From positions 1-32,071 of the forward strand of contig CALCSH010000025.1 in the NCBI GenBank assembly GCA_937893815.1: a DNA stretch of 32,071 nucleotides, read 5' to 3'. The position numbers were made by a program, and so were the translations under genes. Shown in pieces: positions 1-32,071 of this stretch; within the stretch, counting starts at the first letter, position 1, and every line of letters starts with the position of its first letter. Under the pieces are notes generated by a model. That model made no database searches and was not told the DNA's origin. It was given only the letters and a program-made list of their open reading frames with translations. Origin of the DNA: an uncultured Anaerolineae bacterium. GTDB taxonomy: Bacteria > Chloroflexota > Anaerolineae > Anaerolineales > UBA11858.

Positions 1-216
1 GGGGCACAGGTCCCCCCAAGTTGGTCGCTGGATTTCACGCTGGCGCTGACTTTCATAGCTTTGGTGGTTCCTGCGTTGGAAGACCGCGCCAGCGTGCTGT
101 CGGCAGTGGCGGCGGGCATCACGGCGCTGCTGGCTATCAGCTTGCCTTATAAACTTGGTTTGCTGGTGGCAGCTTTGGCCGGAATTATCATCGGCTTGTG
201 GAGTGAACAGCGATGA
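1..216 (+). CDS. azlC: AzlC-family branched-chain amino acid permease subunit, C-terminal fragment (5' end lies outside the window)
   Basis: Frame 1 is open from nt 1 to TGA at 214-216. It encodes a hydrophobic tail (...LALTFIALVVPALEDRASVLSAVAAGITALLAISLPYKLGLLVAALAGIIIGLWSEQR). Its stop overlaps the next ATG (ATGA at 213-216), the usual azlC-azlD layout. It is absent from the ORF track because it has no in-window start. Confidence 0.55.
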   Translation, partial: GAQVPPSWSLDFTLALTFIALVVPALEDRASVLSAVAAGITALLAISLPYKLGLLVAALAGIIIGLWSEQR

Positions 217-539
217 ATTCCCCCTGGTTGGTGATGATCACCGTAGGTATTCTGACTTTTGCTACGCGGCTTTCCTTCATTGTGCTACTAGAACGCTGGC
301 AAACTCCACCCATGCTGCGGCGTGCCTTGCGCTTTGTGCCGGTAGCCGTGCTGACGGCAATTATCGCCCCTGAACTGGCGATGCCCGCCGGTCATTTGGA
401 CATTTCGTTTGGTAATCTGCGTCTGTTGGCCGGGATTGTGGCAATTCTTGTGGCCTGGAAGACGCGCAACATTGTTTGGACGATTGTCGCCGGAATGGCA
501 GCGCTGTTTGTATTGCAGTTGTGGTTTGGCGGTCTATAG
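213..539 (+). CDS. azlD: AzlD-type branched-chain amino acid transport protein (small membrane subunit)
   Basis: The 108-aa ORF is almost entirely hydrophobic (about 4 TM segments). Its size and N-terminus (VMITVGILTFATRLSFIVL) are typical of AzlD. It is translationally coupled to the upstream azlC-like frame. Confidence 0.7.
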   Translation: MNSPWLVMITVGILTFATRLSFIVLLERWQTPPMLRRALRFVPVAVLTAIIAPELAMPAGHLDISFGNLRLLAGIVAILVAWKTRNIVWTIVAGMAALFVLQLWFGGL

Positions 540-914
540 TTTGCGTTCTACCAGCGCCAGCAAATTGCCATCCGGATCGTGGAAGAATGCCATCCATTCT
601 TCTTCGCCCGCGGGGCCGAATAAACCGTCATCATCGCGGTGGATTTTGTGCGGCTCGCTAACAAAAACGATGCCTTTTTCTTGCAGTGATTGGCAGGCGG
701 CATGGATTTCATCGACACGCATATATAGTGTGGCTTGCGGGGCGTTTTCCTCGAAAAGCAGCCGCACGCCATCCATATCAATAAAAGCCAGCCCAGAGGG
801 ATCAAATTTGGCAATCAGGCGCAGGCCAAGCGTATCACGATAGAACTGGATCGAACGCTCCAGGTTGCTACTGTGAACTGCGATTTGGTGTAGGGATAGT
901 ATTTTTATAGCCAT
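534..914 (-). CDS. VOC family protein (glyoxalase/bleomycin-resistance/dioxygenase fold)
   Basis: The 126-aa product has LHQIAVHSSNLERSIQFYRDTLGL at the N-terminus and WMAFFHDPDGNLLALVE at the C-terminus, which are the paired VOC module signatures. An AAAGG SD-like sequence lies 8 nt upstream of the ATG. Confidence 0.8.
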   Translation of the reverse strand: MAIKILSLHQIAVHSSNLERSIQFYRDTLGLRLIAKFDPSGLAFIDMDGVRLLFEENAPQATLYMRVDEIHAACQSLQEKGIVFVSEPHKIHRDDDGLFGPAGEEEWMAFFHDPDGNLLALVERKL

Positions 915-934
915 TAATCAGACCTTTCTGTTTT

Positions 935-962
935 TTGATAATTTCTACTTTGACATTGTCAA
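935..962 (-). promoter_or_regulatory. Candidate sigma70-type promoter for the VOC gene
   Basis: On the minus strand there is TTGACA (revcomp of 957-962), a 16-nt spacer, then TATCAA (revcomp of 935-940), about 20 nt upstream of the ATG at 914. The -35 sits within the palindrome TTGACATTGTCAA (950-962). Confidence 0.3.
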
Positions 963-1024
963 GCTACTCACGCTAACACCCCCTTTTCTCGATATTTGTA
1001 CATCAGGAAAGTAGGCCATTATTG

Positions 1025-2230
1025 TTAATGGTCAGTATGCAGCCGTCCTGAGCGAACGTGCCAGGTAGTTGCGGCTTGAACAAATTCAGGAGCAAAAAGA
1101 TCAAGATCGGTTGTTGTAAGCAGCGCTTGTTTAATCTCTGTCAGGTGGGCAATCAAATCTGCACGACGCAGGGCATCAAGTTCGGCCAATACCTCATCGA
1201 GTAGCAGCACGGGCCAGAAGCCGGTTTTGGTTTTCATCCAGTTAATCTCAGCAATTTTTAGTGATAGCAAAGCCGTACGAATTTGCCCGCGCGAGCCATA
1301 AATCCCCAAATCAATGCCGTTGGCGAGAAATTGGATATCATCGCGGTGCGGACCAAGTGTGGTTTGGCCGCGGGCAATTTCAGCGCGCTGCGCTGCTTTG
1401 AGTGCTTCGTGAAACCCGGTGGCGATCTCTTCTTGGGAGAATTTGCTGCGATCGATGGGGGTATCGAACTGGAGCGCCAATTGATTTTTTGGCTCGCGGT
1501 GCGGATCATAAGCCGGGCGATACGCCAGCCGCAACCGCTCTGCGCCGCGTGTTAGTTCACTGTGAATAATGGCGGCCTGCTCCTCGAGTTCCGCGATAGC
1601 CTGGATGCGCGACCGAATAATATAAGCCCCAGTTTGAATGATCTGCTCATCCCAATAGCTGAGTTGTTCCGGGTCACCGCCGCGTTCGTGGAGTGTTCTA
1701 AGTAGTGCGTTACGCTGCCCCAGCGCTTTGTTATACGCCGAAAGCGAGGCCGTGTAATGTGGATTGGTCTGCGAAATCGCCAAATCCAGGTAGCGCCGCC
1801 GCTCGGTTGGCGCGCCATCGATGATGCTCATCATTCGGGGCAGAAAGAGCACGGCGTTGAAATGTCCTACTAACCCGCTGATTTTTTTCTTTGCACCATC
1901 CAGTAGAACTTCGCGACGCAGACGCGAGCCGTTGAATTTCTGCGCTTCTTGAATAAGACGCACTTCCAGTCGATGATTTTTCTCACCGCGGCGATATTCC
2001 GCCACAATACGCCCTACAACCAGGTTTTCTTGCGGTGCTAAAAAGCTGATCAACTCGCGGTGCTGCCCAGCCTGAAACGATGTGAAGGTCGCCAGATAAT
2101 AAATTGCTTCCAGTAAACTGGTTTTGCCCTGGGCATTATCACCCACCACCACCAGCGTACCCTGTGGCACAGGCGTATCCAGGCGCATGAAATTGCGAAA
2201 GTTAGACAGGGAAAGATGAGTTAGATACAT
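1025..2230 (-). CDS. recF: DNA replication and repair protein RecF
   Basis: The 401-aa product has the N-terminus MYLTHLSLSNFRNF, Walker A GDNAQGKTSLLEAI and Walker B VLLLDEVLAELD, with overall RecF/SMC-like organisation. Confidence 0.95.
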   Translation of the reverse strand: MYLTHLSLSNFRNFMRLDTPVPQGTLVVVGDNAQGKTSLLEAIYYLATFTSFQAGQHRELISFLAPQENLVVGRIVAEYRRGEKNHRLEVRLIQEAQKFNGSRLRREVLLDGAKKKISGLVGHFNAVLFLPRMMSIIDGAPTERRRYLDLAISQTNPHYTASLSAYNKALGQRNALLRTLHERGGDPEQLSYWDEQIIQTGAYIIRSRIQAIAELEEQAAIIHSELTRGAERLRLAYRPAYDPHREPKNQLALQFDTPIDRSKFSQEEIATGFHEALKAAQRAEIARGQTTLGPHRDDIQFLANGIDLGIYGSRGQIRTALLSLKIAEINWMKTKTGFWPVLLLDEVLAELDALRRADLIAHLTEIKQALLTTTDLDLFAPEFVQAATTWHVRSGRLHTDH

Positions 2231-2252
2231 GAATGTGGAAACCAGCCTAAAA

Positions 2253-2271
2253 AGAAACCTGCCAGGTTTCT
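2253..2271. repeat. Palindromic motif AGAAACCTG-C-CAGGTTTCT (AACCTG-N-CAGGT family)
   Basis: This is a perfect 9+9 palindrome around one central base in the recF-def spacer. The same core occurs at 2333-2348 and in both arms of the hairpin at 19636-19668. Confidence 0.6.
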
Positions 2272-2332
2272 ACATATTCGTTGGCTGAAATACTGCAAAG
2301 GGAATGAAATACCCCGTTGATCTGGACTCCGG

Positions 2333-2348
2333 AAAACCTGGCAGGTCT
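2333..2348. repeat. Palindromic motif AAAACCTG-G-CAGGTCT (AACCTG-N-CAGGT family)
   Basis: It matches 19635-19650 (AAAACCTGACAGGTCT) at 15 of 16 positions, differing only at the central base. It lies 9 nt downstream of the def stop. Confidence 0.6.
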
Positions 2349-2356
2349 TAAAATAT

Positions 2357-2854
2357 CTACTCGATTTCAGGTAATTCGTGTTCCCAAACGCTGAGTGCGT
2401 GGTCAGTGAATAGAATACCGTTAAGGTGGTCAGTTTCGTGCTGGAAGATACGCGCCAGCCAGCCTTGGGCTTCAATTCGCTGGGGTTCTCCATGCCGGTC
2501 GAGGCCCTCTACTGTGGCATCGATGGGGCGCATCACTTCGCCAAGTATCCCTGGAATTGAGAGACAACCCTCCACGCCGGTATCCATCTCGCGGGATGTA
2601 TACACAATTTTGGGATTGATGATGGCGTAGACTTCTTTGGGGGCTTCGTCATCGTCTTCGTCGCCAAATTCGGCAACGAATAATCTCAACGGCACGTTCA
2701 CCTGCGGTGCGGCCAACCCAACTCCGGGGGCGTCCCGCATCGTGTCTATCATATTGTCGATGAGTGTTTGCAATGTGTCGTCAAAGTGAGTGATTTTTTT
2801 AGCTTTGCCCCTCAGCATGGGGTTAGGATCGATCACAATATCTAGGAGTGCCAT
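2357..2854 (-). CDS. def: Peptide deformylase
   Basis: The 165-aa product contains all three deformylase motifs: GVGLAAPQV, EGCLSIPG and QHETDHLNG. Confidence 0.95.
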   Translation of the reverse strand: MALLDIVIDPNPMLRGKAKKITHFDDTLQTLIDNMIDTMRDAPGVGLAAPQVNVPLRLFVAEFGDEDDDEAPKEVYAIINPKIVYTSREMDTGVEGCLSIPGILGEVMRPIDATVEGLDRHGEPQRIEAQGWLARIFQHETDHLNGILFTDHALSVWEHELPEIE

Positions 2855-2929
2855 AATAATATTTGCATCTTTCTGACTCGCTGGCGAGTGGTTTCTGTTT
2901 GTGATGTGGATACTGCAATTTTACCCGAT

Positions 2930-4588
2930 CTAAAAGAAATCGGGCTCGTGGTCGCTGGAATGACTTCCCCCGGTTTGTTCGTGATAAATCTCGAGCCAGG
3001 TTGCCATGCGGTTATTCTCGCGTTCGGCCTCTCTCTTTTTACCTTCGTATTCAAGAGTTTCTTGGTAGTCGAATATATCCTGATGTACTCTGGCAGGGTT
3101 GTGAACATCATAGAACAATAATGTAATATCTCCAACATTAATTTTTACGGTTCCGATATCGAGAATGATATTTAATAGGGTTGGCCGTTCGTGCTCTACG
3201 CTCAAAACATTCACCAGAGGCGCTGATTGAACTGATTCTTTACCCAACGGTTTTTTTTCACGATCTATGATTTTATCTTTGGTGAGACGATAAATATCAT
3301 TGTCCCAATCTGTGTAAACGTAGATCCACCATACAGCACAAAATCCTACTAGGATTAATCCTGTTATAAAAACTTGTTCTGCAGGCACTTTATTTTTTAC
3401 CAGCAATAGAATTGATATTATCAGGATAGTTGGCACAATAATAGTAGGCCAAATTAATTTTTTAAATAATACAAACCAATGTTTATGGTAGGTAATAATA
3501 TCGCCATCTACTTCACGAGTTGAAAAAGGGCCAGGTCGCCGCGAATTTTTATCTAGAGATGTTTGAGAATTGTTTGTTTGATTTTGGGTACGTTCTTTAT
3601 CTTTTTCAGTATCATAGTTAAGTCTTTGGCGAATCGTGCGAGCGATTTCATCGAGTTTGGCTTGCTGATTTTTTCTGCGAACACGTTTGATTAAACGCTC
3701 GATGAGTTCATTCATTTGCGAGGGATTATCAACATTGGTCATCTCTACGCGTCCAGTGTACGTGCGAACGGTAACATTGCCAAAATTAAATGTGCGCCCC
3801 CAGAAATTTGTGTCTACTTTTACGGATTGAATAGCTGATAAAGGGGCTTCTCGGCGACTATCACTTTTTAGAAGTACTTGTTCTAACCATACCACTCGCT
3901 GATTAGTAACTATAAAATAGTCATTGCGCCAATCAGCAAATTTCCATATCCCCAAAGGAATAGGGAATACTAACAATAAACCTCCTGTCAGATAAACAAG
4001 GATGGTGTTGATAATATTACTTTCGATTTGTTTGCTCATGAGAAATAGGGCGAACAATACAAGTGCAATCAAAAAAGGGGCAATAATATCTCTTGCTAAC
4101 AAAAACACATGTCGTCGACTAATCAAGTAGATTACCTCACCTTCTGATAACCAGTCAAAACGTAGGCGCATAGCGCGACGGTGAGTATGTTTAATTGCCT
4201 CTAAATGTAGTTTGACTTTGGGGCATGTTCGTACCAACCAATTAAAGTCTTCTTCATCAAGATATAAGAGGGTTGTTTCCTCAGTAGCCATTGCGGAAGC
4301 AGTTCGAGGGTGTCTAAACAATAGACCGTATTCGCCTAGGTGATCTCCATTTTCAAATAACCCAATATCTACGCGTTTACTACCTCGTGTATACCATACC
4401 CGAATATGCCCACTTACGATAATATAGAAATTATCTGCGACATCATTTTGCTTGAACAGGATTTCATCTTGGGCTATCTTACGCTCAATCAGACGATCCG
4501 CGATATCTGAAATCTCATCATGGCATAATTCTCCAAAAATGGGAGTGTGACTTAAAAACTCAATTCTCTCATTGATTTCCGGCAACAT
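2930..4588 (-). CDS. Cyclic-nucleotide-binding domain protein fused to a YdbT-like membrane module with two bPH_2 (DUF304) domains
   Basis: The 552-aa product has an N-terminal cNMP-binding domain (FGELCHDEI...FYIIVSGHIRV...GEYGLLFRHPRTASAMA; RTASA is the phosphate-binding-cassette signature). It is followed twice by a TM hairpin plus a PH-like unit (WRNDYFIVTNQRVVWLE and WDNDIYRLTKDKIIDRE). The gene is much more AT-rich than its neighbours. Confidence 0.75.
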   Translation of the reverse strand: MLPEINERIEFLSHTPIFGELCHDEISDIADRLIERKIAQDEILFKQNDVADNFYIIVSGHIRVWYTRGSKRVDIGLFENGDHLGEYGLLFRHPRTASAMATEETTLLYLDEEDFNWLVRTCPKVKLHLEAIKHTHRRAMRLRFDWLSEGEVIYLISRRHVFLLARDIIAPFLIALVLFALFLMSKQIESNIINTILVYLTGGLLLVFPIPLGIWKFADWRNDYFIVTNQRVVWLEQVLLKSDSRREAPLSAIQSVKVDTNFWGRTFNFGNVTVRTYTGRVEMTNVDNPSQMNELIERLIKRVRRKNQQAKLDEIARTIRQRLNYDTEKDKERTQNQTNNSQTSLDKNSRRPGPFSTREVDGDIITYHKHWFVLFKKLIWPTIIVPTILIISILLLVKNKVPAEQVFITGLILVGFCAVWWIYVYTDWDNDIYRLTKDKIIDREKKPLGKESVQSAPLVNVLSVEHERPTLLNIILDIGTVKINVGDITLLFYDVHNPARVHQDIFDYQETLEYEGKKREAERENNRMATWLEIYHEQTGGSHSSDHEPDFF

Positions 4589-4603
4589 AATTCCATTTTA
4601 GCA
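4589..4603 (-). promoter_or_regulatory. Extended -10 box (TGCTAAAAT) 6 nt upstream of the ATG at 4588; candidate leaderless promoter
   Basis: The minus strand reads TGCTAAAAT-GGAATT-ATG. There is no SD-like purine run between the box and the start codon. Confidence 0.35.
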
Positions 4604-4623
4604 CAGCAAGCAAAAATATTTGA

Positions 4624-4632
4624 TGATACAAT
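4624..4632 (+). promoter_or_regulatory. Candidate extended -10 box (TGATACAAT) for the phosphohexomutase gene
   Basis: A TGnTACAAT box lies about 100 nt upstream of the ATG at 4735. That gene has its own SD (AGGAG 4722-4726, 8-nt spacing). Confidence 0.3.
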
Positions 4633-4734
4633 CAGCGCGACATACGAAAAATTAGGATATATGCAAGCGTGATGAGCGAAGTAAGCATAACTTTCAACGA
4701 ATTGCACAAATCCTAAAAAATAGGAGCAAGACTC

Positions 4735-6195
4735 ATGCCCATTCATTTTGGCACCGACGGCTGGCGAGCTGTCATCTCGGATACATTCACCTTCCACAAT
4801 CTGCGCCTGGTGACGCAGGCAATTGCCGATGCGATCAACTCCGGCGACTGGCAGACGCTCAATCCATCGGGGCGCAGTATCGACCCGCATAAATTTGTGG
4901 TCGGTTTTGATACTCGTTTTCTCTCTGATCGTTACGCCGCCGATGTGGCGCGTGTGCTGGCGGCCAATGGCTATACGGTTTTTCTGGCACAATCTGATGC
5001 GCCTACCCCGGCGATTTCATACGCGGTACGACATTTGGGCGCCGCTGCCGGGGCTGTGATTACAGCATCGCATAATGCGCCGCGCTATAACGGTATCAAG
5101 CTCAAAGCCGCTTATGGCGGATCGGCGCAGCCCGAACAGTCGCGTCGGGTGGAAGTTTACCTGAACGATAACGAAGAACGCGGCCGCGGCCCGAGCATGA
5201 TGGATTGGGATCAGGCGCGCAAGTTAGGGTTGATCGAACGTTTCAATCCGATACCTGCCTACTACGATCATCTGCGCACATTAATTGACTTTGACAAAAT
5301 AGCTGATAGACCGCCTCGCATCGTCGTCGATTCGATGCATGGCTCCGGGCGCGAGGTGATAAAAGGCATTCTCAAAGGCACGGGTTGTGAAGTCCATGAA
5401 ATCCGCGGCGAAATGAATCCCGGTTTTGGGGGGACACACCCAGAACCGATTAGCCGCAATCTGGGCGCGCTCGCCGGAGCGATCGGCACGGGCTTGGGAG
5501 ATCTGGGTCTGGCCACTGACGGCGACGGCGACCGGATTGGTGCGATGGACGGACGTGGTAATTTTGTCGATCCGCATAAAATCATGGCGCTGGCATTGCG
5601 TTATTTAGTCGAAGAGCGTGGCTGGAGCGGACCGGTTGTGCGCACAGTCTCTACCACGCGCATGATCGACCGCCTTGCCGAGCGCTATAATCTACCTGTC
5701 TACGAGACACCGGTGGGGTTCAACCATATTGCCGATTATATGCTCAAAGAAGATGTGCTCATCGGCGGTGAAGAATCCGGTGGTATCTCGTTCAAAGGAC
5801 ATATTCCCGAAGGGGATGGCGTTCTGATGGGCCTGCTGCTCGTTGAAATGGTGGCGGCTTCCCGCACGCCGCTAGACGAATTGGTCGCTGACTTAATCGC
5901 CGATGTTGGCCCAGCTTTTTATGAACGCAAAGACATGCGCCTAAATCACCCGGTTGCCAAAGCCAAGCTGGTGGCACGCTTGGTGGATGAAGCCCCCACT
6001 GAAATCGGCGGCGAGAGTGTGCAAGATATAGTATCCACGGATGGGATTAAATACATCATGGCCGATGATTCCTGGCTGCTGATTCGCCCTTCGGGGACAG
6101 AACCGGTTTTGCGTGTCTATGCAGAAGGTCGCAGCGAAAAAATGGTTTCAGAACTTTTGAAATATGGCGGCCAGGTTGCCGCCAGTGCTACGTAA
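4735..6195 (+). CDS. Phosphoglucomutase/phosphomannomutase family alpha-D-phosphohexomutase
   Basis: The 486-aa product has the catalytic Ser loop TASHNAPRYNGIK, the metal loop ATDGDGDRIGAMD, the sugar loop GGEESGG and the phosphate loop RPSGTEPVLRVYAEG. Confidence 0.9.
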   Translation: MPIHFGTDGWRAVISDTFTFHNLRLVTQAIADAINSGDWQTLNPSGRSIDPHKFVVGFDTRFLSDRYAADVARVLAANGYTVFLAQSDAPTPAISYAVRHLGAAAGAVITASHNAPRYNGIKLKAAYGGSAQPEQSRRVEVYLNDNEERGRGPSMMDWDQARKLGLIERFNPIPAYYDHLRTLIDFDKIADRPPRIVVDSMHGSGREVIKGILKGTGCEVHEIRGEMNPGFGGTHPEPISRNLGALAGAIGTGLGDLGLATDGDGDRIGAMDGRGNFVDPHKIMALALRYLVEERGWSGPVVRTVSTTRMIDRLAERYNLPVYETPVGFNHIADYMLKEDVLIGGEESGGISFKGHIPEGDGVLMGLLLVEMVAASRTPLDELVADLIADVGPAFYERKDMRLNHPVAKAKLVARLVDEAPTEIGGESVQDIVSTDGIKYIMADDSWLLIRPSGTEPVLRVYAEGRSEKMVSELLKYGGQVAASAT

Positions 6196-6216
6196 ACTAC
6201 CCAAGATAACGGCTTG

Positions 6217-6252
6217 CCCCGAACCCTTCCCGATGTTGGGGAGGGTTCGGGG
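6217..6252. other. GC-rich stem-loop in the convergent spacer
   Basis: CCCCGAACCCT (6217-6227) pairs with AGGGTTCGGGG (6242-6252). The stem extends inward through one G-U pair and three more pairs (CCC 6229-6231 with GGG 6238-6240). No flanking U-tract is present. Confidence 0.5.
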
Positions 6253-6262
6253 TATAAAACAA

Positions 6263-6292
6263 AAAAGCCCCCTTCAACCGAAGGGGGCTTTT
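6263..6292. terminator. Bidirectional intrinsic terminator between the phosphohexomutase gene and the 8-gene minus-strand operon
   Basis: AAAAGCCCCCTTC (6263-6275), loop AACC, GAAGGGGGCTTTT (6280-6292). The A-tract on one side and T-tract on the other give a U-tail on both strands. Confidence 0.8.
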
Positions 6293-6309
6293 AATTTAAA
6301 TAGTTGTTA

Positions 6310-6885
6310 CTACTGCGCCGTACGCAACCTTCTGGCAAAAATAATCACCAAAACCAGCGCAGCAGCCAGCGATAACATCCCCGGAATTCCAACATCATCT
6401 GCGAAACCTGTGGAGGGAAGTTGTGTCGCCGCGGGGGTGACAGTCATTAAATTTGACGCCTGTTGAGTGAAGAGCGCCGCCATCGTTGCCGTGAGATGAT
6501 CCTCACGCGATTGAGCCAGTCCCGCGGCGGGCGTATCAGTAATTGCCATCACCGGGGTTGGGCTGGATGTTGCCGTAACGGGCAAGGGTGTCTGGGTAGC
6601 GGTGGGAGTCGCGGTCCACGATTGGGCTTCCGCGGTCATATTTGCCGCCAGGGCTACCTGAGTGTTTTGAGCATTAATTTGGGCAATCTGGGTGCTTTCT
6701 GCCGTCCGGCGCCGGGGCACAATCACCATCGCATAAACAGCCATCAGCACCAGTGACAGGATGAGGAACGCGCCCAATACACCAGCAACCAGTAAAAAGG
6801 TACGATTGCTCGATTCTTCGGGTGGAGTTGCCTCGTCCCCTTCCATTTCCAAATCATCAAAGTCGAAATCATCCATCATAGTCAT
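6310..6885 (-). CDS. Thr/Ala/Pro-rich membrane protein with a C-terminal LPXTG-like sorting signal
   Basis: The 191-aa product has an acidic N-terminus, a TM segment (FLLVAGVLGAFLILSLVLMAVYAMVIV) and a T/A/P-rich segment. It then has LPSTG, about 10 residues, a hydrophobic stretch (IPGMLSLAAALVLVIIFA) and a basic tail RRLRTAQ. A GAGGAG SD lies 8 nt upstream of the ATG. Confidence 0.65.
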   Translation of the reverse strand: MTMMDDFDFDDLEMEGDEATPPEESSNRTFLLVAGVLGAFLILSLVLMAVYAMVIVPRRRTAESTQIAQINAQNTQVALAANMTAEAQSWTATPTATQTPLPVTATSSPTPVMAITDTPAAGLAQSREDHLTATMAALFTQQASNLMTVTPAATQLPSTGFADDVGIPGMLSLAAALVLVIIFARRLRTAQ

Positions 6886-6911
6886 TGTTCGTTCTCCTCA
6901 GGTTGCCCTTT

Positions 6912-7970
6912 TTATATCACTTTTTCCAGATTTGCCAAAGGAACTTTGACTTGTTCGTCATCGGCCAGAGTAATATAAGCGCCCAGGGCGCGAATTCCGC
7001 TTGGAAATTTCAACGGCTCTTGCGACAAAGTCGTGATGCTGCCGGTTTTACCGATATAAGGTGCTTTAATAATGCGCACTTTTTGTCCGGGCGAAAAATC
7101 TTCAACCGCAAGCGACATATCGTGCAAATCGTTGCCCGCATCCAGGGGGATGACAATTTCGGGCCGAATACCTTTGTAATGGTTTACCGACTCCGCATTG
7201 AGCGCTATCTCTCGCCCATTGTTGGTTACCAGTACATTATAGCCTATTGCATTCAAAGGATGAAAGCCAAATCCCTCTAAAACCAGAACGGGGAATTGAG
7301 CTTTTTGGGCGTGGGGAATCATTGCGGTATGCATGCTAACAAAAATCAGCCCGCGCAAGGGAATTTCCGCGGCTTTTTGTAACACTTGCGGGTCATCACA
7401 ATATCCACCCAGAACAATCGCACCGCGCAAGCTTACATCCAACATATCCCTGGTGAGATGACTATCTGGCGAATCGAGTTTGGTTTGCATCAATCCAAAT
7501 TCAGCGCGCCCGTTGCCCCATACGCCTTGTACCAATGCGCCAGTAGTTTCGATGACGGCGCCGCGGTCGGGAATTAGATCGGTGATGGTGCCTGGTATAC
7601 CGGCGTGGAGTTCGTACGGTGGCGTATTCACTTCCATGAGCACTTGCCCATCCCCGGCGACGACGATCCGCCCCGAGCGTGGTGCGCGGACTACCCGTTG
7701 GGTGATTCCGGCTGGCCCGGCGATGAGATCGTCTTTGGTGACAAATTCGCCAGCCGCTCGTTGGATTAAGTCATCTGCTTTTTCCAGGGAGACATGCAAA
7801 CTACGGGCAATATCCAGCAAAATGTGCTCAGGTTCAAGTTGAGCTTCAGCAATTACATCCCGCGCCTCCACTTTTTGCCCCTGGCGCACAATAATATTGC
7901 CAGGGAAGGGCAGTTCGCGGTGACGGCGAATCTTGGTCAGGGGGGTGATGTGAACAACAGGTGCAAGCAT
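6912..7970 (-). CDS. Conserved-looking hypothetical soluble protein (barrel-sandwich-like N-terminus, KOW-like C-terminus)
   Basis: The 352-aa product has no TM segments. N-terminal strands (GNIIVRQGQKVEARDVIAE ... VVRAPRSGRIVVAGDGQVLMEV) resemble biotinyl/HlyD-type hybrid barrels. The C-terminus (GQKVRIIKAPYIGKTGSITTL) is KOW-like. I did not recognise a family. Confidence 0.65.
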   Translation of the reverse strand: MLAPVVHITPLTKIRRHRELPFPGNIIVRQGQKVEARDVIAEAQLEPEHILLDIARSLHVSLEKADDLIQRAAGEFVTKDDLIAGPAGITQRVVRAPRSGRIVVAGDGQVLMEVNTPPYELHAGIPGTITDLIPDRGAVIETTGALVQGVWGNGRAEFGLMQTKLDSPDSHLTRDMLDVSLRGAIVLGGYCDDPQVLQKAAEIPLRGLIFVSMHTAMIPHAQKAQFPVLVLEGFGFHPLNAIGYNVLVTNNGREIALNAESVNHYKGIRPEIVIPLDAGNDLHDMSLAVEDFSPGQKVRIIKAPYIGKTGSITTLSQEPLKFPSGIRALGAYITLADDEQVKVPLANLEKVI

Positions 7971-8002
7971 GGTTACTCTACTAGGTGCAAATTTTATACC
8001 AG

Positions 8003-9757
8003 CTAATTGCCAAGCGTCCAGAGCCAGCGTTGCATAGCTTCGCGGCGGCGATCCAGGTCTGTGGGCAGTTGGATTGGCCGCCCGCGGGCGTCAATCACAA
8101 TGCCGAGAGTGCCACCAACCACGTTGACGCGTCCTCCGCGACCGGGGCCGCCCATGCCCACGTCGAAGCGGTGCAGCGGCTGCAGGTGCAGTTGCGCATT
8201 CTGTCCCTGGGGCAGCGGGATGACCTCGATGCTGCCGAACTTGATTTCATGTTTGGTTTCTGTGCCATTTTCAAATGTAGCGCGTACGCGTAAGATGGGC
8301 GTGCCCTTGCGAGCGATGCCGACCGGAGCGATAACCGTGCCCAGGTTTAGGAAGGCATGCGATTCGAGCACCTGGACCGCCAACAGCGAGTTTGCCTCTG
8401 CCGCTGCGCCTAGAGAAGCGAGAAGGTCATTTTGGTCGATAACTATCGTTGTCACGCCTGCAGGTTGCAAGCCATCAAGCAGCATCAGCAAGCTCTGACC
8501 AGGTGTGGGGGCGTGGCTGATAACGCTGCCCGAGGCCAGAATGGGTTCTACCCACGGCAAAATATTTTGCCCGGCGCTTTTGAAGGCCGGTGGCAACGTC
8601 GACATCGTTTTTTGGGTTGTCAGGCGCAGCATTTGACGCGCTACGGCTTGTTCGATGAAAAGTTCTTCGCGCGTGGCAGGCAGGCTGGCCGGGTAAATCG
8701 ATTTGTTGTAGAGGTAGTTGCGCACATCATCGTTGGCTATATCTTCGGGTAGCCAACGAGAAATTTGCTCGATAGGCATATAATTCAATATCTGATGGAT
8801 AGCATCGCCCAGCCCAAGTTGAGGAAAAACTCTCAGTGTGAGTTCCCCTTTGAGTGCAGCCGCTACGGTGACAGCAGAAGCCCCAATATCAATCCCCAGC
8901 ACACCCTTCTTGGGGTCGTAAATATGGCTCAAAAAACGGATAATGCGCCCGAATGCGGTTGATGAGGGCAATATCCGACCCTCCGCCCACTGATCAAAAT
9001 CCATCACCCCGTACATCTCTTGGGAGCGGATGGTTTTAAAAATCTTGGTGAGTTGCGCTTGCGCTGGTGTGAGCTGCTCGACAGGAATGGATGGACGAAT
9101 ATTGGGCGCCATATGCAGATCGGTGATTGGCGCAATAGCGCTTTCCACCGCTTCTTGGATGGCGCTGTTGCCCGCGTATAAAACCTGCGGGCGTTGACTG
9201 CGCGGCAGCAGGTAGCAGGCCAGCCCAACAGCTTCAAGCAATTTATGTACCGATTGCTCCGCACCACCATCAATACCCCCGGCGACGATAATCAGATCAG
9301 GGCGAGCGCGTAAAATAGCATCAATACGTTCGTCTTGTTTGCGCCGATCGTTAATGCTGATGGTCTCGGTCACAGTAGCGTAGGTAGTAGATGCCAAATT
9401 TCGTGCGCTTTCCAGCGAGACATTTTCCAACAGCCCCACAGCAACCACGCGGATATTGGCGCCCGCAGAGAGAGTAACGACGAGTTTATCCAGGCCGGTG
9501 CCATCGGGTTGGCTTGGAATCAACAGACCGCCATCCGAACCGAGCAGGAGCCGGCCGGTGATTTCCTGCAGACGGTAGATTGCGCGGTTGACGCCTTCAC
9601 GCACATCGCTGAAGGGAGGTGATGCCGTAGTAGGCGCGGTGCCAGCTGCCATAAAACGATAGCGTGAGCCAACCACATCAAATAAAGCCGCTCGCGTCGT
9701 AACAGAGCCAATATCAATCGCCAAAATGGAGTCGGTAACAACAATTGAAGACATCAT
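8003..9757 (-). CDS. ASKHA (actin/Hsp70/sugar-kinase fold) ATPase, GlmL/MutL (glutamate mutase L)-like
   Basis: A phosphate-1-like motif ILAIDIGSVTTRAALFD lies near the N-terminus. LIIVAGGIDGGAEQS resembles the GlmL/MutL GGtDGG motif. A second DxG motif (VLGIDIGASAVTVAA) occurs mid-protein. I prefer the ATG at 9757 (second Met of the track ORF) because it forms an ATGA overlap with the upstream stop at 9754-9756. This gives 584 aa. Confidence 0.6.
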   Translation of the reverse strand: MMSSIVVTDSILAIDIGSVTTRAALFDVVGSRYRFMAAGTAPTTASPPFSDVREGVNRAIYRLQEITGRLLLGSDGGLLIPSQPDGTGLDKLVVTLSAGANIRVVAVGLLENVSLESARNLASTTYATVTETISINDRRKQDERIDAILRARPDLIIVAGGIDGGAEQSVHKLLEAVGLACYLLPRSQRPQVLYAGNSAIQEAVESAIAPITDLHMAPNIRPSIPVEQLTPAQAQLTKIFKTIRSQEMYGVMDFDQWAEGRILPSSTAFGRIIRFLSHIYDPKKGVLGIDIGASAVTVAAALKGELTLRVFPQLGLGDAIHQILNYMPIEQISRWLPEDIANDDVRNYLYNKSIYPASLPATREELFIEQAVARQMLRLTTQKTMSTLPPAFKSAGQNILPWVEPILASGSVISHAPTPGQSLLMLLDGLQPAGVTTIVIDQNDLLASLGAAAEANSLLAVQVLESHAFLNLGTVIAPVGIARKGTPILRVRATFENGTETKHEIKFGSIEVIPLPQGQNAQLHLQPLHRFDVGMGGPGRGGRVNVVGGTLGIVIDARGRPIQLPTDLDRRREAMQRWLWTLGN

Positions 9758-10425
9758 GCGGGGAAGATTAGTATTTTGATAAACTGCCACAAATACATAA
9801 AACGCTCGATCAACGCCGTTATGGCGGCGATATACACACCGGCAAATAAGGCACCAAAGGTGATCGCGATAAATGTTTTACCGCTCCAGCGCAACGCCCG
9901 GGTGAGGAGGCTGGCAGATTGATTTTGGGTTTCGTTTTTACGCGTGCTGAATTGAAAGTAGAGCAATGTACTCAGGGTTCCGACCAAAATCACCAGGGCA
10001 TTAATAAAAGTTTGGTTTTCAAACACGCTCATCGAAGCAACGGTCTGCGGGAATATGGTACCGAAAGTGGCACCACCAATTGCAACTGCGGCACCAATGC
10101 CCACCAAGATTGCGACCGCTGGGTTGCCCAACGGGCTCAGGCGTGGCGATATTTTCATCAACAGTAATACGCTGGGCACCAGGAAACTCACCGCCAGAAA
10201 GATCTCGCCCCGATTGCCATCCAGAAAGGGAAAAATCAGATGCGGCAAAATGATATTGTAGAGCGTCACAATTGTCGTGTAGCCCGCTGCTGTGCCGACA
10301 AAAATATGCGTCGCCAGACGGAAAAGAAAATTATCACCGATGATAAAACTTAACACGAAAATCGTGAGCGTAAATCCCAGTAACGCGCCGCTCAGGTCGG
10401 CCAAACTCATGGTTGCGATATTCAT
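9754..10425 (-). CDS. Polytopic membrane protein (about 6 TM), unknown family
   Basis: I prefer the start at ATG 10425 (MNIATMSLADL...), which forms an ATGA overlap with the upstream stop at 10422-10424. The 37-codon extension in the ORF track is Arg/Gly-rich and overlaps the upstream CDS. The product is about 223 aa and very hydrophobic. Confidence 0.65.
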   Translation of the reverse strand: MNIATMSLADLSGALLGFTLTIFVLSFIIGDNFLFRLATHIFVGTAAGYTTIVTLYNIILPHLIFPFLDGNRGEIFLAVSFLVPSVLLLMKISPRLSPLGNPAVAILVGIGAAVAIGGATFGTIFPQTVASMSVFENQTFINALVILVGTLSTLLYFQFSTRKNETQNQSASLLTRALRWSGKTFIAITFGALFAGVYIAAITALIERFMYLWQFIKILIFPA

Positions 10426-12719
10426 GTGGCCTCTCCAGGGGTTTTCTTGCGGGTGAAATGTGACATCAGGTTGGCCGCGACCCCGATTAGCAGTACGATT
10501 ACGGCGGCCATCAGTGCGTAGTTGAGCGTATCCCAATAGACGCGCGCCAGATTGGGTTTGCCGATCACCTGCTCGTAGGCAGCCCCACCGTTCAGGCCAC
10601 TGATCAGACCGCTGAGCTGGGCGTTAGGCCCACTGGCATAGGGATGTAGAATTGGCTCGGCTTGTGCGCTCACAACTGCTATCAATGGGGTATCTTGCAG
10701 GTATGGTTGCACTTGCTCTAGCCATGTACGAGCGGTATCCGGGTTGTCTGTAATGAGCAGCACCAGCTTGTAATCGGCCAGCGACTGAATCCCACTTAAT
10801 GCCGGTGTTTGCCAGGCTTCCATGCCATCGAAAGAGAGCGGAGTGATTCGACTGGGCATTTGAACAAAGCCCAATAGGCCGGAAGCTCCGCCGGGGATAT
10901 AACCTAAATTGGTGTACTGAATTCCGCTGGTATAGCCGTGTTCGCTTTGAATGGTGTGAATGAAATATTCTGCCAGTGCTGGCCCGGTGGGGGATGTAGA
11001 CACAAGACTCAGGTATGCGCCTTTGAGCATCAAATGATCGATAACGGCAGCCGAGGCGGCATTCATTTCGCCGGATGTGCCGGGTTCGAAGTCGAAGGAA
11101 ACCAGCACCGGATCTGTCGGGGCAAGTGCTTCGATCAAATCTGCCAGATGCAGCATTTCGGCTGGAATAGCTACGCCAGAAGGCGGGGGCACCGTTTGGC
11201 TTTCGCTCATCACACCCAATGCGACCACAAAAATCAATAGCAGAGCGCTTACCCAGCGCAATAAGTTTTGAGTAGAAATATGGATCGGCTCGCGAGTAAA
11301 TTTTGGTGTGCCCTCGTTGTTGAGTAAATCTGTAAAAATACGCACATGTTCTTGTTGCGCCGGAGTGATTTCCAGCTTTGATGTGAATGTTGGCGCTTTT
11401 TTCAGCCGGGCAATTTCTGGCTCGGCCATCAGAACCCCGCTCAACCCGGCCAGCGGTCCGGTTTGCTCGATGGGGCCGTGCTCTGTGGGGTGGTGCGCGG
11501 CGCTAGATTCCACCGGACGCATGGCTTGCAGCCAATCGGGTAAATCTGCCGGAGCTGCCAAATCGTCGGCGGGCGGTTCATCCGCGTCGTAACTATCGCT
11601 AAAAGCGTCGCTCAACGCGTCCAGGGCAAAAAGATCATTATCCGCGTTGCTCAACTCAGATTCCAGGGTGGGCGCTTCAAGTTCGAAGGATTCGGCAGAT
11701 GTTCCCGCTCCGAGCGTTTCCAGCCAATCGGGTTCGAACTCGTCGCTGGGGGTTAAATCGGCTCCAATTCCGACGGCGGATTTTGAATCGGATTCAAAAT
11801 CTGTAGGCCATTCTGGCATCAACGGGCTGGTATCGGGGAGAATGGTGGACAGTGCGGCGGCATGGTCGGGGTCATCCTGGCCCGACATCCAATCTGGTAG
11901 CCCGTCGTCGAATTTCTCGGCGGCGAATTCTTTGGACATCCAGTCGGGTAGGCCGTCACCAGCGGGTGCTGGCTGGCTTTCATCGGGGATGGATGCCGAT
12001 TCGGGTTGATCGTTGTCGGCGCTGAACATCCAATCGGGCAGGGCTTCCCCATCGCTCTCCAGCGCGGGGCTGGCGGATTCGACTGCCGGGGCAGCATGGG
12101 TCAACCAATCGGGGAGTTCGGGATCAGGCTCTGGGCTGGCGGCGGGTATCTCCGGTGTGGATTCTGCCTCTGGGGCGTTGTTGCTGTCGAAGTTCAGCAT
12201 CCAGTCGGGAAGTTCTTCGGATTCCGCTGCGGGAGGTGCTGCGGCTTGATTGCCGCTATCAAGCTTGGAGAGCCAATCGAGCATAGCGTCTTCGGCAGCA
12301 GGGTCAGGTTCTGGCGCGGCAGGCGGCTCTTTGGCTTCGGGAACGCTCATCCATTCGGGTAATTTGCCATCAAAGATCGAAGATTCATCTTCGGATTCGT
12401 CGGCGTCGTCTTCATCGTCGAAGCCGCGCATACGTCCAAGCCAGTCATCACCGGAATCATCAAAGGGAGCGGCATCTTCATCGTCAGGCGAATCCGCTTC
12501 CGGGCGGAGTCCGGCAAGCCAGTCTTCGGGTTCGGCATCCGCTGTGGAGGAAGGTTGATCTTCGAATTCGGATTTCATCCAATCGGGCAATCCGCTGTCC
12601 CCTCGATCAGCATCATCTCCGGAAACAAAGAATGGCGTCAGGCGCGCCTGACAGTATTGACATTTTTCAAGCTGATCGGGGTTGTTTTTGCCGCACATTG
12701 GGCAGCGAATTTCGCTCAT
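10422..12719 (-). CDS. Zinc-ribbon protein with a long acidic W-motif repeat region, two TM segments and an extracytoplasmic domain
   Basis: The 765-aa product starts with CPMC-x10-CQYC (residues 6-23). About 440 residues of D/E/P/A/S-rich sequence follow, containing 13 xP[DE]W[LM]-type motifs. Then come a TM segment (WVSALLLIFVVALGVM), an about 230-aa domain, and a C-terminal TM segment (ALMAAVIVLLIGVAANLM). Confidence 0.8.
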   Translation of the reverse strand: MSEIRCPMCGKNNPDQLEKCQYCQARLTPFFVSGDDADRGDSGLPDWMKSEFEDQPSSTADAEPEDWLAGLRPEADSPDDEDAAPFDDSGDDWLGRMRGFDDEDDADESEDESSIFDGKLPEWMSVPEAKEPPAAPEPDPAAEDAMLDWLSKLDSGNQAAAPPAAESEELPDWMLNFDSNNAPEAESTPEIPAASPEPDPELPDWLTHAAPAVESASPALESDGEALPDWMFSADNDQPESASIPDESQPAPAGDGLPDWMSKEFAAEKFDDGLPDWMSGQDDPDHAAALSTILPDTSPLMPEWPTDFESDSKSAVGIGADLTPSDEFEPDWLETLGAGTSAESFELEAPTLESELSNADNDLFALDALSDAFSDSYDADEPPADDLAAPADLPDWLQAMRPVESSAAHHPTEHGPIEQTGPLAGLSGVLMAEPEIARLKKAPTFTSKLEITPAQQEHVRIFTDLLNNEGTPKFTREPIHISTQNLLRWVSALLLIFVVALGVMSESQTVPPPSGVAIPAEMLHLADLIEALAPTDPVLVSFDFEPGTSGEMNAASAAVIDHLMLKGAYLSLVSTSPTGPALAEYFIHTIQSEHGYTSGIQYTNLGYIPGGASGLLGFVQMPSRITPLSFDGMEAWQTPALSGIQSLADYKLVLLITDNPDTARTWLEQVQPYLQDTPLIAVVSAQAEPILHPYASGPNAQLSGLISGLNGGAAYEQVIGKPNLARVYWDTLNYALMAAVIVLLIGVAANLMSHFTRKKTPGEAT
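11532..12590 (-). repeat. Coding array of 13 short Trp-centred acidic motifs (consensus LPDW[ML])
   Basis: The motifs in order are LPDWM, PEDWL, GDDWL, LPEWM, MLDWL, LPDWM, LPDWL, LPDWM, LPDWM, LPDWM, MPEWP, EPDWL and LPDWL. Every Trp before the first TM lies in one of them. The spacers vary in length and sequence, so this is not a nucleotide-level tandem repeat. Confidence 0.85.
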
Positions 12720-12722
12720 GAG

Positions 12723-13394
12723 CTACCCTCCGTAGGGCCGGTCACTGCCGGTGAGAATGCGAATGCCAGTGGCAATGGTGCCTAAAGCCACGCCGAGTAA
12801 AATGCCGCGTGCGCCAGCCAACGCAGGGACGCGTAAAATCCAATCACGGAATTCGGCGAGTAATGGCGCCTGAGCGGCAATTTGTGGAGCCGCGCCGATC
12901 AGTAGCAGCAAAACGACCCCCACGAACACAATTGAAAATAAATTCAGGCGACGCGAAAGCAGCCGCGCGGCGGCGTAGGTAAGGCTAATGGCCAATACCG
13001 CCATCAGGCTGGTTTCGATGGGCAATTGGATATAGTTGAAGATCCAGCGAATGCGCTGGAAGTTGAGTTCCTGGTGGAGATGGGTTTGTAAGATATCGTA
13101 GATGCCTACGCCGAGTGTGACGATCAGCGAGACAAGCAACACAAAGCTGTATCCGCCGCCCTCATTTTTACGGATTTTGTGCAAATGCACCCCGACCAGG
13201 TTAAAGACACCCACGATCAGCGCCACGGAGGCCCAAATGATAGCGCCTTGTAAAAAATAATTGCGCAAAAAGCCCAAGCTGGTGGTCTCCCCCCTGGCAT
13301 TGGTGCCGAAAATATAGCCCAATAGAACAACAAATCCCACACTGATAGCGATGGCTGTGGAAACTGGAGATTTAAATTTGAAATTAAATTTCAT
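12723..13394 (-). CDS. Polytopic membrane protein (about 6 TM), unknown family
   Basis: The 223-aa product is hydrophobic. Its ATG overlaps the upstream stop (ATGA at 13391-13394), and its stop lies 3 nt before the next ATG (12719). Confidence 0.7.
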   Translation of the reverse strand: MKFNFKFKSPVSTAIAISVGFVVLLGYIFGTNARGETTSLGFLRNYFLQGAIIWASVALIVGVFNLVGVHLHKIRKNEGGGYSFVLLVSLIVTLGVGIYDILQTHLHQELNFQRIRWIFNYIQLPIETSLMAVLAISLTYAAARLLSRRLNLFSIVFVGVVLLLLIGAAPQIAAQAPLLAEFRDWILRVPALAGARGILLGVALGTIATGIRILTGSDRPYGG

Positions 13395-14176
13395 GGGGCC
13401 AGCCCCCCGAGCAGATTGGTGACAAGTTGATCCAGGCCAAGAAATTTGAGGGCCGCCCCAGCAATGATGATAACCACAAGCAGCCAGCGAATCACGTCTT
13501 GGGCGCGCAGGCTGGCGATGTGCATTGGTCCCGCCTGGGTATAGGCTCCGCTGGCGTAAAGTTCTTCTCCGATGAGTGGTTCCTGGGCTGTGGCAAATAG
13601 AATTGCCTGGGCGGGTAGGTTATCGGTCCCAGCCAGGGTCAGATCGTTGTTGCGTTCGGCGGCATCGCTAATCAGGGCGACTTCACTGCCAAAATGTCCG
13701 AGAAGAATATGGGCGTTGGTTTTTTCGTTTTCGACGGTGGCAAGGGTTCCGACGGCGTATGAGAAAGGAGTCATTCCGGCGAGTTCGCCGCTAGTTGGCT
13801 GGTATTGCTCACTGATGCCGATATCGCGGTAGGTGGCGCGCAGAGTATCGCGCGACAGAATGGCGAGTGACGCGTCGCCGCTGGTGGCAATGGGTGGGTT
13901 ATCGCCTGAGGAGGCCGAGCGGGCAATGCTTTCCAGAACGCTTAATCCCACAAAGGCGGCAGCACTTTCTGGCCCGGAGAGTTTGCCGCGCCCAATGCTA
14001 ATATGCAGCCGCGAACCGGCTTCTACGGCCAGCCCGATGGCGCGGCTCAATTTTTGAAACGCGGAAATGGGGCGCAAATGGGTTTCGGAATTCTCACGAT
14101 GCGTGATTGTGAAGATGAGAATCAGTCCGAAAAAAGCGAGAATAAAAGCCAATCCTATAAGACCGGTAAAGGCCAC
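13391..14176 (-). CDS. Membrane protein with N- and C-terminal TM segments flanking an about 200-aa domain, unknown family
   Basis: The 261-aa product uses a GTG start with a GGAGGT SD 8 nt upstream. TM segments lie at both ends (GLIGLAFILAFFGLILIFTI and WLLVVIIIAGAALKFLGL). Confidence 0.7.
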   Translation of the reverse strand: MAFTGLIGLAFILAFFGLILIFTITHRENSETHLRPISAFQKLSRAIGLAVEAGSRLHISIGRGKLSGPESAAAFVGLSVLESIARSASSGDNPPIATSGDASLAILSRDTLRATYRDIGISEQYQPTSGELAGMTPFSYAVGTLATVENEKTNAHILLGHFGSEVALISDAAERNNDLTLAGTDNLPAQAILFATAQEPLIGEELYASGAYTQAGPMHIASLRAQDVIRWLLVVIIIAGAALKFLGLDQLVTNLLGGLAP

Positions 14177-14204
14177 GGGGCGTTACCTCCATATTACTGC
14201 GGAT

Positions 14205-14462
14205 TCAGGATGGTTTCGAGCGGTTTCGCAAATAAGCGCTGAATTCCCGCACTGATTCCGGGTCTTCGAGCATACCGGCGAGGGCGGTGCTGTGCTCCAG
14301 GGGGAAAAATTGTTTGATAGCAGGTTGGCCGAGATAAACAAGTTGTGCGCCTAGAAAATTTAGTGGCCCGGTCGCTTCTAAAAGGGTCGCGACCAAGTTG
14401 TCTAGCCCCCAGCGTTGGAGGGCCTCCGCCCAAGTTTGCCAGAAATTCTGGTTGCTATTCAC
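14205..14462 (-). CDS. Small soluble hypothetical protein (85 aa), first gene of the operon
   Basis: The composition is protein-like (FWQTWAEALQRWGLDNLVATLLEATGPLNFLGAQLVYLGQP). It starts at GTG with no SD and sits immediately downstream of an extended -10 box. Confidence 0.5.
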   Translation of the reverse strand: MNSNQNFWQTWAEALQRWGLDNLVATLLEATGPLNFLGAQLVYLGQPAIKQFFPLEHSTALAGMLEDPESVREFSAYLRNRSKPS

Positions 14463-14468
14463 GGGCTA

Positions 14469-14477
14469 AGTATAGCA
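14469..14477 (-). promoter_or_regulatory. Extended -10 box (TGCTATACT) 6 nt upstream of the GTG at 14462; candidate promoter of the 8-gene operon
   Basis: The minus strand reads TGCTATACT-TAGCCC-GTG. The -35 position falls inside the upstream terminator hairpin, which is compatible with an extended -10 promoter that does not need a -35. Confidence 0.3.
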
Positions 14478-14484
14478 TAAATCC

Positions 14485-14526
14485 AAAAAGGGATGCAGCG
14501 CGGGCAAGCCGCCAGCATCCCTTTTT
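14485..14526 (-). terminator. Intrinsic terminator downstream of the 74-aa gene
   Basis: AAAAAGGGATGC (14485-14496) pairs with GCATCCCTTTTT (14515-14526) around an 18-nt GC-rich loop. A U-tail is available on the minus-strand transcript. Confidence 0.65.
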
Positions 14527-14547
14527 CATTCAATTTCGAGCGAGAAG

Positions 14548-14772
14548 TTATTCGCTAAACGGGTCGTATGTGGGGTTGGTTCCAGCCCATAGGCAACTGG
14601 CGCGCCCGTCGAGGTTGCAGACTATGCCCTCGCTGCACCGATGAGCCACAATGCGCGGCGGTTGATCGGGCAGCCAGTCGGCCGGGTAAATGACTTCCGC
14701 TTCCAGCCCAACTTCTTTGCCGACATGGTGGCAATAACTGATCTTCTCCACTTCCCAGGTTTTTACCGACAT
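14548..14772 (-). CDS. Small Cys/His-containing hypothetical protein (74 aa)
   Basis: A strong SD (GGAGG) lies 7 nt upstream of the ATG, and the gene has its own terminator. There are four Cys (C14, C46, C52, C60), including the CHH run at residues 14-16. I did not recognise a family. Confidence 0.6.
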   Translation of the reverse strand: MSVKTWEVEKISYCHHVGKEVGLEAEVIYPADWLPDQPPRIVAHRCSEGIVCNLDGRASCLWAGTNPTYDPFSE

Positions 14773-15063
14773 GGCATGACCTCCAATAAAATTTTCGTTT
14801 TTTTTTACAGGCCTACATGCATAACTGACGGTTCCAGTATGCCAGAACCCTTTTTAGTATACCAGTGTCAGGCATCCTTGTGCAGATATGACAATATTCT
14901 GGATGAACTTTGTCGGAATCGCTGATTCATAAGCCCCCAGGGAGTTCGCTAATCACCTGGGTGAAATAATTGACGCAGGCTCGATATTTGCATATTCAAA
15001 GAATCAGGTCAAAAATCCCTGGGATCTTTGCCGCTAGTTTCTGGGCTTATTTTCCAACCCCGA

Positions 15064-15072
15064 TGGTAAAAT
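15064..15072 (+). promoter_or_regulatory. Extended -10 box (TGGTAAAAT) 7 nt upstream of the ATG at 15080; candidate leaderless promoter
   Basis: The sequence reads TGGTAAAAT-CCAGAGC-ATG with no convincing SD. Confidence 0.35.
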
Positions 15073-15079
15073 CCAGAGC

Positions 15080-16075
15080 ATGAAACGTTGGCAATTTTGG
15101 ATTGGCGTGCTGATCAGCATTTTCTTTTTGTATTTTGCCCTGCGCGGACTGCAACTTGGTGATATGTGGCAAACCCTGGCCGGGGCGAACTATATTTGGC
15201 TAATTCCCGGCGTGGCGGTGTATTTTATCGGCGTTTGGGTGCGCGCCTGGCGTTGGCATTATTTACTGCGCCCTATCAAAGCTGTGCCCACCCGCACCAT
15301 GTTTCCCATCGTAGCGATAGGCTATATGGGCAATAATATCTACCCGGCGCGCGCTGGAGAGCTATTGAGGGCTGTAGTACTCAAACGGCGCGAGGCCGTG
15401 CCCGTATCGGCTTCGTTGGCGACGATTATCGTCGAGCGCGTCTTCGATGGCGTGGTGATGCTGGCCTTCGTATTTTTGAATCTACCGGAACTGGCGCGCC
15501 TGACCGCCGATTCTGGCTTTGTGGGGGATATTCAGACTCTCGCCCTGTGGGGGGCGGCGGCTTTCCTGGGGGTATTACTTGCCTTCTTGCTGGCGGCCAT
15601 GTTCCCGACCATCACCGAGAAGGTGACGCGTTGGGTAGTGGATCATCTTGTTCCTCAGCGATTCCGCGAGAAAATATTGGATATTGCCCTGCGTTTCCTC
15701 GGCGGCCTGGAGTCGCTGCGCTCGCCGCGCGAAGCGCTGATGGTATTTCTTACCTCATTGGTCATCTGGCTTTTAGAGACCGGTAAATACTGGTTCGTGA
15801 TGCATGCCTTCAACTTCCAGGTCAGTTTCTTCGCCCTGATGTTGATGAATGGCATCGTCAACCTGGCGACCACCATCCCCTCCGCTCCGGGCTATGTAGG
15901 CACGTTTGATGCCCCCGGGATTGCTGTGCTCAAAGCTTTCAGCGTGCCGGGCGCCATCGCCGCAGGCTATACCCTGGTGTTGCACGCAGCGCTGTGGCTA
16001 CCCATCACTTTATTGGGCGGCTACTATCTGGCGCGCGAAGGCATCAAATGGAGCGATGATCTAACATTGGAGTAG
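15080..16075 (+). CDS. UPF0104 / lysylphosphatidylglycerol-synthase-TM-region (flippase-like) membrane protein
   Basis: The 331-aa product has about 8 TM segments. It carries the family-typical N-terminus (WQFWIGVLISIFFLYFALRG) and the motif YMGNNIYPARAGELLRAVVLKRR. Confidence 0.75.
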   Translation: MKRWQFWIGVLISIFFLYFALRGLQLGDMWQTLAGANYIWLIPGVAVYFIGVWVRAWRWHYLLRPIKAVPTRTMFPIVAIGYMGNNIYPARAGELLRAVVLKRREAVPVSASLATIIVERVFDGVVMLAFVFLNLPELARLTADSGFVGDIQTLALWGAAAFLGVLLAFLLAAMFPTITEKVTRWVVDHLVPQRFREKILDIALRFLGGLESLRSPREALMVFLTSLVIWLLETGKYWFVMHAFNFQVSFFALMLMNGIVNLATTIPSAPGYVGTFDAPGIAVLKAFSVPGAIAAGYTLVLHAALWLPITLLGGYYLAREGIKWSDDLTLE

Positions 16076-19000
16076 ATGATGTTGATAAATACCAGAAACT
16101 TTTCACCACGAAGGATACGAAGAACCACAAAGAAAGACTTTGTGAATCTTCGTGCCCTTCGTGGTTTATTCGTTTTTACTGTCTTTTTGTTGGTGGGTTG
16201 TACTGCGCCCCCGGTGGCAACATCTTCGCCCACCGCGGCGAAAAGTGAATCAACACCAACAGAAACCGTGCAGGTTGTAGTTCCACCCATGGCGCAATTT
16301 TCGCAAATCTTAGCCGGTGTAGATGGCAATAACAACTACGACTTCATTGAATTGAGTAACCCAGGCAGCGACGCCCCCTTCGATCTACGTGGCATGTCGC
16401 TGTGGTATCAACTCGCCGATGGCGGTGAAGCCGAACTGGTTTATCAATGGGATGAGCATGCTCTGATTCCGCCAGGCGGATTCTATCTTTTAGGACGCGC
16501 CGTCGAAGATTATGGCCTGCCCGTGGAGGCTTTTATTGAAACGCCACTGGTACCCCAACGCGGCGGACTGCAATTGCGCGCCGCTGATAATACTGTGCTG
16601 GATTCGTTGGTGTGGGGAAATGGCCCGCAAACTGATTTTGGCGTTGTTTCCGTCCAGGCGATGTCTAATGGAGTCGCTTTGGTGCGCAACCGGGGTGCAT
16701 TCGTCCTCAATTCGGCACTTGCGCCGCGCAACACAACTTTGTTCGGCGATCTCCAAATTGCACTGGAAGCTCCAGCGACGGTCAACCCTGGCGAAGAATT
16801 TATCTATTCTCTCACCCTACGCAATGTTGGCGCAGTTCCGGCCAGCGGCCTGACCGCTCAAATTCCCATCGCCAATGATTTCGAAATTATTGCACTGGCT
16901 CCCGATATGCAGCTTGTCGATCAGGCGGCTTTCTTTGGTCTGGATGCGCTTGGCGAGACGCACCAGATCATCTTGCTGCCCATCGATACTCTCGCCGCCG
17001 GTGAGACGCGCTCCTCTGAAATTAGGCTCAAAGCGCCTTGGACTTATCTCACGATGACCGCGGCCAATATCACCCTGGCTGATGCCAGTGGCGCATGGCT
17101 GGCGCAGGCTGGCACGCAGCGAACCGCTGTGGCCGGGGGCGCAATTCCAATCGGCACGGCGCGGGGAATGGCGAATCAGGAAATTATTGTTGAAGGCATT
17201 GCCACGATGTATTCCGGCGGCTACTATGCTGGCAGCGGCAACACCAAATTCTATATCGAAGATGAAACCGGTGGCTTGCAGGTTTGGGTGGATGATGGCG
17301 AAACCGATGTGCATGTGGCGTTGGGGGACCGCGTGCGCGTGCGTGGCATGTTGCTGGTCTATCGAAACGCCATGGAATTGGCACCAACATCCGCGGGCGT
17401 AGAAGTTATCGAAAAAGGTACGGATGCCGCATCCTGGCCCGCTTTGACAGTTAGCGTCGAGGACGCCGCCAATGATGCGCAGCATCTCGCTGGAAGGCTG
17501 ATTCAGACCGAGGGAACAGTTGCCCGCATCGAGGAGTTCAGCTACAGCTATGAGATCGACCTGGTAGACGAGTCCGGAAATCTGGCGAGCATCTATGTTG
17601 ATAAACTCACCGAAATCAACATGGAAGCCATCCAGAGCGGTGAAACCTACCGCGTCACCGGCGTGGTTGAAGTCACTGATGATACCCCACGGATTTACCC
17701 GCGCATCCAGAGCGATTTGGCGAAGGTCTATCCGCCGGTTCTGGAGGTTGTGATCAATGCCCCGGCGGCGGTAAAGGCTGGCGAAGAATTCAGCGTAACT
17801 CTGACCATCACCAACTACACACCCGACATGCTGACCGATGTCGCCGTGACGGCCCCCTTGCCCGCATACGATTTTCGAGTGCTGGCGATTGCTGACGGGG
17901 GCGTAGAAGAGAACAAAACGATCACCTGGACGATTCCGCAGTTGGCCGCGGAAGGCGGCGCAGTCCGTGTTTCGTATCAGGCGCTGCTGGTGACCCGTCA
18001 GGCTTCGATTCAGTTGAAGCCCGCCCAGGCCAGCGCCGAGGGGGTGGAGCCTGCCGAGAGCCTGGCGCTGGATGTTTTCATTGGCGATCAGGTGCCAGTA
18101 TGGGCCATTCAAGGGGTGGGTGAGCGCTCGCCGTATGTTGGCGAAAGCGTGACCACGACTGGCGTTGTCACCGGTATTTTCCCCGCGCTGGATGGCTTCT
18201 GGATTCAGTCCAAAGAAACCGACTATGATTCCCGGACTTCGGATGGTCTGTTTGTGTGCCGCGGGGCGCTGGCTGACGATCTGCGGCCCGGCGATTGGGT
18301 GCAGGTCAGTGGCGTGGTGCGTGAGGCCTACCAGCAAACCTGCCTGGAAATCGCTGCTGCACAGGATGTTGTCACGCTCAGTTCAGCCCATACGCTACCC
18401 GTGGCCGAAGAATTGAATCCACCCGCCGAGATAGAAGCGTCACTGGCGTATTACGAGAGTCTGGAAGGTATGTTCGTGCAGATCACGCAAGCGGCCTTCG
18501 TTGTCGCCCCCAGCAATCGCTATGGTGAATATACCCTCGTGCGCGCCGATCAGGGTGTAACGCGCTTGTGGCAAGGCCAGGAGAACGGCAACGCAATTGT
18601 CGTAGATGACGGCAGTAATATCGCCCACGATGACCGCTCCACGATGGCCTATGTCGTCAACAGCGGCGATCAAGTTACCAATCTCATTGGGCCGCTGGCA
18701 TTCACTTATGGACAGTACAAAATTGAGCCGGTGGCGAAGCCTGCCGTGCTGGCCGTGCAAGCTGATTTGCCCAGCCTGCCTGCCCTGGCAACTGACGAAT
18801 TCAGCCTGATGACCTGGAATGTCGAGAATCTCTTCGATTTCACCGACCCGCATCCCTCCAGCCCGCCCATGCCGTCAATTGACGAATATCGCATTCAGAT
18901 CGCCAAAGTAGCCAACACCATCGTGGCTGCTGGAGCGCCGATCATCGTGGGTTTGCAAGAAGTCGAGAATATCGGCATTTTGGAAGATATTGTTGCCCAG

Positions 19001-19630
19001 GAAGCGCTGGCCGGGTACGACTATCAGGCGGTGTTGATCGAGGGTACCGATAGCCGTTATATCGATGTTGGCTATCTGGTGCGCGGCGATCAGGCCCAAA
19101 TTCTGCGCCAGGAGCAGTATCCCGCCCCGGATGGCCTCACCAGCCGCCCGCCGTTGCTGGTAGCGGTGGAAATTGTCACATCGCAGGGTGCACAGACGTT
19201 ATTCCTATTGAACAATCATTTTACTTCGATGAGCGGTGGCGAAGCGGCCACCGAGCCGCGTCGCAATGCACAAGCGGCCTGGAATGTGAGTGTGATGCAA
19301 GAACTTCTGGCGGATGAGAGTGGTCTGTTGGCCGTGATGGGCGACTTGAACTCGTATTATGATTCGCTCCCGATTGAAACTTTGCGGCAGGCCGGGTTGG
19401 TGCATGTTTTCGAGGCAATTCCCGCCGAGGCGCGCTATACTTATATCTATCAGGGGCAATCCCAGGTGCTCGATCATATTCTGGTGACGCCCCCATTGAT
19501 GGCGCTGCTGCGTCGGGTGGATGTACTCCACGTCAATGCCGACTACGCCCTGCCCGCCGCGGAGGACACCTCCCCGTTGCATAAATCGGATCATGATCCG
19601 GTGGTAGCGGTGTTTGCGGTGGCGCCTTAG
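16076..19630 (+). CDS. ExeM/NucH-family extracellular endonuclease, predicted lipoprotein (LTD + CARDB-like repeats + OB folds + EEP nuclease domain)
   Basis: The lipobox is FLLVGC. A lamin-tail-like domain (LTD) follows (NYDFIELSNPGSDAPFDLRGMSLWY). Two CARDB/DUF11-like repeats are present (VNPGEEFIYSLTLRNVG and VKAGEEFSVTLTITNYT), then OB-fold-like segments (FYIEDETGGLQVWV). The C-terminal endonuclease/exonuclease/phosphatase (EEP) domain runs from FSLMTWNVENLFD to SDHDPVVAVF. The start is ambiguous: ATG 16076 abuts the upstream TAG, whereas in-frame GTG 16142 gives a textbook 20-aa lipoprotein signal (M)NLRALRGLFVFTVFLLVGC. Confidence 0.85.
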   Translation: MMLINTRNFSPRRIRRTTKKDFVNLRALRGLFVFTVFLLVGCTAPPVATSSPTAAKSESTPTETVQVVVPPMAQFSQILAGVDGNNNYDFIELSNPGSDAPFDLRGMSLWYQLADGGEAELVYQWDEHALIPPGGFYLLGRAVEDYGLPVEAFIETPLVPQRGGLQLRAADNTVLDSLVWGNGPQTDFGVVSVQAMSNGVALVRNRGAFVLNSALAPRNTTLFGDLQIALEAPATVNPGEEFIYSLTLRNVGAVPASGLTAQIPIANDFEIIALAPDMQLVDQAAFFGLDALGETHQIILLPIDTLAAGETRSSEIRLKAPWTYLTMTAANITLADASGAWLAQAGTQRTAVAGGAIPIGTARGMANQEIIVEGIATMYSGGYYAGSGNTKFYIEDETGGLQVWVDDGETDVHVALGDRVRVRGMLLVYRNAMELAPTSAGVEVIEKGTDAASWPALTVSVEDAANDAQHLAGRLIQTEGTVARIEEFSYSYEIDLVDESGNLASIYVDKLTEINMEAIQSGETYRVTGVVEVTDDTPRIYPRIQSDLAKVYPPVLEVVINAPAAVKAGEEFSVTLTITNYTPDMLTDVAVTAPLPAYDFRVLAIADGGVEENKTITWTIPQLAAEGGAVRVSYQALLVTRQASIQLKPAQASAEGVEPAESLALDVFIGDQVPVWAIQGVGERSPYVGESVTTTGVVTGIFPALDGFWIQSKETDYDSRTSDGLFVCRGALADDLRPGDWVQVSGVVREAYQQTCLEIAAAQDVVTLSSAHTLPVAEELNPPAEIEASLAYYESLEGMFVQITQAAFVVAPSNRYGEYTLVRADQGVTRLWQGQENGNAIVVDDGSNIAHDDRSTMAYVVNSGDQVTNLIGPLAFTYGQYKIEPVAKPAVLAVQADLPSLPALATDEFSLMTWNVENLFDFTDPHPSSPPMPSIDEYRIQIAKVANTIVAAGAPIIVGLQEVENIGILEDIVAQEALAGYDYQAVLIEGTDSRYIDVGYLVRGDQAQILRQEQYPAPDGLTSRPPLLVAVEIVTSQGAQTLFLLNNHFTSMSGGEAATEPRRNAQAAWNVSVMQELLADESGLLAVMGDLNSYYDSLPIETLRQAGLVHVFEAIPAEARYTYIYQGQSQVLDHILVTPPLMALLRRVDVLHVNADYALPAAEDTSPLHKSDHDPVVAVFAVAP
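16105..16165. repeat. 61-nt imperfect palindromic element (CACGAAGG family), copy 1
   Basis: It has three nested stems: ACCACGAAGG/CCTTCGTGGT (16105-16114 with 16156-16165), ACGAAGA/TCTTCGT (16117-16123 with 16147-16153) and CACAAAG/CTTTGTG (16126-16132 with 16138-16144). Related copies lie at 27446-27497 and 30603-30656. This copy lies inside the annotated 5' end of the nuclease ORF. Confidence 0.65.
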
Positions 19631-19635
19631 AACCA

Positions 19636-19668
19636 AAACCTGACAGGTCTCACAGACCTGTCAGGTTT
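19636..19668. repeat. Perfect 15-bp stem / 3-nt loop hairpin built from two AACCTG-N-CAGGT units; possible terminator of the nuclease gene
   Basis: AAACCTGACAGGTCT-CAC-AGACCTGTCAGGTTT begins 6 nt after the nuclease stop. Only a 3-T tail is present, so terminator function is uncertain. It shares its core with 2253-2271 and 2333-2348. Confidence 0.6.
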
Positions 19669-19684
19669 CGATGAGGAAAACCCT

Positions 19685-20983
19685 ATGAATATAGCCATCA
19701 TCGGAGCCGGAATTGCGGGTATGTCTGCCGCCTATGATCTGGTGCGCGCCGGGCATGCGGTGACCATCTATGAGGCCAGCGAGCAGGTGGGCGGTTTGGC
19801 CTCGGGATTCAAAGAACCTCACTGGGACTGGTCGGTGGAGAAGTTTTACCATCACTGGTTCGCCTCCGATACCCACATGTTGGGTCTGATCGAAGAACTT
19901 GGACGGAGCGAAAAAGTGCTCTTTCCGCGCCCGTATACCGTGCTGCTGCACAATGGAAAATGGTACCCCTTCGATTCGATTACTCAGGCGCTGCTTTTCC
20001 CCGGGTTGGGCTGGGGGCTGGATAAAATTCGCTTTGGGCTGGTGGGCGTCTATCTGCGCCTGACAAAGAACTGGCGCAGCCTCGAGAAAGTCACCGCCCA
20101 CGCCTGGATGCAGAAATGGGCCGGGAAGCGCGTGTACGAGAAGATGTGGGAACCGCTGTTGATTGGTAAATTTGGCCCGCATTACAAGGATGTACCGATG
20201 TCCTGGTTTTGGGCGCGGTTGCATGCGCGCACCACGCGCCTGGGCACCTACCAGGGCGGATTCCAGGCTTTTTGTGATGACTTCGCTGAAATTCTGCGCG
20301 GACTGGGAGTGGAATTTCAGATGAATACGCCGATTGGGCAGATTCGTCAAAGTGATGAAAGGCTGATTTGTCAGTTTGACGGACGACCGACGACGGACGA
20401 CCGGGCAACATACGACAAAGTGCTTTCCACCACCTCCCCGGCTTTGATGACAAAGCTGGCCCCCGATTTGCCCGACGAGTACCTGCGCGGCTTGTTAAAT
20501 CTAAAATCGATGGGGGCGGTAGTGCTGACGCTTGCGTTGAAGCATCAACTTTCGGAAGACGGTTTTTACTGGTTTAGCGTGCCCAAGGATGCCGGGTACC
20601 CCTTCCTGGCGTTGGTAGAGCACACGAATTATGTTTCGGCGGAGAATTTTGGCGGCGACCACATTGTCTACTGCGGGGATTATCTCGAAACCGATCACCC
20701 CTATTTCGAGTTTAGCCAGGATCAACTTTTAGAGCAGTATCTGCCTGCTTTGCGGCGATTCAACCCCAACTTCCAGCCCGATTGGGTCATCAAAAGCTGG
20801 CTGCACCGCACCCGGTATGCCCAGCCCGTGCCTGAGATCAACCACTCCCGCAATATTCCTGAGATCAAGACGCCGATTCCCGGGCTGTATTTTGCCAGCA
20901 TGAGCCAGGTTTATCCCTGGGACCGCGGTACCAACTTCGCCGTGGAAATTGGCCGTCGGGCGGCAGGTCTGATGATGGACTAA
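19685..20983 (+). CDS. NAD(P)/FAD-dependent oxidoreductase (amine oxidase / phytoene desaturase-like superfamily)
   Basis: The 432-aa product has an N-terminal Rossmann motif (IAIIGAGIAGMSAAYDLVRAGHAVTIYEASEQVGGL). A GAGGA SD lies 8 nt upstream. The substrate cannot be inferred. Confidence 0.8.
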   Translation: MNIAIIGAGIAGMSAAYDLVRAGHAVTIYEASEQVGGLASGFKEPHWDWSVEKFYHHWFASDTHMLGLIEELGRSEKVLFPRPYTVLLHNGKWYPFDSITQALLFPGLGWGLDKIRFGLVGVYLRLTKNWRSLEKVTAHAWMQKWAGKRVYEKMWEPLLIGKFGPHYKDVPMSWFWARLHARTTRLGTYQGGFQAFCDDFAEILRGLGVEFQMNTPIGQIRQSDERLICQFDGRPTTDDRATYDKVLSTTSPALMTKLAPDLPDEYLRGLLNLKSMGAVVLTLALKHQLSEDGFYWFSVPKDAGYPFLALVEHTNYVSAENFGGDHIVYCGDYLETDHPYFEFSQDQLLEQYLPALRRFNPNFQPDWVIKSWLHRTRYAQPVPEINHSRNIPEIKTPIPGLYFASMSQVYPWDRGTNFAVEIGRRAAGLMMD

Positions 20984-21028
20984 AAATTTCCATCCACAAT
21001 TTTCACCGCGGAGAACATGGTGAATCGC

Positions 21029-21036
21029 TGTATAAT
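21029..21036 (+). promoter_or_regulatory. Candidate extended -10 box TGTATAAT (distal copy)
   Basis: The 9-mer TGTATAATC occurs twice, 46 nt apart, upstream of the TPR gene. Confidence 0.3.
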
Positions 21037-21074
21037 CACTCGAAATCCGTGTGTCTGGATTCTGCAGTGGTTGG

Positions 21075-21082
21075 TGTATAAT
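21075..21082 (+). promoter_or_regulatory. Candidate extended -10 box TGTATAAT (proximal copy) for the TPR/J/GrpE/Hsp70 operon
   Basis: TGTATAAT lies 25 nt upstream of the ATG at 21108. GGAG (21097-21100) lies between them as the SD. Confidence 0.4.
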
Positions 21083-21107
21083 CGTGTCGCTTTTCTGGAG
21101 ACCCGAC

Positions 21108-23330
21108 ATGGCAAAAAAACGAAGCAAATCTCGCAAAAAATCCGCTCAGAGTGCAGCGGCACTGCGTCTTAATGGCTTAAGAGCTTTTCAGGGTGGTGAT
21201 TACGAACAGGCTATCCAAACCTGGGAACGGATACCCGAATCTCAGCAGCCAATACCGGCCCTGGCGGAAACTTATTTCCGGCGAGGGCTGGAGCGCTTCT
21301 ATGGTTCCGTTTCTCAGCCTCAAGATGCTTTGAAAGATTTTCAAAAAGCCGCCGAAATCCAACCCGAAGATCCGTGCTATGCCTTTCACCTGGGATTGGC
21401 CTCTCATCATCTGAGCGACATCCCGCAGGCCATTCAGTCGTACCGGCTGACGCGCCGGACTGCCGGGCCTTATGCAAAGCGTGCTGCCTACCCGCTGGCT
21501 CTGGCGCTGCTCCAACAGGGGCAAGACCCAAGCGTTGATGCGGTGTGGGCTGAATTGGGCGCCGATGAGCGAGTTATGCTGCAAGAGGCGGGCGTTTTTC
21601 GCCGCCGCCCGTACCAACTGGCTCCTGAAACGCCACAGCTATGGCGTGCATTGGCTGCCCTAGATGCAGGCGACCTCCTGGCCGCGCAAACAGGCCTGGA
21701 GGAATGCCCGGCAGCCACAGAAACCGAACAGGGTATTTTGCATTATTATCGCGGCGTGCTATCGGCTCAACTGGAAGAATGGGAATCTGCCCGCCGTGAA
21801 TGGCTGGCCGCTTATTCCTCTGGGCTTCGCGGCCAGCCATTGAAGCATAATCTGGCAGAGATATTTCACCGGGCGGCAGAAGACGCACTCCTGAACGGTG
21901 ATTCTCAGATTGCACTGGCTGCCGCGCAAGAGGCAGGTCGGCATAAATCAGAGGACAACGCGCTGAACGGGTTGTTGGCTCAAATTTACCAGCATTTGGG
22001 CTACCAGGCTGCCCTGGCCAGCCGATGGGAGCAGGCTCAAAACCACTGGCAAACGGCGGTTGAACTGGATAGCAGCAGTTTTCGATTGGCATATAATCTG
22101 GCGTTGGTTTACGAGCGCAGAGAAAACTATCTGTCAGCCGGTGAAACCTGGCGCGAGGCTTTACGTCGCCGCCCGCGCCGCGCCGACCATCCCGATGCCA
22201 TTTCCGATGAGCAGGTGGCCCGCCTGTGGCAGCGCACCGCCGAGGCGTACCGCCAAGCAGGTCAGTTGGATGAGGCCACCCGGGTTTATCAGCAAGCTAT
22301 CAAGTGGTCGCCCGAAAACCTCGATGTGCGCCTGAACATGGCTGAGAGTTTGTTATTCGATGGCCGGATTCAGGCTGCCCAAAACGAATTAGAGCGTATC
22401 CTCGAGCGGAATCCAGACCATGTCCCCACGTTGATCCGCCTGGGCGAGGTACTTTTTCGCAATCAGAATTGGTGGGTTAAAGCCGGTGCGCGGCGTCATT
22501 GGGAACACGCTCTGAAATTGCAACCGGCAAACCCACAGGTGCGCCAGGCTCTGGCGGAGTGGTACCTCGATCAGGCTGAAATTGATTATTCCTGGGATCG
22601 TTTCAAAGAAGCGATTGAAAACTACCAAAAATCACTGGAATATCAGCCCCATGATGCTTATCTATTAGCCTGTATTGCCAACTGTTTGATTCATTTGGGC
22701 GATCTGGAACAGGCGGGCGACTATGCCAACCAGGCCTTTGAACACGCCGGTAGCAATCTGGATATTCCCAACGAACTTCTGAGTGGATGGATCGCCGTAG
22801 ACAACCCGGAGCAAGCCTGGGAGACGATGAAACGATTCGAAGCGCAGAATAGCTCAATCCCCGGGGCCTTCTACCTCTCTCAGGCCGCCAAATGGTTGGA
22901 TGAAGACGATTTGGAGAATGCGACTTCCTGGCTGGAGCGCGCTGTTTCCCAAGCGGCCCCCGATGAAACGATCCTGTACCTGATTGGCGCGCGACTGATT
23001 GACTATGACGATGACCTGGCCCGCCAATATCTGGAACAAGCCATTGCTGCCCAACAAGTTCCCGGAAAGGCTCACCTGGCGTTGGCTCGTCTGGAAGCAG
23101 ACCTTAGAAATGTCAGAGAGAGTAAGAAGCATCTTAACGAGGCCGAGCGCATCGCCCGTACTACGAAAGACCGTGATCTGGCCGAGAAGGTGGAAATCGC
23201 TCGCATGATGTCTGGCGGCCCACAGGTTTTGATGCAACGGCTGATGGAGATGGGTTCCCCCGAGTTATTTGAGAGTTTCCTGAATTATTTTGACGACGAA
23301 TTTGCCCCGGATGAATTCTATGATGATTGA
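21108..23330 (+). CDS. Tetratricopeptide (TPR) repeat protein
   Basis: I prefer the start at ATG 21108 (MAKKRSKSRKK...), which has a GGAG SD 7 nt upstream. The 19-codon upstream extension in the track is Cys/Trp-rich and overlaps the promoter. About 740 aa carry many TPR-like helix pairs (for example ALKDFQKAAEIQPEDPCYAFHLGLASHH and AIENYQKSLEYQPHDAYLLACIANCLIHLGD). Confidence 0.85.
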   Translation: MAKKRSKSRKKSAQSAAALRLNGLRAFQGGDYEQAIQTWERIPESQQPIPALAETYFRRGLERFYGSVSQPQDALKDFQKAAEIQPEDPCYAFHLGLASHHLSDIPQAIQSYRLTRRTAGPYAKRAAYPLALALLQQGQDPSVDAVWAELGADERVMLQEAGVFRRRPYQLAPETPQLWRALAALDAGDLLAAQTGLEECPAATETEQGILHYYRGVLSAQLEEWESARREWLAAYSSGLRGQPLKHNLAEIFHRAAEDALLNGDSQIALAAAQEAGRHKSEDNALNGLLAQIYQHLGYQAALASRWEQAQNHWQTAVELDSSSFRLAYNLALVYERRENYLSAGETWREALRRRPRRADHPDAISDEQVARLWQRTAEAYRQAGQLDEATRVYQQAIKWSPENLDVRLNMAESLLFDGRIQAAQNELERILERNPDHVPTLIRLGEVLFRNQNWWVKAGARRHWEHALKLQPANPQVRQALAEWYLDQAEIDYSWDRFKEAIENYQKSLEYQPHDAYLLACIANCLIHLGDLEQAGDYANQAFEHAGSNLDIPNELLSGWIAVDNPEQAWETMKRFEAQNSSIPGAFYLSQAAKWLDEDDLENATSWLERAVSQAAPDETILYLIGARLIDYDDDLARQYLEQAIAAQQVPGKAHLALARLEADLRNVRESKKHLNEAERIARTTKDRDLAEKVEIARMMSGGPQVLMQRLMEMGSPELFESFLNYFDDEFAPDEFYDD

Positions 23331-23739
23331 TTCACTTTCCCAAATTCCCGATCCCGGCCAGGAGCGAAAACAGTCGGCACATGAACGCCAACCAGACCTG
23401 ACCAGTAGCGATCCGTATACCGTTTTGGGCTTGCCGAGCCGCGCCCCGGCCCGCGAAATTAAGCGCAAATACTTCGAATTGGTGCGCCAATACCCCCCCG
23501 AAACACATGCCGATGAATTCAAACTGGTAAGAGCGGCCTATGAAAAACTGCAAACTGAAGAGGCCAAAGCCGAAACTGATCTATTCTTATTTCAACCCCC
23601 GCCCCCCTGGGAGCCTCGCAAGCGCGCCTCAAAATTTGATCTGGCGTTTGATCCGCAAGACATTTGGCTGCTACTGCAAAGCCACGCCGATCTGGGGGCC
23701 GTCGATTTCACAGCCGATTATCGTCAGGTGAAGATATGA
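23311..23739 (+). CDS. J-like domain protein lacking the HPD tripeptide
   Basis: DPYTVLGLPSRAPAREIKRKYFELVRQYPPETHADEFKLVRAAYEKL aligns with J-domain helices I-III, but it has PPE where HPD is expected. The start is ambiguous (TTG 23290, ATG 23311, 23320 or 23323), and all candidates overlap the end of the TPR gene. Confidence 0.7.
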   Translation: MNSMMIDSLSQIPDPGQERKQSAHERQPDLTSSDPYTVLGLPSRAPAREIKRKYFELVRQYPPETHADEFKLVRAAYEKLQTEEAKAETDLFLFQPPPPWEPRKRASKFDLAFDPQDIWLLLQSHADLGAVDFTADYRQVKI

Positions 23740-24437
23740 GCAATCATCGCCAGGTCTGGGAAACCCTGAGCCATCTTCTCAATCGGCTGGAAGGTGATGT
23801 AAGTGGCCCGAACGATACGACGCCAGCGCCAGAATCAGGGGATGGGCTGGTCAATTTAGAAAAAGAAGTTCGCAAACTTGGAAAAACCCAATTCAAGGCA
23901 AATGCTCTGGTTGAGGATCAATCTGCTCATCTCGAAAAAATAGTAGCCAGTACACAGTCGGCCCAGGAACAAAACACCCGCCTGCTGGAGATGTTGGCAG
24001 AAAATCACACCGCAGCAGCCCAGAAAGACCTGCTCGAAGCCTTGCTGCCAGCCCTGGATGGATTGGACAACGCCATCTCGAGCGGGCAGCATTACCTGGC
24101 AAAACGCGATCTGGCAGCCCGCAGCGCGACGATTTCCCCGGCGCAAGCTGTGCTGGTTTCCCCTGCCGATCGTGCGATCTTGGCCGGATGGTTGGATGGC
24201 TTACGTCTGGTACGCGAACGCCTGCTGGCAATTCTCGAAGCCGGCGGGGTAACGCCCATCCCGTCAGTGGGTTTGCCATTTGACCCGTACCAACATGTTG
24301 TCGTCGGTAAAACGCCCCAGGTTGCCTCTGGCATACAACCCACCCCTGGCATCATCACTGCGGAAGAACGCTGCGGCTACCGCTCTCCGGCTGGCGTTCT
24401 GCGTTATGCCGAAGTGATCGTTTACCGGGCAGATTAG
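23736..24437 (+). CDS. grpE: GrpE-like nucleotide exchange factor (divergent)
   Basis: I prefer the start at ATG 23736 (MSNHRQ...), which forms an ATGA overlap with the upstream stop. A long helical N-terminal half is followed by a GrpE-type C-terminal beta domain (GVTPIPSVGLPFDPYQHVVVG ... GYRSPAGVLRYAEVIVYRA). Confidence 0.7.
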   Translation: MSNHRQVWETLSHLLNRLEGDVSGPNDTTPAPESGDGLVNLEKEVRKLGKTQFKANALVEDQSAHLEKIVASTQSAQEQNTRLLEMLAENHTAAAQKDLLEALLPALDGLDNAISSGQHYLAKRDLAARSATISPAQAVLVSPADRAILAGWLDGLRLVRERLLAILEAGGVTPIPSVGLPFDPYQHVVVGKTPQVASGIQPTPGIITAEERCGYRSPAGVLRYAEVIVYRAD

Positions 24438-24468
24438 AACGACTATGACTCTCTGAGATTTTGCGTGG

Positions 24469-24530
24469 TATTCTCCATATCTGGACATTACCACGCGAAC
24501 TCTCAAAAAACAAACGCTATATGGAGAATA
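24469..24530 (+). promoter_or_regulatory. Inverted repeat able to sequester the Hsp70 SD sequence (candidate translational control element / RNA thermometer)
   Basis: TATTCTCCATAT (24469-24480) is the exact reverse complement of ATATGGAGAATA (24519-24530). The second arm contains the only SD-like sequence (GGAG 24523-24526) before the ATG at 24538. A second stem, GCGTGGTA (24463-24470) with TACCACGC (24489-24496), is adjacent. Confidence 0.45.
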
Positions 24531-24537
24531 TGTCCTT

Positions 24538-26256
24538 ATGAGTAAAATAGTTGGTATTGACCTCGGCACCACAAACTCGGGTGTTGCAGTTGTGCGTGAT
24601 GGCGTGCCGGTTATGCTGCCCAACGGCAACGAGCGCATCATCCCTTCTGTTGTAGGGTATTCAGCCGATCAGCAATGGCTGGTGGGAACTCCTGCCCGCA
24701 ATCAGTATGTTCTCGACCCCGAGAATACCATTCGCTCCATCAAACGCAAAATGGGTGGCGATACCCGCACCACCCTGGGCGGCAAGTCCTTCAGCCCCCA
24801 GGAAATTTCGGCTTTTCTTTTGCGCGAATTGAAGGAAATTGCCGAGCGCAGCCTGGGATACGAGGTCAGTGATGCCGTCATCACCGTTCCGGCCTATTTT
24901 TCAGACGCAGCCCGTCAGGCCACCCGGGATGCCGGACGAATCGCCGGATTCAACGTGCGTCGCATCATCAACGAACCCACTGCGGCGGCCCTGGCGTATG
25001 GTCTTGAAGGCTCCGATGATCAGACCGTGCTGGTTTATGACCTGGGCGGCGGCACTTTCGATGTCTCATTGGTGGAACTGATGGGCGGTATCGTAGAAGT
25101 GCGCGCCAGCCATGGCGATACGCAATTGGGCGGCGACGATTTCGACCTGCTCCTGGCCGAGCAAATCGCAGCCTGGTTCGATGAGACTCATGGTGTGAGG
25201 GTGCATGACGACCGGCGGGCTTTTGCCCGAATCTTGCGGGCTGCCGAAACGGCAAAAATCCAACTTTCATCCCATCCGTATACCTGGGTCAAAGAAGAAT
25301 ATCTGATAGAAAAAAATGGGGTACCGCTCCATCTGGAATATGAGATCAGCCGAAAAGATTTCGAAATCCTGATCCAGCCGCTGCTCCAGAAAACCCTGGA
25401 GTCGATCAATCAGGTGATTCTCGATTCGGGCGTTTCTACCGAACAGATTCAGCAGGTCTTGATGGTAGGCGGCTCATCGTATATCCCTGCTGTGTGGGAA
25501 CTGGTAGCCGAAACCCTGGGCACAGAACCCCACATGTCGCTAAACCCGGAGGAAGTTGTCGCCCTGGGGGCTGGCGTGCAGGCGGCTATCATCGCTGGCG
25601 AGCCGATTGACGCTATCCTTGTGGATATCACCCCGCACTCCCTGGGCATCGCGGTCGCGAAGGATTTCATGGGGCAGTTGATCTCCGACCGCTATAAAGT
25701 CCTGATCCGGCGCAATACCACCATCCCGACCACCAAAGAAGAAGAATTCTATGCCATCTATCCCGACCAGGACACAATCCGCATTGAGGTCTATCAAGGG
25801 GAGCATCCGGTGGCCTCCAAGAACACCCCCCTGGGCGAGTTCCTGATCACCGGGTTGGAGCCAGAGAAGCCCGAAGAGACAGCCGCCATCACCGTGCAAT
25901 TTGATTTCGATGTCAATGGCATTCTCAAGGTTACAGCCCGCGATCGTAAAACCGGCAAACAGGAGGCGATTACGGTAGAGGCCTCGCGCACCCGGTTAAG
26001 CGAGGCCGAAATTCTTTCGGCAAAGAAATGGGCAGATCAGGAAGCGCTTTCGCTGGTGTCTCTTTCGGATGAAACGCGCGTTCTGGTGGACCGCGCCCAA
26101 AAACTCCTGGAAGGTAAAACCCTTTCCGATGAAGACCGCCAGGAACTGGGGATTCTACTATCCGGCATTGATGAGGCCCAGGCGATTGGCGACGAAGAGG
26201 ACCTGGACGAATTGGCGCAATCGCTGCTCGATTTGCTATTCGATTTGGAGGACTGA
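24538..26256 (+). CDS. Hsp70 family chaperone (DnaK paralogue with shortened C-terminal lid)
   Basis: The product has [25 protein letters not shown], the interdomain linker [13 protein letters not shown], a beta-sandwich substrate-binding region and an acidic C-terminus ([21 protein letters not shown]). It is 572 aa. Confidence 0.9.
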
Positions 26257-26269
26257 TTTCAGAAAGGGT

Positions 26270-26548
26270 TCAATTTGCTGGTTCATCTGTAAAATGTGCA
26301 GGCGACAGTCGCTCGCGAAGTGATCGGCGCCTCGTTTGCAGCGCAGCCACAGGAGATTGCCAACGTTGAATTATGTGGGTATAAAGATCGCTTCGCTCTG
26401 TCGCACTAACACGAGTGAAGCGCTCACCCCCTTGATAGAGGGCAGCATTGGGCATGACATTGTGACGGTGTACAGCGAAAGATAGTTCTCTTTCGATACG
26501 CCCAAAAAATTTCGATTTTCGTTTGCTGAGCCACCCGCATATAACCAT
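26270..26548 (-). CDS. Doubtful hypothetical ORF (about 92 aa)
   Basis: An open frame exists, but there is no SD and I recognised no motif. The product is basic and Arg-rich, and the track ORF starts at a TTG. It may be non-coding. Confidence 0.2.
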   Translation of the reverse strand: MVICGWLSKRKSKFFGRIERELSFAVHRHNVMPNAALYQGGERFTRVSATERSDLYTHIIQRWQSPVAALQTRRRSLRERLSPAHFTDEPAN

Positions 26549-26596
26549 CAAAGCGACTATCGTGCCTGTGGGATGTGTGCGGACGGGAACGCGATG

Positions 26597-27001
26597 CTAT
26601 GGCATGCGGCTCATGCACTCCCCAATTTCGAAGCCGAATTTGGTGTATAGCTCGTGGGCGTCGCGCGTGCGCAGCACTTGCTGCGCAGTCGGAACGACGG
26701 CAGGGTGCTCTAGAATACATTCGATCAGCCATCGACCCAGGCCGCGGCCGCGATACTCGGGGGCGACCATCACATCGGCGATCCAGGCGAAGGTTGCGCT
26801 ATCGGTGACTGTGCGCGCAAAACCAATTTGCTGCTCTCCATCGAAGAGTGATAAAGGAATTGACCCCTGAATGGAGGCGGCTATAACCTCACGCGGGCGC
26901 GTGGGCGCCCAATAGTTACTGCGCAGCATGGCTTCTACAAAATTCAAATCAACAAGATCGCGCTCATTGAAGATGCTGAAATTGCCGCGTTTCCATTGCA
27001 T
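26597..27001 (-). CDS. GNAT family N-acetyltransferase
   Basis: The 134-aa product has an acetyl-CoA-binding motif (VAPEYRGRGLGRWLIE) and a C-terminal AHELYTKFGF. A GGAG SD lies upstream, and the gene is tightly linked to the upstream CoA-binding protein gene. Confidence 0.85.
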   Translation of the reverse strand: MQWKRGNFSIFNERDLVDLNFVEAMLRSNYWAPTRPREVIAASIQGSIPLSLFDGEQQIGFARTVTDSATFAWIADVMVAPEYRGRGLGRWLIECILEHPAVVPTAQQVLRTRDAHELYTKFGFEIGECMSRMP

Positions 27002-27012
27002 CGTTCACGCTC

Positions 27013-27417
27013 CTAGCGGGATGCCATCCAGAACTGGTGCTCAACCTTCATGCAACGATCCATAACCACTTGTAATCCTGCGTTCTGTGCTTTCTGAGCC
27101 GCCGCATCGTGAAGGATTCCCAACTGCATCCAGATTGTTTTGGCGCCGAGTTGGATGGCTTGGTCCACGAAGGGTGGCACAGCTTCACTGCGACGGAAAA
27201 TCAGCACCAGGTCAATCGCTTCGGAAATGGCGTTCAGTTTGGCATACGCCTTTTCGCCGAGCGCCGCATCCAGGTGGGGGTTGACCGGGATGATGCGGTA
27301 GCCCTGGGATTGCAGATAGGCGGGAACAGTATAGCCCGCTTTGGCCGGGTTGGACGAAAAACCGACCACGGCGATGGTTTTGGTTTTTCGCAGGATGGAT
27401 TGAAGGTTTGTGTCCAT
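27013..27417 (-). CDS. CoA-binding domain protein (YccU/YneT-like)
   Basis: The 134-aa product has KTIAVVGFSSNPAKAGYTVPAYLQSQGYRIIPVNP, which is typical of the small CoA_binding_2 family. Confidence 0.8.
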   Translation of the reverse strand: MDTNLQSILRKTKTIAVVGFSSNPAKAGYTVPAYLQSQGYRIIPVNPHLDAALGEKAYAKLNAISEAIDLVLIFRRSEAVPPFVDQAIQLGAKTIWMQLGILHDAAAQKAQNAGLQVVMDRCMKVEHQFWMASR

Positions 27418-27445
27418 AGAATCGACTCGGAAATAACACGAAACT

Positions 27446-27497
27446 CATCACCAAGGCACGAAGGCCGCAAAGCGCAGTTGTGTATTTCTTGGCGATG
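27446..27497. repeat. Imperfect palindromic element (CACGAAGG family), copy 2
   Basis: The outer stem CATCACCAAG/CTTGGCGATG pairs at 9 of 10 positions. The interior shares the blocks AAGG, ACGAAG, CAAAG and TTGTG with copy 1. Its 3' end (GTGTATTTCTTGGCGAT) matches the reverse complement of 30604-30620 at 16 of 17 positions. Confidence 0.55.
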
Positions 27498-27552
27498 GTG
27501 GTTAAGATAATCCTGGTTGATTGGGGATATTCAGGGAAAGAGTGGTTGCCTT

Positions 27553-28839
27553 CTACTCCAATCGTGAGGCCAGGAAAGGTACCAGCATCTCCTCACGGTG
27601 CAGCCCGCCGTGACGTCCGATCAGCGGATTGGGTTTTTTGGCCCACCACAGATAGGCGTTGCCGCGCGGGGCGGCGATTAGATCGCCCAGGCGGTCGCGC
27701 AGGCGCGGGTGCTGCGGCCCCGGCCCGAACAGTCCGCCTTGCAGGGCTTGCTCTGGTGTGAAGAGAACAAATTCGCCCGGCCAGGCGGCATCAAGATATT
27801 GGCGGATGGCCTGCGTTTGTCCCGGTTTGGCGTAGAGATACAGCAATCGGTTTTCGCCCGTTGGCTGAATATGCAGCATGGCATCCAGATCGGGGTGATT
27901 CTTAAGGTGATAGCGTGGCTCATCAAACGTGCGAATCTGCCCGTGATCGGCGGTCAGAATCACCAGCGTGTCTTTGCGAGCCGCCGGGCTGAGCGTGTTG
28001 AGAAAATGACGCTCGAAGGCTTCGCTGAACTGGGTGAATTCGGCGGCGACACGTTCATCTTCGGGCTGGTATTGATGCGAAAAACTATCAACGACACCCC
28101 AATAGGCCCAACTATAGATGCGCTGCGCCGGTTTTTCATCGAACAGCTCGCGCATCGTCACCCACAGGTCAACGGGAGTGCTGAACGGGGCAATTTCAAC
28201 CTCGCGCATTTGCATCGTCGATAGCCCGGAGTGGGAGATGCTGTGATGCAGGAAAGCATAAGGTTGCACGCCATGCGCCTTGAGATGTTCGCCCAGAGTG
28301 GTCATTTGCAAATATTCGGGCGGCTTGAACCCGGCTTTGGCGAGATCGCCGACACCGACCTGGAAAGCGATGGGTGTATGCAAGATCATATTGGTGACAA
28401 TGCCGTATTCCTTGAGCCAGAGTTCGTACCCGGCAATGCCATGTTCGGCGGCGCTGGCCCCTGTCCATAGGGTGGTGGTGGCGGCGCTGGTTGTACTGGG
28501 GCTGATGGAGGTCAGCGGGGCGAGCGTGCCGCTTTCTAGCAATCGATTCCACACCGGGTTGCGCTTTTCATCCAACCAGCGAGTGAAGCGGTGCAGGGCC
28601 AGGGCATCCATCAGGATCAGGACCACGCGGCGCACACCCTCCCCCGGGGATAGGAGTAGCTCCGGGCGCAACGCACCCGCCCCGAGGTCGGGCACGTTCA
28701 GCCAGCGGCAAATCGAGGTGGGAATATTGAGGATCGAATCCCCATCATATTTCGGATAAATAAAATCATCCCCCAATTCCAAGCCAGGGAGGCGATGCTT
28801 TTCGATGATTGGCAATAATGTGGGAATTTGATTGGGCAT
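27553..28839 (-). CDS. Alkaline phosphatase superfamily protein (type I phosphodiesterase/nucleotide pyrophosphatase-like)
   Basis: The 428-aa product has VVLILMDALALHRF, SISPSTTSAATTTLWTGASAAEHGIAGY (nucleophile Thr/Ser region) and LVILTADHGQ, the conserved metal and nucleophile blocks of the NPP/AP fold. Confidence 0.75.
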   Translation of the reverse strand: MPNQIPTLLPIIEKHRLPGLELGDDFIYPKYDGDSILNIPTSICRWLNVPDLGAGALRPELLLSPGEGVRRVVLILMDALALHRFTRWLDEKRNPVWNRLLESGTLAPLTSISPSTTSAATTTLWTGASAAEHGIAGYELWLKEYGIVTNMILHTPIAFQVGVGDLAKAGFKPPEYLQMTTLGEHLKAHGVQPYAFLHHSISHSGLSTMQMREVEIAPFSTPVDLWVTMRELFDEKPAQRIYSWAYWGVVDSFSHQYQPEDERVAAEFTQFSEAFERHFLNTLSPAARKDTLVILTADHGQIRTFDEPRYHLKNHPDLDAMLHIQPTGENRLLYLYAKPGQTQAIRQYLDAAWPGEFVLFTPEQALQGGLFGPGPQHPRLRDRLGDLIAAPRGNAYLWWAKKPNPLIGRHGGLHREEMLVPFLASRLE

Positions 28840-28863
28840 GGGTGTATCTCTGGAAAGGCTGCG

Positions 28864-28872
28864 TGATATAAT
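28864..28872 (+). promoter_or_regulatory. Candidate extended -10 box TGATATAAT for the ABC transporter operon
   Basis: This is an exact TGnTATAAT. It lies about 30 nt upstream of the GGAGG SD (28901-28905). Confidence 0.45.
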
Positions 28873-28910
28873 GACGCCGCCATCGATAAGCTCTCATTTT
28901 GGAGGTTGAA

Positions 28911-30572
28911 TTGAAAACAGCTTTCTTGTCCGGGCGGCGTTTGCGGGAATGGCGGGAATATCTTACCGCATATTTAATGATTGCGCCTGCAACGATACTC
29001 ATCTTGATGTTTGGTATTTTTCCGGTTGGGTTTGCGTTGTTTGTGAGTTTGCACAAGTGGCGTTTGAAGCGGGGCGATTTTTTGGGGATGGATAATTATG
29101 TTCGCGCACTAGAGAATTTTGCCTATATTTTATTCTTCGGGTTGGCCGTTGGACTGCTGGTGTGGGGCGTGATGGCGCTGCGCCGCATGTGGGTTGAGTC
29201 GCAGGAATTTGGTGATCAACCCTGGTGGCTGGCGTTACCGGCCTTATTATTTTCGGCGACGTTGCTCAGCATGGTGAATTGGCTATTCCGTGTTTTGCCT
29301 GAAATGCTGGATATTGCCGACAAGATCATCGGCCTGGAGAAAACCCGCGAGCTATTTTTGCAACTTCTCGACGAGGCGTTTCATGCCGAGATTGCGTTTG
29401 CAGCCTGGCGGATTCTTGTTAGCCTGGCGGTGATTTCCTTGCTGGTTTTTGCGGGGCTGTTATTTTCACAACAATTGAGCAAGCCGCGCTTTGGAAACTA
29501 CACATTTCAATTTTTGGGTGTGGAGTTGGTGCTGTTCAGCGGCGCATGGTTACTGTGGGTAACATATCTTGCTGTGCAGGCAGCCTATGTGTTGGCGATG
29601 GAGAGCGGCGTGGATCCTGGCATTTGGCCGCAGGTGATAACCATTGGATCGGGCGTGATTTTGCTGCTGCTGGGATGGCGCGTCTGGCAGCGGGGACTCA
29701 CACGCAGCAACAATTGGGCCTTTTTAGGGCATGTGCTCGCCGCAATGACGATGCTGGTGGGCGCCTGGCTATTGATTGGTGAACTGCCCACGTTGTTGGC
29801 TGCTGGCGATAAAGATATTTGGGTCGGCCTCAAGGTGACCCTGTTTTATTCGTTGGGGACGGTACCTTTTCAGTTGACCTTTTCACTCTTCCTGGCGATC
29901 TTGCTTTTCCAAAAGCTGCGCGGCTCCGAAATTTTTCGTATGTTGTATTTTCTCCCTTATGTTACTCCCACCGTCGCCAGCGCGGCGATATTCCGTCAGT
30001 TATTCTCCAATCGCTATCAGGCTCCGATCAATCAGTTGTTGATTACGCTGGGTATGGAACCGCAGCAATGGCTGCGTGAGCCGCGTGGCATTTTTGTCAT
30101 TCTGGCTCAGGCGGCGCATCTGAGTTGGCCCGATTGGGCCGCCGGGCCGAGCATGGCGCTCCTGGCGATTATGATCTATTCCGTCTGGACCTATATTGGC
30201 TATGACACGGTTATCTATTTGGCCGGTTTGGGCAATATCTCGACCGAATTGATTGAAGCCGCTGAAATTGACGGCGCAGGCCAATGGGAAGTTTTCCGTC
30301 ATATCACCCTGCCGCTGCTCTCCCCGACGACCTACTTCCTCTCGCTGCTGGCGATTATTGGTACGTTTAAGGCCTTTAATCATATTTGGGTCATGCGGCA
30401 AGGCTCGGCGCTAGGCACAACCGACACGTTTAGCGTTGTGATTTTCGCTGAATTTTTTGAGAAGCTGCGTTATGGCTATGCTTCGGCGTTGGCGTTTGTA
30501 TTGTTTGCCGTGATCCTCAGCCTGACCTATATTAACAATAAAATTCAAGGCTCGCGCGTGTTTTATGGGTAG
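28911..30572 (+). CDS. Carbohydrate (CUT1-type) ABC transporter permease, MalF-like, with an about 230-aa inserted membrane region
   Basis: The EAA loop is [25 protein letters not shown] prefer the TTG start at 28911, 5 nt after GGAGG; the track start (TTG 28899) overlaps that SD. Between TM1 and the conserved core (about nt 29110-29810) lie roughly six extra hydrophobic segments. Confidence 0.85.
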
Positions 30573-30602
30573 CTACTTAACGCAAAGGCGCGATGTAGCA
30601 AA

Positions 30603-30656
30603 ATCGCCAAGAAACACACCTAAAAAACATTTGCGACGCAGCAACCTGGCGTCGCC
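30603..30656. repeat. Degenerate palindromic element (CACGAAGG family), copy 3, inverted orientation
   Basis: ATCGCCAAGAAACACAC (30604-30620) matches the reverse complement of the 3' end of copy 2 at 16 of 17 positions. The partner arm CCTGGCGT (30645-30652) is imperfect. It lies in the spacer between the two permease genes. Confidence 0.45.
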
Positions 30657-30694
30657 GGTGCCCCTTAGGGCATTCCGTTGTAGGAGATCGCTCT

Positions 30695-31558
30695 ATGGAT
30701 AGCGAACAACATTTTTGGAAGAACTCTCGCAAGGCAGCGAAAAATATCTCAGTTTACACATTCCTTGTTTTGGGTGTAGTGATCTCGGTCACGCCATTTT
30801 TATGGATGATTCTGACCTCCTTCATGTCTTTGGGAGAAGCCCAGGGTATTCGCTGGATTCCATCGCAATTGCATTTTGAAAATTACACCAACGCTTGGAA
30901 AGAAGCCGCCTTTTCGGAATATTTTGTCAACAGCGTATTTCTGACCATTATCACTCTGGCAGGAGAACTGACCTTTAGCATCATGGCGGCTTACGCCTTT
31001 GCTCGCATCAAATTCCCTGGGCGAGAGGTCATCTTTGGGCTGCTGCTCAGCACCATCATGATCCCGGCGATGGTCAATATCATCCCGAATTTCCTCACCG
31101 TCACCTGGTTAGGGCGTATCGGCCCGATCAAGTGGATCAACAACTGGCCCGCGCTGACTATCCCTTTTATGGGCAGTATCTTTTCCATCTTCCTGCTGCG
31201 CCAGTTTTTTGCCCAAATTCCCGATGAACTTTTCGACGCTGCCCGTATCGACGGGGCGGGACACCTGCGTTTTTTGGTCAAGGTGGTGTTGCCGCTTTCC
31301 AAAGCGCCGGTGATGGTGATCATCGTACTTTCGTTCATCGGCTCGTGGAATGCGCTGGCCTGGCCGATGCTTGTAACCAATTCGCCCGACTGGCGGCCCA
31401 TCGCCGTCGGCCTGTATAACTTTGTTGAAGAAGCCGGGCAATCTTTGCATTTGATGATGGCAGGCGCTTTCATTACCATCATTCCCATCCTGGTGCTGTA
31501 CTTTTTCACCCAAAAACAATTCACGGAGAGCATTGCTCGCAGCGGCCTGAAGGGATAA
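30695..31558 (+). CDS. Carbohydrate ABC transporter permease, MalG-like
   Basis: The 287-aa product has the EAA loop DAARIDGAGHLRFLVKVVLPLSKAP. An AGGAG SD lies 8 nt upstream. Confidence 0.9.
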   Translation: MDSEQHFWKNSRKAAKNISVYTFLVLGVVISVTPFLWMILTSFMSLGEAQGIRWIPSQLHFENYTNAWKEAAFSEYFVNSVFLTIITLAGELTFSIMAAYAFARIKFPGREVIFGLLLSTIMIPAMVNIIPNFLTVTWLGRIGPIKWINNWPALTIPFMGSIFSIFLLRQFFAQIPDELFDAARIDGAGHLRFLVKVVLPLSKAPVMVIIVLSFIGSWNALAWPMLVTNSPDWRPIAVGLYNFVEEAGQSLHLMMAGAFITIIPILVLYFFTQKQFTESIARSGLKG

Positions 31559-31602
31559 ATTTCCACTAGTCCGGGATGGTTTTCGTGAGGAAATTATTAA
31601 TT

Positions 31603-31723
31603 GACTCTACTGCAAAAAGCCGATGACGGAGATGTCCGCCGGAATATATGGGGGTGGTGGCGAAGCCACCACCCCCATATATTCCGGCGGGAACACCTGC
31701 ATGGTAGTTTTTTCAGTGGAGTC
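31603..31723. repeat. 121-nt MITE-like palindromic element with a perfect 26-bp core stem
   Basis: In the core, CCGCCGGAATATATGGGGGTGGTGGC (31636-31661), loop GAA, then the exact reverse complement (31665-31690). In the outer arms, GACTCTACTGCAAAAA (31603-31618) matches the reverse complement of TTTTTTCAGTGGAGTC (31708-31723) at 14 of 16 positions. The middle segments pair only partially. Confidence 0.7.
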
Positions 31724-31769
31724 TTAATTTGTTAAGGTTGGATTTTTAAGAAAATGGTCCGGTAACTTA

Positions 31770-31778
31770 TGATACACT
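31770..31778 (+). promoter_or_regulatory. Candidate extended -10 box TGATACACT for the substrate-binding protein gene
   Basis: A TGnTACACT box lies about 170 nt upstream of the ATG at 31947. It is bracketed by the inverted repeat AAAATGGTC (31751-31759) / GACCATTTT (31792-31800). Confidence 0.25.
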
Positions 31779-31946
31779 ACCCCTAGATGAAGACCATTTT
31801 TCCGTTTGTTCAATTCCCTGTTGCGGCAGAGCGGACTCCTTTTTGTGTGGGTTGCCACAGTGGAGCGAAGCTTGTCTCAATGGAGGCTCGGGGGTCATTG
31901 CCCCTGAGAAAATTCCTATCCATATTTTCACAGTAAGGAGAGAAGA

Positions 31947-32071
31947 ATGACGAAAAAATCATTATCCATTCTGCTGATGCTGGTGCTGCTGTTCTCGGTA
32001 GTTCTGGCAGCCTGCCAACCGGCTGTCGAAGAGCCAGCCGCCACAGAGGAAATGGCCGCCGAAGAGCCGAT
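31947..32071 (+). CDS. Lipoprotein, probably the ABC transporter substrate-binding protein (N-terminal fragment; runs off the window)
   Basis: An AAGGAG SD (31935-31940) lies 6 nt before the ATG. The signal peptide MTKKSLSILLMLVLLFSVVLAAC has a LAAC lipobox and is followed by an acidic/Ala-rich linker. The position next to two CUT1 permeases suggests the function. It is not in the ORF track because it is truncated. Confidence 0.6.
   Translation, partial: MTKKSLSILLMLVLLFSVVLAACQPAVEEPAATEEMAAEEP

Follow-up and report, generated by a model that had tools for sequence, protein, structure and literature searches.

We describe here a group of eight genes (g1–g8) in a contig from an uncultured Anaerolineae bacterium, of which the whole 32,071-nucleotide stretch (the window) was analysed, and comparison of loci shows that this unit is conserved class-wide in the Anaerolineae. 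The initial annotation had interpreted the genes as an operon of undescribed membrane and cytoplasmic proteins, and this is supported by two of its three refutation tests, the first for co-occurrence of the genes in other genomes, where the arrangement recurred, and the second for placement in a described pathway, where none was found using Pfam, NCBIfam, PADLOC, PDB profiles, AlphaFold2 plus Foldseek, or the literature (full-text searches found no paper describing the eight-gene cluster).

Organisation and conservation of the eight-gene unit

All eight same-strand ORFs running from 14462 to 6310 were recovered on the minus strand as first annotated (Table 1), and their translations are letter-identical to proteins in a public collection, down to the ATG starts at 10425 (g5) and 9757 (g6). 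The ORF coordinates bear out the junctions proposed earlier, with ATGA overlaps of 4 nt each at 13391–13394, 10422–10425 and 9754–9757, a 3-nt gap at 12720–12722 between g3 and g4, and gaps of 28, 32 and 26 nt at the remaining junctions, while the SD sites GGAGGT before 14176 (g2) and GAGGAG before 6885 (g8) can both be read in the sequence. Most of the operon is translationally coupled.

Table 1. Coordinates of the genes, protein regions and transcription signals of the eight-gene unit.
Feature	Coordinates	Strand	Basis
Terminator-like hairpin, end of preceding 74-aa gene	14485–14526	minus	hairpin search
Extended −10 promoter ATTTATGCTATACT	14469–14482	minus	sequence and motif match
g1	14205–14462	minus	ORF, 85 aa, GTG start
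g2	13391–14176	minus	ORF, 261 aa
g3	12723–13394	minus	ORF, 223 aa
g4	10422–12719	minus	ORF, 765 aa
g4 Zn ribbon CPMCGK...CQYCQARL, residues 6–23	12651–12704	minus	weak Zn_ribbon_3/DZR matches
g4 acidic W-motif array, residues about 43–400	11520–12593	minus	motif positions
g4 inter-TM domain, residues about 506–734	10518–11204	minus	between TM 487–505 and TM 735–753
g5	9754–10425	minus	ORF, 223 aa
g6	8003–9757	minus	ORF, 584 aa
g6 C-terminal extension, residues about 467–584	8006–8359	minus	beyond PF13941 match (ends at residue 466)
g7	6912–7970	minus	ORF, 352 aa
g8	6310–6885	minus	ORF, 191 aa
Bidirectional intrinsic terminator	6263–6292	both	13-bp stem between A tract and T tract

We scanned one genome per species for relatives of the ATPase using its C-terminal signature, which is present in at least 581 species, and the best 80 of these are all Anaerolineae/Chloroflexota MAGs. 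Among these 80 Anaerolineae species the g1–g8 order is identical in 68 of the 68 loci where the contig reaches g1, and the g2/g3 ATGA overlap is retained in 60 of 69 loci, and because of this the eight-gene arrangement is more than chance. A second and divergent clade (g6 37% and g7 31% identical) keeps the g2–g8 order within flanks that are unrelated to those of the close clade (ClpB, HSP20, FtsX and ABC transporters). Since this order persists despite the unrelated flanks, the eight genes are one unit and not background synteny.

The predicted promoter stops 6 nt short of the g1 GTG, and its extended −10, ATTTRTGCTATACT, is perfectly conserved 6–7 nt upstream of g1. In 64 of 69 loci the sequence TGCTATACT is found at most 150 nt before g1, 49 of those 64 having the 6–7 nt spacing, and it is otherwise nearly absent, with only 66 occurrences in total when both strands of the related loci (1.465 Mb) are counted. 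Because the predicted −10 ends 6–7 nt before the g1 start, the operon mRNA is probably leaderless, and the position of the promoter at g1 and the kept overlaps argue for a single transcript for all eight genes. The terminator hairpin annotated upstream was found at about 14495–14526 and marks the putative upstream boundary of the unit. At the downstream end, the annotated bidirectional terminator was detected as a hairpin on both strands and is common to the operon and a convergent PGM/GlmM-like gene. We note that in the close clade some of the flanking genes (PGM, def and a recF-like gene) are syntenic as well.

The ATPase, the scaffold and the other products

Hydropathy, motif and Pfam data agree with the original descriptions of the eight products. 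The associated claim that only the ATPase has a named family holds for g6, which belongs to PF13941 (MutL/GlmL), but has to be amended for g2, which matches PF20539 (E 2.1e-31), a named though function-less family (DUF6754); these are the only two products to match Pfam families, and structure prediction and PDB searches returned nothing useful for products other than g6.

The g6 protein matches PF13941 over residues 11–466 (E 2.2e-69, 235 bits), and an AlphaFold2 model (pLDDT 88, pTM 0.89) with Foldseek matches to hydantoinase, acetone carboxylase, PilM, FtsA and Hsp70 places it as a predicted ASKHA (actin-fold) ATPase. Its assignment to the GlmL/MutL Pfam family could be confirmed, as could the absence of a nearby mutase: it fails the GlmL equivalog cut-offs (97 bits where GlmL requires 475, 67 where Or-4, the ornithine-pathway relative, requires 600, and 63.5 where the TIGR01319 subfamily requires 204), and neither the window nor any of the loci we examined contains a mutase or B12-binding gene. 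FtsA and PilM Pfam signatures are also absent from g6. The Gly and Asp residues of the phosphate-1, phosphate-2 and adenosine motifs are invariant in our alignment, and in the divergent clade the phosphate-2 Asp is replaced by Asn in five of six ATPases. The C-terminal extension, which is specific to this family and has no Pfam match, consists of a beta domain with PLHRFDVGMGGPGRGG...IDARGRP followed by a terminal helix that is not strongly amphipathic (hydrophobic moment about 0.3) and closes with an invariant WLxxL.

The longest product, g4, is strongly acidic (137 D+E against 33 K+R, with 13 [DE]W[LMP] motifs) and is ordered as a four-Cys Zn ribbon, an acidic disordered region, a conserved GPLAGLxGVLxAEPE block, a TM segment, an outer domain and a second TM segment. 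Each of 30 orthologues keeps the ribbon residues C6, C9, C20 and C23. The acidic region carries 13 PDW[LM]-type motifs with the consensus E-x-E-phi-P-D-W-L-x-x-L, in which positions around the Trp are P at −2 (75%), D at −1 (62%) and L at +1 (71%). The domain between the TM segments, of about 225 aa, is alpha/beta-like with conserved alignment blocks and no Pfam or PDB match, and would be extracytoplasmic according to the positive-inside rule. Orthologues are 500–950 aa long with 1–19 motifs, and homologues from the divergent clade measure between 2051 and over 2733 aa, the one of locus L085 having 34 motifs. Motif number therefore spans 1 to 34 or more among g4 relatives, whereas the Zn ribbon and the TM–domain–TM arrangement are constant, and the earlier reading of g4 as a multivalent scaffold is strengthened by the recognition of PDWL as a defined short linear motif.

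The soluble g7 protein is predicted from its AlphaFold2 model (pLDDT 85, pTM 0.59) to have three parts, beginning with a barrel-sandwich-hybrid-like beta region at the N-terminus, continuing with a small alpha/beta domain and ending in a KOW/SH3-like barrel. Foldseek gave only weak, domain-level matches (NusG/Spt5 KOW, RraA-family and UPF0107 folds), sequence matches are likewise weak (RnfC_N and KOW), and the family profile collects 2372 clusters at E ≤ 1e-3. Conserved Arg residues are found in the N-terminal part (R16, R18, R29, R92 and R95). The g8 protein has an acidic N tail, NRTF, a TM segment, a Thr/Pro-rich outer stretch, LPSTG (6406–6420), a second TM segment (both seen by hydropathy) and RRLRTAQ; divergent-clade g8 keeps this end as VPETG, a TM segment and ARRLRTA, and both clades conserve the acidic tail with NRTF as well as the [LV]PxTG-TM-RRLR tail. 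It scores 15.3 bits against PF00746 (threshold 20) and lacks both an NCBIfam LPXTG match and a cleavable signal peptide, and the operon flanks showed no sortase.

Of the remaining products, g1 is without a TM segment and shows conserved W8/W11/W18 and GPLxLLGAQxVYLGQP in a 33-sequence alignment, with no match in Pfam or NCBIfam and no PDB relative. The hydropathy profile of g2 gives a TM segment at each end with a domain of about 195 aa in between, and it too has no relative in the PDB. Both g3 and g5 are polytopic with about six TM segments (hydropathy) and have neither a Pfam or NCBIfam family match nor a PDB relative; g3 has a conserved C-terminal GARGILLGVALGTIATGLRIL..DRPYGG and g5 has conserved GDNPLFR and Gly-rich helices, and paralogy between them is not detectable. 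There are no Cys residues in g3 and g5, and one each in g6 and g7.

A possible role in the cell envelope and alternative readings

We tentatively propose, as a reading which is quite possible but which we do not yet hold to be probable, that a PilM/FtsA-like ATPase and its three-domain partner are docked on a membrane scaffold with a role in building or organising the envelope. Here a core in the cytoplasmic membrane would be made up of g2, g3, g5 and the C-terminal part of g4 with its two TM segments, and from this core the long acidic disordered chain of g4, with its N-terminal Zn ribbon and many motif copies (each perhaps a short helical motif), would extend into the cytoplasm. This array and the conserved acidic N tail of g8 would recruit and concentrate g6 and g7 at the membrane, in the way that PilM grips the PilN N-terminus or FtsA grips FtsZ and FtsN peptides, and g6, by binding or hydrolysing nucleotide, would act as the switch of the assembly state. 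On the outer side, the alpha/beta-like domain of g4 would join the assembly to the cell wall together with g8, whose N-terminal TM segment would anchor it in the membrane and whose C-terminus bears a sortase-type LPxTG signal, and the role would most likely lie in wall growth, septation or cell–cell attachment in multicellular filaments and would not be metabolic. Because the invariant C-terminal WLxxL of g6 repeats the core of the g4 motif, it hints that g6 has a groove for PDWL-type motifs, and the conserved Arg residues of g7 would suit acidic ligands; the link to the envelope is one we infer solely from topology and motifs. If true, the eight genes would encode an undescribed membrane complex, and possibly a new piece of cell-envelope machinery.

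What counts against docking is that g6 has its best Foldseek matches among enzymes (N-methylhydantoinase and acetone/acetophenone carboxylase subunits) and that TM-scores are low (0.25–0.45). Further points against it are the lack of FtsA and PilM Pfam signatures in g6, the limited amphipathicity of its terminal helix, the sub-threshold LPXTG score of g8, which also has neither a cleavable signal peptide nor a sortase in the flanks, and the synteny of some flanking genes in the close clade. The enzyme matches favour an ATP-driven enzyme or transporter, which we consider unlikely, in which g6 would be a hydantoinase/carboxylase-like catalytic subunit, g3 and g5 a permease for its substrate or product, and g7 a partner whose barrel-sandwich and swivel-like domains could hold an intermediate, making the complex metabolic or transport-related and not structural. 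PF13941 relatives do assist enzymes, g7 weakly resembles RnfC_N/biotin-lipoyl-type, RraA- or UPF0107-like domains, and the small, Gly-rich polytopic proteins g3 and g5 have conserved polar residues within the membrane. However, such a complex has no place for an acidic chain of many kilodaltons that bears 13 to 34 or more peptide motifs or for an LPxTG-tailed protein, the scarcity of Cys leaves it without cofactor motifs, no substrate-binding protein or known transporter family was detected, and the phosphate-2 Asn of the divergent ATPases fits a binder better than a catalyst.

It is more doubtful still that the membrane proteins and ATPase serve to export, position or attach g8 or its polymer at the wall, with g4 organising the site. 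While g8 is always the last gene of the operon and has a mucin-like outer stretch and a conserved sorting-type tail in both clades, neither the unit nor its flanks were found to contain a sortase, signal peptidase or secretion ATPase, the conserved cytoplasmic N tail and TM segment make g8 look like a component and not cargo, and ASKHA ATPases are not known as export motors. Finally, that g6 is a true GlmL-type reactivase of a B12-dependent mutase and the membrane genes mere syntenic neighbours is close to refuted, as the strong PF13941 match, the several database records naming g6 relatives 'glutamate mutase L' and the further synteny of the close clade are set against the failed cut-offs, the lack of mutase and B12-binding genes in the window and the loci examined, the additional conserved C-terminal domain, the stop/start overlaps joining g6 to membrane genes, and a unit that outlasts complete flank turnover.

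Comparison with known systems

The preferred docking arrangement can be compared with several known systems. The ATPase subunits of hydantoinase A and acetone and acetophenone carboxylases give the best Foldseek E-values for g6 (1.8e-10 to 3e-8), but share only about 11–12% identity with it (TMq ≤ 0.32), and their partner catalytic subunits are lacking from an operon that encodes membrane and scaffold proteins and not enzymes. GlmL/MutL (PF13941; NF040745 and TIGR01319) is the one sequence family to which g6 belongs, with the same ASKHA nucleotide-binding fold, but g6 lies far under the cut-offs, carries in addition the C-terminal beta domain (about 120 aa) and WLxxL tail, and in the loci examined is always found among membrane-protein genes and never beside a mutase.

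The C-terminus of g8 is like that of sortase substrates in having LPSTG followed by a hydrophobic stretch and RRLR, with [LV]PxTG-TM-RRLR seen in 68 orthologues and the divergent clade, but g8 is sub-threshold in LPXTG HMMs, has a conserved acidic N tail and TM anchor in place of a cleavable signal peptide, and also conserves FADDVG after the Gly, which is unusual for a sorting signal. In its succession of a small folded N-terminal module (the Zn ribbon), long disordered region, TM segment and outer domain, g4 is like the RodZ/ZipA-type linkers, to which it has no homology; it differs in having two TM segments and a linker that is not passive, along which a position-specific motif is repeated between 1 and 34 or more times.

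The PilM–PilN(–PilO) and FtsA–FtsN/FtsZ-peptide systems share the fold class of g6, and their complexes 5eou, 7q6i and 4a2a are among its best structural matches; the gene context agrees too, with an ASKHA protein encoded alongside bitopic membrane proteins bearing conserved cytoplasmic peptides, and phi-P-D-W-L of g4 resembles what we take to be the core of the FtsZ tail, (D/E)-I-P-x-F-L. In contrast to these, g6 is no sequence member of either family, TM-scores are only 0.3–0.45, the eight-gene unit is without pilus, secretin, FtsZ or divisome genes, and the putative ligand is a multivalent array with up to dozens of motifs per chain.

Operon layout and promoter

The operon is a conserved unit of closely spaced genes on one strand, preceded by a conserved promoter of its own, and comprises eight consecutive minus-strand ORFs (g1–g8) which are all present in the ORF calls exactly where the initial annotation had placed them. 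All eight translations, with the same starts, are found letter-for-letter in a public protein collection, and independent gene calls on related contigs gave the identical eight-gene layout. The gene spacing reported (three 4-nt overlaps, one 3-nt gap and gaps of 26–32 nt) derives from the ORF coordinates, the Shine-Dalgarno sites GGAGGT and GAGGAG are seen in the window sequence, and the downstream hairpin proposed as a bidirectional terminator (6263–6292) scores as a terminator on both strands. The upstream terminator hairpin is also present and ends the preceding gene, a 74-aa ORF with four Cys residues (14548–14772, minus strand) which lies just upstream of the operon and also has its own promoter-like site (14884–14856). 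This ORF contains PADWLPD, similar to the g4 motif, and adjoins the operon in only 4 of 80 related loci.

Operon genes and leaderless-type promoters in the window, with the identity between each window protein and its homologues in the best 80 related loci (tblastn)
Feature	Coordinates	Strand	Description	Identity to window protein
g1	14205–14462	-	ORF, 85 aa, GTG start	34–68%
g2	13391–14176	-	ORF, 261 aa	45–84%
g3	12723–13394	-	ORF, 223 aa	38–88%
g4	10422–12719	-	ORF, 765 aa	29–62%
g5	9754–10425	-	ORF, 223 aa	41–80%
g6	8003–9757	-	ORF, 584 aa	49–84%
g7	6912–7970	-	ORF, 352 aa	41–82%
g8	6310–6885	-	ORF, 191 aa	31–83%
g1 promoter	14469–14482	-	Extended -10 promoter ATTTATGCTATACT (TGn-TATACT), ends 6 nt before g1 GTG
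cNMP-binding gene promoter	4589–4610	-	Leaderless-type, extended -10 box, less perfect than that of g1
Flippase-like gene promoter	15058–15079	+	Leaderless-type, extended -10 box, less perfect than that of g1

The 150 nt upstream of g1 contain the 9-mer TGCTATACT in 64 of 69 loci, with a spacing of 6–7 nt in 49 of those 64, and almost all of its 66 occurrences in 1.465 Mb of related DNA (both strands) are at the g1 position. No conserved -35 element was found upstream of g1 in the related loci compared. The spacing of the -10 element would put the transcription start at or beside the g1 start codon, from which we predict that the operon mRNA should be leaderless. The conserved promoter fixes the start of the unit as well as the g1 start codon and argues for a single main transcript. 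A weak promoter-like site (TGGACG, an 18-nt spacer and TAAAAT; 7991–8020, minus strand) extends across the g6 stop codon into the g6–g7 gap, and could give rise to a secondary g7–g8 transcript. Extended -10 boxes (TGnTAnAAT or TGnTATACT) are also found 6–7 nt before the start codons of two other window genes, and because these have the same architecture, leaderless initiation is probably common in the source organism with the operon bearing the consensus version; of the three promoters, that of g1 alone shows perfect conservation between species. Whatever the mechanism of the operon, this conserved leaderless promoter is a ready-made Anaerolineae expression signal.

Conservation of the gene set in two clades

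More than 2000 relatives of the ATPase (g6) were found in a protein search, and the best 120 of these are 574–588 aa long, at least 56% identical, and from Chloroflexi or Anaerolineales wherever named. In a survey of one genome per GTDB species using two peptide patterns taken from the ATPase C-terminal domain, the ATPase signature was confirmed in at least 581 species, and the best 80 of these loci, referred to here as the close clade, are all from Anaerolineae/Chloroflexota MAGs. A tblastn comparison of the eight window proteins with these 80 loci found order and strand to be identical for every gene wherever the contig extends far enough (68 of the 68 loci reaching g1), and g4–g8 to be present in the same order in 79–80 of the 80. 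The g2/g3 ATGA overlap is retained in 60 of 69 loci. For both g1/g2 and g4/g5, the median distance in related loci is -4. We note that the g4 orthologue of a low-coverage Anaerolinea thermophila MAG (L064:6875–9313) has one in-frame stop, which is probably a sequencing error rather than the mark of a pseudogene.

The close-clade flanks are also partly syntenic (a PGM/GlmM-like gene, the cNMP-binding gene, def and a recF-like gene), with the upstream flank being variable. In the window the first of these is a convergent PGM/PMM-family gene (4735–6195, plus strand) which scores best against the archaeal-type phosphoglucosamine mutase (300 bits, below the cut-off of 439), and 63 of the 80 close-clade loci have it beside the operon. 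We down-weighted it as a functional clue because synteny in the close clade extends over the whole downstream region, and because the gene itself is absent from several loci having enough sequence and from beside the operons of the divergent clade. The G+C content of the window dips to 0.38–0.43 at 3001–5000, compared to about 0.52–0.58 elsewhere, and this dip spans the cNMP-binding/bacterial-PH-domain gene (2930–4588), though synteny of this gene extends to 49 related loci. On the other side, 31 loci have, upstream of the operon and divergent from it, a homologue of the 1184-aa protein encoded at 16076–19630 (plus strand; lamin-tail, DUF11, OB-fold and endonuclease/exonuclease/phosphatase domains).

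A second, divergent clade was reached by a g7-family profile search (2372 clusters at E <= 1e-3, of which 704 also pass E <= 1e-30, with the best 150 of the 2372 already reaching down to 30% identity) and one further search step; a single-protein metagenome scan recovered one 3-kb locus. Here identity to the window proteins falls to 37% for g6 and 31% for g7, and the gene order is DUF6754 (the g2 family), a membrane protein of ~220 aa, g4, a second membrane protein of ~220 aa, the MutL ATPase, g7 and g8, amid wholly different flanks (ClpB, HSP20, FtsX, ABC transporters and proteases). As gene order is kept among unrelated neighbours, the unit persists where synteny fails, and this is the decisive result for its status as a unit. 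The initial annotation had made its interpretation depend on the genes occurring together in other genomes, and they do so as a complete set in the close clade and as g2–g8 in the second. Wherever members of the two clades are named, they are Anaerolineae or Chloroflexota.

The ATPase, the putative scaffold and the remaining products

Hydropathy and composition agree with the product list first proposed, and the whole gene set amounts to about 18 TM segments, two soluble proteins, a single long motif array in the cytoplasm and one protein whose tail is of the wall-sorting type. The statement that only the ATPase has a named family was right in placing g6 in one (PF13941) and wrong in its restriction, as g2 belongs to Pfam DUF6754 (PF20539; 109.4 bits, gathering cut-off 27), a label also carried by the corresponding gene in three related loci (L081, L085 and L086); this family has, to our knowledge, no known function. 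Scans of the eight proteins and their sub-domains with Pfam, NCBIfam and PADLOC found no family other than DUF6754 and MutL and no defence system, no significant match came from PDB profile searches with g1, g2, g3, g5, g6, g7 and the g4 C-terminal part, and neither these searches nor Foldseek placed any gene in a known pathway, in line with the initial annotation.

The g6 protein scores 234.8 bits against PF13941 (MutL/GlmL; residues 11–466, gathering cut-off 27), which is its sole Pfam match at E <= 0.1, and is far below the NCBIfam cut-offs for GlmL (NF040745, 97.3 vs 475 bits), for an ornithine-pathway relative (NF040744, 67.1 vs 600) and for the TIGR01319 subfamily (63.5 vs 204). No B12-dependent mutase (GlmS/GlmE or an aminomutase) was found among the window neighbours, the conserved flank families or the Pfam-labelled loci L081–L089, and the reported absence of glutamate mutase was borne out by there being no mutase or B12-binding gene in the window or any locus examined. 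Judged by these scores and neighbours, g6 is a Pfam MutL member outside GlmL as NCBI defines that family and without its defining mutase context, and the database name 'glutamate mutase L' given to such proteins of this group is probably wrong, whatever the operon mechanism.

The AlphaFold2 model of g6 (pLDDT 88, pTM 0.89) consists of an ASKHA core, a beta-rich C-terminal domain (469–557) and a terminal helix, with the two RNase-H-like lobes and the phosphate-1 (DxG), phosphate-2 (DxG) and adenosine (G) motifs of the ASKHA fold. Foldseek returned 304 PDB matches at E <= 1e-3, of which the best 50 are all ASKHA-type proteins, and these relatives are distant (TM-scores of 0.25–0.45), including N-methylhydantoinase, acetone and acetophenone carboxylase subunits, PilM, FtsA and Hsp70; among the matches are a PilM:PilN peptide complex and FtsA complexes with FtsN and FtsZ peptides. 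No PDB sequence relative was found, profile search included, and g6 has no membership of the FtsA, PilM or MreB Pfam models or, by sequence, among the actin-like filament formers (MreB/ParM/MamK). The window also encodes another actin-fold ATPase, unrelated to the operon, in the form of a 572-aa Hsp70/DnaK-type gene following a grpE-like gene (23664–26256, plus strand).

Residues D15, G17, T21, G288, D290, G292 and G410 of g6 are invariant in the close clade. The phosphate-2 residue D290 (GIDIGAS; window about 8888–8890) is replaced by Asn in five of six second-clade sequences (the ATPase genes of L084–L088), which hints that these may bind nucleotide without efficient hydrolysis. The C-terminal domain (PLHRFDVGMGGPGRGG...IDARGRP) is conserved in both clades, as is an invariant W-L-x-x-L at the very end of the protein (8006–8050, minus strand, residues about 570–584; alignment A12, which covers both clades). 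This is carried by the terminal helix (568–583), a candidate for an FtsA-like amphipathic membrane-targeting helix with a hydrophobic moment of only about 0.3, and as the W-L-x-x-L has the same core as the g4 repeat, it may be a cis pseudo-ligand.

The g4 protein begins with an invariant 4-Cys Zn ribbon, followed by a strongly acidic disordered region in which Trp residues lie in the motif E-x-E-phi-P-D-W-L-x-x-L (P at -2 in 75%, D at -1 in 62% and L at +1 in 71%). It also has a conserved GPLAGLxGVLPAEPE block, and its C-terminal part consists of a TM segment, a domain of ~225 aa predicted by the positive-inside rule to lie outside the cytoplasm, and a second TM segment. Close-clade homologues have 1–19 motifs in 500–950 aa, and those of the second clade (L084–L089) range from 2051 to more than 2733 aa, with 34 PDW[LIV] motifs in the 2051-aa copy (L085:1385–7540), forming a giant acidic motif array on an unchanged Zn-ribbon and TM–domain–TM frame. 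Motif number and protein length vary widely and both ends of the protein are constant, a signature from which we predict that g4 is a multivalent docking scaffold.

The g8 protein has a conserved acidic N-terminal tail ending in NRTF, followed by a TM segment without a classical signal peptide and a Thr/Pro-rich outer stretch. Its [LV]PxTG-TM-RRLR tail is retained in both clades (LPSTG...RRLRTAQ in the window and VPETG...ARRLRTA in the divergent L083–L085). Of the 80 close-clade loci, 68 show the pattern, and g8 is the only ORF of these loci to carry it. Against PF00746 g8 scores 15.3 bits (cut-off 20), the NCBIfam scan gave no LPXTG anchor model, and no sortase-like ORF was found in the operon flanks.

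The g7 model (pLDDT 85) has three parts, an N-terminal beta region, a small alpha/beta domain and a KOW/SH3-like barrel, for which Foldseek gave resemblances at domain level only. The first region shows weak barrel-sandwich-hybrid signals (RnfC_N, E 0.0055, below cut-off), with Biotin_lipoyl matches in some relatives. A match of the g7 'QGVWGNG' loop to the three-repeat 'Lysozyme' chain 5i8l (24 residues, repeated, E 8e-4) was dismissed as a short-motif coincidence; this motif is absent in the divergent clade. We also rejected an Rnf/Nqr-type complex, an idea prompted by the resemblance of the g7 N-terminus to RnfC_N and by the presence of two 6-TM proteins, g3 and g5, as there is no Rnf-Nqr family match and g3 and g5 have neither a Pfam match nor any Cys. 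Proteins g1, g2, g3 and g5 are conserved, yet have no informative family or PDB profile match, and no paralogy was detectable between g3 and g5 or between the g2 domain and the C-terminal domain of g4.

Possible mechanism and relation to known systems

The observations of the initial annotation are confirmed, and its interpretation, a membrane complex with a nucleotide-driven ATPase and a multivalent scaffold, is upheld so far as it was testable here. We propose that the membrane proteins would assemble into a core to which the g4 array and the N-terminal tail of g8 would bring g6 and g7, the PDWLxxL array and the g8 tail being the candidate docking peptides for g6. PilM- and FtsA-type ASKHA proteins are positioned by short peptides of their membrane partners, and we take the g4 motif to resemble the FtsZ tail bound by FtsA. 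The terminal WLxxL of g6 echoes the core of the g4 motif, which suggests a groove in g6 that would be occupied either in cis by its own tail or by the scaffold. The nucleotide state of g6 would control assembly, and on the outer side of the membrane the assembly would be linked to the wall through the g4 domain and wall-tethered g8.

A role in the envelope or morphogenesis of filamentous Anaerolineae is the most economical reading, which we hold tentatively. It is possible, but doubtful, that the operon more specifically encodes a hitherto unrecognised, Anaerolineae-specific envelope-organising machine, in which membrane-anchored, polyanionic g4, with up to dozens of PDWLxxL motifs, would concentrate a repurposed GlmL-family ATPase and its partner into a membrane-bound polymer or condensate, coupled via a wall-anchored stalk to filament growth, septation or cell–cell cohesion. 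We consider it unlikely that the operon is an ATP-driven enzyme or transporter, as suggested by the best structural matches of g6 being enzymes, since this leaves the scaffold g4 and g8 unexplained. A handling system for g8 is more improbable again, and there is very little chance that g6 is a true GlmL reactivase beside unrelated genes. A replacement divisome was also considered, on the premise that Anaerolineae might lack FtsZ, and this premise was dropped when the literature gave no support.

If the proposed mechanism is true, the actin fold would have a new role in bacteria, and a monoderm-like envelope would have a direct link from cytoplasm to wall. The operon would also provide a giant multivalent short-motif scaffold, an arrangement seldom seen in bacteria and familiar mainly from endocytic and signalling hubs of eukaryotes. 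Few bacteria of sediments, digesters and activated sludge are as abundant and as poorly understood as the Anaerolineae, and we know of almost nothing on the growth, division and cohesion of their thin multicellular filaments. Seven of the products are without functional annotation and the eighth is from a family known only as an enzyme helper. A wholly uncharacterised module with an unusual multivalent scaffold is retained in a major environmental class, and eight linked genes kept in every checked species behind an invariant promoter provide a concrete entry point for study.

Compared with known systems, g6 shares PF13941 with GlmL, but is below the cut-offs for GlmL and its relatives and has no mutase nearby, and it would at most work like PilM and FtsA while being itself outside both families. 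Similarly, g8 shares the LPXTG–hydrophobic–basic tail of sortase substrates, but falls below the HMM thresholds and is without a classical signal peptide. The open-access full-text literature held no description of the cluster, DUF6754 or the g4 motif, literature searches on the Chloroflexota cytoskeleton, PF13941 and actin-like GlmL gave none of the cluster either, and nothing usable was found on sortases in Chloroflexi. Because of this, and because we know of no system which unites these parts, we rate the system as categorically new, with a function that we infer.

Follow-up and report, generated by a model that had tools for sequence, protein, structure and literature searches.

Specialized Hsp70 systems have been described in several bacteria. 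[quoted passage not shown] In E. coli, HscC has a preference for positively charged peptides and is stimulated by DjlC (PMC8215388). The J-domains of DjlB and DjlC carry HPE (PMC10410713), and the changes H33Q and D35N in the HPD motif destroyed J-domain function in all systems tested (PMC8215388). Cyanobacterial DnaK1 is a specialized paralog that is associated with GrpE and with DnaJ3, in which a J-domain is fused to TPR repeats. Systems of the DnaK1-DnaJ3/SglK type couple the activity of the type IV pilus motor to polysaccharide secretion and surface motility in bacteria of filamentous or social habit (PMC12288463, PMC9239167, PMC11019930). In Myxococcus xanthus, the second dnaK gene (MXAN_6671, encoding SglK, or MxDnaK2) is directly preceded by the GrpE-like gene MXAN_6672 in a bicistronic operon, which is down on heat shock (PMC11019930). 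This pair, named in the earlier note, is real.

The window, i.e., the whole 32,071-nucleotide stretch of DNA analyzed, belongs to the Anaerolineae (Chloroflexota) and contains four co-directional genes (Table 1), whose products all have Pfam matches (TPR, DnaJ, GrpE, and HSP70). The five items observed in the earlier note were all borne out, with small corrections. The TPR and J-like genes overlap by 8 to 41 nt, depending on the start of the latter (TTG at 23290 or ATG at 23311, 23320, or 23323), with the TPR stop codon, TGA, at 23328-23330. The database gene call of 139 residues points to 23320, and the TTG would give 149 residues. The J-like stop and the GrpE-like start overlap in ATGA (23736-23739). 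The four cassette genes are translationally linked.

Table 1. Features of the four-gene cassette (positions in the window)
Feature	Position	Strand	Basis or remark
TGTATAAT, upstream copy, putative extended -10-like box	21029..21036	+	Read directly; 46 bp upstream of second copy
TGTATAAT, extended -10 box, likely operon promoter	21075..21082	+	Read directly; ends 26 nt before TPR ATG
Cytosolic TPR solenoid scaffold, 740 aa	21108..23330	+	Many Pfam TPR families match
Small J-domain protein, Y-P-P-E replacing HPD	23320..23739	+	Pfam DnaJ, 39 bits (cut-off, 27.8)
GrpE-like nucleotide exchange factor, 233 aa	23736..24437	+	Pfam GrpE, 56.5 bits (cut-off, 25.8)
Stable intercistronic hairpin	24454..24505	+	RNA fold z = -5.7; inside GrpE-Hsp70 spacer
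GGAGA, Shine-Dalgarno of the Hsp70 gene	24524..24528	+	Read directly; within ATATGGAGAA
Hsp70 of the insertion-bearing, HscC-like clade, 572 aa	24538..26256	+	Pfam HSP70, 521 bits

The box proposed as the likely shared promoter is present, and 23 of 34 orthologous loci have a perfect TATAAT 24 to 55 nt ahead of the TPR gene (~1 expected by chance), yet a consensus scan of the + strand detected no complete -35/-10 pair. A search of the whole window that tolerated up to 3 mismatches detected neither a CIRCE nor a HAIR operator, as first noticed by eye. The regions upstream of the 34 orthologous loci likewise contained neither (best candidate, 6/18 mismatches). These sequences indicate that the cassette is transcribed from a conserved sigma-70-type promoter without an HrcA/CIRCE operator. 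The 100-nt spacer between the GrpE-like and Hsp70 genes (24438-24537) is predicted to form a strong hairpin (-39.2 kcal/mol; equaled by 0 of 200 shuffled sequences), which is not followed by a T-run. In an alternative fold that is not the one of minimum free energy, ATATGGAGAA (24519-24528) would pair with TTCTCCATAT (24471-24480), a segment of the hairpin to which it is perfectly complementary over 10 nt. The size and structure of the spacer were thus as described earlier, but the hairpin is not a conserved feature, since spacers of orthologous loci vary from ~0 to 330 nt (~880 nt in locus L015) and are not conserved in sequence. Metatranscriptome contigs with at least 99% identity fall on the TPR, GrpE, and Hsp70 genes and on the spacer, which one of them enters (24265-24475).

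The Hsp70 scored below both NCBIfam DnaK equivalog cut-offs (567 versus 648 and 553 versus 822). Alignments with DnaK revealed 8 additional residues in loop L1,2 of the client-binding cleft, and a lid shortened by 8 residues in the helix A/B region and by 7 in helices D/E. The lid latch residues R536, D540, and H544 of DnaK are not kept. The C-terminus is formed by a conserved helix motif, LLDxLFDLE(D), with no disordered tail. The length of the protein and the presence of a lid, albeit trimmed, therefore agree with the earlier description, but there is no free acidic tail. Twelve positions (K70, E171, D194, T199, D201, R167, N170, T173, P419, D477, L391, and D393) do not vary among the 28 orthologs, the changes of R56 to N and of E264 to R are likewise invariant, and Q378 is kept in 27 of them. 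The ATPase and allosteric core is intact, as none of the catalytic, allosteric, or J-contact residues checked has been lost, and the substrate-binding domain is remodeled in the HscC style by the L1,2 insert, the trimmed lid, and different latch residues. A neighbor-joining tree nested the protein with HscC among the insertion-bearing Hsp70s, a group that formed a single split in only 44 of 100 bootstraps.

The J-like protein reached 27 bits with the NCBIfam DnaJ equivalog (cut-off, 377) and lacks the G/F region, the zinc finger, and the C-terminal client-binding domains of DnaJ. Its AlphaFold2 model (pLDDT, 72) matched the J-domain of 5NRO chain B in Foldseek (rmsd, 1.6 Å over 53 columns). 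Comparison of the family profile with solved J-domains aligned YpPE with (W/Y)HPD and showed a loop 5 to 6 residues shorter. HPD was found at the motif position in none of 120 homologs, which display the pattern Y-[PAS]-P-E instead (YPPE, 86; YAPE, 15; YSPE, 9). The C-terminal region is also conserved (ETDLFLFQPPxPWxPRKR). The J-like domain belongs to a conserved variant class and is not degenerate. It is of the DjlB/DjlC type, with the same short loop and with [Y/H]-[P/A/S]-P-[E/D] for HPD. Mitochondrial Pam16/Tim16 similarly has a J fold in which HPD is replaced. However, the role of Pam16 is to regulate Pam18, which is a true J protein, whereas the cassette encodes no partner with HPD, and the replacement motif of the cassette is strongly conserved across phyla. 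Based on the loss of function caused by H33Q and D35N, the PP[E/D] domain could be a nonstimulating J-like binder.

The GrpE-like protein did not reach the NCBIfam GrpE equivalogs (35 bits versus 137). It contains a conserved insertion of ~26 residues between the bundle helices, with the invariant motifs SGxxYLxxRD and SPxDR, and a C-terminal beta-domain that can be aligned with Geobacillus GrpE (4ANI). The AlphaFold2 model of the TPR protein (pLDDT, 89) is an all-helical, monomeric solenoid of ~40 helices with disordered tails, and Foldseek returned generic long TPR scaffolds and nothing else. The N-terminal tail is rich in Lys and Arg (median of 6 such residues at positions 2 to 16 versus 2 in control open reading frames), and the C-terminal tail is acidic and aromatic. 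Among 280 homologs, those listed have ~660 to 770 residues, and those bearing any name are called only "tetratricopeptide repeat protein."

The gene neighborhood comparison suggested in the earlier note revealed that the four-gene arrangement is conserved across the Anaerolineae and is met again in other phyla. Of 33 related loci from metagenome-assembled genomes (MAGs) of the class, essentially all have the genes in the order TPR-J-GrpE-Hsp70, with identities to the window of 60 to 88% (Hsp70), 38 to 84% (GrpE), 47 to 80% (J), and 30 to 68% (TPR). The cassette of the closest long-read MAG seems to be damaged, with a truncated TPR gene and an Hsp70 gene in two frames, indicating that the cassette may be dispensable or the assembly error-prone. 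Full four-gene cassettes were also found in contigs resembling Acidobacteriota and Bacteroidota, and a three-gene version without GrpE was found in a Planctomycetota MAG. In distant lineages, the parts are a Lys/Arg-tailed scaffold, a mini-J with PP[D/E], usually a GrpE, and an insert-bearing Hsp70; the pairs TPR-then-J and GrpE-then-Hsp70 stay together even where they swap places.

By rare indels and J-domain type, the nearest system is HscC-DjlB/DjlC rather than a short-lid DnaK. Like HscC, the cassette Hsp70 falls in the range of ~550 to 580 residues, has the deletion of nucleotide-binding domain residues 76 to 101, the L1,2 insert, and a shortened helix B, and ends in an acidic/aliphatic C-terminus without a long disordered tail (PMC8215388). 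As in DjlB and DjlC, the J-domain has Glu for Asp (HPETDPQGFK in these proteins versus PPETxxxxFK in the cassette), and TPR-like repeat proteins are also encoded at the hscC locus, where they are the Sel1-repeat proteins YbeQ and YbeT. The differences are substantial. The Hsp70 is only 36% identical to E. coli HscC and slightly nearer to E. coli DnaK (42%), which counts against an HscC-like reading. It keeps the subdomain IIB segment missing from HscC, the loop length of the GrpE signature, and a K55/E267-type salt bridge. The cassette contains its own GrpE gene, whereas E. coli HscC probably works independently of GrpE, and this also counts against that reading. The J protein is small (139 to 149 residues versus 483 for DjlC) and soluble, with Pro for His, and the scaffold is a long solenoid rather than a small Sel1 protein.

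The cassette has the parts of the canonical Hsp70 cycle, including a GrpE-type exchange factor, and could in principle be the general housekeeping and heat shock DnaK-DnaJ-GrpE system of the host, diverged in the Chloroflexota. The Hsp70, J, and GrpE genes are grouped, the Hsp70 has DnaKs as its best matches in PDB and NCBIfam, JGI pipelines name homologs "molecular chaperone DnaK," "GrpE," and "CbpA," and no second Hsp70 system is present within the 32-kb window. We nevertheless consider this origin very improbable, since the DnaK, DnaJ, and GrpE equivalog cut-offs were all failed, the J protein lacks HPD and the other DnaJ domains, the cleft loop of the Hsp70 carries an insert, CIRCE is absent, and versions of the cassette occur in a Planctomycetota MAG and in contigs resembling Acidobacteriota and Bacteroidota. 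The near ubiquity of dnaK and the abundance of its paralogs in Chloroflexi also argue against it (PMC11019930). A functional counterpart of cyanobacterial DnaK1-DnaJ3-GrpE and of Myxococcus SglK/GrpE-like would be made of the same parts, namely, a DnaK paralog, GrpE, a J-domain, and TPR repeats, and DnaK1 is not a general stress chaperone, as proposed for the cassette (PMC12288463, PMC9239167, PMC11019930). In cyanobacteria, however, J and TPR are fused and a link to pilBTC exists, whereas J and TPR are split in the cassette and no pil or polysaccharide genes were conserved beside it in the 33 or more loci compared. The filamentous character of the best-known cultured Anaerolineae speaks for such a function, but by NCBIfam scores the Hsp70 is not an ortholog of DnaK1, reaching half of the cut-offs of PRK13410 and PRK13411, two further DnaK equivalog models, for cyanobacterial paralogs. 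The Myxococcus pair shares the GrpE-like gene upstream of dnaK in one operon, but no adjacent J or TPR gene was reported there (PMC11019930). Overall, this function is unlikely.

It is also quite unlikely that the TPR protein is itself the client, as a scaffold self-associating via its basic N-terminus and acidic/aromatic C-terminus and assembled or disassembled by the Hsp70 in the manner of Hsc70/auxilin acting on clathrin. The composition of the oppositely charged tails is conserved across the family and phyla, no gene other than the four was conserved around the cassette in the 33 or more loci and thus available as a client, and positively charged peptides are preferred by HscC (PMC8215388). 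This evidence is purely compositional, the structural model says nothing on assembly, and TPR proteins are usually adaptors. Hsp70, GrpE, and DnaJ/TPR-fused proteins have also been described in antiphage or conflict systems centered on GAP1-N2 GTPases (PMC7159879), and some loci lie near toxin-antitoxin, Fic, or restriction genes. That the cassette is part of such a system is extremely improbable, because it has no conserved association with a GTPase, tubulin, FNIII, or effector gene, PADLOC returned nothing significant, its composition is similar to that of the flanks, and its sequences diverge gradually across the class (as exemplified by the GrpE-like protein), with no sign of recent transfer.

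The locus probably encodes an accessory, self-contained HscC-like Hsp70 cycle working beside the general DnaK system. The DnaK pairs of the four cultured Anaerolineae genomes are indirect evidence for such a general system in this host. Of the earlier interpretation, the dedicated, non-housekeeping machine is upheld by the equivalog scores, the conserved cassette, the absence of CIRCE, and the conserved sigma-70-type -10 box. Because the TPR and J genes are neighbors in every case and overlap in most, the solenoid and the mini-J may make up a single functional unit, equivalent to a TPR-J fusion co-chaperone split into two proteins, that would direct the Hsp70 to a particular client or site. 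From this constant adjacency, we infer that the TPR protein may be the source of client specificity. The variant J-domain would still trigger ATP hydrolysis, as contacts to P419, R167, and Q378 can still be made by its Pro and Glu/Asp, the contact of the His with the linker being lost, and the GrpE-like protein would reset the cycle. With its Lys/Arg-rich N-terminus, the scaffold could dock in the Hsp70 cleft or be anchored to membrane or nucleic acid. The cassette, previously unstudied, is recurrent in several bacterial phyla, and its J-domain dispenses with HPD, a motif essential in all J-domains tested to date.

The coordinates of the four cassette genes, and of the other features discussed here, are collected in the table. 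Each element of the layout described in the earlier note was recovered: the promoter-like TGTATAAT, which also has a second copy, the overlap of the TPR and J-like genes (8 to 41 nt, according to the start codon used), the ATGA overlap of the J-like and GrpE-like genes, a hairpin in the 100-nt spacer preceding the Hsp70 gene (z = -5.7), and the lack of heat-shock operators, no CIRCE or HAIR match being found in the entire window at up to 3 mismatches.

Features of the cassette and of its surroundings (window coordinates)
Feature	Position	Type	Pfam or other content
Gene in GC dip	2930-4588, minus strand	coding	cyclic-nucleotide-binding and bacterial PH domains
GC dip	3001-5000	composition	GC down to 0.38-0.43 (~0.55 elsewhere)
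Seven-gene cluster	6310-14176, minus strand	coding	see two rows below; five proteins without Pfam match (191, 352, 260, 765 and 223 aa)
ATPase gene of cluster	8003-9790	coding	PF13941 'MutL', actin/Hsp70 fold
DUF6754 gene of cluster	13391-14176	coding	DUF6754
1184-aa protein gene	16076-19630	coding	hydrophobic N-terminal segment; OB-fold, DUF11 repeat, endonuclease/exonuclease/phosphatase domain
TGTATAAT, second copy	21029-21036	promoter-like	
TGTATAAT	21075-21082	promoter-like	
TPR protein gene	21108-23330	co-directional ORF, 740 aa	many TPR families
TPR stop codon	23328-23330	TGA	
J-like gene	23290/23320-23739	co-directional ORF, 149/139 aa	DnaJ, PF00226, 39 bits (gathering 27.8)
J-like/GrpE-like overlap	23736-23739	ATGA	
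GrpE-like gene	23736-24437	co-directional ORF, 233 aa	GrpE, PF01025, 56.5 bits (gathering 25.8)
TTCTCCATAT	24471-24480	spacer, hairpin loop region	perfect 10-nt complement of ATATGGAGAA
ATATGGAGAA	24519-24528	spacer, Hsp70 Shine-Dalgarno	
Hsp70 gene	24538-26256	co-directional ORF, 572 aa	HSP70, PF00012, 521 bits (gathering 20.6)

Comparison of upstream regions showed that the cassette promoter is of the housekeeping type. In 23 of 34 loci, a perfect TATAAT lay 24 to 55 nt 5' of the TPR start, versus about 1 expected by chance and 1 locus in each of two control windows farther upstream, and the -35 position reads TTGCCA in several loci. One orthologue subgroup (the related loci L011, L016, L017, L019, and L020) shares the sequence TTGCCAGTTT, a -35-like element located 5' of the TPR gene and ~13 to 17 nt upstream of TATAAT. 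CIRCE was absent from the 34 orthologous upstream regions, in which the best match had 6 mismatches.

The spacer between the GrpE-like and Hsp70 genes ranges from ~0 to ~330 nt among orthologues (~880 nt in L015) and often, but not always, forms a hairpin. Long insertions were observed in L015 (~880 nt), L010 (~330 nt), and L035 (~285 nt), and the spacer of L029 consists of successive short direct repeats (GCATAC/TTGCA type). Because spacer length and sequence vary freely, a conserved RNA element was rejected, and the hairpin of the window is a local feature that plausibly affects mRNA stability or processing. Pairing of its loop region with the Shine-Dalgarno sequence of the Hsp70 gene is a possible translational switch, although it is not the minimum-energy fold. 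Contigs of public aquatic metatranscriptomes were at least 99% identical to parts of the TPR gene, the GrpE-like gene, the start of the spacer, and the Hsp70 gene, consistent with transcription in situ, DNA carry-over being the alternative source.

GrpE-like, J-like, and TPR homologues came nearly all from metagenomes or metagenome-assembled genomes (MAGs) carrying the label Anaerolineales, Anaerolineae, or Chloroflexi. When genomes were scanned with the GrpE-like subfamily, 33 loci were obtained, all in MAGs of the class Anaerolineae (Anaerolineales, Thermoflexales, Promineifilaceae, and Ardenticatenaceae). The order TPR-J-GrpE-Hsp70 was present in every locus whose contig extends far enough, with two exceptions, and identity to the window was 60 to 88% for Hsp70, 38 to 84% for GrpE, 47 to 80% for J, and 30 to 68% for TPR. 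All-against-all clustering of the ORFs of 35 sequences (the window and 34 related loci) revealed nothing common to the loci beyond the four cassette genes and the shadow ORFs of these genes. The earlier note had made its reading depend on conservation of the arrangement in relatives, and the reading survives this comparison because the four-gene order is kept and no other gene is shared. Flanking genes were rejected as a clue to the client since they differ between loci.

One exception is the closest long-read MAG (L001/L005; contig_58763, 704 kb), which encodes only residues 437 to 739 of the TPR protein and carries the Hsp70 gene in two overlapping frames; either real decay or long-read errors account for this damage. 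The cassette is surrounded in this contig by Fic, HEPN/nucleotidyltransferase, and fragmentary YfbK/Mg-chelatase genes. The other exception, L036 (OZ241372.1, the complete chromosome of an Anaerolineae MAG), is the most divergent locus and displays TPR-J-GrpE with no adjacent Hsp70 gene. Here the GrpE-like domain forms an in-frame fusion with two RNase H domains (L036:5662-7419, 585 aa); a metagenome scan revealed no further fusion of this type, all RNase H genes retrieved being ordinary ones.

The match of the Hsp70 to its Pfam family covers the nucleotide-binding domain, the linker (DAILVD), and the substrate-binding domain (SBD), placing the protein in the Hsp70 superfamily. By the criteria of NCBI itself, as applied to the sequence, it does not qualify as a DnaK, since it falls below the equivalog cut-offs of NCBIfam (PRK00290, 567.4 versus 648; TIGR02350, 553.3 versus 822.55). 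The protein is 42% identical to E. coli DnaK (638 aa) and 36% identical to HscC (556 aa). In 28 orthologues, the catalytic residues K70, E171, D194, T199, and D201 (DnaK numbering) and the allosteric residues P143, D148, R151, D393, and L484 are invariant. The same holds for R167, N170, T173, P419, D477, and L391, which lie at the J-domain interface in the crystal structure of DnaK with DnaJ, Q378 being kept in 27 of the 28. Thus, the sequence indicates an intact ATPase and allosteric core.

The features that define HscC, according to Mayer's review (PMC8215388), are an insertion in loop L1,2 of SBD-beta (4 to 8 residues), a deletion in lid helix B (about 9 residues), a further deletion in helices D/E, loss of the tail, and an acidic/aliphatic end. 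All orthologues combine a +8 insertion in L1,2 (+4 in E. coli HscC) with a -8 deletion in lid helix B (-11 in E. coli HscC). A further 7 residues are deleted in helices D/E, the disordered C-terminal tail is lost, and the protein ends with the acidic/aliphatic, near-invariant LLDxLFDLE. The cassette Hsp70 is also of HscC-type length (550 to 580 aa), with 24 fewer residues at DnaK positions 76 to 101, a deletion that is, however, also common among non-proteobacterial DnaKs (PMC8215388). Judged from these sequences, the client cleft is remodelled in the manner of HscC. The sequence does not point to absence of the GrpE signature or to independence of GrpE, two further HscC traits: the cassette Hsp70 differs from HscC by retaining the subdomain IIB segment and a signature loop of DnaK-like length, and a grpE gene lies in the cassette. 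The upper salt bridge of the nucleotide cleft is retained (K55 as R; E267), the lower one is lost by two invariant substitutions (R56 to N and E264 to R), and the lid latch residues are not conserved among the 28 orthologues.

The GrpE-like protein belongs to the Pfam GrpE family, and Geobacillus GrpE (4ANI) aligns with it over the beta-domain and the bundle helix, but it missed the NCBIfam GrpE equivalogs (best score, 35 versus 137 bits). A conserved, family-specific insertion of ~26 residues, which contains the invariant motifs SGxxYLxxRD and SPxDR, characterizes the subfamily. The AlphaFold2 model of the TPR protein (pLDDT 89) is a single continuous solenoid of ~40 helices with disordered ends, for which Foldseek returned only generic long solenoids (Ctr9, Ski3, OGT, and IFT-A; TM 0.2 to 0.3) and no functional lead. 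The first 15 residues are rich in Lys and Arg (median of 6, versus 2 in control ORFs), and the last 25 are acidic and aromatic.

The J-like protein is a J-domain protein according to its Pfam match and was modelled by AlphaFold2 in the J fold (pLDDT 72); Foldseek superimposed the model on the DnaK-bound J-domain 5NRO_B with an rmsd of 1.6 Å. The tripeptide HPD, expected between helices II and III, was found at that position in none of 120 homologues. The window reads YPPE, as do 86 of the homologues, 15 having YAPE, 9 YSPE, and the remainder close variants; distant relatives have HPPE, HPPD, HAPD, or FPPD. In the family profile, Y-p-P-E aligns with the (Y/W)-H-P-D of solved J-domains, the loop being 5 to 6 residues shorter. 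Of the DnaJ contacts, K48 and P34 are kept unchanged, K51 and R22 are kept as R and K, respectively, and D35 keeps its carboxylate as E; H33 and K26 are not kept. An HPD is present somewhere in 37 of the 120 homologues, in some orthologues two residues past PPE. This downstream motif was rejected as the functional one because the residue there varies (H, N, Q, S, R, K, or E) and because the alignment with E. coli DjlB and DjlC, the J partners of HscC, fixes the register: their HPETDPQGFK equals the PPET(x4)FK of the cassette in length and register. HPE J-domains, DjlB and DjlC among them, account for ~1% of all J-domains (PMC10410713), and the HPD histidine has been essential in every J-domain tested so far (PMC8215388). 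Beyond the J-domain, the family-specific and nearly invariant ETDLFLFQPPxPWxPRKR was not placed confidently by AlphaFold2.

When 1.84 billion representative proteins were searched exhaustively for Hsp70 relatives, the L1,2 insertion was present in about half of the 150 top matches, and many also ended with LL[F/Y]x[L/V/Y]E. The insertion-bearing family, taken as a whole, retains the catalytic residues along with R167, N170, T173, and P419, and shares the R56-to-N substitution. In a neighbor-joining tree of 112 full-length Hsp70 sequences, those of Anaerolineae were monophyletic (100/100), and the smallest clade containing both the cassette Hsp70 and E. coli HscC comprised 69 taxa, all insertion bearing, and no canonical DnaK; a clean split of the insertion-bearing sequences received just 44/100 bootstrap support, and identity was lower to HscC than to DnaK.

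Genomic context was examined for eight distant Hsp70 representatives (L039 to L046). The arrangement was TPR-J-GrpE-Hsp70 in L040, 704 aa-J-GrpE-Hsp70 in L042, 872-aa TPR-J-GrpE-Hsp70-Zn-ribbon/TPR in L044, 844 aa-J-GrpE-Hsp70-Zn-ribbon in L046, GrpE-Hsp70-TPR-J in both L039 and L041, and 718 aa-J-Hsp70 without GrpE in L045; L043, the nearest to E. coli HscC, had no J, GrpE, or TPR gene nearby by Pfam. These arrangements indicate two fixed pairs, TPR-then-J and GrpE-then-Hsp70. The motif [Y/H/F]-[P/A]-P-[D/E] was present in the small J protein of all seven cassette-bearing loci (L039 to L042 and L044 to L046), and the scaffolds start with a Lys/Arg run (MAKKKKKKKK, MKKSRRQRNK, MPTKKKRARQ, etc.), except in L041, for which the called start may be truncated. 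The GC content of the distant loci ranges from 43 to 72%, and the flanks of the seven are again mutually unrelated. L045 originates from a Planctomycetota MAG, L039 is probably from Acidobacteriota (the cluster of a neighboring gene includes an Acidobacteriota MAG protein), and L046 lies near type IX secretion genes, which are typical of Bacteroidota. A fifth small gene, without counterpart in the window, directly follows the Hsp70 gene at L044:5709-6104 and L046:7752-8072 and encodes an N-terminal CxxC...CxxC zinc ribbon, followed in L044 by TPR.

We considered whether the cassette might be the general DnaK system of the organism. Indirect evidence argues against this: the Hsp70 fails the equivalog cut-offs, CIRCE is absent, and the J-like protein lacks the client-binding domains of DnaJ. 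Indeed, this protein, of only 139 to 149 aa, scored 27.2 versus 377.2 bits against class A DnaJ (TIGR02349) and has no G/F region, zinc finger, or C-terminal client-binding domains. In addition, related cassettes occur in other phyla, whereas dnaK is present in 98.9% of the bacteria surveyed, and dnaK paralogues are reported to be most frequent in Chloroflexi (54.5% of 55 genomes), with DnaK pairs recorded in Anaerolinea thermolimosa, Longilinea arvoryzae, Leptolinea tardivitalis, and Ardenticatena maritima (PMC11019930).

Without a CIRCE inverted repeat upstream of the operon, the cassette also falls outside the HrcA/CIRCE regulon. A defence system was rejected, PADLOC returning only two marginal matches (15.7 and 19.1 bits). 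The cyanobacterial DnaK1-DnaJ3-GrpE system and the Myxococcus MxDnaK2/SglK with its GrpE-like partner are functional analogues. The J and TPR genes of the cassette are split and no pil genes lie nearby, unlike in the former, and the Hsp70 scored 508 and 490 against PRK13410 and PRK13411, which we take to be models of cyanobacterial DnaK paralogues (cut-offs, 1019 and 1002). Among known systems, HscC-DjlB/DjlC comes closest; Sel1 (TPR-like) proteins are likewise encoded at its E. coli locus. The cassette is set apart by combining four features: an HscC-like SBD with putatively retained GrpE dependence, a His-less J-domain, a large Lys/Arg-tailed TPR scaffold, and a fixed four-gene layout. Databases label the parts as DnaK, GrpE, CbpA/J-domain protein, TPR protein, or hypothetical protein, the nearest non-Anaerolineae Hsp70 clusters are named only "molecular chaperone DnaK" (JGI), and our literature search revealed no account of the cassette.

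Elsewhere in the window, the seven-gene cluster on the minus strand looks like an uncharacterised operon, the 1184-aa protein is likely, from its domains, to be a secreted nuclease or phosphatase, and the GC dip spans the gene for the cyclic-nucleotide-binding and PH domain protein.

An exchange factor and a J-domain, both cognate, are encoded alongside the Hsp70, and the TPR and J genes are obligate neighbours. Together, the TPR solenoid and the mini-J protein probably form a two-subunit co-chaperone, the split counterpart of TPR-J fusions such as cyanobacterial DnaJ3, DnaJ-TPR being among the commonest class C architectures (PMC10410713). This co-chaperone would direct the Hsp70 to one specific client or site. 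The PP[E/D] J-domain would trigger hydrolysis, its Pro and acidic residue still reaching P419 and R167/Q378 of the Hsp70, and the GrpE-like protein would reset the cycle. Loss of the hydrogen bond between His and L391 may insulate the pair from DnaK/DnaJ. Since binding by HscC is dominated by positive charge (PMC8215388), the Lys/Arg tail of the scaffold may be the peptide bound in the Hsp70 cleft; alternatively, it could act as a membrane or nucleic-acid anchor. Tentatively, and with limited confidence, we propose that the cassette stands for a class of Hsp70 machines with deep conservation in multiple phyla, in which a PP(E/D) J-domain would activate the Hsp70 independently of His and the Lys/Arg-tailed TPR protein would be the obligatory targeting subunit.

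If this is true, the cassette would add a fourth type of bacterial Hsp70 system to DnaK, HscA, and HscC and would be a naturally occurring case in which, contrary to the rule, HPD can be dispensed with. Its J-domain class, although devoid of the essential histidine, shows strong purifying selection in different phyla. The cassette offers a direct test of how much of HPD is needed for Hsp70 activation and may show how orthogonal Hsp70/J pairs stay insulated from DnaK/DnaJ within one cell. A 2026 review describes such DnaK derivatives as unexplored "dark matter," for which the cassette provides a concrete, testable unit of four small co-encoded parts with its own exchange factor. Identification of the client would reveal the function of a gene set that occurs in Chloroflexota and Planctomycetota and probably in Acidobacteriota and Bacteroidota.
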